A stretch of 64,000 nt of DNA, taken from assembly GCA_965153455.1 (NCBI GenBank), contig OZ234493.1, forward strand, positions 6,562,213 through 6,626,212, read 5' to 3'. This document shows positions 1-64,000 of the stretch, piece after piece. Both the position numbers and the translations under genes were made by a program. Within the stretch, counting starts at the first letter, position 1, and every line of letters begins with the position of its first letter. The stretch is from Sphagnum compactum (lineage: Eukaryota). The notes under the pieces are model-generated. The model ran no database searches. It was not told where the DNA came from and saw only the letters and a list, made by a program, of their open reading frames with translations.

Positions 1-746
1 GAAAATTTGAAAATATGAAAAAAGATGTAAAACATAAGTTTGATATTATTCTTTTACATTGTAGTTAGCTAGTATTTAAATTTGACAAAATACCAACATA
101 GATTTTAAAATCAATACTCTAAAAAATACAACAAATAAATACCATGATCTAACAAAAATGGTCTATTTATTGAACGTTTGGCATGTGTGTAAATGAATTT
201 CTTGATATGGGAGGCTCAAATTTTTCATTGGTTTGATGATTATTGTGTCCATGGGTGAAAACATGGTAAAGTAGACTAAAAAAATAGTTATTTCCAAAGT
301 AGTTAAAAAATGGTCTAGTTTTTGACAATAGTAGAAGAAAGTAGATTGAAAATAATTTAAAATAACATAATAAAAGCATGGTGCCTTTTTTTGAGTTTAT
401 AATGAGGTGATTACAACATTTGAAAAACTTTGGCACAATAAAAATAGATAACAAGTATGTTAAAAAATGACTAGATAAATTGAATTTCAAACCTACTTTT
501 CCATTGAAAATTTGATGTATTCTATTATAATATTTCAATTTTAAGAATTTACAAGTACATTTTAGGGCTACATTGTGTTGAAAATGGAGAATATTCAATA
601 ATTCATCTACTTTCACCTACTTGTATAAGTTTGGATAAATAAAAAAAGTAAAAAAAGTGACAATTATTTTTTAAAATATACTTGAATGCATATTAGATAT
701 CTGATTAATCAACATCATTGTGATAAAATTAAAGATTATCCTCATG

Positions 747-2197
747 TTATGTACTAGTTAGAATCCTCCCTTCAACCCAAAGGTTCAAGGTTTAATCATT
801 TTCCCAATTTTTTTTTCCGACAAACAAAATGAATGAAAAAAATCCATAGAACATTTGAATATTTTTTAAAATTAGTTGCCTTTAGGAAGTAACTTCTCCA
901 AACAAAAGAAAACTAAATGTCAGTCCCAAACAAATTCCCCTTGCAATAAGAAAAGTTCCTTGGTGAAAAATACAACTTCTCCGAGGAATAATGAATTTTC
1001 CTTGGGGAAGGGCCCAAGTTCCCCAGGGAGAGGGCACCTTCCTTGGGGAATAATGTACTTTCCCCAGGAAAGGCTTAAGTTCCTTGGGGAAACATATGTT
1101 TCGAATTTTCTTACAATCGTAGTCAGTTCATTTTTTTAACATATAGTCTTGCAACTTATCATTGGAAATGATTAGAGGAGAATTACAACTTTGTAATTGA
1201 AAGCACTTTAATTAGAACTCATATGCAAAAGTTATGATCAAATAAAATTTCAAACACATTTGTTCCCCAGGGCAACTTAAGCTCTTACTCCTCAGGGGAT
1301 ATGATTGTTTCTGAGGGAAAAAAACGTTTAAATTTCTCCCTAGGGCAATTTAAACTCCTTGTCCTCGGGGACATGATTGTTCCCGAAGGAACAATGAACT
1401 TCCCCCGGGGAAAGGCCCAAGTTCCCCAAGGAAACATATGTTCTGAATCTTTTAGCAATCACAGCCATCTCATACTTGTCTTTATATAGGCTTGTGACCT
1501 ATCATTGGAAAGGTTTTAATGAGCGGTACAACTTTGTAGTTGGAAGCACTTCAATCAAAACTCAAATGCAAAAGTTATGATCACACAATGTTTGGGATGT
1601 AGTTGTTCCCTAGGGGAATTATTCCCTTGGGCACACATGGTTGGCTCTTGGGGGAGCAATTCCCAGGGGGAACAACCTAAACCACGTTCCCTTGGAGAGC
1701 AACCATGTTCCCTCGGGGAGCAAATGTGTTTGAAACTTTGTTTAATCATAATTTTTGCACATGATGTCTAATTAAATTTTTTTTCAACTATAAAGTTGTA
1801 TCTCTCCTCAAAACCTTTCCAATGATAGGTCGCAAGCCTATATAAAGATAAATATGAGATGATTATGATTGTTAAAAGATTTTGAACATATGTTTCCCTA
1901 GGGTATTTGGGCGTTTCCCTGGGGGAAGTTCATTATTCCCTATGGAAGTTGGCTTTTCCCCTGGGAACAATCATGTTTCAGAGAGAAAAAGCTTAAGTTG
2001 CCCTGGAATAATCATGTTTCGGGGAGAAGGAATTTTTTCTCCCTTGAAAACATGGTTGCTCTTCAGGACAACTTAAACCCCTTTTAACCTCGAGAATTTG
2101 TTTTCATCCATTTTGTTCATGGATGAAAAAAATAATTCAGGAAAAGGTTTGAACCTAGGACCTTTGGGCTATAAGGGGGATTCTAACCACTATATTA
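747..2197. mobile_element. Foldback/MITE-like palindromic element with tRNA-like termini and many internal GTTCCCCNGGGG-type motifs
   Basis: 750-850 matches the reverse complement of 2090-2197; 1090-1270 and its copy at ~1420-1590 match the reverse complement of ~1715-1905. No TSD resolved. Confidence 0.75.
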
Positions 2198-3760
2198 ATT
2201 TCTTTCCTTTGAAAATAATATTAAAAAATGGTATTTTAACCATCCCCCATTGTGCAGGTATAGTTCAAAAAATTTGAATTTTTTTTTTCCTGCCAGGCAC
2301 TATACTATATTATATTACAATTGTGTTGAGCTCAGTGCCGCATTTAACTCGTTGCACTTTTTAGTGCTTGCCATCCTTATTATGTTAAAAGTATCCCAAT
2401 TTAGCTTGTAATTACCCTTTAGTTATGTGTAATAGACTTTGTCTTAAACTAGACTAGTTCAAAATTCTTGGTGAAAGTGACTAGCATTGAAGGTTTAAAA
2501 ATTGAAGAACTTGTCTCAAGACCAAATTGGGGGTTCCATTTTTTAAAAAACCAAGATGAAAGGTTCCTTTGGAAATCAAGGTTCATTTTGAGTGAAACCC
2601 AAAGTTCTACTCTTGGGTTTTACTATCTTTGCACTTAAAATAATAAGTGGATAAGCAAGTGAGAGCTTTACTATTTGGAAAGCCCAACATCTTTGATTTA
2701 CAATTATGTTTTAACAATTTTCAATTATATGACGTTGCTCAAGTGGCAATCATCCATGAGTATGTTTAGCCAAATTTGGCAAGATTCAAAATATGAAAGT
2801 AAAAAATCTTAAGTGCCCATTCTTATTATAGGCAATTGTGACAATGCATGGTGATTATTTCAATTTAAAAAACATTGTAACCAAAAAAAGTTCAAAAGAA
2901 CAGGGAATGTTCGACAAAATATTCCAATTTCTATGCAAAATGCTGAGCACTCACTGATCTGTATCCTCAATGTTTTCTTAATTTCAATTTTATGATGTTT
3001 TAGGGTGGCGAAAAACTCACTGATCTGCGTTCTCAATGTACCCAAAATGTGTTTCCACTCTCTCAATGTCCTGCTTTATGTCCACCAGCTTTGAAAAGCC
3101 TTTGCCCCGGCCTGCCATTTGGATGTTCATTTACCCTTGTAGCTTGAGTGTCTTCTTGGAGCTCCTGAGTAAAAGAAATCATAAGCTATAGCTGCTCTAC
3201 ATCATTTCATGTCCAAAACTATTTCAAGATTTGTTGGACAATCTCTTAGGACCTAGAAACCCAGAAACTTAAAACCTAAAAATCCTAAACCTAGGATCCT
3301 ATGACTTGGACCCCTTACAAAGGCCCTTAAGACCCGACAAGTCTAGTTTGAAGGTAGGCCTGGGTTCACATAGACGCATCAATCCAGTTCTAAAGCTGAG
3401 TTCAAGTCCATCTAAACCTGCCAGATCCAGTTATAAGTCTAGGTCCATGTAGACCCGGACTCAGACCTGACCGAAAACCAGACCAACACTGGTAAATACA
3501 TTTTCAAATGTTTTTAGTGTAATTGGAGAGCCTGCTGTCACCAAAAAGAGAGGGTGCAAGATCAAACAACACCCTGACCTACTGTATGGGTCTAAGCAAC
3601 GTTGTAATTTCTGAGCTTCTGGGACAAAACACAACCACTGATCCTTTTCCTCATACTTCGTCTCTGAGTATTCCTGTATGCATTCTCTGATCAATAATCA
3701 GACACAGCTTCTACGCATACAAATCGGCAGAATAGAATTGCAGAAACCAACGCTCACATC

Positions 3761-4001
3761 TCGCATTCACAAAAATTGCCAGAGAGTACAAGCTTTCTGA
3801 CTCCAGAATACTCATCAAAGTTCAGACTCCTATTGAGGTCTAGCCCTTCATATGTGCATCATCATCTGCTTGGCCAAGTTGCTGGCGCAGCGGAGAATTC
3901 TAACAACCAGCCAAGTCCTCTAAAAACAGAACTCTACACTTTGCATTCACAAAGATAACAAGAGAGTACAAGCTTCCTTACTCCAACATGTTCCTCAAAG
4001 A
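3761..4001. repeat. Degenerate direct duplication, 180-bp period
   Basis: GCATTCACAAA...AGAGAGTACAAGCTT(T/C)CT(G/T)ACTCCA occurs at 3763-3806 and 3943-3986. Confidence 0.6.
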
Positions 4002-6061
4002 TCAAACAACTACTCAGTCAAAAATTGCTCTCCCCAAAAACAGACTTCTCAATCTATCTATCCATGCACCTCTATGTTCATCTGCCACCTTCCGCTCCCT
4101 CCTTCTACAGGATCGATCCTTGATCAGTCCTATACACACCAGATCATGGAGCTGGACACCCTCTAGTTACTAACGCATCGAAAAAAATCAGCCCCCAGCT
4201 ATCCCCAAGCTCCAGTGTTTTCTGTCTATATCCCCTCCCATCCGACGAGCTCTACTCTTCTTCTCCTCTCCTCCTTTCCCGCTTCCTCCTTCTACAGCAT
4301 CATCAGCCGCCGTCAATCCCTCCACTTTCGCTCATTAATGCAGCTCCTCTCCTCACCATCATTCGCGCCGCCTTCTTCCTGCACTCATATCACACACCCC
4401 CAAAGAGAGACCTCCCCATGCATTCCATGCACACCGTCACTAACCTCCTGTCCCAAAATTAATAAACCCCGCCGTCATTCATTAAGAAAGTTGACGGCAG
4501 GCTTAACCCCTTAAACCCTCAAAATGAAATCAGCATTCACATCGCAGAGATAATCAAAGACCAACTGTTCGGTCACTCCCTTTCCGGTCACACTGCTACT
4601 CAACATATTTTTTTCTCTGGGACGTTTCAAAAAGAATTGCCCATTCCAATATAGTTGCCAATACAACAGAGAAAATTAAAAAGAGAAATTAAAGCAAGGC
4701 TTTATGCGCAGTAAAACCTGGAGTTGAGGGCTTTACCCTACACATCAAGTTCTGGAGTTATAGGTTATGACCACAATCTTCTTGTTGTCATCATATGCTC
4801 ATAATGGTGACCAAAATCTTTGTTTAACATGAATTTTTAAAAAATTGTTGAATCTTCCATCCCAGACCTTGATGTAATAGAATGGTCTAGCCCTTTCCCA
4901 TTAATTTATGTGTGTTGCTAAGTTCGCCCCAAGGGGCTTGCATGCCACCAATTCCAACATAATGGGTAGGGGCTTGACCAATCAATAGTAGCACTTCACA
5001 TAACATTTCCTATACTAAGACCCACTTTAGACCAGTAGTCACAAGGGCCAATAAATCTTGGGGCCAATAATGGGAAATTTGAGCACTTCTTGACTCCTTG
5101 TTTGGTCTCAAATTATTAATTTTAAAAATTATTTGTTTGGGGACCAATGAGTTCATTTGTAAAGCCATTAAGGTCAAAAAATAGAGATCAAGGTTTCAAC
5201 TTTTCAAATGTTTTCATTTGATTTTGCTTGATATCACTCTTCTTCTCATCTTTGTTTCTTTTCTCATCCTAAACCTTCAAAGTTAAACCACCATGGATGA
5301 CCCTATACACAAGATTCTTGTACTTCTTGTGTTTTTTATGGCCATATCCCAAGTAGAAAAAATAAAAGCCCCCTCCATCATCCACAAACAAGCATAGAAG
5401 CTCCACAAGAGAGAAAAAAGAAATGAAAAAAAAAATAGAAGACATAGAGAGTTTGATTTAGGGTTTATTTTGATCTTACAATGTGGATTTCATCAAAATA
5501 ACAATATTATATTCCAGCAACATTGGTCCTAAGGGTTGTAAATTGGCCTCCCAAGCTGATAGGTATCCTTTTTCTGCTTTGGGGTCAAGTCAGGGCCATA
5601 AAGTGGTAGATTAAAAAAATGATTTTCTTTGTCAGCCTTGAACTCCTAGGGTAAAACCATTGGGGCTGATTTCAGTGATTGCAACAATGAGAAAACTTGA
5701 TTTGAGTTCAACCTTGGCCTAAGTGGGCCTAACTGATACTGGTTTGAACTTGCCATAAGGGGCACAGCCATTAGGCAAGATAAGGCACCTGTAAGTTGTT
5801 ACTTACTGCTGAGTCCGGACAAAATGAAAACTGATCAGATTTCAACCTAATTTCCATTTCAAATTTTACGATGATAAAATATTATGAATAGGTACATTGT
5901 AGATTACCATAGTACATGAACGGTTTTGGCATAATTAATTTTATTTATTTTGCCAAATTCTTGAAAAATTATTTAGTACTGTTGTCAAAAATTTAATTAT
6001 TATTGTAAAATTAAATTTCGAAGTATTCGACTGTTGGGTTTGAACTTCAGACAGTCTTGAC

Positions 6062-7023
6062 CAGTGTTGTGCGTGTAATTGTCAATAGCTGTATATACAG
6101 CATGTAAATCCAGTGTAAGTGTAAATCATTTACACTTACAAGTCCAAATTTTGCACATTTACACTTATCCTGTTGCAGTGTATATATTTTCTTTTACACT
6201 TACATGGCCCTGTGTAAATGTTTTGGGCCGTGTAAGTGCAAATACTAAAATTATTTGTAAAGTCACCCTGACTTTGAGCCTCCTTTCACCCAAACCCTTT
6301 TTTTCAGGAGTATCCATAAAGTAAGGAAATTTTATTAAATCTGGGAATGAAATGCCCAAGGTTCAAGACTAATTATAGTAGCTTTACAAGTAGGAGCAGT
6401 GAAAACATATGCAGCAACAGTGGAGGTGCTAAAGAAAAAGGAAAGACACTGTGAAACTAAGTTCACCACAAAAACTAAGGTTGGGGGACCCTTGAATGTG
6501 AATGTTTTTTACTTTTTTGAATCTCAACCTATTTGTGATCAAACTCAGGGTTCTAGTGTTGTTTTCCTTACTTTGTAGATAATTTTATTATATATCTTTA
6601 ATGAAGAGACCTTCTTCCAAAGTCATATGAACCAGTTGTGGATTTTGATGGTTTTTTAATTTTTTTGCTATGGGCCATTTAGCTGGCTTAACTTCAAAAA
6701 CATTATGAAATCTCCCCACCTCAAGTAAAAATCACATTTTTTACATTGTGATATATTTGCATTGTTTTACATAGTCATGTAAAATCATATAAATATATAT
6801 ACTTTACATCTATATTGTTTTATCAAACTGCATAAAACAAATTTTAATTTTTTTACACTTACGCTGTTTTACATGGCATAAAATAAGTTGACATGATTTT
6901 ACACTTACACAAATGTAAATGAATATTATACACTTACACTTGCACAGAGTGTAAATAAATTTCATTATGGGATTTACACTTGCAAGGAGTGAAAGTCCCA
7001 AACCATTTACACGCACCACATTG
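6062..7023. mobile_element. Non-autonomous hAT-type MITE
   Basis: TIR CAGTGTTGTGCGTGTAA vs reverse-complemented right end CAATGTGGTGCGTGTAA (15/17). 8-bp flanks GTCTTGAC / GTCTAGAA (6/8). Many subterminal TGTAAGTGTAAA / TTTACACTTACA motifs. Confidence 0.8.
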
Positions 7024-8759
7024 GTCTAGAAACACTTAGACTGCCCCCACAAAGGCATGTTTATTATTTTTTATAAACATTATGTGCTGAAAACTTCAGG
7101 ATCAAAAACCAACTGTCGAAGTTAAGATTTGAGATTTAATTAATTATTCAACAGTTTGTTTGTTGCCGAATCCGTTCGGGTACTATGGTACTTGGTCATT
7201 TTGGTGAATTTGAGCCATCCACAGTCCGGCAGGTCTGGTGCCAGAGGGGTAGCGCGAGAAAAGGAATATCTCCAGTGTCAAGCCAGATCTGAGCCGTTCA
7301 TATTTTGTGTGATAAGGACTGTGTCACGTACGACGGCTTATGTCGAGATCTGTAATAAGGACGGATTATAAATTATAACGTCCACTCATCTCTAGAATCC
7401 ATACACCAGACGTCAAACAGGATAATAGTAATCTAATATTAAAAACAATATATTCACCTTATTACGCAGGGAAATCGCTGTGTAGCCAGTTAGAATCAAA
7501 TCTTGTCCGTCTGATAGACCACAGACTGACGCTTTAGGACAAGAGCCAGGTTATTAGGCTAGCTAGTAGGTACTAGTAAGTAGGCAGTAGCTACATATTA
7601 TTTCACAATTAGCTTAATTGAAAGTCATATGTGATATTTTTTATACAACTATTAACTATACCTAGGCTGCTGCAGGCAGTGTTTTTTGGCCACTTATCAA
7701 AGTTTTTCCTTTTATTAATTTTCCAAAAAATTGCCAGATTGTGACACTGTTTTAAGTCTTGTGGCAGTTTGTTCACTACTTTATTTCGAATTTGGACAGT
7801 TTTCTCTAAATGTTGTCAGCAATGAATGTCCTACTGATGTTAGGTTGAAAAAGAGCTGATAACAAAACACTTGTCACAAATCCGGGTTTATTTGCTCTGA
7901 AAAGGTTGAGATCAGGGTTTTTTTTCCTTTTTTTTTCCCCCATTTTATTGAAAATAATTTGTCTACTCCAGGGCTAGCAAATTAGCCTAATGGCAACATA
8001 GCTCAAGATTTTGCAGAAATTTAGGGCTTGTTATTGAATTTGGATATGTCAAAATGGTTATTTGAAAAATTCATCACATAGTTCAAGTGGTTACAATGCA
8101 AACATAAAAGGGAAAATTTGTAGGTTAAAAGTCATTTTTTACTAGAAGTGATGTGGTTAAACAAATCAAACTTGAGGACAAAAGAGGTTAAACAATGTCG
8201 ATGAAATGTATTTTTTTGGTCTTGACTAATATTTAAGATATCTAAACTCCAAAGCCACCTACAATGTGGCATACAAATTACAATTGGCAAATAAGTTATA
8301 ATAGATAAGACAATGGTTTAAATCAATGTTGGGCAAATATTCAATATCTTATCCAAGTCAAACATTAATAGCAACAAAGGAGTTTTTGAGTCTATCAAAT
8401 TGTGCATCTACAATTGCAATAGAAGCAACATTGTGATGTCCTTTGAAACAAAAAAACAAAATAGATGGAACATTGTGATATCTAAGGTGATATTTTCATT
8501 ATCAGATTTCAAGGTTATGAAATTTGAACATGTAATATTCACATTTTAATCAAATGTCACAAATTGTGAAATAGAATAAGATATCAATTCATTATCCAAA
8601 TTTGGTTATCAAGTCAGGTAGTTAGGTTTGAGTAAAGAAACACCAATTTGAAGGTTTTAGGCAACTACAACTCAAAACGTGGTTGCTTCAAACCCTATGC
8701 ATTGCACTATTAGTTTATAAAGGGCTCACACTAGGGCCCCATCTATTTTGTTTTTTATT

Positions 8760-8930
8760 TTTTTGCTTCCCTTCACATTATTGTTGCTACTTCCATTTGT
8801 GCTACTACTACTGCTTCCCTTCACATTGTTATTGTTACTTCCTTTCATGCTACTACTATTACTTCCCTTAACACTATTGTTACTATTGTTAAGATTTTAC
8901 TACTTTTAGACTACTACTATTGTTAAGCTT
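8760..8930. repeat. Low-complexity (CTA/TTG) minisatellite
   Basis: Repeated TGCTTCCCTTCACATT..TTG and CTACTACTA units. Confidence 0.6.
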
Positions 8931-9169
8931 CATGTTTTAGGTATAAGTTGTTCTTTCATGCTATTGTTGTGCTTCCCTTCATGCATGTTATTAAAGCTTG
9001 TATTGCCCTCCCTTTTTCTTGCGCATTCTATGATGTAAATGTTTGCATTAGTTTTTTTAAAACATCCATACTTCACCCTAAACCTTAGACCAAGACATTT
9101 GTTTGCAAAACGTTTTGTTTGTTTGAGTTCTTTGCTCTTGGCCTTGTTGAACATCTTGTGAAAAATGAA

Positions 9170-9600
9170 AGGTTCTAGTAGGAATGAAAATAGATTAATC
9201 CAAGATGAAGGATGTGTGTTTTTGAATGAAGTTAAACATGAAGGTGAAGTATTGGAAGAAATTCAAGAAGATCCAAATTTACAAAGTAAAGAAAGCAAAG
9301 TTCTCAAAAAAAATTGAAAGAATTAAACAAAATTTCAAATTATTGCATTTTTAAAGGAAAAAATGGAGACTTCAAAGAAAGAATGCCTTATGTTGGTCAA
9401 AAAAATTTATGTGCATAAATAACACTTGATGCACCTCAAATCATGCGTTGTATGTGTGTTATTCCAATCATGTCATTTTAAAACCCAGGAATGAAATTTA
9501 AAAAGGGTTTAATAAAGGGTAAGACAAATGGAATAACATGTTTATATTGATGTAGACCATTCAAAAATTTTGAGAGAATTTGAAAAGAATAGATATTTAA
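9170..9600 (+). pseudogene. Highly degenerate BED-finger (hAT transposase N-terminus) relic
   Basis: Frameshifted translation gives PQIMRCMC...KGLIK..KTNGIT....VDH, resembling BED fingers of plant hAT transposases. Confidence 0.35.
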
Positions 9601-10761
9601 TTAAATTTGGGCTTAAATGTTATTTTTGGACTTAATTCAACTTTTTTTATGGCCTAAAACCATTGAATTTTCAAACAAGTGACACAAAATTGTTATTCTT
9701 TCTTCATTTTGAAATGAATTATTTTGAAATTGGATGTTGATGAACAAAACTTGACCAAAATTACCAATGTCTTACAATATAATACTTCATCAAAGATATT
9801 GAAATGTTTAACAAAGTAATATAAATTTAAGAAAAATGATACTTAAGTCATCAAACTATAACATATGTAACATCTAGTGGCCACCAAATGCCTATATATA
9901 TATGATATTTCTTCAAAGATATTGAAAGATCTAACTAAAGTATTATCATTAAAATTTATTTTTTAATGATACTGTAATTTATTGATATTCACAACAAATA
10001 TTAATTTATTGAAAATCATCTATTAACTTAATAACAACATGAATTTCAACACAAAATATGAAAATAGTTGGTTATATTACCAAGAAATGTTATTAGAAAT
10101 ATACTAGTCAATATATTCCACAAACATAATAGATCTTTCAAAAAACCAATTATTTTAATCATCATAATGATATCAACACTTGATGTCTTTACACGTGGTT
10201 AACTTCATTCGCCACATCAATGTTTGCTCTAGCCTAACTAGCATGCAAATCGCAAATCGTTATGATATTGTCCATGGTTGTATTTTTCTTAACAAGAAAT
10301 GAAAAAACAATATAATCAAGTCCACCCATTGCATTGGGTCTGCTAAGTTGCATTTCCACCTCCCTTGCCAACAATATCAATACAACACAACATCATTGCA
10401 TGTTCTTTACTTGAAGGGCACCCACCATTAAACATGCACAATTCAATAATGTCCATCATTCCACTAATAGAAATCAACCAAAATGTAACCACTCCATTTA
10501 CGACCATGCGACTTGTAGTCGTTTGCAACTAGATTTGAGAATATTTGCAACTACAAGCCCAAATTTCAACTATTTTGGTCATTCTCACAACTATGATGCA
10601 ACTATTAAAATTTTCATCCTATTGGTTGGATTGATTTTACATTTATTTTCATCCATTAATAAGTTGATATGTCCCATTAGTCGCAATAATCACCAAATTA
10701 GTTGCATCCTAAAGGTATTCTACAGTGACATAAAGGTGTATTTTAATGTATGTACAAACAT

Positions 10762-10764
<3 letters not shown>

Positions 10765-10806
<42 letters not shown>
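10765..10806. repeat. (AT)21 microsatellite
   Basis: Perfect AT dinucleotide run. Confidence 0.95.
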
Positions 10807-10812
<6 letters not shown>

Positions 10813-10859
10813 TGTTCATATAAGAAATCTCAAACTTAATATTTAAACATTGTATTTTT

Positions 10860-11700
10860 TATTCAAATCTGAAAATTGTTATTTTAATTGTTTAAAACAT
10901 TATTTGATATTTGAATTGTAAAGTAATATTTTTGAATCCAAAAATTAATATTTCAATTCAAAAAATAATTAATTGATTATAAAAATGGACATTTTTCATT
11001 TTGAATATTTTTATATGAATATGGAAATTTATATTTCCACTCTGAAAATTTTGCATTTAAAATTTAAATAATCATTTGATTTGAACCTGAAATTTCAATT
11101 CCAAATTATTATTTAAGATTCCCAAAATTAATACTTCCAATTTGAAAATTATTAAATGAGTCTAAAACTGGACATTTCAATGTTGAATATTGTTATTTGA
11201 ATCTAAAAATTGACATTTCAATTCTGGAAATTGTTATTGAAATTAAAAAAACTTATTTGATTTAAAAGTTGATATTTGAATGCGAAATTATTATTTGCAA
11301 ATCTAAAAATTATTATTTCAATTCAAATAACATTATTGAGTCTAAACATTGACATTTTGATTTTAAATATTTTTATTTGAACTTGAAATTTGATATTTGA
11401 ATTCTGAAGTTTTAAATTTAAATTTTAAGAAATTATTTGACTTGAAAGCTGAAATTTGAATTCCAAATTATTATTTTGGATTCTGGAAATTAATATTTAA
11501 ATTCAGAAAATTATGAATTGAGTCTTAAAATTGACCTTTTAATTTTGAATATTATTATTTGAATCTGAAAATTGACATTTCAGTTCTGAATTTTTTTTAT
11601 TTAACTTCCAAAAACTTATTTGATCTAAAAATTGATATTTGAATTCTGAATTACTATTTTGGAATCTTAAATTTATATTTTAATTCAAAAAATTAATGAG
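10860..11700. repeat. Degenerate AT-rich tandem array (~35-40-bp units) inside the CACTA element
   Basis: Recurrent TTATTTGAATCT(G/A)AAAATTGA(C/T)ATTTCAATTC units. Confidence 0.75.
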
Positions 11701-14700
11701 TGATTTTAAAGGGTTTTTCTATTAATGTTATCCATAATAAATCACTTTCATAAATAATTATAAATGATTATGTTTATTAAATCTAAATTACACTAAATAA
11801 TTATTGTTATAACATAGATTTGTATATTATCTAATTTCTATTATTAACTTATTTAATGTGACATTACTTTAAAATCATTGCAATTACTTTAGATAAGAAT
11901 TAATTAGTATATGCATAATTTTCTTCTAATTCAACATAATTATTCACACTCTGTAATTTATAAGTTCAAACCTGAATTAAAAATTTGGAAAAATTGTAGT
12001 GTAGTTAAAATAATTATTTTACTGATTTTCATTTCACGAATTTTTTTTTTAAGTATCATGTGATTAATCATCTATGATAAATATTGTATAGTAATTTTAC
12101 AGTAATTATGAATATTAATGTTATGTTTAACAAATTATTGTACTTATAGTTAATAATTACTAAGAACAAAAAACTATTTGACCTATAATAATTTTAAAAA
12201 AATTTGTGTAAGAACTTATTTTCTAATAACAATTGTTAATTCATTACTTATAATTTTAACATAAATATTTAAAATAAGTTAATTTTTAAATTATAATCAT
12301 TAAATTTTTTACATTAATTATATTATATATAATTCGATTAGATTCTAAAAATATCTTAGTTATTTATGAGTTATGTATAATAACTTGTGAATAACTAAAT
12401 AGCTAGTTTGTTAAATATTAAGTAGTTATTGCTTATTTAAGTAATTGATAATGAATACTGAATATTTGTAGTGTATAATTTATAATTTAAATATATGTAA
12501 ATTTAGTCATTATTAATTAAATGATTATCTACTTACTTAGTATTTGAATTATTTAGAAATATAAAAACTAAGAAAGTAAGGCATGAAGAAAGTTTTGGAA
12601 TTACAACTTAATTTTTGAGGAAATTACAACTTCAAAACTTATCCAATATTATTTGTTCTTCATTCCTATTTTGAACACTATATAAACAATGGGTGTGGTC
12701 ATCCAATTTCACATTAAGAAATTTGTGCACATGGGATGAGCAAATCAAAAGGTTCAACCCAAAACAAAAAAACAAATCATGCACATTTCTAAAATATTTA
12801 CCTTCCCAACCTACTTATCTACCTAGTTAAGTAGGTACCTTGTTTGACCTACCCACCTAGGCTGACCTATGTACCTACCTATATGAGTAGGTATTTTACC
12901 TAGGATAGTAAAACCTACCTACCTACCTATTTTTTTTACCTAAGTAGGTAGGTTGGTATGTAGCCTAGGTTTGTAGGCCCCTATTATGTACCTACGTAAG
13001 TACTTACCAACCTTTTTTAATGCCACGTGGCATACTTACATTGGGCCATGTGTCATAATATAAAATCATCCAAGTATTTGAATTGAACGTCTTAGATTAT
13101 TTCAAAATAATAATAATAATAATAACATTTTAAATAATTAATATATTAAGACATGTGGCAACACATCATTTGCCCTCCATTGTGACCAAAATAGTTGCAT
13201 CTTAGTTGCATGTGACAATACATATACAATGTAGTCAAAGGATGAAATGTATTTGTTGATTTTTTCTTTCATACAATACCCTTTGTCATTTGCGACTAAT
13301 TTATCACATGTGACTTGTCTTAGGCGACTAAAGGGATTTTAGTCGCAAAATGTCTCTTGTGACTAAAATTTAGTCACAAAGACTAGTTGAAAATAGATGT
13401 TTTTTTTTTAGTGTTCCCATCTTTAACCACATTACTATGTGTTTTTCCCATCCATATTGGGTGCACTTCAAGTTCACATGGACATGCAAGGAAATCAATT
13501 GTGCAATGAGAAAATATACCATTCAATCCACAAATATGCAATTTTTGATAGTTCAATCTAAATACATGTAATATAAGTTGTTTTGGCAAACCTTCACAAC
13601 CACCACATAGTCACATATGATAAAAATGAATTTGGACTATGCAAACATGATCAAGCTATAGATACTCTCCAACAAGGGCATGATGCACACAAGGGCCAAC
13701 AATGTTTCAATGTTTATTAACATGTCAAAGTTTTCACAACCCTCCTAGATAAATGAATTGTCAAGGCATATTTGGTAACAAAGGTTTATACTTAGCTAAA
13801 AGATGTGTATAGGGGCCAAAACCAAGATCCAACATGTTTTTACATCTTAATATTTTGTTGCCTTTTGTTTTCATTATGAACATTGTACATTCAAGATGAC
13901 ATTTTGAACTCTTTGAAAAAAAGATGTGAATGACTTAAAACATCACCTCCAAACAATTCACCACATTCAAATTAGAGAGTGTCTATATGGCTAAGTTTTT
14001 TCTATGAACCATGTGATGTACCCACACAAAAGGGAACCTCATTCTCACAAATTTGATTGGTGGCAACATTCTTCAAACCTTGGAACGCCAAAACACCATC
14101 TACATTAAAGTAGATTCACTTACTTGTTATGTTAGGTGTAGAAACTCTACTAGAAACCAAAGTCTCCATGATCATTAAAGTCATGTTATCATATCCAAAG
14201 CCATCTATCAGTTGTGAAAAACACAATAAAATTGAAAGTCTAACACATCATTGCATTACATACACATGTATCCCTACCCAACTTTGGTTATCTTTCATAC
14301 AAACTTCATCACATGAAATGAAGATGTATTGAACTAGCTTCACAACTTCTTACATCTTCTCCATGATAATTTAATGCATCTCCTTGGCCATTTCCGAAGC
14401 AGTTGCGTCTAACCAATGTTTCATTGGGTCGTTTTTAAGTTGCAAAAAACTATACAAATCTTTTAAACCTTCATACTATCTCAAATGCTTTCCACCTTGT
14501 AAGAGGTGAAACACACTAGCAAACTACGTTCATTTACATTGATACTCCCCTCCCATGCCTTGATCCATTAACTACACCATAATTTCCTTTGTGCATGTTA
14601 TAAACAATGTTTGGTTTTTTACATGACAACAAGATTGATCTAATTAAGTAGCTCTCATTCTTCTTCACACCCTTCTTCAACAAATCTTTTTTTACCTTTC

Positions 14701-15769
14701 ACATGCCTTCACATTTATGGAATTTGTCCCATTTGCAATGCAAGTACATGGGCTTCCTTTCAATGGTGTTGTAAATGTTGCAATTGACATAATACACGTC
14801 ATCAACTCTACCCCTTTTACCCATGGAAATTTGGCAGCCCATGTTTCTTGGAACTACCATTTGTTGTCACCATAGATTTTTAAAAATTCTTTTGTGGCTA
14901 TTCCAAACTTAAATTGCCCAAGTTGATAGGTTTTGCATAGGTTTTAAAACAAGTAGTATGTATGGATTCCCATTGACATTCAAATCCACTAACTCTTGAA
15001 CACATGCAACGATTGTGTCATGAGTTGTTTCATTCTCGATAATGTTGCATAGATAAGCTTGGGAAGATACATGTGTTTTCATAAGTAGCTTTGGTACTAC
15101 TAAGCGAAAAATTCATCAAGAAGTTTTTTTTTTGAGGGAGCCATCAAGCAAAATTGAAATTTAGAACTCTTAATTCCTCATTCTACTCAATGCCTCCAAC
15201 ATGGAAAAAAAAAACATTTAGGCTTGCACACATACAAATGTGCTTACACAATGTTGTGTATATAAGTTTAATAAACACAAATAGATTTAAATGTGAAAAT
15301 TGCAACATGTGGCTTTCTCATGGTAGTAATGAATTTGAGTTCTTTTTCTAACAAACTTACAAACTACTGGCACTTCAGCATTATAAGCTCTTCTTCCCAC
15401 TTTTGGAATTTGGATATGAAACATGAAACTTCAACAATAAATCTTACAAGTTTGCACTTCTTGGTTTTCATCTTAATTAATATCAACATAATGTTGTCAC
15501 TTTGCTAATTTCTAAACCTTTGTCAAGAATCCAATCTTTAAACTTGCTTAGTAAATGTGTTATATATATTAGTTGATTTTATTGGCTACATGAATGTATT
15601 AAGGTTGCTATGAGACTAAAGACTTGGTGAGAGGTGTAGCATTCAAGGTCGTGAAGGAAGGCAAAAAGTAAGTTGATTTATGTGGTCTATTGGGTACATC
15701 TATGATGACTAGTGAGTTGGTAACCTAGCTAGTTGACAACCTATAATACAACAATTTGACTATCATTGC

Positions 15770-18111
15770 CATGTTCAATGGGAATTGTGTATCTTTGTGT
15801 AAGGAAGGTCATGGAATGGGCCGGCTCCCAAGGCAATGTCTGGACTCTGAAGACCTTGCCAGCATAAAGACAACTCACAACCTGTATCTATTCCATCAGA
15901 CCACCGAAAGTGGCCAGAATAAGAACCCATAGAAGTTCCAAAAAGGAAGAGTGCTCTGTAAACAACTCCATTTTTATTTCTGTGTGTATTTTGAGGAATC
16001 TCCCCCAGCAGAAGAACCCTAGGGCTGTGGGAGCTCCCCCAATTTTATATGTTCCCACCTACGGAAATATTTCTTTTCTACAAAACCAGAAAGGTGGAAA
16101 AAAAAAGAGAGTTGTTTATGTAAAGGGAGGTTCCTGGACTAGTGCGTTCACCTGAGGTTTGGGAACACCCTGGGGCTCATGCCCTCGAGTGCCCCTCCCT
16201 CAGGAGAAAGCAGAACCTATAATTAGGCCACCTTTGCTCTAGGTACATTGACCTAATTTGACGAGATACTCAAAACCTTCCATAATTTCTCGGCTGCAAA
16301 ATGTCAGTGTCTTTTTTTCCTGGGTCAATTTTCGACAGCTGCTAAATGTTTTTAAAACGTGAATATTGATTGCCACATTTCGAACTTTTAAGAAACTTGT
16401 CAGAATCTAACATCGGGTTTCTGTGGGTAACCAACCATGTAGTAGGATTCTTGAACGTTTTTTGGTTTCATTTATAGCCAAATTTGGCTAAGTTGTCTTA
16501 TGCATGATGGCCACTCCTGTTATATCACAACAGGTGAAAAAGGACACACTAAGGGCACATTTTCATGAGTGTCTTGGCCCCCACAATTTGTACTTTCCTG
16601 ACCCAAATAGTTGAGGTTTTTATGCAAAAAGTTCAGAAACCCACTATTTGTGGGCTATGAGGTCACAGGTGGCTGCACAACTGGGGTTCAACTAGTAATG
16701 AAAAACTAACATTGGAACAACTTCTGTAGTCAAAAGGGGAATGATGCCAATGTGCATAAGGCGCCATCCTCAGACTGAGCAGGATCGTTCCGTTATAGAA
16801 GGTGTCAGGGTCCATAATTTATGATGGAACTGGCTCCACTGTTCCATCTTCCAGCATATCATGCCCAACAAGGCAAGATGCTGTTCCGTCTGGTGTAAAC
16901 ATGTTCTACTGGGCCTGTTCTAGAGCATAACCAGTGTTCTCCACCACCATTGATGCACATCACTAGAGTGTTCCCCACCGCTGATTCACATTACAAGAGG
17001 AACTGGCAAAACTAAAAATTTGAACCAGAAGATGACCACCTATTGTCACACCTTGGAAAAAGGCTTTAAAACTACCTCAATAAGACAACAAAACTGGATA
17101 CTGAGAGTTAATTTCTAGGTCCTTACAATTCCATTCCATATGCTAATTTAATTAGAGGCTCATAGTCCTATTAGCACTACCATGCATAGATTTTCGATAA
17201 TGAATAGAGGTGCTCATTAAAATCTATATACCTTAGATACATGTTTGTTTGTTTGTTTGGAAGTGACCATGTTGTAACCCTCCTAAACCGTCAGCCCCCA
17301 CTTTGCACTTTTGATACCATCAGAAAGTGCTTGACAAAGCAGTGTGCACGTTTTTCATAAGATGGACAAAACAAAAGTTATTATATTTAAAATTATTTTT
17401 TATCTTCAAAACTTAGTACAGAACTTCAAAAAGAGTCTTTCACTAAGGGGTTCCATAAGAACTTTACAGTTAAGCCCACTTCCACCAGGAGTAGTAATGA
17501 GATGGGTGCCCTAACATGAAATTTATAACATACTGTGCCCACTAGTCTCAATACGAAAACAAGGTTTGGGACTTGGGTTTTTTATTACCATTGTCCACTT
17601 CTTAAGCTAGCAGTATTCAAAATTGTTGAACTATGTTATTTTAATTTTGAAAGAGCAGCACATCATTTAACTGAAATCTACCTTTTCTGAATTGCTGCTA
17701 ATTTATTTATGTATAAGGCAATGACAGTCCCAAGTGTCAATTTGTTGTAAAATTTTGTACATCTATAATCTGTAGCATTGGGAAGTGCCTAATGTGTAGA
17801 TCGATCATTGGACCAGGCCCAAATTCTTGAGTTTGTAAAATGTGCCAAAATTGAAGCTGCTTAGAAATTGGAATCAAATCCATACTCAAAGAATCTCTCC
17901 CCCAAAAGCAAAAATGGAGTGTCAAAACTAGGACAGGAAGCTCTAGGCTCTCCTGAAAATGAAGCACTATACAACACTGGTAAGAACTGAGAACCCACTC
18001 AGAAGCAAAACGATGCCCTAGTATTCAGACGCACAAATTACCTTTTATAAGGTAGCCAAAATTGCTCCCAAATGGCCATTGTTGTTCCTCCATTAGCCTT
18101 TCTTTTGCTGG
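15770..18111 (-). pseudogene. Spliced pseudogene of unidentified product (four exon-like blocks: 18111-18042, 17952-17886, 16980-~16722, 15881-~15770)
   Basis: The first two exons have canonical AG/GT ends around an 89-nt intron and join in phase to PAKERLMEEQQWPFGSNFGYLIKGEPRASCPSFDTPFLLLGERFFD. Exon 3 has stops and frameshifts. Exon 4 reads VVSCLYAGKVFRVQTLPWEPAHSMTFLTQRYTIPIEH. Confidence 0.55.
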
Positions 18112-21100
18112 CTGTAATAGCCAAAACGAGAAATTAAAAATTCGAAGTGTTATAATCAAGTTTAAGATTTTCAGTAGCTACATTAAACCGAAATTTAAGA
18201 AAATTCACCAGATTTTTATACATGATTGAAGTAGGTGGCCAAAAACATAGAACAATTTTTTATTAAAAAAATCACATTTAGCTTGTAGCCAAATTTGGCT
18301 AAATCTTCCTAGATGATCACCACTTTGGCTACATCAAAAGATGGAACAAAAAAAACTGTCTTACATATCAGCCTTGTTATTATTAGTGAATTTTTTCAAA
18401 AAAGAGAAATAATACACTAATAATATATATAAATTAATTGATATTAGAATGTTTCAATAGCCAGAAGTGAGAAAAAAAAGGGTAAATCTGACGATATTTT
18501 CGATGTTTAGATTTCATATCTAGTTTATATCTTCATATCTAGTTTATAGCCAGATTTGGCTAAATCTTCCTAAGGATGATCGCCATTTTGTGTACATCTT
18601 CATATCGATGATTACCCATTAAGCTACATAACAAAATTCCTAAGTAAAACACTGTTACATACATAGCCTACTTATTCACACCTAGCCTATTTTGTCGGAT
18701 CAATTTCAATTATTGTTATGCTTAGCATGTAGGGGACCTGGGGACAGCGCTGATTGCTATTGGATACATGTCCAGAGCGGTACCAACAGGGAAGTCTCTG
18801 GTCGGGATAGGGGGAGTCACACTCGTCAAATTCCGTTTGCACATTTATTAAGGCGTCAGATATTCGACAAAATATTAATAATTAATAATCCATCATCATC
18901 TCTCGCTCAGGACTGCCGAGTTCGAACCCCGCGAGTCGCGACGAGTGCGGCTCGCTTTCCGTGGCCAGCTGTGGTAACTTCCCAGTACGTAATGAATCAT
19001 GATGAATTACTAATAAATAAATAAATAAATTACTAATTCGTTTATAAATTTGCAACCTGGAAAACAATTAATATCTCACATGTCATGAGTCGTTTGGCAG
19101 GATGTCAAAAAAAATATCAGAATTTCAGGTAAAACAATGTACCATTACGGAAGGTAATTCATGTAAACTCTGTAGAACTTTATGAAAAAGGAAACAACAA
19201 GACAAGGAAGCAAAATGGACAAAATCAAAAGACCAGACCCAAGCCCTTGGGTGAACCAGAACTTACACACACCTGTACCACAGTAAAAATCAGTGTTGTC
19301 GGGTTCTTACTTTTCAACAGAACCTTTGGTCTCAGTTTTAAAAACCAGTGTTGTGGGGGTTCTTACTTTCTTTTCTAGACAGCCTTTGGTCCTGGTTCCA
19401 ACTTCTTTTTAACTTTGAAAGAACCTCTGATTTCGGTTCACAGGTCCTATTTTCTTGGTTTGCTAGAACCTCCTGTCTGGTTGTGGACCCAATTCTTTGG
19501 ATTTCAACTCTCTTGATTTCAAAGTTGTGAGCCTAGTTTCAAGGTCCCTTTTTTTTTAATTCAAAATTTGAACCAGTGGTAGGGTAGAGAGGCCCATCGT
19601 CAAACTCAGGCCTACAACCACACACTCATTTAGTGCTATGGGTTGCTGGTTATAGAACATACACAATTGTATGGGTGTTTTAGACTTTGCCTATGATCAA
19701 ACATTCGGATATGACAAATTGTAATCTGAAAATGTTCTGCATATGATCAGGATGTGATTTTTATGGTTGATCATAGGCATAAACTTAGTCATATTTGCAC
19801 ACCTTCTTGCCACTTTAGAGTGTGAAAGTATTTGGTGATGGATGGTGAGATGATTAGAAAATTGAAAATAGTTAAATATCTACAAGCACAAGCGGGTTTC
19901 TTTTTGTGTTTGGTTTTGGGAGTGCCATGGGCTCGTTTGTAGAACCGCATGTTTGGACTAGCAAAATAGAGTTTGGTGATATGCTTTAACATGAACAACA
20001 AAATGAAGAGAACATATCTCAATAGGCAAGGGGCAAACAAAGGGTTGTTTTAAATGTTTGATTTAAGGGATGAGCTAAATGGTCTTATAAAATCCCAAGT
20101 TTTGATTGGAGAAACAAGGTTTGCTAATGGGGTCTACGTGTCACATTAAACATCACACCACTAACCATAAATATGAAAAACCTAATTATGTTCTATTACA
20201 CAAAAGGGCATCCAAATTCAAGTTATGTAGGAATCCCATGGATGCACATCAAATTTAGAATTCAAATGAAACAGGGATACAAATAGTAAGCATTCAAGTG
20301 TAAAGGTTCTAGCTGAATGAGGTTCCCAACAAGTACACATCATCACACCAAAGTTTAGGGAGTGGTTCATTATCAACTTCATTGTCAACATAGCTAAAAA
20401 ATCTTTGTCAGGGTCCTACATATTTAGGGGAGAGAAGATGCATGATCATTACATAAAACTGTGCAGGAACATGTATGGCTACACAAATTAAATCGTGGAT
20501 GAGGGTGGTTGGACTTTTAGGTGAACCAAAACTGGCAGATTTTGGAGTCCATAGTTTTCTTTTTTCATAACTTTCAATGCGATTATTTGATGTTTTGGGA
20601 ATGCAAATTAGTCCATTTGAAAGTAGGAGGCAAAAAGAATACCTAAACTGTAAACTTACAAGTTTTCAAATTATGACATGTGATCCAATTTGATTAGCAA
20701 GGGGAAAAGTTAGAAGCAAAAACATGGGTTTTCTCAAATTTTATATAATTGACAAATGTTATGTTGGGTAGTAATGTCACTTTTTACAAACAATGTTTAT
20801 CAATTTTTTCATTTCAATAGATTATGGACTTTCTAGACTATTCGTAATCTTGCAGACTCCTAATAAACTAAAATATTAAATTGGATTGGAAACCTTTATT
20901 TTAGGATTATAATAGCTTCACAATCATATTAGAAAAAACAATCAACAATTAAAACATGTCTACTATGTAATAAAATTCCATAACATTTTTTATGGACTAT
21001 GATCAGAAGATTTTTTATCATTTGAAAAGTCCACCTTGTAATGAAATGATGGCATTTTATCTTCAATTTTTTTAATTGAATTTTTCAACTATTATAATTT

Positions 21101-21224
21101 AATTAAATGAGTCCCTTTTAAAAATTTCAATCAAACTTCAACACATATTACACCAAATTTAAAGGTGCCCCCATAAAAACTACCCTTATGACACCAAAAA
21201 TTGGATTGTCTATTCTACAACTAC

Positions 21225-23300
21225 CCATGATTAGTTTTTTATTCAAAGAATTATTGTCTTCCTTCAAGAGGTCAATACCAAGTGACCCGCTCCCAACTCC
21301 TTGCGGGACTCAAATGTGAGTCCAAATAGAAAACAACGGAAGAGGAAGGAGTCGGGGCACGCTCCCTGGTTCGCAGCACTTTGGAAGGGTAGAGGGGCGT
21401 GCTGGAGCTTTGGGATGGGACTAGGAAGAATGAACAAGCATCAACTACTCACACGGACCTGCACAAAACCAACACAAAGTGGTTAATGCATAGTTGGAGC
21501 ACTTTTGGTGTTAGGACGAGCCACAGGCAACTCGGGCTCACAAGACTCACCACGGCCCGAACTTGGGGGAAGCCACCACCTTCCCCCTTATATTATACTT
21601 TGTGCCTCTCCGTGAGGCCCACATCCAAATAGCATTTTGTCCTAGGACTCCCAAGTGGGAGTCCCGAAATTGCCAAAGTTAGGATTCCTGCGACTTGGGG
21701 GCCCCATAACTTTGCGATCAGACCTCCGATTGAGATGAGGTCTCAAGCAAAGTTGTAGCCCTTGTCGAGAGCTTTCCAACGGTATGTTGCACGTCACCTG
21801 AACGCACCGAAATCAGGTCGACTCCTGACTTTAGTGGTCGAGAGTCAAACTGCCAATTTGACTCCCGACCCTTCTTTTGGCCATAACGTGTGTTTCAAAT
21901 GTTTAAATGGGTTATGCAAGACCATTTTAGACATCTACGTTCCAAGAGCTTTCCAATTATATAAGGAACTCTTCAAGCCATTGAGTTTTGACCCCTGAAA
22001 TTGTCCTCTGAAGGTTCAGGAGTCCACTAGGACTCCATCTCCCAAAGTGGGAGTTGCCTTGGGAGTGTGAGGGTTCATTCCCTCACACTTTCTTACACTC
22101 CCAGGAACATGCGGTGTGACTCCCGGCTTCCCTCTTGGCCCGTAACCTTGCAAACCCTTTGCCTTGGTCGCGAGCCCAAGGCTAGGGTTACAATAAAGTG
22201 GCATTTCCCTTATTAATAGACATTCATTCATCTTAGATGGACATGGATTTCATGTTACACTAGAAGCAATTGAACAAGCACAAACATTTGGGTTATACAT
22301 GATAACTTTACCTTCCCATATGAGCCATGCACTTTAGCCTTTAGATGTGGTTTGCTTCAAACCTTTCAAACAACTTTCATAAAAAAACATGTTGCAATGG
22401 TCAGTAACAATTACACAAAACTAAATAAGATAACCTTGGTTGGCTAGGTAAAGAAAGTTTTAAACTACTCCCTCACCAAGAAAAACATATTGTTAGGGTC
22501 TAGAATTGCAAGGATTTAGCCACTAAACCTTAATGCAATACATGAAAAAATGATCCCTAGTAGTTTGTACATAAGAAATAATATTACATAGAAGGAAAAG
22601 AATGCATATTCCATATCCAACAAAGAGGATGAAGAGGAGGATAATGATATCCAATGGGAAAAATAATATGCTACAAAAAAAACTTATCAATATAGCAGTA
22701 ATAACAATTCCTATACATCATGAATCCATAGTTGTTGGTGTTTCTGAAATTAACCTTAGGTACTATGTAGATGTGCCTACAAACTTTACAACCATAAATT
22801 AAGGAACTGCACTAAATACATCAAATCTAGTTGTGAACATAGATGAAGTTGCAATAGAAGTGGAGGTGGGAACTAAAAACTTCACCAATTCAACTCAACA
22901 AGTAGTTGCAAATGGTAATTTGTTCCCTTTGCCTCATTTGCTTACAAAAAAACTCAAGGCAAATAACTATTAGTTGATTATTCTCAAAATCGTGTAGTGA
23001 TTTCAAAAAAAAATTGAATATTATGTGATAGAATGCACTGAAATAGGAGGCAATAAAAATAATCAAGAAAGCTCCAAGGAAAGGAAAAGAAGAAAAATAA
23101 GTTAGGAGAGTTTGAAATTCATTAACTGTACCTACAAGAGTCGTTCGTTAGGAACATGAGAGAAAATAGAATTCATTTCAACTTGGTTGGCCAATGCAAT
23201 TAAAAGTGCAAGGGATAAGTTTCACTAGAACTTCCAAACTAGATTATGAACTACAAGGGTGTGAAATTTGGTTGCATGATAGATGCTCATAAATAGGCCA
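21225..23300 (+). pseudogene. pogo/Tc5-type DDE_1 transposase relic, interrupted by the 21283-22195 element
   Basis: Removing the insertion restores FKRSIPSGISLINRHSFILDGHGFHVTLEAIEQAQTFGLYMITLPSHMSHAL*PLDVVCFKPFK (LDGH and QPLD motifs). Downstream limit approximate. Confidence 0.8.
21283..22195. mobile_element. GC-richer ~913-bp interspersed element (solo-LTR-like)
   Basis: Sharp GC/CpG contrast with its flanks. Begins TGACCCGCTCCC and ends GGCTAGGGTTACAATA. Flanked by AAG (or AAGTG); excision restores the host transposase frame. Confidence 0.7.
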
Positions 23301-26066
23301 AACAAGGAACAAGTGCATGAATGCAAGCACAAGGGCATGTTGCAGCACGCTTGCAACCACCCCAAACAATTAATTCATGAACAAGAGCAAAGCGATTGAA
23401 AGAAGGGATCAAATCCTCAAAAAACACAAAATAAATAAAAGAAGACTTGAAAGGGTGGGTTAGATTACATCCAAAAACACAAAGGGGACAAGGGAGGTTC
23501 ATCTCTTTCAAAAACACGAAGGGTTTGGTTCTTCCAAAAACACAAAACCACAAGGGGGGTGGTTGAATTCTATAAAAACACAAGAATTGGAGTTGGGGGG
23601 TGATGGGTACATAAATTCAAGATCAAAAGTTGGGAGGGTTTAATTGGACTAAGAACACAATATCACAACCCGGGGGGGGGTGGATTGTTTGAGAAAAACA
23701 ACAAATGTGAAAAGGAGATCAAAAATAGAAAAATTTGCAAAGAATTAAAAAAATGTGATTTAGAATCACAAGCTCCACCACCAACACCTAGCAGTTGCAC
23801 AATAATGAAAAACATTCAAATTAGATTTTTTCTTTAGAAACTCAAGAATTGAAACTAAAACCCATTTGTACCTCAAGAAGGAATATCATATAAAGAACAC
23901 GTTATACACCAAGAACGAGAGCACAATGAGCTACTATAACACCATGAAACCAACAAGAGAAATAAAACACAGTGAACTACAAAACAATGAGAGAGGAACG
24001 AACAACAAGCTTCATAGTGTTGTCCCACCCAAGCAAGAAGTGAGGAACAATATCCACAAAGAGGAAGGAACTATTGTGTGTGGTGGGAGGGCAATGGGAC
24101 AATGGCAACAAGATTTGAAACAATTTAGGGTTTTGTGGAGTGTTGGGTTACGTATAACTATAGATTTTTTGCCTCATGTACATGTTTTTATCTAGTCCAT
24201 TGAATGAAAATGATTTGTTTAAAAATGGGCATCTTGGTGATGGGTTTATTAATCTTCTACTGAAAGCATGAGTGCTAAACAACATGTGTAAAATTTTTCA
24301 TGTGTGCTGACAGGGCAAACTTTGGTGCAAACCAAGGTACGAGATGATTGGTTATGGTATTTTGTTTTCCAATGACACCTTCAACTTTGCGAGTCCATAT
24401 CTTGGTTGTCTCTCAACCAAATTGAATGATCTAAACTCCAATAGATGTGTCCAGAAAATGTTTCCAATCCATTTTTAAGATAGAGACCCAACCAATTCCA
24501 AATGAAATCACAAATGTCCTTGAATGTTTAAATGTTCTATGACTAGCATCTTTACTATAGTATTCAAGAACCAAAAATTAGAATTGTTGGTTCTCACCTA
24601 CCTAGGTGGAAAACTAAACAATACTAATAAATACCCCAAATTCATTTAAATTGCACCTAAATACTATAAGTATTTCATGTTGAGACTAAATCAAGTTCTT
24701 TGAATCCAAATCTAACCTACCTTGGGTTTAAGATGGCCATTATGATGCCTCATTTAAAAATGTGAAGGCACTAATGTAGGTGTTGGTTCGCATTAGTTAT
24801 TAGTTAAACAATATAATAATGCAACCTAACTAGACAAAACACACATAGAGGTCAAAATTACTCATATCCATGTGGTTACAAATAGGATGTGGAGATGGTC
24901 AAAATTACTCATCTATATATGTGGCTACAAGTATTTTGGATGTGACAATGGATGGGGTCATTATGAGTGAAGCTTGGACTATCATCAACCCCCATCATGG
25001 ATTAAAATGGAAATGACCTGAATCTTGTGTATTTTAACTAAAACCCATCGTATAAGGAAGGTGGTTCAAATCAAAAGGGCAATATCATCCAAACAATGGT
25101 TAATGGGTTACGTGCACATGCAACAGAAAAGGCCTACCACAAATAGGTGAAAAAGCCTTAATTGCATTCAAAAGATAAGGAAAAATGTTATTATTGATAG
25201 TTGATAGGCAAAAAGATGAGGATGATTAATCAAATCATGAACCAAAAAATTGAAATGAATTTAATGGATATAAAGTGTTCAAAAACACTCTTAAAGCATT
25301 GTAACCAGTGTTTTTTCATATTTAAAAAACTTTTGAGAATATTTGAAATGTTTTCAAATGACAAATCCTTGCGAAATGTTTTATATCAAATTTAACAAAA
25401 TAACATATTTTTAAAAATTACTATTTTTGAAGATTTTTTAAAGGTTTTTTCAAAATATTCCAATAATAAGGTAAGTATAGGATAAGCAATTGGGTGTGGG
25501 TCATTTTATTGTATTTGGATCTTCCACTAAAGTATAATTTTGTAATGTTTATATTTACGATGATATTGTTGAAAAGCCTTCAATGAATTGGGTATCATGA
25601 AAATGATATTGTAATATTTGGACCTAAGGTCTAAAATATTTGATATTTGATCTTTTAAATTGAAAATTCAGTAAAAATAGAAAATAATAATTTGAATGAA
25701 AATTGGATATCAAACTTGAATTCAAGAGGTATATCATTTTCCTTTCCAAAATTCATTCAATTGAACAACATATGCCACACTAATTCACATGAAATAAATC
25801 TACCAATTTATTATTTTTAAGATAGGTATTCCAAAAAACTTTTCACAAGTTTCAAGACCAACAATAACATGCAACCTAATAAAGTTAAAAGCCTTTTAAC
25901 ACAAAACTAAAAAACAAAACTAACTCACAACAAAATTCTATTTCAATTTGTTACAAAATTCTAAAAATTCATAGACTTAGAATTTGGACAACAACCCATG
26001 CAAGCTATTTTTCAATGATTTGACTATAAGCAACACATATTTTTATGGGGTTCAAACACTCTAATA

Positions 26067-28390
26067 CACTAGTAGAAAAAGGCCAAAATGTAACCAATTG
26101 ATTTGTGACTACATGCAACTAATTGTTGTTTACAACTAACATTGGATACATTTGCAACTAAAAATCACATCACACATTTTTTGGTCACATTTATGACTAT
26201 ATTGTAATTGTTGGGTTTTTCATTCTTTTAATGGGATGACTTTTCACATGGGTGCAATAAGACAAAAAAGAGCCACATCAAATGTAATGCTTATTTAATT
26301 TTTCGCATTTAGAAGTGGCGATTTAATTTGGTGTTGAATTTTTAAAAAAAATATTGTAAGGTTCCTAATAAATCATTGAAATATGTGAATTAACTTGAAA
26401 AATATCCAATGAATAAAAAGTTCTCAAAAACACTCATTAAACATTGTAGTGGTTGCTTCTAAGCATAAAAATGACTTGTAAATGGGGTTCAAAACTTTTG
26501 AAAATAATATATTTCTTGAAAATATTTTACACAAATTTTAACATAATAGTATTTTTAAAATTGAAGATTTCAAAAGACTTTTTTGAGGGTTTTAATGAAA
26601 ATATTTTTAAAAATATTCCCCCAAAAGCAATCCTTTAAGTAAACAGGTGTGCTTCATGTTATCCCGTTCGCACCCACACTATTTCCATTTAAAAAAGTTT
26701 TCATATGGCCCATAGTTGCAAAAGTGACCAACAAATGGTAACTAATACTTATCTATGCATTAAATTATGTATGTTACTCATTTTGTATTGGGTAAAATAT
26801 GTGTTATATGTTATGGTAACTAACAATTATGTATAGTCGGCCATTTGTATACATTATGTATTCCACATACGTTACAATATATATATGTGTTATTATCATG
26901 GATTGGTTAAACATGGTTTGAGAAAAACATTAACATGTATTAACTTCATATTAGGGTACATGTACAAGTGGCAATACATCAATCAACCATAAGTGTAAAT
27001 ATGCATATTTTGAGATTATTCAAATTATATTGGAACGTAGAAGTCATATTTTTAAATTTAAATTAAAGTGAGCATTTAAATGTTTTACAATAATTCTACT
27101 ACAATTAAAATAATTTATGCACTTATTTTAATTAAATTAATTTGAAAAAAATACAAAAATAAAGTTATTAATAACTACAGATAATTAGATTATTTAGAAA
27201 TTATAATTTAGAATTATAGTTCATATTTAATCTTGCTACAATAATTATAATGTAATTTGAGGAATTAATGTAATTACTTTCATTATTTTAAATTAATCTA
27301 TATTATTTATAATTATTTAATTACAATAATCAATTATTGTTCCAACACAAAAAAATTACCCTAATGTTATTATTTTACAATGTTAAACATTAGTTTAAAA
27401 TTATAAAATATATAAATTTAAATAATCATATATTATAGATTATAATTAAGATTTGCATTTAAAATTTACATAGTAATTTTACTCGTATTATGGTAATTAA
27501 TGTACTTACTATAATTAAAGTAATTTGATTATAGAAAATTATTGTATGTTATAAATTATAATGAAATTGGGATCTAAATTTTTTGCAATAATTATACAAT
27601 GTATAATTGAATGTAGTATTCATAATTTATAACTTATATTTCTAAATTAAAGTAGTATATATAGTTCATAGTCAATAATTATTAATGAATTAATATTATA
27701 GTTATCTATTAGTTAATTTATGTATTATGTATTGAAAACTTGTATGTAATTAATAAGTTAGTGAAATATTTATAAGTTATTAATAATTTAAGTGAAGGAT
27801 AGTGAATACTTAATATTTACTAGATATACTAGGTATTTAGCTTAAGTAGGTAGGTAGCTTAAATGGGTGGGTAGGTATTTAGACTGCTAACCTACCTACC
27901 TATTTAAGTACATACTTACCTAAATTTAATTGATTTTTATTTGGTGTAAATTGAAATTAATATGCCACATTGCAAATTTGTATTGCACCACATCACAATC
28001 TAAGACTATCCAAACATTGGAATCTAATGGCTTAGATTGGGTCTCATTTATTTTCAATTACAAAAGAAAGAAAATAAAATGCATTCAAATGTCACCATGT
28101 GTCAATATTAAGGAACTCCACGTGGCAAAACATTGGTTGCCACCGAAATAGTTACAAATTAATTTCAAATGGTCATACACATGAAGTATTCTATATGTTG
28201 GATGAAACCATATACATACTTTCCATGTGCATCCATAGATTGATGACATCATCATCATGATGTCATCACTATTTGCAACTAATATATCTTACGACTAGTT
28301 TTAGGTACAATTTTTTTAGTTGCAAAACGTCGCTTGTGACTAAAAAATAGTTGCATAGCCTAGTCACAATTTAAGGCTTTTCTTCTAGTG
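26067..28390. mobile_element. Non-autonomous CACTA element
   Basis: CACTAGTAGAAAA ... TTTTCTTCTAGTG with 3-bp TSD ATA (26064-26066 / 28391-28393); subterminal GCAACTA repeats. Confidence 0.9.
26250..26675. mobile_element. GGGTGC...GCACCC MITE (426 bp) nested in the CACTA element
   Basis: Termini GGGTGCAAT / TTCGCACCC; 4-bp flanks ACAT / ACAC; interior resembles 56090-56529. Confidence 0.7.
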
Positions 28391-30225
28391 ATAGGAGCTA
28401 ATGATGCCTTTGAAGGTGACTATTTTTAATTTTTTTTAAAATTAAAATCTTTTGAAAATATCTTTTTTGTAAGTTAAAAAAAAATACTATTATGCTCAAA
28501 TTTATATCAATTATTTTGCAAAAATTAATATGTGAATAAGTATTGAAATTTTGAAATTTGCAAAAATAACTAGGTATGTGTCTTTTTACATTATGCCCAA
28601 GAATGAAACAATAATTTTAAAATGACTTTTGGGTTTTTTAATTCCTTAAATTAATATCAAACAAGCTTTCATATGTTCCCATTATATATCATGAATGTTA
28701 CTATATATTTTTATTTTAAAATTTCAATAGCAATCTAAATTACCATTTCAAAACATGAAATATAAGTGGTGGTAATGCCTACTTTTGGCTCCTATTAGCA
28801 TGATCACACCTTATGGTAGTATACTTGTAACTCATATTATTAGTTGTGGGTATGATCCCTAAAGTTCAAATTTTTTTCTTTTATGATGGGCATTTCTGAT
28901 TAGCCCATCACAAAAAAAAACATCAAGCATTGAACAATCCCAAAATAAATATATTGTAATGTCATGTTTTAAGGTTGTTGCTTATATAGGCTACAAGAAT
29001 AGAACTTAAAGTAAAGGACATGGGGTGAAGTGAGGAGTTATTGGGAATTTGGGAACTTGGGGAACATGTTGTGCCTTTTTTGGCCTAGATTAATGGTAAT
29101 GGCATGAACTATGGTTGTATAGTATTTTCATAGAAAAGGAAATACAAAAATAAATAATTGATCCATTTCCAAGGGACATTTCCAAGGCCTTGGATGAACT
29201 AGCACCCACATTTAGTCTACCACTATGGTAAAAACCCCAAATTTCATTTGAATTTTTTAAAATATTAATTACAAATATCCCATGTTGAACTAAATTATCG
29301 TCTTTAAATCCAAATCTAACATTTTTCAGGCTTAACATGGACATTAAAAGGCTTCACTAAAACTTGAAGGTACTAGTGTAGGTGCTGGCTCGCCTTGGCC
29401 CATCACCTTATAGGAGTAAAAATTTTGTGAATAATAAACACAACAAGAAATAATTCAAGTTTGTTTCAACAATGATATTGTGACTAGTTGCACATTTCAT
29501 TCATGCTATGGTGATGAAACCTTTAACCTTTCAATGAAAGTTGAGCAAAGTTGTGAATTTATCTAGATGACTTTAATGTATATGTGGCAATCTAAACTAT
29601 CATTATTATCATGTAATGACTACTATGGCATGAAAAATTTATTAAATGAATCTTGGCAATATTTTCATTTTTGCCCCACCTATTTTCCTTAAGACTTTTT
29701 GCACATATATTTTTATCATAGCATTTTGGCTATTTTAGCCACCAAAAAAAGCTCTGGAAGGCATGGCAAAATGCACAATAAGAAGAAAGAAAATGTGTAT
29801 ACATATAGAGATCACATGGCCTAACCCACACAACACCTTTGAAACCCAAGTTTAGTAGTGATTATTATTGAAACTTTTTTATCATTCATTGTAAGGAAAG
29901 GAAAGAAGGATACAACCACAAATCTATTTGTGCTACAATGTGCAAATCAAATGATATTGTAATTTTATACACTAAAATCCTTAAAATACACAATCCACAC
30001 TATTTATTATTGCACATGGATACACAAATGGGGCTGTATATTATGATATGCAAAGACACCCTTCTTTTTTTTGCAAAAATTAAGATGACAAACTTATGAC
30101 TACCAATTAGATCTAAAATTCTTCTAGGTTAGCCCTACATTTTTAAGTTTAGGTTTAGGCTTCCTAGGCTAAACTAAGTTGCATATACATTTCATGAATA
30201 AAATTATCATGATCAAGGACCCTAT

Positions 30226-32061
30226 CACTATGAGAAAAAAAAGGTGTTTTGCAACTGGCCTTGTAACTCAATTTTTGAGTTGCAAAAGACACTTGCAACT
30301 CACTGTATTTATATGCTATGAGTGCTAACAGACAAAATACATGAGTTGTAAAGTTGTAACTCACTATATATATAGTCCAACTCATTATAACTCAATTGCA
30401 ACTTAGTCAAAACATCTCGTTTTCAACTACTATTCAACTCCATTATAATTGCACACATGATGTCATACTAATGTCATTAATTATCATCCATCTATTAAAA
30501 TATGACACATGACATTATGAAGATTTTTGGACATAATTTTTTTTTCAAAACATTGATTTCCATCATCCATTATAATTGTTAATGATGGTCCAAGATTGTG
30601 ACACATGGCACAACCAATAATGGCCACATGGGATATTAATTATATTTTGGAATATATATATAGTTAGGTAAATCGTACATAACCATAGGTAAGTAGGTTA
30701 GTAGGTCTTAAAACCTACTTGCTTACCTAGGTAAGTAAATAAGTAGGAAAGCACAAAACTAAGTGCATTAAAAAATAACTATGAAATTTTATTTTTTATT
30801 TTATGTTTTTCCTTTGGGTTAAGCTTTTTTAAGCTCATCCCAAAATGGCACATGTATAACATAAGAGAACAAACCTTTTTTATATAGTTTGTAACATGGG
30901 ATTCAAAGACAGAGCATATGGGTTAAACCTTTTAGTTATTCATTATTTACAAATTGAATTACAACTATAACATTTTAGCGCTCAATGCAAACCAAATCCA
31001 AGGGGAGGGTTCCATTTTTTTTTGTGTAAACAAAACTTGAACCCCTCCTATTGTCACATTTGGTGCACTAAAAATCGTCAAAAATGAAATAGAATTGAAA
31101 AAGTTATGGCCCCTCAAAGTAGAGGGGGTCAAGAACTCAAAAAAACAAACCACCAAATGCTTCAAAGACCGGTTCTCAAACACCAAAAAAATTCCTTGTA
31201 TGTTGCTCAATTGTTATTAAAGTTCAAAGATGATTTGTAAAACTTTTAGTGACACTCCTGTAGCACTTTAAATTGTTTAAAATGAGTAAGAAATAAGAAA
31301 GTTATGAGGTTTGAAAGTAGGAGGTGTCCAAAAAGGGAAAAAAAGGAAAAAAATAATATTTTGTAAGTATTTCTTTTCTTGTTTTTTTTTCATTATTCAT
31401 TTTCATTTGCACTTCAAAAATGATTTCTAGAACTTGAGGTAATGCTCCCATAATATTTTAAATCATTCAAAATGAAACACATATGATGAAAATATAAATA
31501 ACTGATGAATATGTATCCTTATTAAGTTAGAAGTAATTGTATTATAATCATAACATAGTTGAACAATAATATTTTGGTAGTGGTGCATTAGTGGCCATAC
31601 TAATTGTATCAATGAGAATCATAATAAAAAACTAGTTGCAAATGTATCCCATAATGGGTGGTGGAAATGTGGACACGTGACATGATCGCATGTATGTACA
31701 TTATACACTAATTGCAACATAATTGTTGCTTTAGTGACACATTTATAATAGTTCTAAAGTAGTTGCCACATGCAATACAATGCAATTCTTGAAAAAGTCA
31801 AAAATGATTGATTACATATGTATGTATGATGTGTATAAATTATCATATTAAATATCCATTTTCAACTCACTTGCAACTATAATACAACTAATTCATTTTC
31901 TGACATGGCAATTTATTTAGTAATAAATTATATTCTTAAAGGGATAATTGCATAGTAGTTGTAATACCCAAGGGATAATTGCATAACAATTGTATATGAG
32001 TTATTTTTTGAGTTTTATCAACAAGGTAGTGTGGTTTTGACAAACGCAATTTCTCATAGTG
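30226..32061. mobile_element. Non-autonomous CACTA element
   Basis: Perfect 12-bp TIR CACTATGAGAAA / TTTCTCATAGTG and 3-bp TSD TAT (30223-30225 / 32062-32064). Confidence 0.92.
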
Positions 32062-34764
32062 TATGCCCTCCCTCATTATCACAAAATGTCATATGCTACA
32101 TCATCACCATCCACACATGAATAGGTGGCACCATTTGGTTTGGCATATTGTAATTGCAATCCAAGGAGGTGATCTTTTTAATGATTTTTATGGGGGTTTT
32201 ATTTTTTCCCCCTTTTTCATCCAACCCATAATTATTTATTTTGTAATGTGATAATTATTTGGTAGGCCATTTTTTATATTTGATATAGTCATCAAATATT
32301 TGACATCCTATATCAGCACAACCTATGTTATTAATTCTTCAAAACAAACTCATTCAAAGTTTCAACATTTACACCATTCAAATGTAAACATTTTGAAATC
32401 TATCAAAAGTCATATTCATTAAACTAGTAATGGAGTCTATGTCTATCCATTTACTATTAGTAACAACATATTTGAATTTAAAATGCCTTTTGTATTTTGA
32501 AAAATAATTTAAGAGTAGCATGATTGTTGTTTTTTGGTTTATTTAACAAATTAATTAGTAGATGATATATCCCCCACCTAGTTACCACCTTTTTTTCATC
32601 TTATGTATTCTACACATCCACCATGTACTTTCATATAATCAACCATAGACCAAATGACATGTGTCTTACATGTGTTCCTCATAATGTTGTGCTCTTATTA
32701 TTCATTTTCAAATTAATAAATTTAAAAATTATATTTATAACCCTATATGTATTTAATTGTGGTATTTGATAATTAAGGTATGATTTTTTTAATTTTAATT
32801 TTGAAAAATGATGTACCGTATATTTTTCACATGTCATTTAAAAAAAGATGGAAATGGTTTCCCAAGAGTTGTAAACCACAAGAATTGCATAATCTTACAA
32901 CTAGTGAAATCCTTGTCAAAAGGATGGTTGTCTAAAACAATGGATACAAAATCCACCTTTGGTTGTAGGAGGTATGCGACTATTGTTATGATGAGGTGTT
33001 ATGTGGTGTCTTTTGTGCATAGCCATCTTTTACCACTTGTCCAAGGTAACTATAAACTTTTGAAGTTGCATGTGTCATTTATGACTAAAATATCATTTAC
33101 AACTAAATTTATAATCACAAATTTATAAATCTCTTCTAGTATTTTCACTTGTATGTAATCCAAGAATGGTAATAAGTTTGCCAATTTATAGAGGTATGAA
33201 TATAAGTTGACAAATTAACAAAAGTTATGAATTTTGTGACTAAAGAGGTGTACATTCAAATTGTAGATAGTCTTTTGAAAAATTAAGTGAAAGAAGCAAT
33301 TGAATATTTAGTTTTAGAGTGAAAATCCCATGTTCCTTCACATGGTCTTATGGACGCTTTGGGGGTAGTTTTCCTTTGGTATTAGATGATGGCAAATTGT
33401 GAAAAGTTTTTCAAAAGACACATTAGTAATATTGCTGCCTTGCAAGGTTTGGACTTATCAAATGTAAGTAGGTTTTATTTTTTATATCTTTGGATTTGTA
33501 GATGTCATTCTTCAAGTTACTAATGATGAACAATGTTGTGTTAGCCACGAGGTGTCCTTACCATGTGAATCTTACTAGGGTGAATGTAGGGCACTTTTTT
33601 TATATTTTATGAAACACCTAAAATAAAAGGGTATTTTTTGGTACATTATGAAATATTGGAATATTGAAAGACTATTTTATTAAAATTGAAAATATTCTAG
33701 ATATATATTAGATACATTTTCAAAATGAATTATAGGTAGCCTACTTACATTGAAATAGGTTATGTTTTTATTTTTTAATGAATTATTACACCTTATATTT
33801 GTTTGCACACCATTTGGGAAAAAATGAAAGTGACCCCTTAGAATCTTATGACCCAACTTTAATTGTAGATTGTGAGGCAACTTTTTGTCCTTCTACTCCC
33901 AATTCTATGAGGTGATTATACTCGGAAGTACATATGCTACTGGTGAAAGAAAAATGCAAAATGTCTTTAGCTATTAAGTTGCATTTGTAGTTGAAAACAA
34001 ATAGTTTGCCTCCTATGCGTCATTTATGATTTGGGATTGATAGATGTATTTTCTAAATTCAAACACTCTAAATCCTAGAATTTTATATTAAACTATCACT
34101 CACCGAAACCAACTTTTAAGGATTTGACACTATGTTCAACTTGACATCAGACCTTTAATCACTAAAAACATGATTCTTATCACATACGTTATCCAAATCT
34201 AGCTTGCCTTAATTCATTGGAAAACTAACTACAAGGCGCACTTGCTACCAAATTTCAAGCTTTCCACCCAAATTAGTAAAAAATTGTGCCATAGATTCCG
34301 AAAAGGTTTCACGAAGGTAGAAAGTTCAATTTGACAACAAACCTCTAGTCACTTAAAACATTGTTGCCACCCCATAATTTATTCAAATAAATCTTTCATT
34401 AATTCATTGAAAAGCTAACTATAAGGCGCACTTGCCTATTAAATTTCAAGTTTTACACCTAAATAAAAAAAAAGTTATGCTATAAAACCCAAAAGGTCTT
34501 GTGAAATTTTTTTAAGATTTCAAACTCCCAAAATTACCCCTACTCATTTCCATTCTTTGAAAGGTACTACTATCATCCAAATTATTATTCTTCTTTCCAC
34601 CATCTATTAAGACTAATCATTCTTCTCCTCCCAATGAAAATTGTAGGAACAAGTTTTCCAAGATTCAAATTGAAGATTATGTCCGGATAAGAGAAAGCTC
34701 AAATGATCCAAATTCGCACCTTGAAAGAGAAGGATAAGAAAAGGAGGTGAAGGAAGACCCCAAC

Positions 34765-34915
34765 TTGGTGGCCAATGGAAGGTTCCAATGCTCGGTGGCC
34801 CTTGGAAGGTTCCAATGTTTGGTGGCCTTTGAAAGGTTCCAACATTTGGTGGCCTTTGAAAGGTTCCAATGCTTGGTGGCCCTTGAAAAGTTCCAAGCTT
34901 CGTGGCCCTTGGAAA
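34765..34915. repeat. 27-bp minisatellite, ~5.6 copies
   Basis: Unit TTGGTGGCCCTTGGAAGGTTCCAATGY. Confidence 0.9.
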
Positions 34916-35154
34916 GAGAAGGAAAAACATCATTTTCACTTCTTCACACTTTGCCCCCCAACAAATTTTACTTAAACTTTTTTTTCCATTGATCTTAAGG
35001 TTTTACTTCACCATGAACTAAACGTTACTTTACTCCTTTCCTTCCTTTTCTTTGACCTATAAATTATAACCACGCATTTCAATGTACCAATTCTTCCACA
35101 CATTCATCACCGAGTTGATTTTGATTGAAGATTTTTTTTCCTTTCCTTGAATTC

Positions 35155-35559
35155 ATGGCGTTGCGCATGACCACGTCTTACAAGCCTAAAACTGCACAAG
35201 TGAATGAAGAACCTTCTCAAGAGTCGTCCCTAGATTTGACATTGACACAACATCCTCATGATGAAAATCCCGAACCGCGAGAAGTGCGCCTTCGTCTTGA
35301 AATTGAACCCCCTCGAGTTTGGTATTATCGTAAATCTCCAAACTCTCGTACCTTGGTGATTTTGTTGCAAATCGACCCCACTTCTGGTGATGAACATGAA
35401 ACTATTTGCAAAGGTTTTTCCGAAACTAAAGACACATCCATCTTTGCATGGTTTTCAATTCCCAATGTTGGACATTATCGTTGGTTGCACGATCCGATTC
35501 GTCGACTGCCTCTTAATAGCAAGGCAGATTATTTAATTCACACCATTCGACGCATCTAA
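35155..35559 (+). CDS. Open reading frame of unknown function (MALRMTTSYKPK...LIHTIRRI) inside the 33871 element
   Basis: Uninterrupted ~134-codon frame from ATG 35155, protein-like composition, CpG-rich relative to flanks; no motif recognised. Confidence 0.3.
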   Translation: MALRMTTSYKPKTAQVNEEPSQESSLDLTLTQHPHDENPEPREVRLRLEIEPPRVWYYRKSPNSRTLVILLQIDPTSGDEHETICKGFSETKDTSIFAWFSIPNVGHYRWLHDPIRRLPLNSKADYLIHTIRRI

Positions 35560-38500
35560 GATTTCCTGCAGTTATGAATTATCATTGTGACATAACCCAA
35601 AACTCAACATGTAATTATAGTTTATCCATAACCTAAATAAAGGCTTCACTCATCATGAAATCCATGTTGCCATTGCAGCCCTATCACACTATTTATTTTA
35701 ATCGTTATGTTGTTTCGAATTAATCTTACGCTTACAATGTCTGAAGATTATTCTATCTCCATTGGACCTTTCATTGACACCCTTCAACTGCTTCACTAAT
35801 CTCAAACATCCTCATTTACATGACTACCCATTAAATATCAGAACAAGATTAATGTTTTGCTGAACATTATGAATTTTAGCGTCTGCTTCTAACCCCAACC
35901 TTCTAAAGATTTCTCACCCCTAATCATGCAGCTGAGGTTCTAAAACTATGACTACTAGCTTTTGTTGAAGAAAAAAATTAACCCTACACTTCATTCATCT
36001 AACATCAAATTTTTAAAAAAATACCCCCCATGCAACCATCCACACTCATCATTCTTTATTCTAACATGAAGTTGCTAAAAACCTTTATTAGCCTTACCAC
36101 ACCCGAACATCCTTGATGCAATTTTAAAAAATTGAGACTACCGCACAAGGTGTGTCGGTATGGCTCACATAGATATCCTCTACACAAACTTGATTGTACA
36201 CAAATTTCAAAAATACATGAAGTTGATACAAATTGCCGTGGTACAAGTCTTGGCTTTATTGAGAATGAAAGATGCTTCAACCATTTGAATTTCATCAAAT
36301 CAAAGCTTTGCAATTGACTAACGACCTCATGGTTAGAATGTATTAATATTCAAGAACTTCACATAGTTGAAAAATCTTCCATACCCACAGGTGATTGTAG
36401 CTTGAAAGGATACACAAGTTCAATATGGTTTGGAAAGCTAATTTGATTTTGTTTGGGTAAGTTGAGATCTGAATTTTTGCCATTGGCCTTCAATTTCCAT
36501 GATCTTAGCATGTTTGATGCATCTCACTATCGCATTACAATTTTATCTTGGCAGTACTAACAAGTTTTGTTCTTTTGTATAGTTTGTGTTGTTTTGTAGG
36601 TGGCTTGTGTTATAGTTTGGGCAATTTAAGGATTCAATTCCCCCACGAGTTAGTTTTCAAACAATAGGTTTTTGTAATTGTGCATAGTTTGTGTTTTTTG
36701 CTACTTGTTTTGTGCAACATGTGTCTTAGATAAGTGTGTAGGAGAAGGTTACAAGTGTTGTAATGGGCAATTCCAAGGTTTAATGCCTGCACAAGTCAAA
36801 TTGGCAAAATCTTCATCTTGAAGGAACTTGTTCATCCCTAGTAGGAGCTCCAAAACATACAAGAATCAACTAAATTTTTTTAAGTGGACCAAACAAGCAG
36901 AGCCAAATTGAATTCCATTGCACATTCTAAGGTAATCAAACATTTGAAAATTTGTCACTGAAGGTCTTGAAAATAAAGAAGCTACTTACCCTTCCCACAA
37001 GCATTTCACCAAACTAGCCGTTGAGGCTATGGTGAATGCTTCCTCCTAACTAGGATAATTATTTGTAAAAGTTGAAAACTGAAACCCTGATATTCAGTGG
37101 TCGGTGCTGCACTGGGCGCAATGACTGATTCAGAAGACACATCCAGCTGTGTTGTGGTTGTGCAGATTGAAGTTAGTGGAGTGGATGTCCGTACTAAGCT
37201 TGGGCAACAACCTTGTTTGGTTGTCCCTGCCTCTAGGCAGGAGCTTCAGATCCAAGGCCTTAATGCTAGAAGTAGCTTTGGACCTTATGGACAAAAATAT
37301 GTGATTTTCAAACACAACCATATAAATACCTAGAATCTCAAATCTACATAAAAACACTAATTTTTGGACTTGAAGCTCCGATCCAGAATCTGTAAAGGAA
37401 GGAAATTTATTTGATATTCCACTTATTTCAAAGATCTATTTTATTGTTACACATCTTTTCTTTTCTTTTCCTTTTCTTGTCAAAATTTTTGGTGTGATCG
37501 CATTTTAATGCTTTTGTGAAGGAATACAAATTGTTCTGTGTAAACTAATCGAGATAATATGAAATGAAATTATGTTTTAAAATGAACTAAATTAATGCAA
37601 ATGTCATGGGATGGACCTTGTGTATTTTAGACCTTAAATTTTCTAGGCTTGGGTACGTGAGACCTCTTTGGGAGCATTGAAAAAGTTGGAGTGGGAGATG
37701 GCAGGACCCTAGTGTCAGAATCCAGGTAGCCAGTACTAGAACCTTCCTTTCTCCTAAGTGTGTTTTGTTAGCCACCGACATGTAAGTACTAATCCCACAT
37801 CATTGTGAATTGGATCTTCATCCTCACCTGTGCTTATGGTAGGATTAATTGTCGACTGCTGATGCGCTCCACTTAGTTTGTTCACGTCAGATACTTCCTG
37901 AGACCTGACAATGAGTTATGTTCTAATTCATTTCATGCATCGGCCTGTTCAACCTATTAACAAGTGGCACATCATGTAAAGAAAGGCTTTGGCAGCGGGC
38001 CCTTAACTCCTAAAGGTTGGTCAGGCCCAATATGTGCTGCTTTTCAGTGTAAATTCACACACCGTACCAACGTGGTTTGAAAGTGTTTAGACATATGGTG
38101 CAAAAATGATTGAATATTGAACAATGTTTTGAAAGAAAATTTAACAAAATCGAGATTAAATATATTAGGGAAATTTGGGCGAGCCCTTGGTACTGTTGGA
38201 AAAGCCTTAGATGAGTCAGGTTTCTTGAAGTGATTTCGTAATTTCTAAACGTAAGGTGGAAGAGATATTAAGTTTTGAGTAATTTTTGTCACTTGTAAAT
38301 TTAATTAAAATTATTTTTTTCACAGTTGAGTGATATTGTCAAGATCATGTTCACACTTGGGTCAGCAGCACAAGTCACAGTAGTGTTCCATGAAATTCTA
38401 AAAAAACCAACTCCCGTTCACAGTAACACCAAGTGAACATTCCACAAAACGTGAGACTAAACGAAAACACTTCTACGTAGAGCCAGCAAATTGACAAAGA

Positions 38501-38850
38501 ATCAGCTCTGGAAGTGAAAGTTTTCATACTCCAAAATAAAAAATAAGTGCTTTACTATCACTGTTTGTAAGTGTCACATGTTTGTGTGTGGTGTGCCCTT
38601 GTGAAGACTTTTTAGTTAGCTTGGGACTTGGTACACTTCTATTGGTGAAGTCAGCTCGACAAGCCCCCATCATAATGTTGCACGCATATAGAAGAATCAT
38701 TTCAGGGATGTTTTCTGCCAGCAATTACAGAAACCAGACAAAAGTGTGGGGATAAAAACTGTTTAGGCCCAGCCATTAGTCAATAGTGCTTGAGCATGGC
38801 GTGGCTTCGAGTGACAGGATTTTGTAATTGGTTCCAGAGCAGCAGTGGAG

Positions 38851-38996
38851 ATGGCGAATGATGGAGTAGCAGGGCTCGTCGTGTATGATGCTCGAATATG
38901 CGCACACCTGAACGAGAGCAACAGCGAGCATCCGGAGCAGCCAGCACGCATCAGCTCCATCTACCAATGCTTCAAATCTGCGGGCATTGTCGCCAG
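38851..38996 (+). pseudogene. Orphan first coding exon of a class II (HDA1/HDA5-like) histone deacetylase
   Basis: MANDGVAGLVVYDARICAHLNESNSEHPEQPARISSIYQCFKSAGIVA(R) followed by AG|GT. Matches the GLxYDxRMxxH...HPExPxRI..I N-terminal motif of class II HDAC domains. No downstream exon found in the window. Confidence 0.75.
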
Positions 38997-39278
38997 GTCA
39001 GGACCCAGTACGCTTTAAGCAAAAAGTTGGAAAGCAAAAGGTGGCTGGTGCAGCTAGCAAGCAAGCAAGCACCCGATTTGCGGATCTTCCGCGTTCGTTG
39101 GAACGGCCCCACGGAGAAATCCGGATGGCAGGATAGAAAGAGATAAAAACAACAACAGCGGCAGCGTAAGAGAAGAAAAGAACAGGACACTCCTGGTCCA
39201 TAATTTCAATGAAGAACAGTGCGGAAGACGGTCGGGCAGGTTGAATTTGTGAGCCAGTGGGCTTTTTTTTTTTTTTTG

Positions 39279-42200
39279 GGGATGCTCTGCCTCCAGTTGG
39301 GCTCAATTTGCCCCCTGTCTCTGGTGTCTCGGTCCCTTCCTTCCCCCCTCCCCCTATGCTGGCTTCGGCCCTTATATCCCCCTCTCCCCCCCCTTTCCAG
39401 TGTGGTCACTCAGGCCAGTTGTCAAGCCGGCCCACTTGTTCCCTTGCCAGCAAGAGTGGGGCTCATATGATGTTCCTTGTTCCAGATGTGGTGCCTTTTT
39501 CTTTCGGCGAGACATCATCAACGGCATTTTCAGGCTTTTCTTTTGGTGGTTCTTCTTGCATTTCAACTTCCCTTCATGCCCCTTTTCCCCCTCCTATGGC
39601 TTGGACTTGGGTGTTAGAGGTGGAACCCCTTAGTGCCTTCCATTTGGGTCTTCTTTGACCATGTTGTATTCGCCAATCCTTTTCACTTTAAGGAAGTGCA
39701 CATTGCTTTTTGTTTGCTTTTGGATTGGCTTGCTCAAGACTCGTTCGACATTGTTAGGCTAACATTTATTTCTGTTTTTCCCTCAATGGTGTCTTGTCCT
39801 CCTTGCTCAGGTGGCATGACTAAAGACTGAGAGACTAGGGCTTGACTCTAGCAGTTTTTGTCTAGAGATTAGGAGGAGCTCCAAGCATAGCATTTTTTTT
39901 GGGCGCAAGCACTTGTTGCAATTTTATCTTTAGATAAAGAGTGAAGCTTGGTTTTAGGGCATGCCAAAAAGTATGTTCATGTAGCAAGGGCCATGGCCCC
40001 TTGGGCGCCAACTTTTTCTTCCTCAAAAATTGTTTATCCTTTACAAGCTTTCCACCCTTCGGTTTCACCTTCCCCCTGCCCCAATTCTTTAATGGCCTTT
40101 TAGTTGGATGGAAACTTAAAATTATTTTTGGATTCTTGTAGGTTAGCCTTCATGGCCATGTCCCATCTTTCTGCAAAGGGACCTTTTGGCATGGTTTTTC
40201 AACATCTTTGGGATCTTTTGAATTTAAAAATCTTGCCAACAACTTCAATTAGCTTCACCAGCTGAATTCCCATATTACCGCAAGTCGCTTCTTAACGTTC
40301 ATTGTTCGCATCCTTGGTGCCATTAGGCTATTGGCTTTGGCCAAGCCTTTAGGTGGCATCAAACTGATTGCAATGGGCAAGGTCCTCTATTGGTTAGTCA
40401 ACATAACTTTATGTATTCAACTCCAAGATACATTCTCTTCTCATTTGTTGCCTCATCAATTTGGCATGGCAGTTAAGGACGGGTGTGAGGTGGTGGTGGA
40501 TGGTATTTGTGTTTCTTTGGATGTCTGTCCCCATTGGGTGGTGCTGCAAATGGATGTGGTGAATTCATTAACTTCATTTTGCATAAGGCCATCTTCTAGG
40601 AGTTTTGTGCGACAGGAGGCCAGTTGTCCTTACTCTTCTTTTTTATTTGCCTTTTTTATGCCCAATTGCCCTTGTTCTTTAATCATCATTTCGGGCTCAG
40701 AGGAAAGTTCTTTGTTATCTTTTTGTTTGTGGGCACACATTAAGGTGACCACTCGTTGGGCCTTTTTTTGCTTTTGTTTCTTGTGCCTTACAAACTTCTT
40801 TTGTTGTTTTTCCTTTATGTACATCCCTTTGTTGGCAAATGACACTTACATCCTTGGCCCTACTTCCTTCATTCCCTTCGCTTTTAACCATTTTGCTTCC
40901 CAACTAACCTAATGGGTTTAGCTATCTAACCCCACAAATGCATAGTTTGGTCCCCTTTTGGCTTGGCCCCCACTTTTTCCCTCCTTTTGGTTTTGGCTGC
41001 CCTTTCGACGGCATTAGGGTTTTAAGGGTCTTCTTTGGTTTTGTGCATTCTCCTTTTCTTTTTTGTAGTATGCTTTCGATGAAATTGTCCACCATGCATG
41101 TGCTTCCAAGGTTGGGGGATGTCCAAGTTGCTTTTGGGATCCTATTTTGATGTTTCACATAGAGACGTTATTTGCTTTGTGTTTTCCCACCCTTCACAAA
41201 ATTTCGACACCAATTTGTTTCCTTCGACTTGACCCTCATGCAAGTTTTTCAAAAAAGAATTAAGCCCAATTTTTTTTGAATGTTCAAATGAACTTTTGGT
41301 GAATTAGCAGGTTTCACTCCCCAATTCTAGTGGGATAGGCCTTGTTTTTATAAAGACCATTGCACTAGCAATTTACTTGGGGAGTTGTGCATTAGTAGGG
41401 CCTATCATTACTTTTAGATTCTTGTTGGATTTGCATTCATTCCTTTTGGAGGCCATTGGGGCAAGTAGTTCAAGTTATTCCTCTTCTAAGCATAGTTGAA
41501 GTTCAAGAACTTTTTCTTTTAGTATCGACAACATGTTTACCCTATTTGAACAGCTTGTAAAAAGGGGAGCACATAAACTTCAGGAGACTATTTCAAAAAA
41601 ACTGCACAACCATTATTTTTCCAATATCATTTCTAACATGTCTTCTAACTCACATTAGGCACATTTAAAGTCATGTGTAGGGCCTAACATGGGAGCTTGG
41701 TCATCTATTCACCTTGTCATCCCATGTTTTTGTTTACCCTCATATGTTTTCTCCTTTGCGTTACAGACTAGGTTAGGCCTCCCCCATTCTTTAGCTCTTG
41801 GTCTAACACATTGCATATGTGGCCAGTCACTAAACCCCTGGGGATCCACTTCCTCCACTGCACCCATGGTGGGGAAAGGACTACAACCCATGATGTTGTT
41901 CGGGATGCTTTGTGTCCATTGTAAAAGATACAAGGTTTCATGTCTTATGGGAGCAAACTCATGTTCTGTTGTTGTTTTTTCTTTAGCCTTCTTGTTGGTA
42001 GGTCGACATTGTTTTGTTGGTTGATGGCATTCGCACATTGGCCAATGTCATCATTACCAACCCCATTCAAGAAGACTTAGTATCATAGGCGACTCTTTCT
42101 TATGGGGCGGCTGCAATAGTGGCGGCTCAAGGGAAAGAAGGACTTTATTACGATTATTACCCAACAAACGTGTTTATTCCTCTTGCCATATGGGTTTTTG

Positions 42201-42550
42201 GGTGTCTTCATTAGTAGTCCGATAGTTATCTTCATCGATGTGCTAACATGGCATGGACAACAATGGGCACCAGAGGCCTTCCTTTATCAGTTTTGCATTC
42301 CTTTTATAGACAAAAAATGTCGGTGGCTTTATAGAGGGCGTGGGTCGCCTCCATTTTGAGGTGGGCTGTTACTACAAGGGAAGGTTCTTCTAGGCTTGGA
42401 GTTTTATCTCCCCTTTCGTTAACTAATATGTTTCAAACGACCAGTGGAGGTTTTGATACTTAGTGGTTCCCTGACCTCCTTGTGGCTCACCTCTTTTGGG
42501 CTGTTTGTTTGCATGGACTTTGGTCCTTGCCATTTGTTTCTTTTTCTTTT
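39279..42550 (+). mobile_element. Degenerate non-LTR retrotransposon with RT, CCHC knuckle and C-terminal restriction-like endonuclease (CRE-like)
   Basis: RT: LLALAKPLGGIKLIAMGKVLYWLV...PHQFGMAVKDGCE...VVLQMDVVNS, GTH*GD, LANDTYILGP (40320-40860). C-terminus: RLGLP...CICG...HFLHC..GGERTTTHDVVRDA...VDIVL..DG...K..Y...FIPLAI.VFG (41760-42210). Many stops; ends approximate. Confidence 0.85.
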
Positions 42551-45500
42551 CCTTTCTGGGTCCATTCACAATGAGGTTACTGAAAAAAGGAAAAAGGATT
42601 CTAGGACTTTTGTAGAACTACTTTTTACAAATAACATTTACATGAAACAAATTCTAGTGAAAAAAATTGAATAATCCAATATAAGATAATTCATGTGGTG
42701 GTGGTGGTGACTTTTCACATGCATACATAATTGTGCATGAATATTTTGGTTTATAAACAAAAAAATAGAAAATGAAAAAATGGGATTCTAAAATCAATTA
42801 AACATGTTTTTTTACATTATTATTTCCTGCACATGTGACGTGCATCTAAAGCAATTTCTTTTTGAACCTAATGGATATAAAAAAACATCCAAATTATTTA
42901 ATAAAGGAATTGAAAATTTCAAGACCTTGAAATTTTCATGTGATTTGTTTTTATCAAATTAACATAATGAACATGTAGCTGGATAAAGGAACCATGTTCT
43001 TTTTATATAAAAAATTTGAAATCAATTGCATCATTTTATGCATTCCTTTGCATTCCCTTAACAAAAAATTGTAATATGAACACTTGATTCCTTTTGAGTC
43101 AAAGGACTCAAAAAAAGTTCTATACAACATCCAATTTGATTGTGGGATGTTTTTTATAATTTATTTTTTCAAAACTCCAATTGTAGGAACACAAAAATAC
43201 ACCATTGTTGTAATATATTAGACACTACGAAAATCTAAAATTGTTCATTAAGTCCTTTTTTAGTTAGACACTCATTTTTGGTACCCCAATTGTGAATGGA
43301 CCTTTCTTGGAATTTTTTTTATTATAAAGTTTGGCAAGGTTTCATCATTAGTCAATTATGGATCCCACCAAAAATATAAGTATCACTAAATAGTTCATTG
43401 GCAAGTTTTGGGTACTAAGTCACTAAAATAAACAAGCCGGTGACCAAACATTAATTGTCTCAATCACCTCCCTCTCATTCAATAGGCCTCCTTTCCACCT
43501 ACACTTCAAAAACAAAATATACACCATTACACCTACACTTTAAATGTACACCACTAGAAGCGCAATCATTGTCATTTAAATTGCTCAAAATGGGCCAAAG
43601 ATGAAGAAGATACACCCCTTCAAAGTTGGGGGGTAAAAATTGATATAAAAGAATGGATCGTACACATGGCAACCCAAGACGGTTTGTTTAATCACCTAAA
43701 ACTGAACAATCACTTGGGCATTAATGAACTAAATGCTACCTACTCCCATATTCAACTAGATGCAGATTTGAATGATCAACATTTTCAAAGAAAATGTTCA
43801 CTTTTGAACATAGGCCTCAAATCACATGCAACATAGGGCCTTTCCATCGCCAATAATGGGTAAACAATGGTTGATTCACCAAATTCAATGCTCCTATTCC
43901 AAATGTTTGTGTTTTCACCAAGTTCCACGCATCTACTTCTTAATTATGTTGTGAACTCCTGATTCCATCCTCCTTTGAGCCAAGGTTGCTATGAGTCACG
44001 GCATCTGTGTGTCTGTCACAATGTGACAAATGCATCTCAACACAAACGCACCTCTGCATCGCATTAGTATAGGGCCTAGTGATGACATTCTTCATTTTGC
44101 ACATTAAAATTCTTTAAAATTCTTCATTTAGCACCTTGTCATAACATTCTTTACCCGCGAATGTTTACCAAATTACACTGGTTGATCTATAAAATTCTTT
44201 AAAATTCTTGCTTCTTTGGGCTTCCATAACATTCTCGCACCAAGAATGTCATAACTATGGTATAGGGTCAGCCTAGGTCAACTTAGGATCTACCTAAGTT
44301 AAAGGGACTCTCAAGCTACCTGGACAGGCTTATGGGCAATCGAAACTAGGCCCATTTCAGTTTCCATAAAGCTTACAACAATGGAAAAATATCGGTTGCT
44401 ATAGGCTTGGTGACCGAAAAATTTTCGTTGCCACATGATTGGTGATAAAATGCTTTCGATTGCCACAAGCTTTTGTTATTGTTGAATACATTAATTATAT
44501 TAATCAAGCCTATTGCTTTTGTGTATAATGTTTCATTGATGGAAGGAAGACGGAACGTGTGAAGTCCATGGTATTTGATGCCAGAGGATAAACCAAGGAA
44601 GGTGGAATGTAAGTTTTGCGACAATGTTATTTTGTATTGCAAGGATAGAATGCTCTTCCACTTGGACTATCGATATGATAACAATGGGCAAGCTTGAGTT
44701 GCAACGTGTTCAAAGGCACATCCATGGATGAAGACACTATTTGCCCAATTTGGTGGACTTGTCCTTCCACCACTAAACGACATGGAAGTACTAGCCCATA
44801 TCTTGGATGGGCGAATAGAAGATGTGGCCATGGAAACGCTGAATCCTTCAATGGAAAAATAATCTACTTCAATGTCTCAAGTGGAAGGTGCTTGAAATTT
44901 CACCCCCCCTACAAACAACATAAAGGGTCCTAAAAAACCCACAAATAACACCACTCAAACTTTTCGACAGGTTTCATTACTTGAGGGATTGAATTCAGCC
45001 AAAAAACAAGATTTGGACAAGAAATGTGCAAATTTCTTTTATGAGGCGAACATCCCCTTTAGTGTTGTGCAACAACCAGCATTCATAGAAGCTATGAAAG
45101 CAACCTTCGAATCTCAAACCTATTACTAACCCCTATCACACCATGGATTGCGCACAAATTTGTTAAAGCAATTCAAAGTGGATGTGTCTAAATAAGTAAT
45201 TGAGAGGACACAAAATTCAATTCACAAATATGGAGCAACCATTTGTTTTGATGGTTGGGACATCGTTACATGACGTCCATTATTGAATGTAGTGCTTACT
45301 TGTCCAAGTGGCGATGTATTCATAAGTTCCATTGACACAACTGGGGAGCAAAAGAATGCTCATTACATACGTAATGCATTGGGTCGAAACATTGAAACCA
45401 GTGGAATCGACAACATTATACAAATTTGTACAGAGAATGTTTCGAGCATGATAAATGCAACTGACCTTCTAATCCATCATTTTCCAAGTCTTTATTTTCA

Positions 45501-46234
45501 ATGTTATGTTGCTCATTATCTGGACTTGCTATTGGAAGATTGGGAAAAACAACATGGGCGAAACAAATTGTGAAAAAATGTGAAAGTTGATGTTTCTTTA
45601 ATATGACAACACCATGTGCCACTAGCCACCTTTCGTTATTATGAAACCAACTTAATGCTACTAAACCCCACTAAAACATGGTTTGCAACCAATTTTTTAA
45701 TGGTTGAAACGTTGTTCAAGCTTAGACCAGCCATTGAACAAACTATTGTTGATCCTAATTGGACTATTTTTGTCAACTCATTACATGGCAGTTGTCGTTA
45801 GAAATTGCTCACCAAGGCAAAAGTTGTTTGAGCCAACATAAGGAGGGATGAATTTTGGGATACTTGTGCTAACTTTGTACACATGGTGGAACCGGTTTTA
45901 GTGTCATTGAAGGCATTTGATGGCAAACAACCTTGCATGGGGAGGTTGTGGCTTATCATGTAAACATTGGAGTGGCATGTTGTATCCTTACGAAATCCTC
46001 TGTTTACATTGCCATCAAACCTTGTAGATTTGATTGAAGATCAATTTTACTAGAAGTGGAAGATGTTGATAACTAACTTACATTATGCAAGGGCTTTTTT
46101 CAATCCATACTTGTTGGGTGGAGCTCACCTATATACAAGGAGGCCTTAAACAGAGTTTTGCGAAAAATAGTTTGTACCCCGACCACCTATGCCCTAGTTA
46201 GCTTTAAAAGATTTTACAGATTTTGTGAAAAGTC

Positions 46235-46547
46235 TGTTGAGAATTCAAGCTCAACTAGTTAGGTTTCTTTAGTTACTAGAGTAAGAAAGTAATTAGGTTA
46301 CTTTCACAAGGTTGAACTACGTTCTTTACTTATTTTAGTTTGGTTATTTGTGGTGTGGTCTTGTAGTTAAATACCTTGGTGTTGATGGTTTGGCTCTATT
46401 TTCTTCATTATACAAGTTTGTGTATTTCTTGTGACAAGAACCTTGGAGGGTTCTTGATGTTGTGTTTTGTGTTGTGAGCATTATGTTGTAGTTTCCTTTC
46501 AATAAAGATTTATGTTTGCACTTGAGTAGATCTCCTATTTGTTAACA
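46235..46547 (+). repeat. 5' LTR
   Basis: TGTTGAGAATTC...TTGTTAACA; contains AATAAA at 46501. Confidence 0.98.
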
Positions 46548-46559
46548 TGGTATCAGAGC
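46548..46559 (+). promoter_or_regulatory. Primer-binding site for tRNA-iMet
   Basis: TGGTATCAGAGC immediately after the 5' LTR. Confidence 0.97.
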
Positions 46560-47660
46560 TTAGGTTGTTTGGTGAGAAAGTTGAAAGAGATCTAGAGCTA
46601 GAAAGTCTCTAGAACTAGAGCTTGAGAGTCTCTAGTAATATCATAGGAGTTTGTCAAGTGCAAAAGAGAAACGGGGAAAGGAAAGAATGTGAAGAGAAAG
46701 AAAAGAAAAGAAAAAAGGTGAGAGGATATCAACATATCAAAGTTGTGGAAGTCAGATCTTTAAAGCTAGATCTAGAGCTACTGTGAAAAGATCTTGGAGT
46801 GAAACTTGGAGAGGTTGTAGAAGACTATAGGACGCTTCTATTCTCAAATTTTCAAAAAAAAAGGATATGTTTTGTGAGAGTTATGAGCTTTTGAAAACTC
46901 TGTGCCAGATCTGGTTTTTTGGTCATATCTCCTTTGTTTGAGCTTTTTTGGATCTGCAGCTTTGGGATATTATAGATCATATAGGAATATATGTGTGAGA
47001 GAAATTTCATGTCATTTGAATCTATATTGAGAGAGATCCAAGCATCTGAAGTTTCAGTCTCAGTTTTGAAGTCAATTTCTTTTGAAAGTGATATCTCTTT
47101 GTTGTCATCATCAATAGAGCTGAAATTTTGAGCAGATATAGAAGACATATATCTTATGTGTCTCCCAAAATCTCAAGGATTTTGGAGTTGTTGAGAGCGA
47201 GTTGTAAGTCATTTTGTGTTCAGGTCCCAGTTTGAGGTGACTTCAAGGAAGTAGCAAGATCTCTCAATTTATGAAGTTAAATGAGCTGAAATTTTGAGAG
47301 AAGGTAGTAGACATAGTGTTCTATGTTTCACCAAAATTTTAAATCGATCCAAGGTCATATGTGTGTGAAGTAGCTTTGCAAAGTTGCTGTGACAGAAGTT
47401 TGTTTTGAGAAGACACCAAAGCAAAGTTTTGAAGTGGAGCAAATACAACTTGGGAGAACTTGAAGGAAGGAGTTTGAAGATTGGGAAGCGCAAATACATT
47501 ATCAAGACCTTCGTACAAAAGTGTGGTATGTAATCATGTACTTAATACCATACGAAATATTATTCGAGGTACGTACCTATACGTAAAACCTATGTATAGT
47601 ATAGAATTTCGTATAATACTCAAGACATACATACATATGCAAGGTCTATCTTGTTCAGCC

Positions 47661-47720
47661 TTAACCCTAACCCTAATCCTAGAAACCTAAGGAAGGAAAA
47701 CCCTAACCCTAACCCTAGAA
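47661..47720. repeat. Telomere-like (AACCCT)/telo-box cluster in the copia leader
   Basis: TTAACCCTAACCCTAATCCTAG...AAAACCCTAACCCTAACCCTAG, ~60-120 bp upstream of the gag ATG. Confidence 0.7.
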
Positions 47721-47783
47721 ATCCAAGGAAGGAATTAAAATCATTTTGAAACCCCAAAAAGACATTGAGAGTTGCCTTGAGAG

Positions 47784-50700
47784 ATGGCAGATAATCTTTC
47801 TCAAATTGCAATTGAGAAATTGGACAAGAACAATTTTCAAGTGTGGAAATTTAGGATTATGAATTTCTTGATGGGGAAAGGTTATTGGGAATTCATAACT
47901 GGTGATGAGACAGAACCTCCTCTCCTAGAAAACCCCACACAACAACAAATTCAAGCCAATAAAAGTTGGCATGAAAAAGCAAGGAAAGTCTTGTATTGGC
48001 TTTCTGTGAGTGTGTCTGATTCCATGATTGTGCATATTCAAGATGCACAATCACCCAAGCAAGCTTGGGATACATTGGTGAAAATGTATAGCACCAATAC
48101 ACAAGCTCGTAAAATGCAGCTCAAACAAGAGTTGCATAATCTATAGAAAAACAAGATGAACATCAGTGACTATTCTACAAAGGTGAAAAACCTTGCAGAT
48201 GCTCTTGCATCTATAAGAGCCCCTTTAGATGATGAAGATCTAGTGGCCGTGACCTTGAATGGACTTGGAAAAAACTATAGTCAGTTTTGTACCTCAATTG
48301 CAGTTCGAGAAACATTTCCCGATTTCCAAGACCTAATAACCCTCCTTATAAGTGAAGAAATGAGAATTGTTGGTACCTCATCCAATGGAGGATCACAAGA
48401 GAGTGCCTTCTACTCAAATTCTAATAGAGGTAGAGGTAGAGGTGGTAAAACTTCATTTCGAGGTCGACACGGAAGCTTGCATGGTGGACATCATCAACAT
48501 GAAGGTCAATTTCATGGAGGTGGACGAGGAAGCTTTAAAGGAAGAGGAAGTCGTGGAGGTCGCGGTGGAAGTCATCGAGGTCAACAACCAAATAGCGACC
48601 CATCGAGGTTACTACTGCGGGAAACCTGGGCACATGGCAAAGAACTGTTATCAAAGGGAGCATGATGCACGAAATGGAAAACTGCAACAAGGGAATTATG
48701 CATCAACTAGCAATCAAGGTGACGAACAACTGTTTGTGATGCAGCACATGGCAAATTCAATGATAGGAGGTGTATCAGATAACAATGTCTGGTATGTGGA
48801 TTCTGGAGCTTCAAACCACATGACTAGCCATGGAGAATGGTTTAGAGACACAAGGGATTTGAAGACACCAGGGTTTGTGGAAACTGGTGATGACACTAGA
48901 CACCCCATCACACAAATTGGCAAGGTGCCATTGTCCATGCAAAATGGGCAAACAAAATACCTGAAAGATGTACTTCATGTTCCAACCATAACAAAAAATT
49001 TGGTCTCCGTAGGCCAGATGGTGGAACAAGGTTTACAGGTGACCCAAATGGATGTTTTGTGGAAGACATGAAGAACCAAGGCAAATTGATTACAAAAGGG
49101 GAAAAGAATGGACGAATGTTCACCTTGGATGTGAACATGCCTGAGGTGAATTCCATGTTATTCACACATGGAAAAGGAGCTGGAGACATTGGAATTTGGC
49201 ACAAGCGGGTTGGCCATGTTAATCTCCAACGTCTTAAGCTGATGGAGAAACAAAATCTTGTTGGAGGTCTTCCCAAATTTGGAACAGAAGAGGTGATGTC
49301 AGAAGTTTGTGAAGCATGTCAATTGGGGAAGCAAGCTAGGCATCCATTTCCAGCTCAAACAACTCATGTAAGTTCCAAACCTTTGGAAATGATCCACTCA
49401 GATGTGTGGACCACGAAGACAGAATCCATTGGAGGATGCAAGTACTACGTGAGTTTCATTGATGACCACACAAGGAAGGTGTGGGTCTATTTCATGAAAC
49501 ACAAAGGTGAAGTGTTTCAGCATTTTTTGAACTTCAAGGCAATGGTAGAGAAGGAGAAGGGTGTGAGCATCAAATGCCTAAGGTCTGATGGAGGGGGAGA
49601 ATATTTTTCAAATGAATTCAGTGAGTACTTGAAGGAGCATGGAATTCAAAGGAAGTACTCATGTAGTTACTCCCCACAACAGAATGGAGTTGCTAAAAGG
49701 AAGAACAGGCACATTGTAGAAATAGCACGTGCCATGTTGAATGAAAAGAACTTGCCAAATTACTTTTGGGCTGAAGCGGTAGCAACAGCAGTCTACATCA
49801 TGAATCGAACACCCACAGCGGCAGTTCATGGCATGACACCTGAAGAAAAATTCACAGGCAAGAAACCCGATGTTTCACACCTCAGAGTGTTTGGTTACAT
49901 TGCATACGTGCATGTTCCTGATGAGAAGAGATCAAAACTAGACCCAAAAGCTGAGAAATGTATCTTCATTGGATACTCCTCAGAACAAAAGGGATATAGA
50001 TGTTTTAGCCCTTCCACTCGGAAGTTGCAAGTGAGTACAGATGTTGTGTTTGATGAGATGGTTAGTTGGTACTCACCATTGAAGGTAGCAGAAGATGAAG
50101 AAGCTAGAAATGGTGATGTTTCATCAAATGTGGAACAAGAATCACAATTAATTAGTGGACCACAAGAGTCTTCAATTAGTGGGTCCAGTAGCATTCCATG
50201 GAAAGGAAGATTAAGATCTTCAAACATTGTACATGGTAGTTCACAAACATCATCTAGAAATTCTCATGTAGATGGTGAATCAAGTGAGTCAGAAAAGAGT
50301 GAGGGTGAAGAATCAAGAATCACCTCAATTACTACTCCTGGAGCTCGGATGGTCAAGAAAGCTTTGAAAACACCTGACAACAACATTGGAGTACGAAGAT
50401 CCACACGAGTCAAGTACCCTATACAAAGACTCACATATGATGGCTTTGTAGCTCATCATTACGCATACATGGTGAGAGTTATACAAGAGGTTGAACCCAC
50501 TTGTTTTGAACAAGCGGTTGGAAATCCTAAGTGGGACAATGCCATGGATGAAGAGATGGCGGCTTTGGATGCGAATGCTACTTGGGAATTGGTAGCTTTA
50601 CCAAAGGACAAGAAAGCAATTGGGTGCAAATGGGTGTACAAAGTCAAGCACAATGCAGATGGATCTTTGAGCAGATACAAAGCAAGATTGGTTGCCAAAG

Positions 50701-52064
50701 GTTATGCCCAAACGTATGGCATAGACTATGAAGAGACCTATAGTCCAGTTGCCAAAATGACAACTGTAAGAGCAATCATTGCTATGGCAGCAACAAAAGG
50801 ATGGTCTTTACATCAAATGGATGTAAAGAATGCTTTTCTTCATGGAGATTTACAGGAAGAAGTGTACATGGAACAACCACCAGGTTATGTGGACCAAACA
50901 CATCCTAATTTGGTTTGTAGGTTGAAGAAAGCTTTGTATGGCTTGAAGCAAGCACCTAGAGCTTAGTCAGACAAGATAGGTCAGTATCTTGTCACAAGTG
51001 GATTTCAAACATCCAATGCAGATTTTTCACTATATGTGAAAAAGACAGATCATGGGATTGTAGTCATAGTCATCTATGTTGATGACTTGATTATCACAGG
51101 AGATAGTGATGCAGACATCTCTGATTTGAAGAAGCTTTTGAAGCAAAAGTTTGAGATGAAGGATTTGGGAGAGTTGCGTTATTTCCTCGGCATTGAGGTA
51201 ATCCATTCCCCGAAAGGGATATGGTTACTACAAAGGCAATATGCCTTGAACAAATTGTCCGAATATGGGATAACGGGTCGTAAACCCATTTCAATTCCAT
51301 TGGAGCAAAATGTGAAGTTGAGTGTAGATGAAGGAGACCTCGTGGAGGATACCACTATGTACAAACGCATAGTGGGGAGTTTGATTTACATGACCATCAC
51401 AAGGCCAGATTTGAGTTATGCAGTTGGAGTGGTGAGTCAATTCATGCAAACACCATGAAAGCCACATTTGGATGCAATGAGGCGCATACTGAGGTACATA
51501 AAACATACCTTGCAATGTGGAATTTTTTATGAAGCCAAGAGCTAGTTACAAGTACATGGATACACGGATGCTAATTGGGCTGGCAATGTTTCAGATAGAA
51601 AATCAACTAGTGGTTTCATGTTTTCTTTTGGAAGTGGTGCTGTTAGTTGGAGCAGTAAGAAACAACCAACAGTTGCATTATCAAGCACGGAGGCAGAATA
51701 CAGAGGTGCAGCAATTGCTGCATGTGAAGTAGTTTGGTTACAAAAACTACTCTCAGATTTGGGACAGTTAGTGGATGCTCCTGTTGTCATCTATTGTGAT
51801 AACATTAGTAGCATACTACTTGCTAACAACCCGGTCTATCATGCTAGGACAAAGCACATTGAGGTGCACTACCACTTTATTAGAGAAAAAGTTCTAACAA
51901 AAGAAATTGACCTTATTCATGTCAGTACTGAAGATCAGGTTGCTGACATTTTCACAAAGGCTTTAGGTACAGACAAGCTAAAGAAGTTTCGAAAAATGCT
52001 TGGTGTACTAGAAGTGGATTTGAGCTTGAGGGGGAGTGTTGAGAATTCAAGCTCAACTAGTTAG
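47784..52064 (+). pseudogene. copia gag-pol polyprotein, disrupted
   Basis: Gag KLDKNNFQVWK; knuckle CGKPGHMAKNC; protease WYVDSGASNHM; integrase [44 protein letters not shown]; RNase H YTDANWAG, YCDN, ADIFTK. Stops at 48144, 50964, 51456 and 51543; frameshifts near 48600 and 49043. Confidence 0.97.
52028..52036 (+). promoter_or_regulatory. Polypurine tract
   Basis: GAGGGGGAG abutting the 3' LTR. Confidence 0.93.
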
Positions 52065-52349
52065 GTTTCTTTAGTTACTAGAGTAAGAAAGTAATTAGGT
52101 TACTTTCACAAGGTTGAATTACGTTCTTTACTTATTTTAGTTTGGTTATTTATGGTGTGGTCTTGTAGTTAAATACCTTGGTGTTGATGGTTTGGCTCTC
52201 TTTTCTTCATTACACAAGTTTGTGTATTTCTTGTGACAAGAACCTTGGAGGGTTCTTGATGTTGTGTTTTGTGTTGTGAGCATTATGTTGTAGTTTCCTT
52301 TCAATAAAGATTTATGTTTGCACTTGAGTAGATCTCCTATTTGTTAACA
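52037..52349 (+). repeat. 3' LTR
   Basis: Copy of 46235-46547 with 4 substitutions. Confidence 0.98.
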
Positions 52350-53589
52350 AAGTCGAGGTCCATTTTCTGACACCCCCCTAGTGAAGGACCTAGACTTGTT
52401 CCCACACGAGTGGTGAGATTGATTGGAGCTAGTGGATGCACATTTGCACCCATCACCCATTGCATTTTGGTGCAAGTGTGTCTCGCATCATCATGCGAGT
52501 GGAATTGGAGTTCATATTCATTTGTCCATAACAAAGTGTGAAATCAATTAACATCGAGTCGAACGGAAGACCTGGTGTACATATACACTTAATAGCAAGC
52601 TCTTGTGAGAACAACTTGGCACCAACCCCACAGCATGGTATGAGAAAAATATGGTGTTTGAAGATTCAATGTCCAATGTTGATGAAATTGTAAATGAAAA
52701 CAATTCATCAGACAAAAACCCCACAACGTCAAATAAGTGGGATGAGGATGAAATCGAATATGACCCCTTTGAATTCCCTCATGATGATGAGATCCATTTT
52801 CAAGATTGTTGTCTGATCTGATGATTTGGCATGTTCAAGGGTCTAGCAATGGCAATGCAAATCCAAACATGCCATTCTTAGACAATGATGTTCAAGTGTC
52901 TGATGCACCCCCCGCATGTTGTACATGCTATAATAGCCCTAAGTCAAGACACGTCCATGCAATCAATGAGTTCCATGGAAGTGGACCCTTCAATTAGTGC
53001 AAACACACCATTAGCTTAAATCATCATTCCAGAGCCGGATGCACAATAGACACTAAATAACACTTTAGACATACAAATGGACCCACTCATCAATCTTCCA
53101 AATATTGTAGTCAATGACATTGGGGATATTACATTAAAACTAGGTGTGGGCCCGCGTATGATCACTAACATAGGTGCACCCCAAGTTGCGGATCCAAGTC
53201 CTTCAAGTTTTAAAACTTCAAGACCAAAGAAGTTAGCAGAAGGTGATTCAAATTCTAATCACACACCAATCAACTAGTACTTATGGCGTCCAAGACCCCC
53301 GATACCCAAAGTGCCAATGGGTCAAGACTAATCATTATGGCAGCTTCCATGAATCATCTTCCGCCAACTATTGAAAACTTGTCCACATGTTGAGTTACCT
53401 AAGGGAAAAGGCCTATTGTTCAAACAACAATTATTTTTGTTGGTGAACATAATTATGAACGACCACACACTGATGATGGCATTTTCAGTATTGAGGGACA
53501 GCGCCCCACCAAACAAATCATGACAAAATGTTAAGGTTGAAAATATCATCAGAACCTTGTGTGGGATAGACACTTCAGAAGTAAAGGAG

Positions 53590-54900
53590 TGTGAGGCGAC
53601 TTTTTATCCCTCTACTCCCGGCTCTACAAGGTGACTATACTTGAAAGCATAAATGCTATCGGTGAAGGACAAATGCAAGTGTATTTCTAGATGTTAGATT
53701 GCGTTTGTAGTTGAGATCAAGTAGCTTGCGTCCTATGCATTATTTACGATTAGAACTAATAAATATATTTCCAAGCTCAAACATTCCAAATCTTAGAATT
53801 TTATGTCAAATTGTCATTCATTTAAACTAATTTTTAAGGACTCAACATTATGTTCAACTTACCTGCAGACCACTAGCCACTTGAAATATTGATTCTAACA
53901 CATAAGTTATCCAAATCCAGCTTGCCTTAGCTCTTTAGAAAGTTAACTACAAGATGCACCTTGCTACCAAATCCTAAGCTCTGCAACTAAACTAGTTAAA
54001 AGTTATGCCACAAAACCCGAAAGGGTTTTACGAAGGTGGTAAATTCAACTTGGTTGCAGACCACTAGTCACTTGAAATATTGTTTCTAACACATAAGTTA
54101 TTCAAATCTTTGAAAACTTGTTCATACAACTTTTCTTAAGAAAAGAAGAATGATTAGTTTTAGTAGATGGTAGAAAGAGGGAGAATAGATTGGATGATAA
54201 TAGTACCTTTCAAAGGGATGGAAATGAATAGGGGTAATTTTAGGAGCTTGAAATTTTAGAGGTATTTCACAAGACCTCTCGGGTTTTGTAGCATAACTTT
54301 TTCTTAATCTAGATGTAGAACTTGACAGTTGGTAGGCAAGTGCACATTATAGATAACTTTTCAATGAACCAATGCAAACTAAATTTGAATAGAGTATGTG
54401 ATGGTAACAATGTTTTAAATGATTAGAGGTCCATTGTCAAGTTGAGCTTTTTGCTTTCGTGAAACCCCCTTGGGTTTTGTGGCACAACTTTTTATTGATC
54501 TAGGTGCAGAGCTTGAGATTTGGTAAGCAAGTGTGCTTTATAGCTAACTCCAATGAACTAATGTAAGCTAGATTTGGATAACATATGTGAGGGGAATAAT
54601 GTTTTGAGTGACTAGAGGTCTGCTATCAAGTTAAACATATTGTCAAGTCCTTAGAAGTTAGTTTAGCTGGGTGACAATTTAACATAAAATTCTAAGATTT
54701 GGAAAGTTTGAACTTAGGAAATATATCTATCAATTCCAAATCATAAAGATGCATAGGAGGTAAACTATTTGTTTTTAACTACAAATGTAATTTAATATCT
54801 AGAGATACACTTTACATTTTTCCTTCACCAATAACATATGTACCTTCGAGTATAATCACCTCATAAAACTAGGAGTAGAGGGACAGAAAGTCACTTCATA
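53590..54900. mobile_element. Foldback element: ~520-bp forward arm and ~800-bp reverse arm of one repeat family joined head-to-head
   Basis: TGTGAGGCGACTTTTTATCCCTCTACTCC at the left end vs GGAGTAGAGGGACAGAAAGTCACTTCATA at the right; similarity runs the length of the left arm; junction ~54105; no TSD visible. Confidence 0.85.
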
Positions 54901-56089
54901 ACCACTCATATGTGGCGATTAAATTTGATCGCCATTCAATATTATTGATTAAATTCGGTTGTTATTGGATGGCGGTTATGAATTTCGATCGTTGTAGATG
55001 GATTTGCTAACATTTTCAGTTGCCATCTAGGAACCATTAGATGGCGACCGAATTTGTCTTAGCCGGCAGATGACAATCAATTTTTGAAATAAGTATTTTC
55101 AAGGTTTATGAGTTTTAAAATGCAATCCATGATTCATTTTTTAGCACCTATGTTCTCATTTGGGTTTTGTGTTTTTGGTTGCTCCCTTATAATGATTACA
55201 TGGAACCTTGGGGGTGAGTTGAGGTGATCAAGTCCCGAGTAAAGGGCTATCTTTTTCGCATGTTGCGAATGTTTTAGACCACATTAAACCTTGACTTTTT
55301 AAGACTTGAAAAGACTTTTGGTTTTTCATCATCCAAAATTTGAAGGATGTTATAAAATGGATATTCGAGGAGACAACCATCGGGTAGACCATTGTCGAGT
55401 GTTCAATTTGACCAAAACCCCCAAAAAACAAATTATCCCACACATCATTTGGGACTTACCCCCCAGACCTTTGAGCAGCCCATCTTCAACCATGCACAAA
55501 TGAAAGGCTATAGAAATGTTTGATGAGGAGAACACTTCATCGACATAAACTCGAAATCATCAAAAGCCTGAAGACAATCATCCTAAAAGAATCGCCACAC
55601 GATAATTCCAAGAAAGTATCATGACATTTTTTACAGAGCACACAATGGCATATCTCAACAATGTTTTTGTGAACAAGCAAGGAAGTAGCTTGAAGAAGTA
55701 TAATCAGGTCATGGAGCATAAGTTTTTGGCAAAACTAGACAAATCCTCGCAATACACCAAGTTTTGGATTTTCAAAGAATTTCTGGAATCGTTTGAATGC
55801 AAAATTTCGAATTTAGCCACAAACTTGTTGCAATGGTTTAATGTCCTTTATCCACAAAAGGACAAGGTGCACTAGACCATGGAGGTGGTGAACTTGTGGG
55901 AGAAAATTTCATGTTGGACCAAATTTTTGAAAAATTGGTCGAAAAAAAAAGGTGAGGTTTACACCATGGATGGAAAAAGGCACTTAAAACCTTCTAGCCC
56001 AAATTGGAAGCCATGGTGTGTTATGAATTCTAAGCATAACAAATGTGCTCCCATTGTTGAGTAGAGATAATCAAGGTGGTTATGGTGTG

Positions 56090-56529
56090 GGGTGCAGTCA
56101 TGTTAATAGGAGTTAAAAGCAATCATAACCACAACTTAATTATGTGTTTTTTACACCAAATTTTTTATAAAAAATTCTAACTTGAAAATACATTAAATTT
56201 TTTACACATTATCAATCTAATGTCTTATTCTAGAAATCTCCAAAATATGAAATTATTTCATTAACATTTGGACCTTCAAAAGTAATGTAAAAAGACTTGT
56301 AACCACTGTTATTAAATAGTAAAAGGACTTGTAAATGGACTTGGAAAACTTTGAAAATGACATATTTTTTACAAAATTTTAATACAAACCTTCACAAAAT
56401 AATACAAAGAATTTTTTGAAGATTTTTTCAGATTTTGTTGAAGATTTTTTCAAAAATATTCCAAGAATATTCCCTAAAAAGCAGTCACCTAAGGGAACAC
56501 TAGTGGCTCCTATTAGCCCGTTTGCACCT
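56090..56529. mobile_element. GGG-terminated MITE (440 bp) inserted in the kinase Gly loop
   Basis: TIR GGGTGCAGTCATGTTAATAGGAG / CTCCTATTAGCCCGTTTGCACCT; 4-bp TSD TGTG (56086-56089 / 56530-56533); excision restores GGYGVV in frame. Confidence 0.88.
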
Positions 56530-56953
56530 TGTGGTGTGCACGGTGCGAATTGAAAGATTGGATCACATCCCAAGCACAATTGAATTGATAGGAAAAACAT
56601 CGAAGACATATGACAAGCAAGAAACATGTAAGCAACAATCAATGGAAACTTTGGCATGCCCGTGCAAACATCCAGGTGTCATCAAATTCCTTGCCATCCA
56701 CACAGAAACCACGGAAACATACACATTGTGGTGGAATGGGGGAACTTTTCGAAAAATGTTGGATTACAACACGAAGTATTCCCCCATTACTAATAATCAT
56801 ACCTTATTGTGGCAAGGGGGGCTAGATATGGAACGGTGAACAGAACTTGTCACCTTTAGGCAAAATCGTGTGAAGTTTGCATGGGCATTCATAAACCTTA
56901 TGAATGTAGTACATCATTGTGAATTTTTGCACAACGACTTGTCTAAGGATAAT

Positions 56954-59900
56954 GCAACTTAATGAACCAACACTAGTTAGCAACATGATGGACTAACAAT
57001 AACACCAACAACATAGGGGGTAAATGGTGAAGGAGGGTATTTGGTACCGAGAGGTGTATAACAATGTGATGGACTACCAACTCACCACTTGCAAGGTGAT
57101 GGCAATGGGGGTAATACCTCACCAAAACACATGTAATGAACATGCAACGAAAGTAACAACCAACAATGCAAATGAACAACAACATCAACACATGGGGGAA
57201 TCGTTCATGTGGGTATTTGGGAGCGTGACAAACACTAGCAATGTGATGAATTAACACCAATAATGCAATAAACTAACATTTATACTAGCGATGCCATAAA
57301 CCAATAACAACATCAACAACACCATAAATGCCAATTTTGAATTAAAATTTTGGCTTGACCAATGTGTGAAAAACAACTGCAAAGCTTGCTTTTATGGCCT
57401 ACCAAACTATACTCTTATAAACTGCATTCTTTTTATCAAATTCACTTTGTGTTCAAAATTACTCAACCATGTTACAGCATTCCATCAACTTTGATGATTT
57501 GGTTTTAACTTGGCATAAAAGGCAAAGTCATTCCTTATTTAACATCTAAAGGTTGAATCAACTTGATATGATGTGAGTTGGTGGATGGTTTCATGCGAAC
57601 CCTACATGCAACTACTACAAGGTCCAATGACATCCACCCAAGTCAAGATCTCAAGAAGCTTTCTTCATAATGGGCAATGTGGGCACATGATTGAAGTCTC
57701 CTACATTTCTTACAAAATAAATAATGACAACATGTGAAGATTGTAACCTATTCAAGGCTTGCCCAACTACCTATCTAAGAGGCCCAAAGGTGTATTTTGG
57801 GAAAAACTTGTACACTACAAGCTACGATTGTTTTGGACCAAAGAGTGGAACTCTATGTGAACTACCTAACATGCCATTTTGATACACTCAACATATTTTT
57901 AATTCATATTTGGTCATATGGCAATGCAAGCATCAGATCTAGCAAGTGCTATCATCCTTTTATGTTCTTCTTGTTGTAGGAAATGGGTAAATATGGGGTC
58001 TTCTTAAGGAGGTAATCCTTCAAATGATCTATTTACTAGTATAACATGTAAATTTGGGTCAAGATTGGGATTTTTACCCTGGCCCATGTGGGTGACTTGT
58101 GCTAAATTTGAGCACCACACTACCAATGATGATCCATTATTTTATCTCTTTCTTATGTTTTCATATGGTTTTCAATAATTCATCATTATTTGTGTCAATG
58201 ATAAATTTAATTTAAATTACTATACATTTCATGGACATGAAAAGACACATTTTAATTTTTTTTCATGTCCATGCTGGTGGATAGGGAAAAAAGTGAGGTA
58301 GTTATGAAATGGAACTAGTTTTTAAAAAAGGTGGGAGATAGTTATTAAAAAAATTAATAAGAAATGGTAGTTATTAAGAAAAAAAATGAAATAATTAAGT
58401 TTGAAAATGAGGTAGCTATTTTTTTAAATTGTTTTTGGAATGATCTATGGACAACCATACGAAGGATTCCAAAAAATCCCCCATATACCAATTTTGATTA
58501 ATTGTTACTAGAATTACTTATCACTGGAATTTGTGTAGAGATGTTTAGATAGCCAAGTCTTGTAAATCAATGTCCTCATGGATACAACAACCATGCCATG
58601 AAATGATGATTTTATCTAAGAAGGACTTATTCACTAATGAAAGCAAAATATTTTAACTAGCATAATTTGATGAATGATGTACTTTGAAACATTTTGTGAT
58701 GTAGTTGAAATGGTGATCATCCATAAGACACTTTTGCCTAATTTGGTTACACACTATATATGAAAATAAAAAAAGCCCAAACCCTTCTATATTTTAGCTA
58801 CCTATTGGAACTTATCACGAAAATCTTTTCCTTCAAGTTCTATTGAATTTGGGCCATATTTTTCATTAAAATTTTGTTGTATAGGTCAAGTTGAAAATTT
58901 GCAAAATTTCATTTAAAAAAAAAACCATTGTAGTTAGCTCGTCTTGGTATGATAGATGGTAAAGACTAGGCTTATTTAGGTATGTAACTAAAAATTAGGA
59001 ATAAGCATGTATGTGTGTGAAATGAAGAAATTTCAACAAATGTGGATGATGGAAATTGAAGTGATGAAATTTGGGTTTGAGAAATACCAATGCTGTGTCT
59101 TTTGATCTCTATGTTTTCTTGTTCATTTGTTGATCATGAACAAGTCTGAAGGTCCAATTGCAAGCAAAGCATGATGGAATTGCAATAAGGCTTCAATGCA
59201 ATGAAGGTGAACATTACGAGTGTGGAGTTTTGTGGGCATGTTTCTTTTCAATTTTTGGCAATATAAATATGTGTAAAGGTTGCAGATATTTGCTTATTTA
59301 TGAGATGCACCTTAAAGCTCGGTGAGTGATTGAGGATAATGGAAAATAAGAACAAGAACTTGGAGATGAGGAGGCTAGTTCCTTTTGGGTGAAAAAGAGC
59401 TAAGTGATTTGTGTGTTATGCATAAGAATAGTAAAGCTTTTACTTTCTAGAAGGATGTTGTCTATGTTGTTTTCTTGTTTTGTGTGAAAATTTGTGATGG
59501 CTTAATACAATTGCTATGACTTTTTTTCTATTGTGTATAGTGATCCTTAGTGGCCATTGTGAATTCTATAACCACCATAATGTATAAATCTAATACCAAG
59601 GAGATGATGGTAAAAAATAGGAATTTTGGGCCCAAATGAGTTTTCACTTTAGTGGCAATGGGTGAAAGCACACTAAGCCCCCCCCAAAATTGTATTCACA
59701 CATATAATCTTTCTGCAATTAGATTTTTTTAATAATGTATCGACATCACATCTTGGATTATTTTTGTTTGTTTTAAGTATATTTGATTAGCTTTAAACTT
59801 CATCTAATCAGTTATTTTGAAAAATTCAACAAACATTGAAGAATTTGAACATATGGAGTATATTCATGACCGAAAAAAACTTGTCACAATGTTTGAGATT

Positions 59901-61289
59901 TTGAATATATACTTCAAAAATAAGGTTGTGGATGGAATTCTTGGGTGAATTATTTTACGGTGTATGATATTGATATACATCAATTAAATCTAGGAGAGTT
60001 TAGAAATTAAAAAATTTTGGATGAAATTCCATTCAAAAAATGTTTTGTTTTGCATTTGTTTAATAATGAATGAATAATAATATTTTTTTAAAGAAAAAAT
60101 CACTACCATGTCAAAGAGTAGGAGATTTTATAGATGAGCATTGCATTATTTTTTCAATTTTATTTTGTTTGGTAATGTTTCATGAATCATAAACATAAGG
60201 CCCTATGGTTGTAAGTTATATATTCTATATACATTGATTTTATCCAATCCTCCTCATCTAACTGTTGGATCGAAATTAATTTTAGATCAAAATGAACTTT
60301 GAGTTCAAAAATGTTGTTGTGCAAATTTTTAAGTTCTTTTGCTTTTATTTAGGACAACCAAAGGATGCTATCAAGATTTTAGCTTATTGCATATTATACT
60401 ATTTGTTATACATCACCTTTTTAGAACAAAAATGGCTCACCTTTAGTGTGTTTTCACCTCAATGGTAATACCACATTCTAGCAACATCAACTCACCTTAT
60501 TATTTATTACTTGAAAATATTGTGAAATGGTGATTGTTGACAATGAAACCCAATGTGGTGGGTTGGGATACATGAGCAAGGGTTTGGAAAATGTTGGAGG
60601 ATCCAATAATGAAATGCGATATGTTGTAAAAATTGGAATGAAATCTCTTCATAGTGAATTTGGTGAAGCTTTCAATGTTTGTTGTTACTAATTTTGTCAT
60701 GGAATGTTGGGTTCACCAACATGGGAATTAGAAAATTGAAATCTTTATTGTTTATAATTGTTGGTGGTGAATTAGACATTGAAGGAATGTAGGAAATTAA
60801 GGGAGGCTCAAAAAAGGATTGATATGATTGATCTATTTTGAATTAGTAATAAGACCATTGTTTGATGGACACAAAGTACATGGAAATAAAATGTTGGATA
60901 AAGTGTGGTTTTTCATTTATTGCAAGGATGTTTTTTTGGAATGTTAATTAATGCAATATTGTACACCATTAGATTCACAAAATTCATAATCTTTTGAGGT
61001 TTTTTAGTTAAACCATCTTAGTTTAATACATTACTACAAAATGTGTGGACAAACCATTACAGCCAACCACCGAATTTGACTTTGGGTGGTCTTCACATGA
61101 CAAAAATCATTCACGACTTTTTTGAGTGGGCAAATCCTACAAAAACGAACCAACATTAACATTAACAACACAAAGTACCAACAACACCATAAATGCGATG
61201 AACCAATAATAACACCAACAATGCAAACAACCGACAACAACACCAACAATGTAACAGACCAACAATACAATGAACCAACAACATCAACC
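56954..61289. mobile_element. ~4.3-kb composite insertion in the kinase catalytic loop, with AAC/CAA-rich degenerate repeats at both ends
   Basis: Interrupts HNDLSKDN|IMLHF; AACAACACCAAC-rich tracts at ~56954-57330 and ~61140-61289; no TIR or TSD resolved. Confidence 0.65.
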
Positions 61290-62239
61290 ATTATGTTGCA
61301 TTTTCTAGCAAACAAACCAGATGTTGTGTACATAGGCGTGTGCAAATAGAATGAAGTCAGGCGCTTGTAAGAGGTGATGCCATCATTGTATGGCTTTACA
61401 AAAGAACAAGGTGCCACCAATGCAAAACAAATGCATTGGTGGGTTTCCCCAGAATTGTTTTTTGTTTACAACGAATCAGGAATTGCAAATTCCTTGACAA
61501 ATGGCCAAGCAACATGGTACAGCTTTGAGGTTTGAAGCATATTTGGTGGGTAGGTTGGCAAATGTCATATGGGGTGATGATTGGGATGCAAAATATTTTT
61601 TGGACAATTCAACCAAGATGTCATTTGGGAAACTGATCCATGACATGTATGACCCAAATCCGAAGGCACAAAGAACTATTCAACACATTGTGTGCACATT
61701 GATGGGGCCTCCATACAATTAGACTGCATCTGAAGAGTGTTATCAAAGACAACCATAAACAATTTGTAGTTACTAGTTTTACATGATGTGGTGTAATTTG
61801 CATGATCTTTCAAAATGACATGTTTTGGATTTGTGGATTTTATAAAACCCAATTTTTGATCGCTGTAGGAGTGGCAACCAAAATCCATTTTTGGTCACCA
61901 ATCATAATGGGGATACCCCAAGTATGACCAAGGATTTTCCTGCATCCATCTTGACGAACGTGTCAAGATAAGACGTCGATGTGACGCTTAACACAAAATG
62001 GGCACATCATGTTTGTTTTGACAACCTTGTTTTGAGCTTGAATTTTTCCTCTTTGTCTCCTTTCAAAAGGTTTAAAGAGCTCTTGATCACCACCTTGATT
62101 GTGTTTTTAATTTGATCATCTTTCTCACGTTATGAGTTCTTGATCTTTGGGCAATATGTGTTGTGATCTGAACCTTTAGTGGTTTAGTGTTATGAGTTTA
62201 TTAATATCTTTAGTAATCTTGTGATGGTGGTAGTTGTGT

Positions 62240-62945
62240 GTTGTGCACTTTTGAAATTAAAACATTTTTCTCCTTTGTATTAGGTGTTGTTTTTTCTGGT
62301 TTCAATGTTCATTTCTCCTCTCTCTTAATTATTAATTTCTTTGCTCTTAATTCTTCTTTCTTAGCTGCTATTATTTTTTATGCCGCTTTTAACACTTCTC
62401 TTTCCTCTTTCTCCTCTCTTTTCACTCATGACGTCTCTTTCTCCTCTTTCTCAATTAGTGTTTTCTCCACTTTCAACACTTCTATTTTGTCTTTCTCACA
62501 TGTTGTTTTTCAAGCTCTTGACACCTTTCTCCTCTCTCATAATTACTAGTGTTGGTCCTTCCTTAAGTTGGACACCTTTTTTTCCACTATTGTTATTGGT
62601 CCCCTTTCCAAGTTCAATGCCTTTTTCTCCTCTCTCAGTTTTTGTCGTTGGTCCTTTCCTTTCTTTGAACTATTATTGGTCCTCTTTCTTGGAATTCAAT
62701 GCCTCTCTTTCCTCTCTCACAGTTGTTACCATAGATCCTTTTTCCTTTCTTAACACCTCTCCTTCCTCTTTCTCAGCTTCTAGTATTGGTTTTCTTAATC
62801 TTCTTTCTCAATTGTTATTATTAGTCCTCTTTCTTCTCTTGATCGACCTTTCTCAACTGTTGTTGCTAATATTTTATCCTCTTTCAATCCTCTCTCATCT
62901 ACTGATGTTGGTCCTTTTTTTTATCTCTTTCAAACCTTTAGTCAA
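62240..62945. repeat. Pyrimidine-rich low-complexity repeat
   Basis: Repeated TTTCTCCTCTCTCA(A/G)TT(G/A)TT units. Confidence 0.65.
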
Positions 62946-64000
62946 CTAACTAGTTACTTCCTTTTCCTTTAATCATTGGAAAATAACAAGCTTGTTGTTC
63001 AATGCCTTTGTGCTTACTACCTAGCCTATTGTTGAACCCATATTGTGTAGTTTAGATTCATGCCTTTGTAATTGTGTTGATATACTCACAAACCTATTTG
63101 AAAATCATGGTGAAAGTAGTCACCCACTTCAATTACAATTGTTAGAATCTAAGCTACAGTGAAATATGTTCTAACACAATTTTCATCAATTTTTTTCAAA
63201 CTATTCAATTTGCTGTAGAATTGATCAATGCACATATTCATTTGGCTCATTTATTTTCCTTATCCTTTTGTTTTCCTTCTCTGATTTCCTCTGCATTTTC
63301 CTTTTCCATTTCTTTTCTCTTTAGGATATCTAGGTATTCAAAACTAGTCACAAGATGTGACTAAGAATAATTGATTAATAATTTTTCCCTTTTTGTACGT
63401 CTTGCAAGTAAATGAAGTAGTGATAATAGGTTATGCACCCTCATGGATTCCTAGGTTAGATTTGGAGACTATTGGGTTTCTTGCAGCAAATTTTGAGTAT
63501 CTTCAAAACTATCCTCATTTAGGTTTACAACATTAATATCTTATGATAGTTGTTTTATCATCATAATGCTTTGAGGTCTATTTACATAATAATGTTGGTT
63601 ATTCTTTAGCTTGTAGGTAGATAGATCTTCAGATGTTGGATGTTGAGATATTTTAACTATATGGAAAAAATTCATAGCAAAAGATTCCTTCCCCCCTTTT
63701 TTGATTATTCTTAGATTCCTCTTCTGTTGTGTAATCTTCTTCATTTCTTGCATTTTTCGTGTTTGTTGCAATATAAACCTCTGATGGTTAAGTCTTGCCA
63801 TACATAGCCTTTGAGTTGAAAAGCCATATACATATATTTAAAACCCAAACTTGATGTTTTATTCTAATTGATTACTTTAACACCTGATCTATCCATCCAG
63901 TTATAATTATCTTGTTTAGTTCCATGTAATCGCTTCTAGACATAATTACAACCCTAAGTTTTTTTAATGTTATTTTAAAAGGCTTGAACAAGACACATCT

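Follow-up and report, generated by a model that had tools for sequence, protein, structure and literature searches.

Background

Elements of the hAT type normally hold a single gene (Ac, for instance, encodes the transposase only), and those of the Ac/Ds group are recognised by an 8-bp target-site duplication, short ends starting with CA or TA and the occurrence of internally deleted derivatives, while Ac/Ds macrotransposons are composites that move by their outer ends. Transposons with two genes are known from other groups, like MuDR (mudrA and mudrB), En/Spm (TnpA and TnpD) and PIF/Harbinger (a transposase and a Myb-like protein), and some MULE and CACTA elements have ULP1-like proteases as accessory protein. 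To our knowledge, there is no hAT among them and no accessory gene of theirs encodes a protein kinase. A hAT with an additional gene has been described in fungi: DUF659-type hAT transposons of Dothideomycetes (Pseudocercospora fijiensis and others) are reported to carry copies of histone H3 and to be unusually long (~9.5 kb) because they hold this extra intronless gene (PMC6710886).

The locus described here lies in a stretch of 64,000 nucleotides of Sphagnum compactum DNA (the window) and is specified in Table 1. It shares the 8-bp duplication, the short ends and an internal deletion with Ac/Ds, and differs from Ac in its transposase, which is of the DUF659 clade with a long disordered tail. 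With MuDR, En/Spm, PIF/Harbinger and the MULE/CACTA elements it appears to share a transposase that is accompanied, within one pair of ends, by another resident gene. The likeness to the fungal H3-carrying elements (PMC6710886) comprises the DUF659 transposase, the short inverted ends, the 8-bp duplication and an additional gene without introns that multiplies together with the element. The fungal passenger, in the same source, is a housekeeping gene, recognisable as such, of which a copy was captured from a transcript and which was inactivated in P. fijiensis, whereas the passenger in the window belongs to a deep and divergent family of kinases whose catalytic residues are conserved, in a plant host. 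We hold with moderate confidence that 43981-62029 is an old, inactive copy of a DUF659-clade hAT that moved as a single unit and carries a resident kinase gene.

Table 1. Features of the element and its flanks (positions in the window)
Feature	Position	Strand	Remarks
Left target-site duplication CTTTGAGC	43973..43980	.	read directly; 7/8 match with 62030-62037
Left terminal inverted repeat CAAGGTTG and 5' subterminal region	43981..44538	+	
hAT transposase pseudogene, part 1	44539..46234	+	zinc-finger-like N-terminus, DUF659, catalytic core
Nested Ty1/copia LTR retrotransposon	46235..52349	+	5-bp duplication AAGTC at 46230-46234 and 52350-52354
Transposase pseudogene, part 2	52355..53589	+	hAT dimerisation region 52371-52538, acidic/basic tail; truncated at 53589
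1.3-kb element with 87-nt inverted arms	53590..54900	.	at internal deletion junction
Region upstream of the kinase gene	54901..55482	+	common to other kinase copies from 54920 on (blastn)
Kinase pseudogene, N-terminal helical domain and start of kinase domain	55483..56089	+	start coordinate extrapolated
~444-bp inverted-repeat element (MITE-like)	56090..56533	.	~7-8-bp duplication
Kinase pseudogene, N-lobe to catalytic loop (HND...N)	56534..56953	+	
4.3-kb composite insertion	56954..61289	.	divides the kinase just past the catalytic loop
Kinase pseudogene, activation segment to C-terminus	61290..61758	+	one frameshift near 61500
3' subterminal region and right terminal inverted repeat (...TTTTGACAACCTTG)	61759..62029	+	
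Right target-site duplication TTTTGAGC	62030..62037	.	read directly

Termini and copy number

Direct reading of the junctions, CTTTGAGC followed by CAAGGTTG at the left (43973-43980 and 43981-43988) and CAACCTTG followed by TTTTGAGC at the right (62022-62029 and 62030-62037), confirmed the 8-bp inverted ends and the imperfect duplication with which the preliminary description had bounded the element: the ends are perfect inverted repeats over 8 bp (9/11 once three further bases are counted) and the flanking 8-bp duplication agrees at 7/8 positions. Both ends fit the hAT terminal pattern (C/T)A(A/G)NG with short inverted repeats, and CTTTGAGC/TTTTGAGC has the length of a hAT target-site duplication. 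Neither a left end nor a target duplication was found for any other copy among the related kinase loci, so that the duplication rests on the window copy.

Taken alone, the pattern of ends plus duplication is weak. The window holds 86 perfect 8-bp inverted-repeat pairs with a 7/8 or 8/8 match of their 8-bp flanks, against a mean of 42 in Markov simulations, and a hAT-like start was found in one of those pairs where 0.43 were expected. The case becomes strong because the right end is validated independently: six distinct related copies terminate exactly at the right terminus of the window copy, each with a different flank (homology stops at 62029 in L003/L004, L005/L006, L018, L021 and L022, in addition to an inverted end in L013), and 62029 is therefore a true transposon end. 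Given this end, the chance of a left partner with a 7/8 duplication is small (p ~0.004), since the window has only four plus-strand CAAGGTTG sites and 63 of its 63993 positions are within one mismatch of TTTTGAGC.

Raw-read depth showed 43947-62062 to be multi-copy and the flanks on either side to be single-copy. Between the bins that meet at 43946/43947 the depth rose from 3.9 to 66, and it fell from 28 to 1.8 at 62062/62063, with values of 8-66 in the non-nested parts of the element, and the kinase was multi-copy at about the level of the transposase. Both termini behave as real transposon ends, and the kinase gene lies physically within the repeated unit that ends at the 3' terminus of the element. 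About 670 bp that follow 61856 in other copies are missing from the window. Past ~11 bases the left end of the window copy is unlike the right ends, and the subterminal similarity between left and right did not exceed the chance level (a score as high as the observed one came up in 20 of 300 shuffles). A look-alike of the first 15 bases of the element (14/15) was seen at position 15600.

The transposase and the internal deletion

The upstream gene is a transposase of the hAT type and of the DUF659 clade, with a Pfam match to DUF659 (PF04937) at E=1.2e-26 (93.7 bits, cut-off 34.7). In tblastn searches the relative P0001, which is 47% identical to the window transposase over 549 aa, mapped to 44539-46155 with aa 1-534 (E 2e-149) and to 52354-52770 with aa 564-698, and part 1 was matched by the family profile as well. 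The C-terminal hAT dimerisation domain (PF05699) gave no Pfam match in the frames of the window; 52419-52589 nevertheless showed 70% identity across 57 aa to the PF05699-bearing region of P0001 (tblastn), and 52371-52538 matched the family profile (E 6.9e-14). PF04937 was present in all 20 long transposase relatives and PF05699 as well in 19 of the 20, and the relatives have an acidic and serine-rich tail of ~340 aa.

The window transposase has been described as complete though degenerate. It is indeed a degenerate hAT transposase (16 stops in 565 codons of part 1 and 5 in 155 of part 2), but it is not complete, for its last ~36 codons are absent after 53589, as appears from the related copy L006, which is homologous to the window as far as 53589 and then carries on for ~36 codons. 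The continuation of L006 and the middle blocks of the relatives were absent from the whole window. Judged from this comparison, an internal deletion removed the end of the transposase together with a multi-kb middle region seen in relatives. The core of ~5.8 kb that had been obtained by subtracting the nested insertions is, by the same comparison, an internally deleted derivative and does not show the full structure of the family.

Four nested insertions had been proposed, and joined sites bear out three of them. The LTRs of the Copia element are 99% identical and it has gag-integrase-RT reading frames; contigs of the runs X1, X8 and X9, which lack it, join 46109 to 52419. The same three runs join 56094 to 56650 at the 444-bp site and 56896 to 61525 at the 4.3-kb site, where L018 connects 56953 to 61290 base for base, and both 56090-56533 and 56954-61289 are missing from all 13 related loci that span the sites. 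Inverted ends or a duplication were not found at 56954-61289. The remaining segment, 53590-54900, has inverted arms (53592-53678 and 54812-54898, 77% complementary) and no flanking duplication was found for it; it stands at the deletion junction and does not qualify as a clean insertion. In the window, the place where the two genes adjoin is rearranged.

The kinase and its family

The intronless kinase pseudogene reported downstream on the same strand was confirmed by collinear alignment of the relative P0025 and by a family profile. In tblastn, P0025 aligned with 55943-56086 (aa 180-227), with 56534-56953 (aa 229-368, 49% identity, E 1e-40) and with 61266-61634 and 61498-61749 (together aa 361-522), and the profile matched 55606-55872 (E 8e-6). 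Pfam gave no kinase match at E<=1 on the six frames of 52355-62040. The region upstream of the gene matched L017/L022 from 54920, L005/L006 from 54976 and L013 from 55031 (blastn). The relic has stops and at least two frameshifts, with a single stop in the 140 codons of 56534-56953, and the two genes are decayed alike (21 of 720 codons are stops in the transposase, about 6 of 357 in the kinase). The HND...N loop is preserved, and a stop at the DWG position makes the window copy a dead kinase.

With the 140-aa piece encoded by 56534-56953 as query, we found 181 proteins at E<=1e-3 and 89 at E<=1e-10; a set of 83 relatives at E<=1e-10 includes many with full-length reading frames. The data support that the kinase is a member of a large intronless family (at least 181 sequence clusters) and no one-off host pseudogene; the family looks undescribed so far. 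In the library searched, its members occur only on metagenome contigs, in public-run assemblies and in a few MAGs labelled bacterial. The low-G+C loci, which are the close relatives of the window, contain no reading frame of at least 250 aa and all their copies are pseudogenes.

The encoded protein of ~520 aa has a basic N-terminus and, besides the kinase domain, a helical N-domain. All ten full-length relatives tested matched Pfam Pkinase (E 2.5e-15 to 1.2e-6, 28-57 bits) and seven of them reached or exceeded the curated cut-off (31.7 bits). In an alignment of 18 proteins with 25-56% identity, the invariant positions are the G of the glycine loop, the ATP-binding K, the E of helix C, H-N-D and the first two residues of DWG; conservation is at least 90% for the last residue of DWG and for the N of the catalytic loop, and the N-domain is conserved as well; the family has HND in place of HRD and DWG in place of DFG. 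The AlphaFold model has a kinase fold (mean pLDDT 81.4) and matched at least 500 solved kinase chains at E<=1e-3, with 15-20% identity; a closely similar host-type donor kinase was found neither among solved structures nor in Pfam. Intact members are predicted to contain a very divergent but catalytically complete protein kinase domain. FunK1 (Pkinase_fungal, PF17667) is likewise a lineage-specific, highly paralogous and divergent kinase family in repeat-rich DNA; membership was rejected, as only one of ten proteins (P0025) gave a weak match, around the catalytic loop, of 15.2 bits (E 0.0093), below the cut-off of 24.1.

Linkage of the two genes in related copies

Related plant contigs from metagenomes contain many kinase copies. 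In one of these loci, L006, the C-terminus of a transposase is followed on the same strand by the kinase unit at a distance of about 9 kb, with an identity to the window of 75% in the transposase part versus 74-81% in the kinase part. By tblastn a transposase remnant was found in none of 34 kinase loci, and the family profile detected one in L006 only; of the distinct kinase loci whose upstream sequence extends over 5-10 kb, about nine of ten have no transposase there. Given the spacing in L006, flanks of 10 kb may be too short to show it. A distant transposase locus (L035) has no kinase within 4.3 kb downstream, and the domain of the other gene was absent from all 20 long transposase relatives and from all 83 kinase relatives. 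The earlier proposal of a two-gene hAT family with a resident kinase is partly supported, by the shared strand, the real ends, the shared 3' terminus and L006; as the rule for the family, the two-gene layout is conjectural, since among about ten loci a transposase remnant was seen at L006 only.

Alternative explanations

A rather doubtful, though substantial, alternative is that two elements adjoin, i.e. that the kinase unit is a separate repeated element, be it a non-autonomous relative or one from another family, next to a 3'-truncated hAT, the composite having either moved once by its outer ends (macrotransposition) or arisen from neighbouring insertions and a subsequent deletion. The many kinase loci with no transposase upstream are in line with it, as are the gene-gene junction, a deletion filled by the 1.3-kb element without flanking duplication, the agreement of the left and right ends over 8-11 bases only and the solitary inverted copy of the right end in L013. 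However, the duplication pairs the left end of the hAT with the right end of the kinase unit (at the chance level given above), so at least one transposition moved both genes together. Moreover, L006 repeats the gene order and strand at ~75% identity, the left terminus of a kinase-only unit was not found in any locus, and the absence of upstream transposases is to be read with the ~9 kb spacing of L006 in mind.

It is unlikely that the hAT captured a retrocopy of a host kinase that decays as useless cargo (transduplication). The gene is intronless and positioned between transposase and 3' end, the copies in the close relatives of the window are all pseudogenes, and a precedent exists in the ~9.5-kb hAT with H3 copies and an 8-bp duplication (PMC6710886). 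Such cargo is hard to reconcile with a deep family in which all catalytic residues are kept and the N-domain is conserved, and that has 83 relatives at E<=1e-10, many of them full-length. A recent capture would also resemble its donor, and the lack of any close host-type kinase among solved structures and in Pfam (identities of 15-20% to solved kinases, Pfam scores of 28-57 bits) counts against it. Still less probable is a fast-evolving host multigene kinase family that is not transposon-borne, the shared downstream sequence being a segmental duplication: L013 and L018 do share ~440 bp past the point where L006 and L022 diverge, but the homology of six copies ends at one base, at a hAT-like terminal sequence with unrelated flanks, the window copy has the matching inverted end and the 8-bp duplication, and the depth boundaries coincide with the element ends.

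Proposed role of the kinase

If the element is a single hAT with a resident kinase gene, as we prefer, the kinase gene would be the second gene of the element, intronless and read on its own, with the transposase gene on one side and the 3' end on the other, probably expressed from its own ~2-kb messenger (a size taken solely from the lengths of contigs that hold intact members), and a long-term accessory gene of the transposon lineage, not a chance passenger. Its product may be nuclear and favour transposition by acting either on the transposase or on repair or silencing factors of the host, with the long acidic tail of the transposase and host DNA-repair or silencing proteins as candidate targets of phosphorylation. 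The earlier proposal had named a regulator of the transposase, an anti-silencing factor and a toxin as candidate roles. The window copy is dead, with stops in both genes, the Copia, small inverted-repeat and 4.3-kb insertions and the internal deletion. Only tentatively do we suggest that this old hAT lineage encodes a divergent active kinase, with a helical N-domain dedicated to it, that the element needs or profits from for moving.

If true, it would be the first time that a eukaryotic cut-and-paste transposon is seen to have a kinase as its accessory gene. Were a hAT lineage to keep a second gene for a competent enzyme, the few accessory proteins of transposons would be joined by a kinase, and there would be a direct handle on the control of transposition by phosphorylation. 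It also bears on annotation, in that these genes, although probably mobile DNA, will be annotated as host 'serine/threonine kinases', the name that several database sources give to members of the family.

The ends of the element and its target-site duplication

Direct reading of the two junctions (see the table) agrees with the preliminary description, in which 8-bp inverted ends and a 7/8 target-site duplication enclose the element at 43981-62029: its ends form a perfect 8-bp inverted repeat, the left one being of the type CAAGGTTGCTATGAG, and the direct repeats flanking them agree at 7/8 positions. By itself such a pair of ends is weak evidence, since perfect 8-bp inverted repeats whose 8-bp flanks agree at 7/8 positions or better occur as 86 pairs in the whole window, where Markov simulations average 42; one of these pairs has a hAT-like start, against 0.43 expected from such simulations. 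The ungapped match between the left and right ends covers 8 bases, or 9/11, and then ceases.

The right terminus recurs in related kinase loci on metagenome contigs. In L003/L004, L005/L006, L018, L021, L022 and an inverted fragment in L013, homology breaks off at the counterpart of base 62029, the last bases read ...TTTTGACAACC(T/C)T(G/A), and the sequence beyond it is unrelated in each related copy compared. Judged from these alignments, such a common stop with unrelated flanks marks a transposon terminus, inside which the kinase gene lies. The plus strand of the window holds four CAAGGTTG sites and 63 of its 63993 positions lie at most one mismatch from the right flank, so that, with the right end taken as fixed, the chance of a left partner with such a duplication is about 0.004. 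The left end is located 558 bp upstream of the first aligned transposase codon.

A search for alternative right ends in 52800-64000 found no end-like sequence paired with a matching duplication. The CAACCTTG in the transposase tail of L006, a diverged copy with this tail upstream of the kinase, corresponds to GAACCTTG in the window (53552-53559) and was rejected as a right end: it is part of the reading frame, and the sequence flanking it differs from the left duplication at 6/8 positions. A possible left boundary near position 1793 of L013, common to L006 and L022, lacks a duplication, and the sequences of L013 and L018 extend past it; nothing consistent was found for the left ends and duplications of the other kinase copies. 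Gapped alignment of the left end to seven right ends was mixed in outcome (observed score reached by 0 to 56 of 500 shuffles), the likeness between the 5' and 3' subterminal regions was no higher than chance (20/300 shuffles and 43/300 real-sequence controls reached the score), and counts of short GTTGCCA-type motifs in these regions were unconvincing. No further copies of the element were found within the window. The stretch 15600-15618 (TAAGGTTGCTATGAG) agrees at 14/15 bases with the start of the left end and may be a left-end relic of another family member; neither a partner end nor a duplication was found for it. Directly outside the right end, 62300-62950 carries T-rich tandem-like repeats of 84-96 bases with a strong A/T skew (-0.33).

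Positions in the window of the junctions, gene parts and inserted segments of the element
Feature	Position	Observation
Left junction (duplication / end)	43973-43988	CTTTGAGC / CAAGGTTG
Transposase, part 1	44539-46155	P0001 aa 1-534; 16 stops in 565 codons
Copia element	46235-52349	LTRs 99% identical; 5-bp duplication AAGTC
Transposase, part 2	52354-52770	P0001 aa 564-698; 5 stops in 155 codons
Transposase C-terminal motif	near 53440-53530	different frame
Fourth segment	53590-54900	87-nt inverted arms; no flanking duplication found
Kinase, N-terminal domain	55606-55872	matched by family profile
Kinase, block 1	55943-56086	P0025
Inserted segment	56090-56533	flanks joined directly in 13/13 spanning related loci (about 9 distinct)
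Kinase, block 2	56534-56953	P0025, 49%, E 1e-40
Inserted segment	56954-61289	flanks joined directly in 13/13 spanning related loci (about 9 distinct)
Kinase, block 3	61266-61634	P0025
Kinase, block 4	61498-61749	P0025; final residues near 61755
Right junction (end / duplication)	62022-62037	CAACCTTG / TTTTGAGC

The transposase

The frame from 43981, with stops read as X, gave a Pfam DUF659 match (E=1.2e-26), and a search among longer proteins returned 20 transposase relatives of 802-1167 aa (top identity 53%), of which all contain PF04937, 19 contain PF05699 and none contains a kinase domain. The relative P0001 aligns (tblastn) in two parts, from which it follows that the Copia element interrupts the gene. 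The relatives possess a disordered tail of ~340 aa, acidic first and basic after, with a conserved motif at the C-terminus that is preserved in the window. The gene had been described as a complete degenerate hAT transposase; it is indeed a hAT transposase with DUF659, degenerate and interrupted by stops, but ~36 terminal codons present in L006 are missing after 53589.

The kinase gene and its family

Pfam, run on 52355-62040 in six-frame translation with X for each stop, did not find the kinase, and the sole sequence match among solved structures was one of 29 aa to the catalytic loop of BUB1 (E 1.4), the C-terminal piece giving no match. With the insertions spliced out, a single frame (~55925-61560) holds kinase-like motifs in the correct order. 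Exhaustive HMMER searching with the 140-aa piece encoded by 56534-56953 yielded 181 proteins at E<=1e-3, of which 89 reach E<=1e-10 and 11 reach E<=1e-30; many of the 181 measure 500-650 aa. Pfam Pkinase matched 10/10 full-length relatives (E 2.5e-15 to 1.2e-6; 28-57 bits), with the cut-off reached by 7/10; the decayed kinase of the window thus escapes Pfam because the whole family scores low against Pkinase. The idea that the kinase is much more decayed than the transposase was dropped, as the relatives show the whole family to be remote from the Pfam model. Together with the collinear alignment of P0025, a full-length relative, this family confirms that a kinase gene lies downstream of the transposase. 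The copy in the window is a pseudogene: it contains stops, one of them where DWG should stand, and two or more frameshifts.

Eighteen relatives with 25-56% identity were aligned. Invariant among them are the Gly of the glycine loop, the Lys that binds ATP, the Glu of helix C, the catalytic-loop His-Asn-Asp and the Asp-Trp of the DFG-equivalent; at least 90% also keep the Asn of the catalytic loop and the Gly that completes DWG. An AlphaFold model (pLDDT 81.4) places a helical N-domain at residues 50-176 and a kinase domain at 205-524, and its fold matches at least 500 solved kinases at 15-20% identity with FGFR2, RET, JAK3 and PINK1 at the top, which indicates no specific close relative. The family is apparently undescribed and transposon-linked. 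Three proteins (P0020, P0220 and P0221: one DUF659 transposase fragment and two kinase-family members) are filed publicly under MAGs labelled 'Bacilli bacterium', most likely through eukaryotic contamination of the bins.

Nested insertions and an internal deletion

Three of the four nested insertions proposed previously, the Copia element and the segments 56090-56533 and 56954-61289, were confirmed: a Copia-free joint is seen in run contigs, contigs of three runs have the same joints as the related loci at the two other segments, and in L018 position 56953 is continuous with 61290, base for base. The fourth is of another kind. Homology with L006 reaches 53589, after which L006 continues with ~36 further transposase codons and a stop, and window homology resumes at 54920, in the upstream region of the kinase. 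This continuation, and the collinear upstream blocks of L006, L021 and L029, are absent from the window, so the window copy has an internal deletion at 53590-54900. What had been taken for a ~5.8-kb core is therefore a deletion derivative.

The collinear blocks upstream of the kinase (~70% identity; L006 6387-8340, L021 3643-8133, L029 5185-8526) could represent a third gene that has gone unrecognised, or a regulatory region, of the full element; Pfam searches of these blocks and neighbouring reading frames found no family relevant to the element. L021 has an open frame of 198 aa at 7617-8210. After the kinase stop and before the 3' subterminal region (61856/61857), L003, L006, L013, L018, L022 and L028 have ~670 additional bases that the window is without. 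Within the otherwise repetitive 4.3-kb insertion, 58828-59474 is a single-copy bin (depth 2.2) that is covered at ~4% divergence by X9, a sequencing run with a second organism label, so this insertion is composite and older than that split.

Related loci and the two-gene layout

A kinase-alignment scan of metagenome contigs gave 34 loci, of which 29 were retained; L030-L034 were set aside as unrelated kinases (24-33% identity, mostly high G+C). Many of the 29 show 70-88% DNA identity to the window, and one related contig contains a WRKY-domain reading frame, a plant marker. The G+C of L001, L008 and L010 (43-46%) points to another organism. L010 (a 7738-base contig, 44% G+C) has an intact 558-aa kinase frame (5056-6729), an open 364-aa frame without a Pfam family upstream on the same strand (683-1774), and inverted clusters of CGGACG-type motifs at ~390-520 and 4830-5080. 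A ~900-bp repeat, at 21290-22189 in the window, occurs in both orientations near the kinase units of L003, L007, L017, L021, L022 and L029 (72-81% identity) and looks like a small mobile element that is common in this lineage.

The target duplication shows that the hAT transposase and kinase genes moved together at least once, and L006 repeats the order, with the C-terminus of the transposase followed ~9 kb on, on the same strand, by the kinase unit with its right end; its identity to the window is alike in both parts (75% and 74-81%). To this extent the earlier proposal of a two-gene hAT family with a resident kinase is supported in part, but other results speak against this layout as a general rule: a transposase was found by tblastn in 0/34 kinase loci and by an unfiltered profile search in L006 only, and it is absent from 9 of about 10 distinct kinase loci with at least 5 kb upstream. 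The one distant transposase locus found on genome contigs has no kinase in the 4.3 kb downstream. Proteins with both domains were found neither among the 20 long transposase relatives nor among 83 kinase relatives, nor, as weak evidence, among longer candidates, and viral contigs contained relatives of neither protein. Flanks of ~10 kb may be too short to reveal a transposase, as the genes of L006 are ~9 kb apart, L021 and L029 share its upstream blocks, and the DNA is riddled with insertions.

In anatomy, the structure is that of a cut-and-paste hAT element that contains a second gene, and we lean towards reading it as a hAT transposon with the kinase as its resident second gene. The catalytic residues conserved across a deep family and the many intact reading frames suggest that the kinase would be an accessory gene maintained by selection. 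It may be transcribed as its own messenger, a hint of which is that many intact members occur on ~2 kb contigs and transposases on contigs of ~3.3-4.4 kb, and its putative targets would be the transposase tail or host factors. Two-gene DNA transposons include MuDR, En/Spm and PIF/Harbinger. The nearest documented case that we met in the parts of the literature consulted is a fungal DUF659 hAT with a captured histone H3 (~9.5 kb, 20-bp ends, 8-bp duplication; PMC6710886). The literature searched, which lay outside Repbase, subscription journals and supplementary files, gave no report of a kinase-encoding hAT; within that literature the element represents a gene-carrying hAT in a new form, with a kinase as the carried gene.

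Copy number and age

The window is A+T-rich eukaryotic DNA, packed with repeats. Raw reads from a run that bears the label of the same species, aligned at 80% likeness, reach a depth of 3.9 and 1.8 in the two flanks and of 8-66 over 43947-62062 outside the nested insertions (13-36 in the transposase bins, 8-28 in the kinase bins and 28 at the 3' end). A contig of the divergent run X8 crosses the left flank into the element, so that X8, the one divergent run examined for an empty site, already has the insertion; this contig, and the fact that X9 contigs cover even the single-copy stretch of the 4.3-kb insertion with ~4% divergence, indicate that the whole structure is old. Over 43300-62700, the copies seen in the reads and contigs from four runs differ mainly by C>T and G>A (822 and 944 places in the raw-read run, where the reverse transitions number 500-584), the bias that deamination of methylated cytosine would produce in silenced repeats.

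What the first reader, a model, noticed from the sequence alone, without database searches (positions are those of the whole stretch)
55357..61722. Reconstructable divergent kinase with an HNDLSxxN catalytic loop and a ~240-codon unknown N-terminal region
Seen: all main kinase subdomains appear in order once two insertions are removed exactly at GGYGV|V and SKDN|IML. The loop has Ser where typical Ser/Thr kinases have Lys (HRDLK), is non-RD, and the DFG position is decayed (TGC AAA TAG AAT, explicable from C-D-W-G largely by G>A changes). Upstream frames (MDIRGDNHR..., MAYLNNVF...LLQWFNVLYP, MEVVNLWEK) suggest an uncharacterised N-terminal domain. Inference: a lineage-restricted, TE-borne kinase family unlike receptor-like kinases. 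The HxDxSxxN loop recalls FunK1-type kinases, but I cannot establish that relationship.
Basis: partly seen in the sequence, partly recalled or inferred. Interest (0 to 1): 0.75.

Follow-up and report, generated by a model that had tools for sequence, protein, structure and literature searches.

The report
Dead kinase gene inside hAT transposon
The region is a mutation-riddled, twice-interrupted copy of an unusual protein-kinase gene that travels as cargo inside a cut-and-paste (hAT) DNA transposon of a moss-like plant genome, and the kinase belongs to an unnamed family with intact members elsewhere.

Summary
After removing two insertions private to this copy (about 56088-56531 and 56944-61289), the frames give a complete kinase domain. 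275 other copies in metagenome contigs are collinear across both junctions.

The gene is a pseudogene, by my reading of the frames: at least 11 in-frame stops, 3 frameshifts, and the DWG (DFG-equivalent) Asp lost.

It is the 3'-terminal gene of a hAT DNA transposon, window 43982-62029:
- TIRs CA(A/G)GGTTG...
- 8-bp target-site duplication, CTTTGAGC / TTTTGAGC.
- A DUF659 transposase remnant (70.5 bits).
- A nested young copia element.
- Full-length copies elsewhere (9.6-11.5 kb) also carry a RING-H2 gene.

No copy among 80 loci is intact, and no polyA RNA read lay on the kinase parts.

A profile of the moss copies finds intact 456-647 aa proteins (E down to 8e-91) with the same layout: a roughly 200-aa helical N-terminal domain plus the kinase. 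They have an HNDLSPxN loop, and K, E, D, N and DWG are conserved. 10 of 15 pass Pfam's Pkinase threshold; FunK1 does not (15 bits against 24).

So [quoted passage not shown] is supported. "FunK1-like" and "lineage-restricted" are not. Whether the kinase served the transposon or was merely captured remains open.

The parts
43974..43981 (.). left target-site duplication CTTTGAGC
   Evidence: It matches TTTTGAGC at 62030-62037, 7 of 8 bases, the one difference a C/T transition.
43982..62029 (+). whole hAT-type DNA transposon copy (18,048 bp including nested insertions)
   Evidence: The 5' end CAAGGTTGC... and the 3' end ...GACAACCTTG match the termini of other copies. The copy is collinear with L009/L007/L039.
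45274..45570 (+). transposase remnant, DUF659 domain
   Evidence: Pfam PF04937, E 1.6e-19, 70.5 bits against a cutoff of 34.7.
46235..52336 (+). nested Ty1/copia LTR retrotransposon that splits the transposase region
   Evidence: 300-bp LTRs 99% identical. Long ORFs that read like copia gag, integrase and reverse transcriptase; this is my reading of the translations, with no family scan run on them. The hAT homology resumes at 52340.
52340..53589 (+). continuation of the transposase-region homology
   Evidence: Aligns to L007 2256-3480 and L039 2372-3605.
53590..54910 (.). filler that replaces about 5.2 kb of the full-length element (including the RING-H2 gene)
   Evidence: The window lacks L009 3745-8925. 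This stretch matches only L020/L021 elsewhere.
55343..56087 (+). kinase gene: probable start ATG, N-terminal helical-domain region and G-loop (GGYGV), read across 3 frames
   Evidence: BLASTP of moss ORF P0022 to intact P0025 covers this region; hhalign gives E 2e-71.
56088..56531 (.). roughly 440-bp MITE-like insertion private to this copy
   Evidence: Absent from other copies. Flanked by an imperfect ~10-bp duplication GTGG(G/T)GTGCA, with an inverted TAATAGGAG near both ends.
56532..56943 (+). kinase N-lobe to catalytic loop (beta3 Lys in ELIGK, alphaC Glu in METLA, HNDLSKDN), with one in-frame TGA
56944..61289 (.). 4.3-kb insertion of unknown class, private to this copy
   Evidence: Other copies join 56952 to 61289 directly, and DNA contigs of run X1 skip it. 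CAACAA-rich direct repeats at both ends.
61290..61758 (+). kinase C-lobe: IMLHF, decayed DWG (CK*N), APE (VSPELF), alphaF to alphaI, C-terminal PPYN...CYQRQP. Two in-frame stops, one frameshift near 61500-61535, and one more stop at 61720.
61856..61870 (.). site of a roughly 600-700-bp deletion relative to other copies
   Evidence: for example L009 11086-11761 has no counterpart in the window.
61960..62029 (+). 3' subterminal region and TIR
   Evidence: The homology ends sharply here in all 17 copies shown, whose downstream flanks I read as unrelated to one another.
62030..62037 (.). right target-site duplication TTTTGAGC

Best explanation
**Shown.** The region is a dead copy of an intronless gene of about 550 codons that sits as the last gene, next to the 3' terminal inverted repeat, of a hAT-superfamily cut-and-paste DNA transposon. 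The gene encodes a helical N-terminal domain followed by a deeply divergent, non-RD eukaryotic protein kinase. Its motifs are G-loop GGYGVV, beta3 AGK, alphaC E, catalytic loop HNDLS(K/P)xN, DWG for DFG, APE, and DPxxR.

**Inferred history.** The gene was multiplied passively, because each transposition or gap-repair event of the element copied its cargo. The copies then decayed neutrally, mainly by C>T and G>A changes typical of methylated repeats. This copy was further broken by a MITE-like insertion, a 4.3-kb insertion, a 3' deletion and an internal 5-kb deletion. A young copia element landed in its transposase.

**Inferred function.** The ancestral protein was probably an active phosphotransferase, since intact relatives keep all catalytic residues except the loop Lys. 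I judge it most likely that a whole host-type gene was captured and then carried as cargo. Whether it, together with the RING-H2 gene of the same element, ever acted for the transposon's benefit is not shown.
For: **Family and collinearity**
- 330 stretches matched the search patterns and 275 were tblastn-confirmed; 80 loci were fetched.
- All are collinear across both insertion sites.

**Element structure**
- The kinase unit ends at a sharply defined terminus ...GACAACCTTG in all 17 copies shown.
- The 5' terminus is (T/C)A(G/A)GGTTGTCA.
- 8-bp TSDs: perfect in L072 (GTGGTGGG); 7 of 8 in L068; 6 of 8 in L070; 5 of 8 in L009 and L031, with every mismatch a transition. The window has 7 of 8.
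- DUF659 in the window (70.5 bits) and in other copies (up to 107.6 bits). DUF659 is described as a hAT transposase domain in PMC6710886 (passages read).
- The window is collinear with the full-length elements L009 (11,468 bp), L007 and L039.

**Kinase identity**
- Profile A2 gives 499 hits at E<=1e-3 and 66 at E<=1e-30, among them intact proteins of 456-647 aa.
- 10 of 15 of those pass Pfam's Pkinase gathering score, and all 15 have E<=2e-6.
- K249, E266, H361-N362-D363, N368 and D387-W388 are at least 90% conserved in 28 sequences.
- The AF2 model of P0025 has pLDDT 83.6 and matches kinase structures at Foldseek probability 1.0.

**Decay**
- No ORF longer than 240 aa in 80 loci.
- Substitutions are biased to transitions, 127 against 30, and CpG o/e is 0.49.
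- Singleton substitutions are even over codon positions, 77/71/64.

**Expression**
- The polyA RNA run X22 gave depth 0 in all bins over 54900-57289 and 61353-62040, reading about 12% of the run at >=85% likeness. DNA of the same species label covers these parts.
Against: - The hAT dimerisation domain and the DDE core were not detected in any fragment. The superfamily call therefore rests on TSD length, TIRs and DUF659.
- The loci were found by their kinase, so I cannot say whether kinase-less relatives of this hAT exist, or whether a host parent gene exists.
- Substitutions shared by at least 3 of 36 copies show a weak 3>1>2 codon-position pattern (110/86/127, p=0.019). This hints at purifying selection while the family diversified, which fits an accessory gene better than inert cargo.
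- Only one RNA run was laid, and only about 12% of it was read.
- The window fragments and the moss ORFs do not themselves reach Pfam's kinase threshold. Profiles A1 and A2 found nothing significant in the PDB. Kinase membership is therefore transitive, through the intact relatives.
Confidence: 0.85

Rival explanations
1. The kinase, with the RING-H2 protein, is a true accessory gene of this transposon lineage. It would be kept by selection because it helps the element, for example by phosphorylating the transposase or host silencing and repair factors. The intact relatives elsewhere would then also be transposon genes.
For: - The whole ORF, with its own N-terminal domain and no introns, is carried. 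It is retained in full-length copies and in deletion derivatives of 5.2-5.4 kb.
- The RING ORF gave tblastn hits in 25 loci, several of them near-duplicate assemblies.
- Shared substitutions favour codon position 3.
- Intact relatives are numerous and mutually divergent, 25-56% identical, as multi-copy element genes would be.
Against: - No intact or expressed copy was seen in this genome's family.
- The selection signal is weak (p=0.019) and could come from shared ancestry or recurrent mutation.
- The genomic context of the intact relatives could not be fetched.
- The loci were chosen by kinase match, so its retention in them is partly circular.
Confidence: 0.3
2. It is a member or offshoot of the fungal FunK1 kinase family, as the HxDxSxxN loop suggested.
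For: One intact relative (P0025) gives a weak Pkinase_fungal match over the catalytic loop only (E 0.0093, 15.2 bits).
Against: - The score is below Pfam's cutoff of 24.1.
- 14 of 15 intact relatives, 9 of 9 moss ORFs and 8 of 8 window fragments give no such hit.
- The generic Pkinase model scores far higher, up to 57 bits.
- A Ser or Thr at that loop position also occurs in RIO, Bud32 and APH-type kinases. This last point is recalled, not tested here.
Confidence: 0.03
3. The two interruptions are introns, and this locus is the intron-bearing parent gene of processed copies elsewhere.
For: The interruptions fall cleanly between codons.
Against: - The first interruption has a ~10-bp flanking duplication and inverted ends.
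- The other copies lie inside TIR/TSD-bounded DNA transposons, which is the reverse of what processed retrocopies would show.
- This copy carries at least 11 stops and 3 frameshifts.
- No RNA read spliced or lay on the exons.
Confidence: 0.02
4. The kinase comes from an integrated giant-virus-like element rather than from a transposon.
For: Large DNA viruses encode divergent kinases, and mosses are reported to hold such insertions. Both points are recalled, not tested here.
Against: - A scan of IMG/VR with the intact-family patterns gave 25 pattern matches, none confirmed by tblastn.
- The element has hAT termini, 8-bp TSDs and DUF659.
Confidence: 0.03

Closest known systems
hAT transposons that captured and amplified a whole host gene (histone H3 in Pseudocercospora fijiensis; Dhillon et al. 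2019, PMC6710886: abstract and passages read)
   Same: - An element of about 9.5 kb with short TIRs and an 8-bp TSD.
- DUF659 is detectable but the hAT dimerisation domain is not.
- A complete protein-coding gene is carried inside and multiplied to many copies.
- All copies are then inactivated by C>T-type mutation.
   Different: - The host here is a moss-like plant, not a fungus.
- The decay looks like methyl-C deamination, not RIP.
- The cargo is a two-domain kinase plus a RING-H2 gene.
- No intact parent gene has been identified here.
Eukaryotic protein kinase superfamily (Pfam PF00069), non-RD kinases
   Same: - All Hanks subdomains appear in order.
- The beta3 Lys, alphaC Glu, catalytic Asp and Asn, metal-binding Asp and APE are present in intact relatives.
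- The kinase fold is predicted with confidence.
   Different: - The catalytic loop is HNDLSPxN: Asn for Arg and Ser for the loop Lys.
- DWG replaces DFG.
- There is an invariant WWNG in the beta5/hinge region.
- The match to every solved kinase is weak (best E 4e-6 with the intact-family profile).
- The family has its own helical N-terminal domain of about 150 aa.
FunK1 / Pkinase_fungal (PF17667)
   Same: It is a lineage-expanded divergent kinase family. A Ser at the loop position is recalled for FunK1 but was not checked here.
   Different: The family HMM was tested and its threshold is not met. FunK1 is not known to me to have this N-terminal domain.
Pack-MULE or Helitron type gene-fragment capture in plants
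   Same: Host-like coding sequence carried and amplified by a DNA transposon.
   Different: - Here a complete ORF is carried, not fragments.
- It sits in an autonomous-type hAT next to a transposase gene.
- Its position and orientation are fixed at the 3' end.

Membership tests
Eukaryotic protein kinase (Pfam Pkinase PF00069) | HMM score at or above the gathering cutoff (31.7 bits) | tested here: inconclusive
   - Window fragments: 0 of 8 hit.
- Moss ORFs: best 17.1 bits; 4 of 9 give sub-threshold hits.
- Intact relatives reached by the family profile (E 8e-91): 10 of 15 pass, best 57 bits.

Membership is therefore transitive.
Eukaryotic protein kinase (Pfam Pkinase PF00069) | Catalytic residues: beta3 Lys, alphaC Glu, catalytic-loop Asp and Asn, DFG Asp | tested here: met
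   At least 90% conserved in 28 intact or near-intact relatives. The window copy keeps K (ELIGK), E (METLA), D and N (HNDLSKDN), but its DWG Asp is destroyed (CK*N).
Eukaryotic protein kinase (Pfam Pkinase PF00069) | Bilobal kinase fold | tested here: met
   The AF2 model of relative P0025 (pLDDT 83.6) matches FGFR2, RET, JAK3, KIT and ULK1 kinase domains: Foldseek E 1.7e-10, probability 1.0. This was not done on the window's own broken sequence.
FunK1 (Pfam Pkinase_fungal PF17667) | HMM score at or above the gathering cutoff (24.1 bits) | tested here: not met
   1 of 15 intact relatives at 15.2 bits (E 0.0093). 0 of 9 moss ORFs and 0 of 8 window fragments.
Plant receptor-like kinase / Pelle (IRAK) group | Closest similarity to RLK/IRAK kinases, plus an extracellular or transmembrane part | tested here: inconclusive
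   - With the intact-family profile, the 60 best PDB hits are CaMKII, HRI, CDPK, B-Raf and FUS3. None is a plant RLK.
- Profile A1 weakly hit LIMK1 (E 0.075).
- No transmembrane or ectodomain family was found by Pfam.
- No dedicated RLK phylogeny was made.
hAT superfamily DNA transposon | 8-bp target-site duplication | tested here: met
   Window 7 of 8. L072 8 of 8, L068 7 of 8, L070 6 of 8, L009 and L031 5 of 8, with all mismatches transitions.
hAT superfamily DNA transposon | Short terminal inverted repeats | tested here: met
   The 5' end (T/C)A(G/A)GGTTGTCA and the reverse complement of the 3' end CAAGGTTGTCAAAA are shared by many copies, whose flanks I read as unrelated to one another.
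hAT superfamily DNA transposon | Transposase with hAT-associated domains (DUF659, Dimer_Tnp_hAT, BED) | tested here: inconclusive
   DUF659 is met (70.5 bits in the window; 107.6 bits in P0191). Dimer_Tnp_hAT and zf-BED were not detected in any of the decayed fragments scanned.
Transduplicated (captured) host gene | An intact parent gene outside the element in the same genome | not testable with these tools
   No whole genome is held for this window.

The most novel reading that the evidence does not exclude
The moss copies are fossils of a widespread, so far unnamed class of transposon-encoded signalling genes. The class would be a two-domain protein, with a novel helical N-terminal domain plus an HNDLSPxN/DWG non-RD kinase, that hAT elements carry together with a RING-H2 E3 ligase as a functional module. 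The module would manipulate host chromatin silencing, DNA repair or the transposase itself. The intact 456-647 aa relatives found in other assemblies would be living, expressed versions of it.
Probability: 0.2. Interest if true: 0.7.

Novelty: new variant of a known kind. Interest (0 to 1): 0.45.

Why it matters
Gene-carrying hAT elements are known, but I found no report of a DNA transposon that carries a complete protein kinase. Five full-text searches found none. A review of giant transposons has no occurrence of 'kinase' or 'hAT'.

If the kinase and RING pair served the element, it would be a new way for a cut-and-paste transposon to interfere with host signalling or silencing.

Independently of that, the work defines a distinct kinase family that existing models barely recognise:
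- a conserved, structurally unmatched N-terminal domain;
- a catalytic loop that lacks the loop Lys;
- DWG in place of DFG.

Intact members of the family could be tested biochemically. For genome annotation, it explains why gene callers label fragments of this repeat 'serine/threonine protein kinase' in moss-associated metagenomes.

Tried and rejected
- **Pfam on the eight window fragments:** no kinase hit.
- **The genome search 'own':** no genome is held.
- **PDB sequence search with moss profiles:** A1 gave only LIMK1 at E 0.075. A2 gave nothing at E<=0.1.
- **Search for an intact copy:** none among the 80 loci; the longest related ORF is 240 aa.
- **IMG/VR scan with the intact-family alignment:** 25 pattern matches, 0 confirmed.
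- **Earlier findings of this scan:** nothing by place or by two sequences.
- **ESM Atlas with P0025:** generic kinase clusters only, no taxonomic lead.
- **N-terminal domain alone:**
  - Foldseek against the PDB: best E 0.38.
  - VIA-align wide: best Z 5.5, below the level usual for helical bundles. No fold assignment follows, and this does not show the fold is new.
  - Word-based protein search: itself plus one kinase-bearing relative.
- **Word-based search with a DUF659 fragment:** only 3 fragments of the same repeat.
- **hAT dimerisation and BED domains:** not found.
- **The look-up of sequencing runs:** no RNA holder listed.
- **Class of the 4.3-kb insertion:** no clear TIR, LTR or TSD.
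- **Rejected readings:** introns, processed retrocopy, FunK1 membership and viral insertion. See the rival explanations.
Full report
**1. What is at the coordinates**

The window is plant-like DNA, 29-45% G+C. It holds long ORFs at about 48-52 kb that read like copia gag, integrase and reverse transcriptase. That is my reading of the translations; no family scan was run on them.

- QGGYGV (56063-56080)
- ...VVCTVRIERLDHIPSTIELIGK...METLACPCKHPGVIKFLAIH...YTLWWNGGTF...KFAWAFINLMNVVHHCEFLHNDLSKDN (to 56943)
- IMLHFLANKPDVVYIGVCK*NEV...MHWWVSPELFFVYN (from 61290)
- after a frameshift, ...AYLVGRLANVIWGDDWD...LIHDMYDPNPKAQRTIQHIVCTLMGPPYN*

On their own these fragments give no Pfam kinase hit.

**2. 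The reconstruction is right**

A word-based search with the 111-aa ORF found nine longer ORFs from other copies, at E 1e-44 to 2e-22. They read straight through both junctions: GGYGVVCKV, SKDNIMLHF, CDWGE.

A pattern scan of metagenome contigs matched 330 stretches, and 275 were confirmed by tblastn. I worked with the best 80 loci. BLASTN of the window against them shows homology running to window ~56090-56096 and resuming at ~56530, then running to ~56950 and resuming at ~61289. Both interruptions are therefore private to this copy.

- The first (about 56088-56531) has an imperfect ~10-bp flanking duplication GTGG(G/T)GTGCA and inverted TAATAGGAG motifs near both ends. It looks like a MITE.
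- The second (56944-61289, 4.3 kb) has CAACAA-rich direct repeats at both ends and very high-copy internal segments, but no class could be assigned.
- The window also lacks 600-700 bp that other copies have after 61856.

**3. It is a pseudogene in a family of pseudogenes**

By my reading of the frames, the window copy has at least 11 in-frame stops and 3 frameshifts. The Asp of its DWG (DFG-equivalent) is lost.

Among the 80 loci the longest related ORF is 240 aa. The best copy, L007:10001-10981, keeps one frame but has 5 stops.

Against the family majority the window differs at 157 of 1774 sites. Of these, 61 are G>A and 32 are C>T; overall there are 127 transitions and 30 transversions. CpG o/e is 0.49. 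Many stops shared between copies sit where CGA would give TGA or CAA.

**4. The gene is cargo of a hAT transposon**

The kinase unit (window 54911-62029) is only the 3' part of a larger repeat. In L007, L009 and L039 another ~9 kb upstream is shared with 8-24 other loci, and homology stops sharply downstream.

Termini and target-site duplications:
- The 3' terminus is ...TTTTGACAACCTTG in all 17 copies shown, and I read their downstream flanks as unrelated to one another.
- The 5' terminus is (T/C)A(G/A)GGTTGTCA.
- The two termini are inverted repeats of each other, and GGCCCATTTTG sits subterminally at both ends.
- Flanking 8-bp duplications: perfect in L072 (GTGGTGGG; element 9,870 bp); 7 of 8 in L068; 6 of 8 in L070; 5 of 8 in L009 (11,468 bp) and L031. 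Every mismatch is a transition.

In the window the element runs from 43982 (CAAGGTTGC...) to 62029 (...GACAACCTTG). It is flanked by CTTTGAGC and TTTTGAGC.

The window is collinear with L009:
- 44476-46234 = L009 1162-2920
- 52869-53589 = L009 3026-3745
- 54928-56096 = L009 8925-10106
- 56530-56947
- 61275-61856 = L009 10509-11086
- 61851-62032 = L009 11761-11935

Other features of the element:
- A young copia element (46235-52336, 300-bp LTRs 99% identical) splits the transposase region.
- About 5.2 kb of the element's middle is missing in the window.
- The 5' part encodes DUF659: window 45274-45570, E 1.6e-19, 70.5 bits, and up to 107.6 bits in another copy.
- DUF659 is described as a hAT transposase domain in Dhillon et al. 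2019 (PMC6710886; abstract and passages read).
- The hAT dimerisation and BED domains were not detected in the decayed fragments.
- Full-length copies also hold a RING-H2 ORF (L009:6976-7320, zf-RING_2 E 4e-7). It gave tblastn hits in 25 loci, several of them near-duplicate assemblies.
- Shorter TIR/TSD-bounded derivatives of 5.2-5.4 kb keep the kinase.

**5. What kind of kinase**

A profile of moss copies, with stops read as X (A2), was run against 1.84 billion representative proteins. It gave 499 hits at E<=1e-3 and 66 at E<=1e-30. Most are short fragments like the moss ORFs. Fifteen that I fetched are complete or near-complete proteins of 395-647 aa, and 14 of them are 456-647 aa.

These come from unnamed Logan, ENA and JGI contigs, mostly 1.7-2.8 kb long. 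All have the kinase at the C-terminus after an N-terminal region of about 200 aa.

- **Pfam:** 10 of 15 pass the Pkinase gathering score (best 57 bits), and all 15 have E<=2e-6. Pkinase_fungal (FunK1) appears once, at 15.2 bits against a cutoff of 24.1. APH appears mostly sub-threshold.
- **Conservation:** in 28 aligned relatives WWNG is invariant. The beta3 Lys (FAGK), alphaC Glu, H-N-D, the loop Asn and D-W of DWG are at least 90% conserved. The loop consensus is HNDLSPxN.
- **Solved structures:** the intact-family profile reaches solved kinases only weakly (CaMKII 4e-6, HRI, CDPK, B-Raf). The moss profiles do not reach them at all.
- **Fold:** an AF2 model of P0025 (pLDDT 83.6) has a kinase fold, with Foldseek probability 1.0 to FGFR2, RET, JAK3, KIT and ULK1.

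This is a genuine but deeply divergent ePK family. It is non-RD, lacks the catalytic-loop Lys, and is probably still catalytic in intact members. That last point is an inference from residue conservation.

**6. The N-terminal region**

BLASTP of moss ORF P0022 against P0025 aligns 265 residues at 38% identity, E 4e-63. The alignment starts about 90 residues upstream of the G-loop. Profile-profile comparison gives E 2e-71 over P0025 69-392. The upstream frames 'MAYLNNVF...LLQWFNVLYP' and 'MEVVNLWEK' are therefore the right frames, and they are homologous to the relatives' N-terminal domain.

Stop-density over 12 non-redundant copies places the ORF start near L009 ~9350, which corresponds to window ~55343-55357. 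In most copies the opening reads MLSNGQSG...GTYPP...PLSGPPSTMHK.

Folded alone, the P0025 N-terminal region is a confident helical domain (pLDDT 87.5). It has no convincing PDB match: Foldseek best E 0.38, VIA best Z 5.5. Pfam finds nothing there.

**7. Activity and expression**

The locus is present letter for letter in DNA contigs of run X1 (organism A). DNA read depth over the kinase parts is roughly 5-40 times that of unique parts of the 4.3-kb insertion at >=85% likeness, so there are tens of copies.

In one polyA RNA-seq run of the same species label, with about 12% of the run read, no read lay on any kinase part. RNA reads lay only on an unrelated high-copy segment at 58007-58484.

Among 36 non-redundant copies:
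- Singleton substitutions are spread evenly over codon positions (77/71/64).
- Substitutions shared by at least 3 copies, outside CpG, run 110/86/127 (p=0.019).

The second pattern is a weak hint that the gene was under constraint while the family diversified.

**8. Interpretation**

*Shown:*
- a dead, twice-interrupted copy of a complete kinase gene;
- located inside a TIR/TSD-bounded hAT-type element;
- multiplied with that element;
- decayed by transition-biased mutation;
- part of a wider two-domain kinase family that has intact members.

*Inferred:*
- ancestral catalytic activity;
- capture of a whole intronless gene. The closest precedent is the hAT element that captured histone H3 in Pseudocercospora (PMC6710886).

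*Open:*
- whether the kinase and RING pair worked for the transposon (my odds about 0.3);
- which organisms hold the intact relatives, and in what genomic context.

*Literature:* five full-text searches and one review searched for 'kinase' and 'hAT' turned up no described kinase-carrying DNA transposon. Subscription journals and Repbase were not searchable.

**9. Verdict**

- Supported: TE-borne, divergent, with a novel N-terminal domain.
- Not supported: FunK1-like, lineage-restricted.

This locus is ordinary as a locus, being a fossil in a nest of transposons. The element type and the kinase family are a new variant of a known kind and worth a modest follow-up.

Noticed in passing
window 46235-52336: A young Ty1/copia LTR retrotransposon is nested in the hAT transposase region. 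Its 300-bp LTRs are 99% identical, and it has long ORFs (up to 688 aa) that read like copia gag, integrase, reverse transcriptase and RNase H; no family scan was run on them.
   Followed up: partly
window 58007-58484 and 59680-60396 (inside the 4.3-kb insertion): These are very high-copy repeat segments, with DNA read depth 40-70 per strand against about 1 in neighbouring unique DNA. The first is the only part of the laid stretch with polyA RNA reads. Its identity is unknown.
   Followed up: no
window 56088-56531: A roughly 440-bp MITE-like element sits inside the kinase G-loop. Its flanking duplication of about 10 bp is a length more typical of Mutator-like elements than of hAT.
   Followed up: partly
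L009:6976-7320 (and 24 further loci): A RING-H2 zinc-finger ORF is a third gene of the full-length hAT family. In some loci it lies on the opposite strand to the kinase, so either structural variants or adjacent inverted elements exist. The window copy has lost it.
   Followed up: partly
L009 ~11067-11600; window 61787-61856 for its start: Downstream of the kinase stop, 12 copies keep frames with few stops (for example FKNDMFWTCGFYKTQFCK...). This could be a small extra ORF or a conserved 3' region. It is mostly deleted in the window.
   Followed up: no
window 44080-44258: About 180 bp present in the window but absent from other copies sits just inside the 5' end of the hAT element, between two GTATAGGG repeats. 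It is probably another small insertion.
   Followed up: no
window 62217-62949 (+): A long open frame of low-complexity L/S/F/P-rich sequence lies in a strongly T-rich, skewed stretch right after the element (AT skew -0.33 at 62-64 kb). It is probably not coding.
   Followed up: no
L009 640-900, 4930-5335, 8770-9050, 11780: Clusters of a short motif (TGGTGACCAAAAATTT and its complement) recur at several internal sites of the element as well as near its ends. They may be subterminal transposase-binding repeats, or traces of a composite origin.
   Followed up: no
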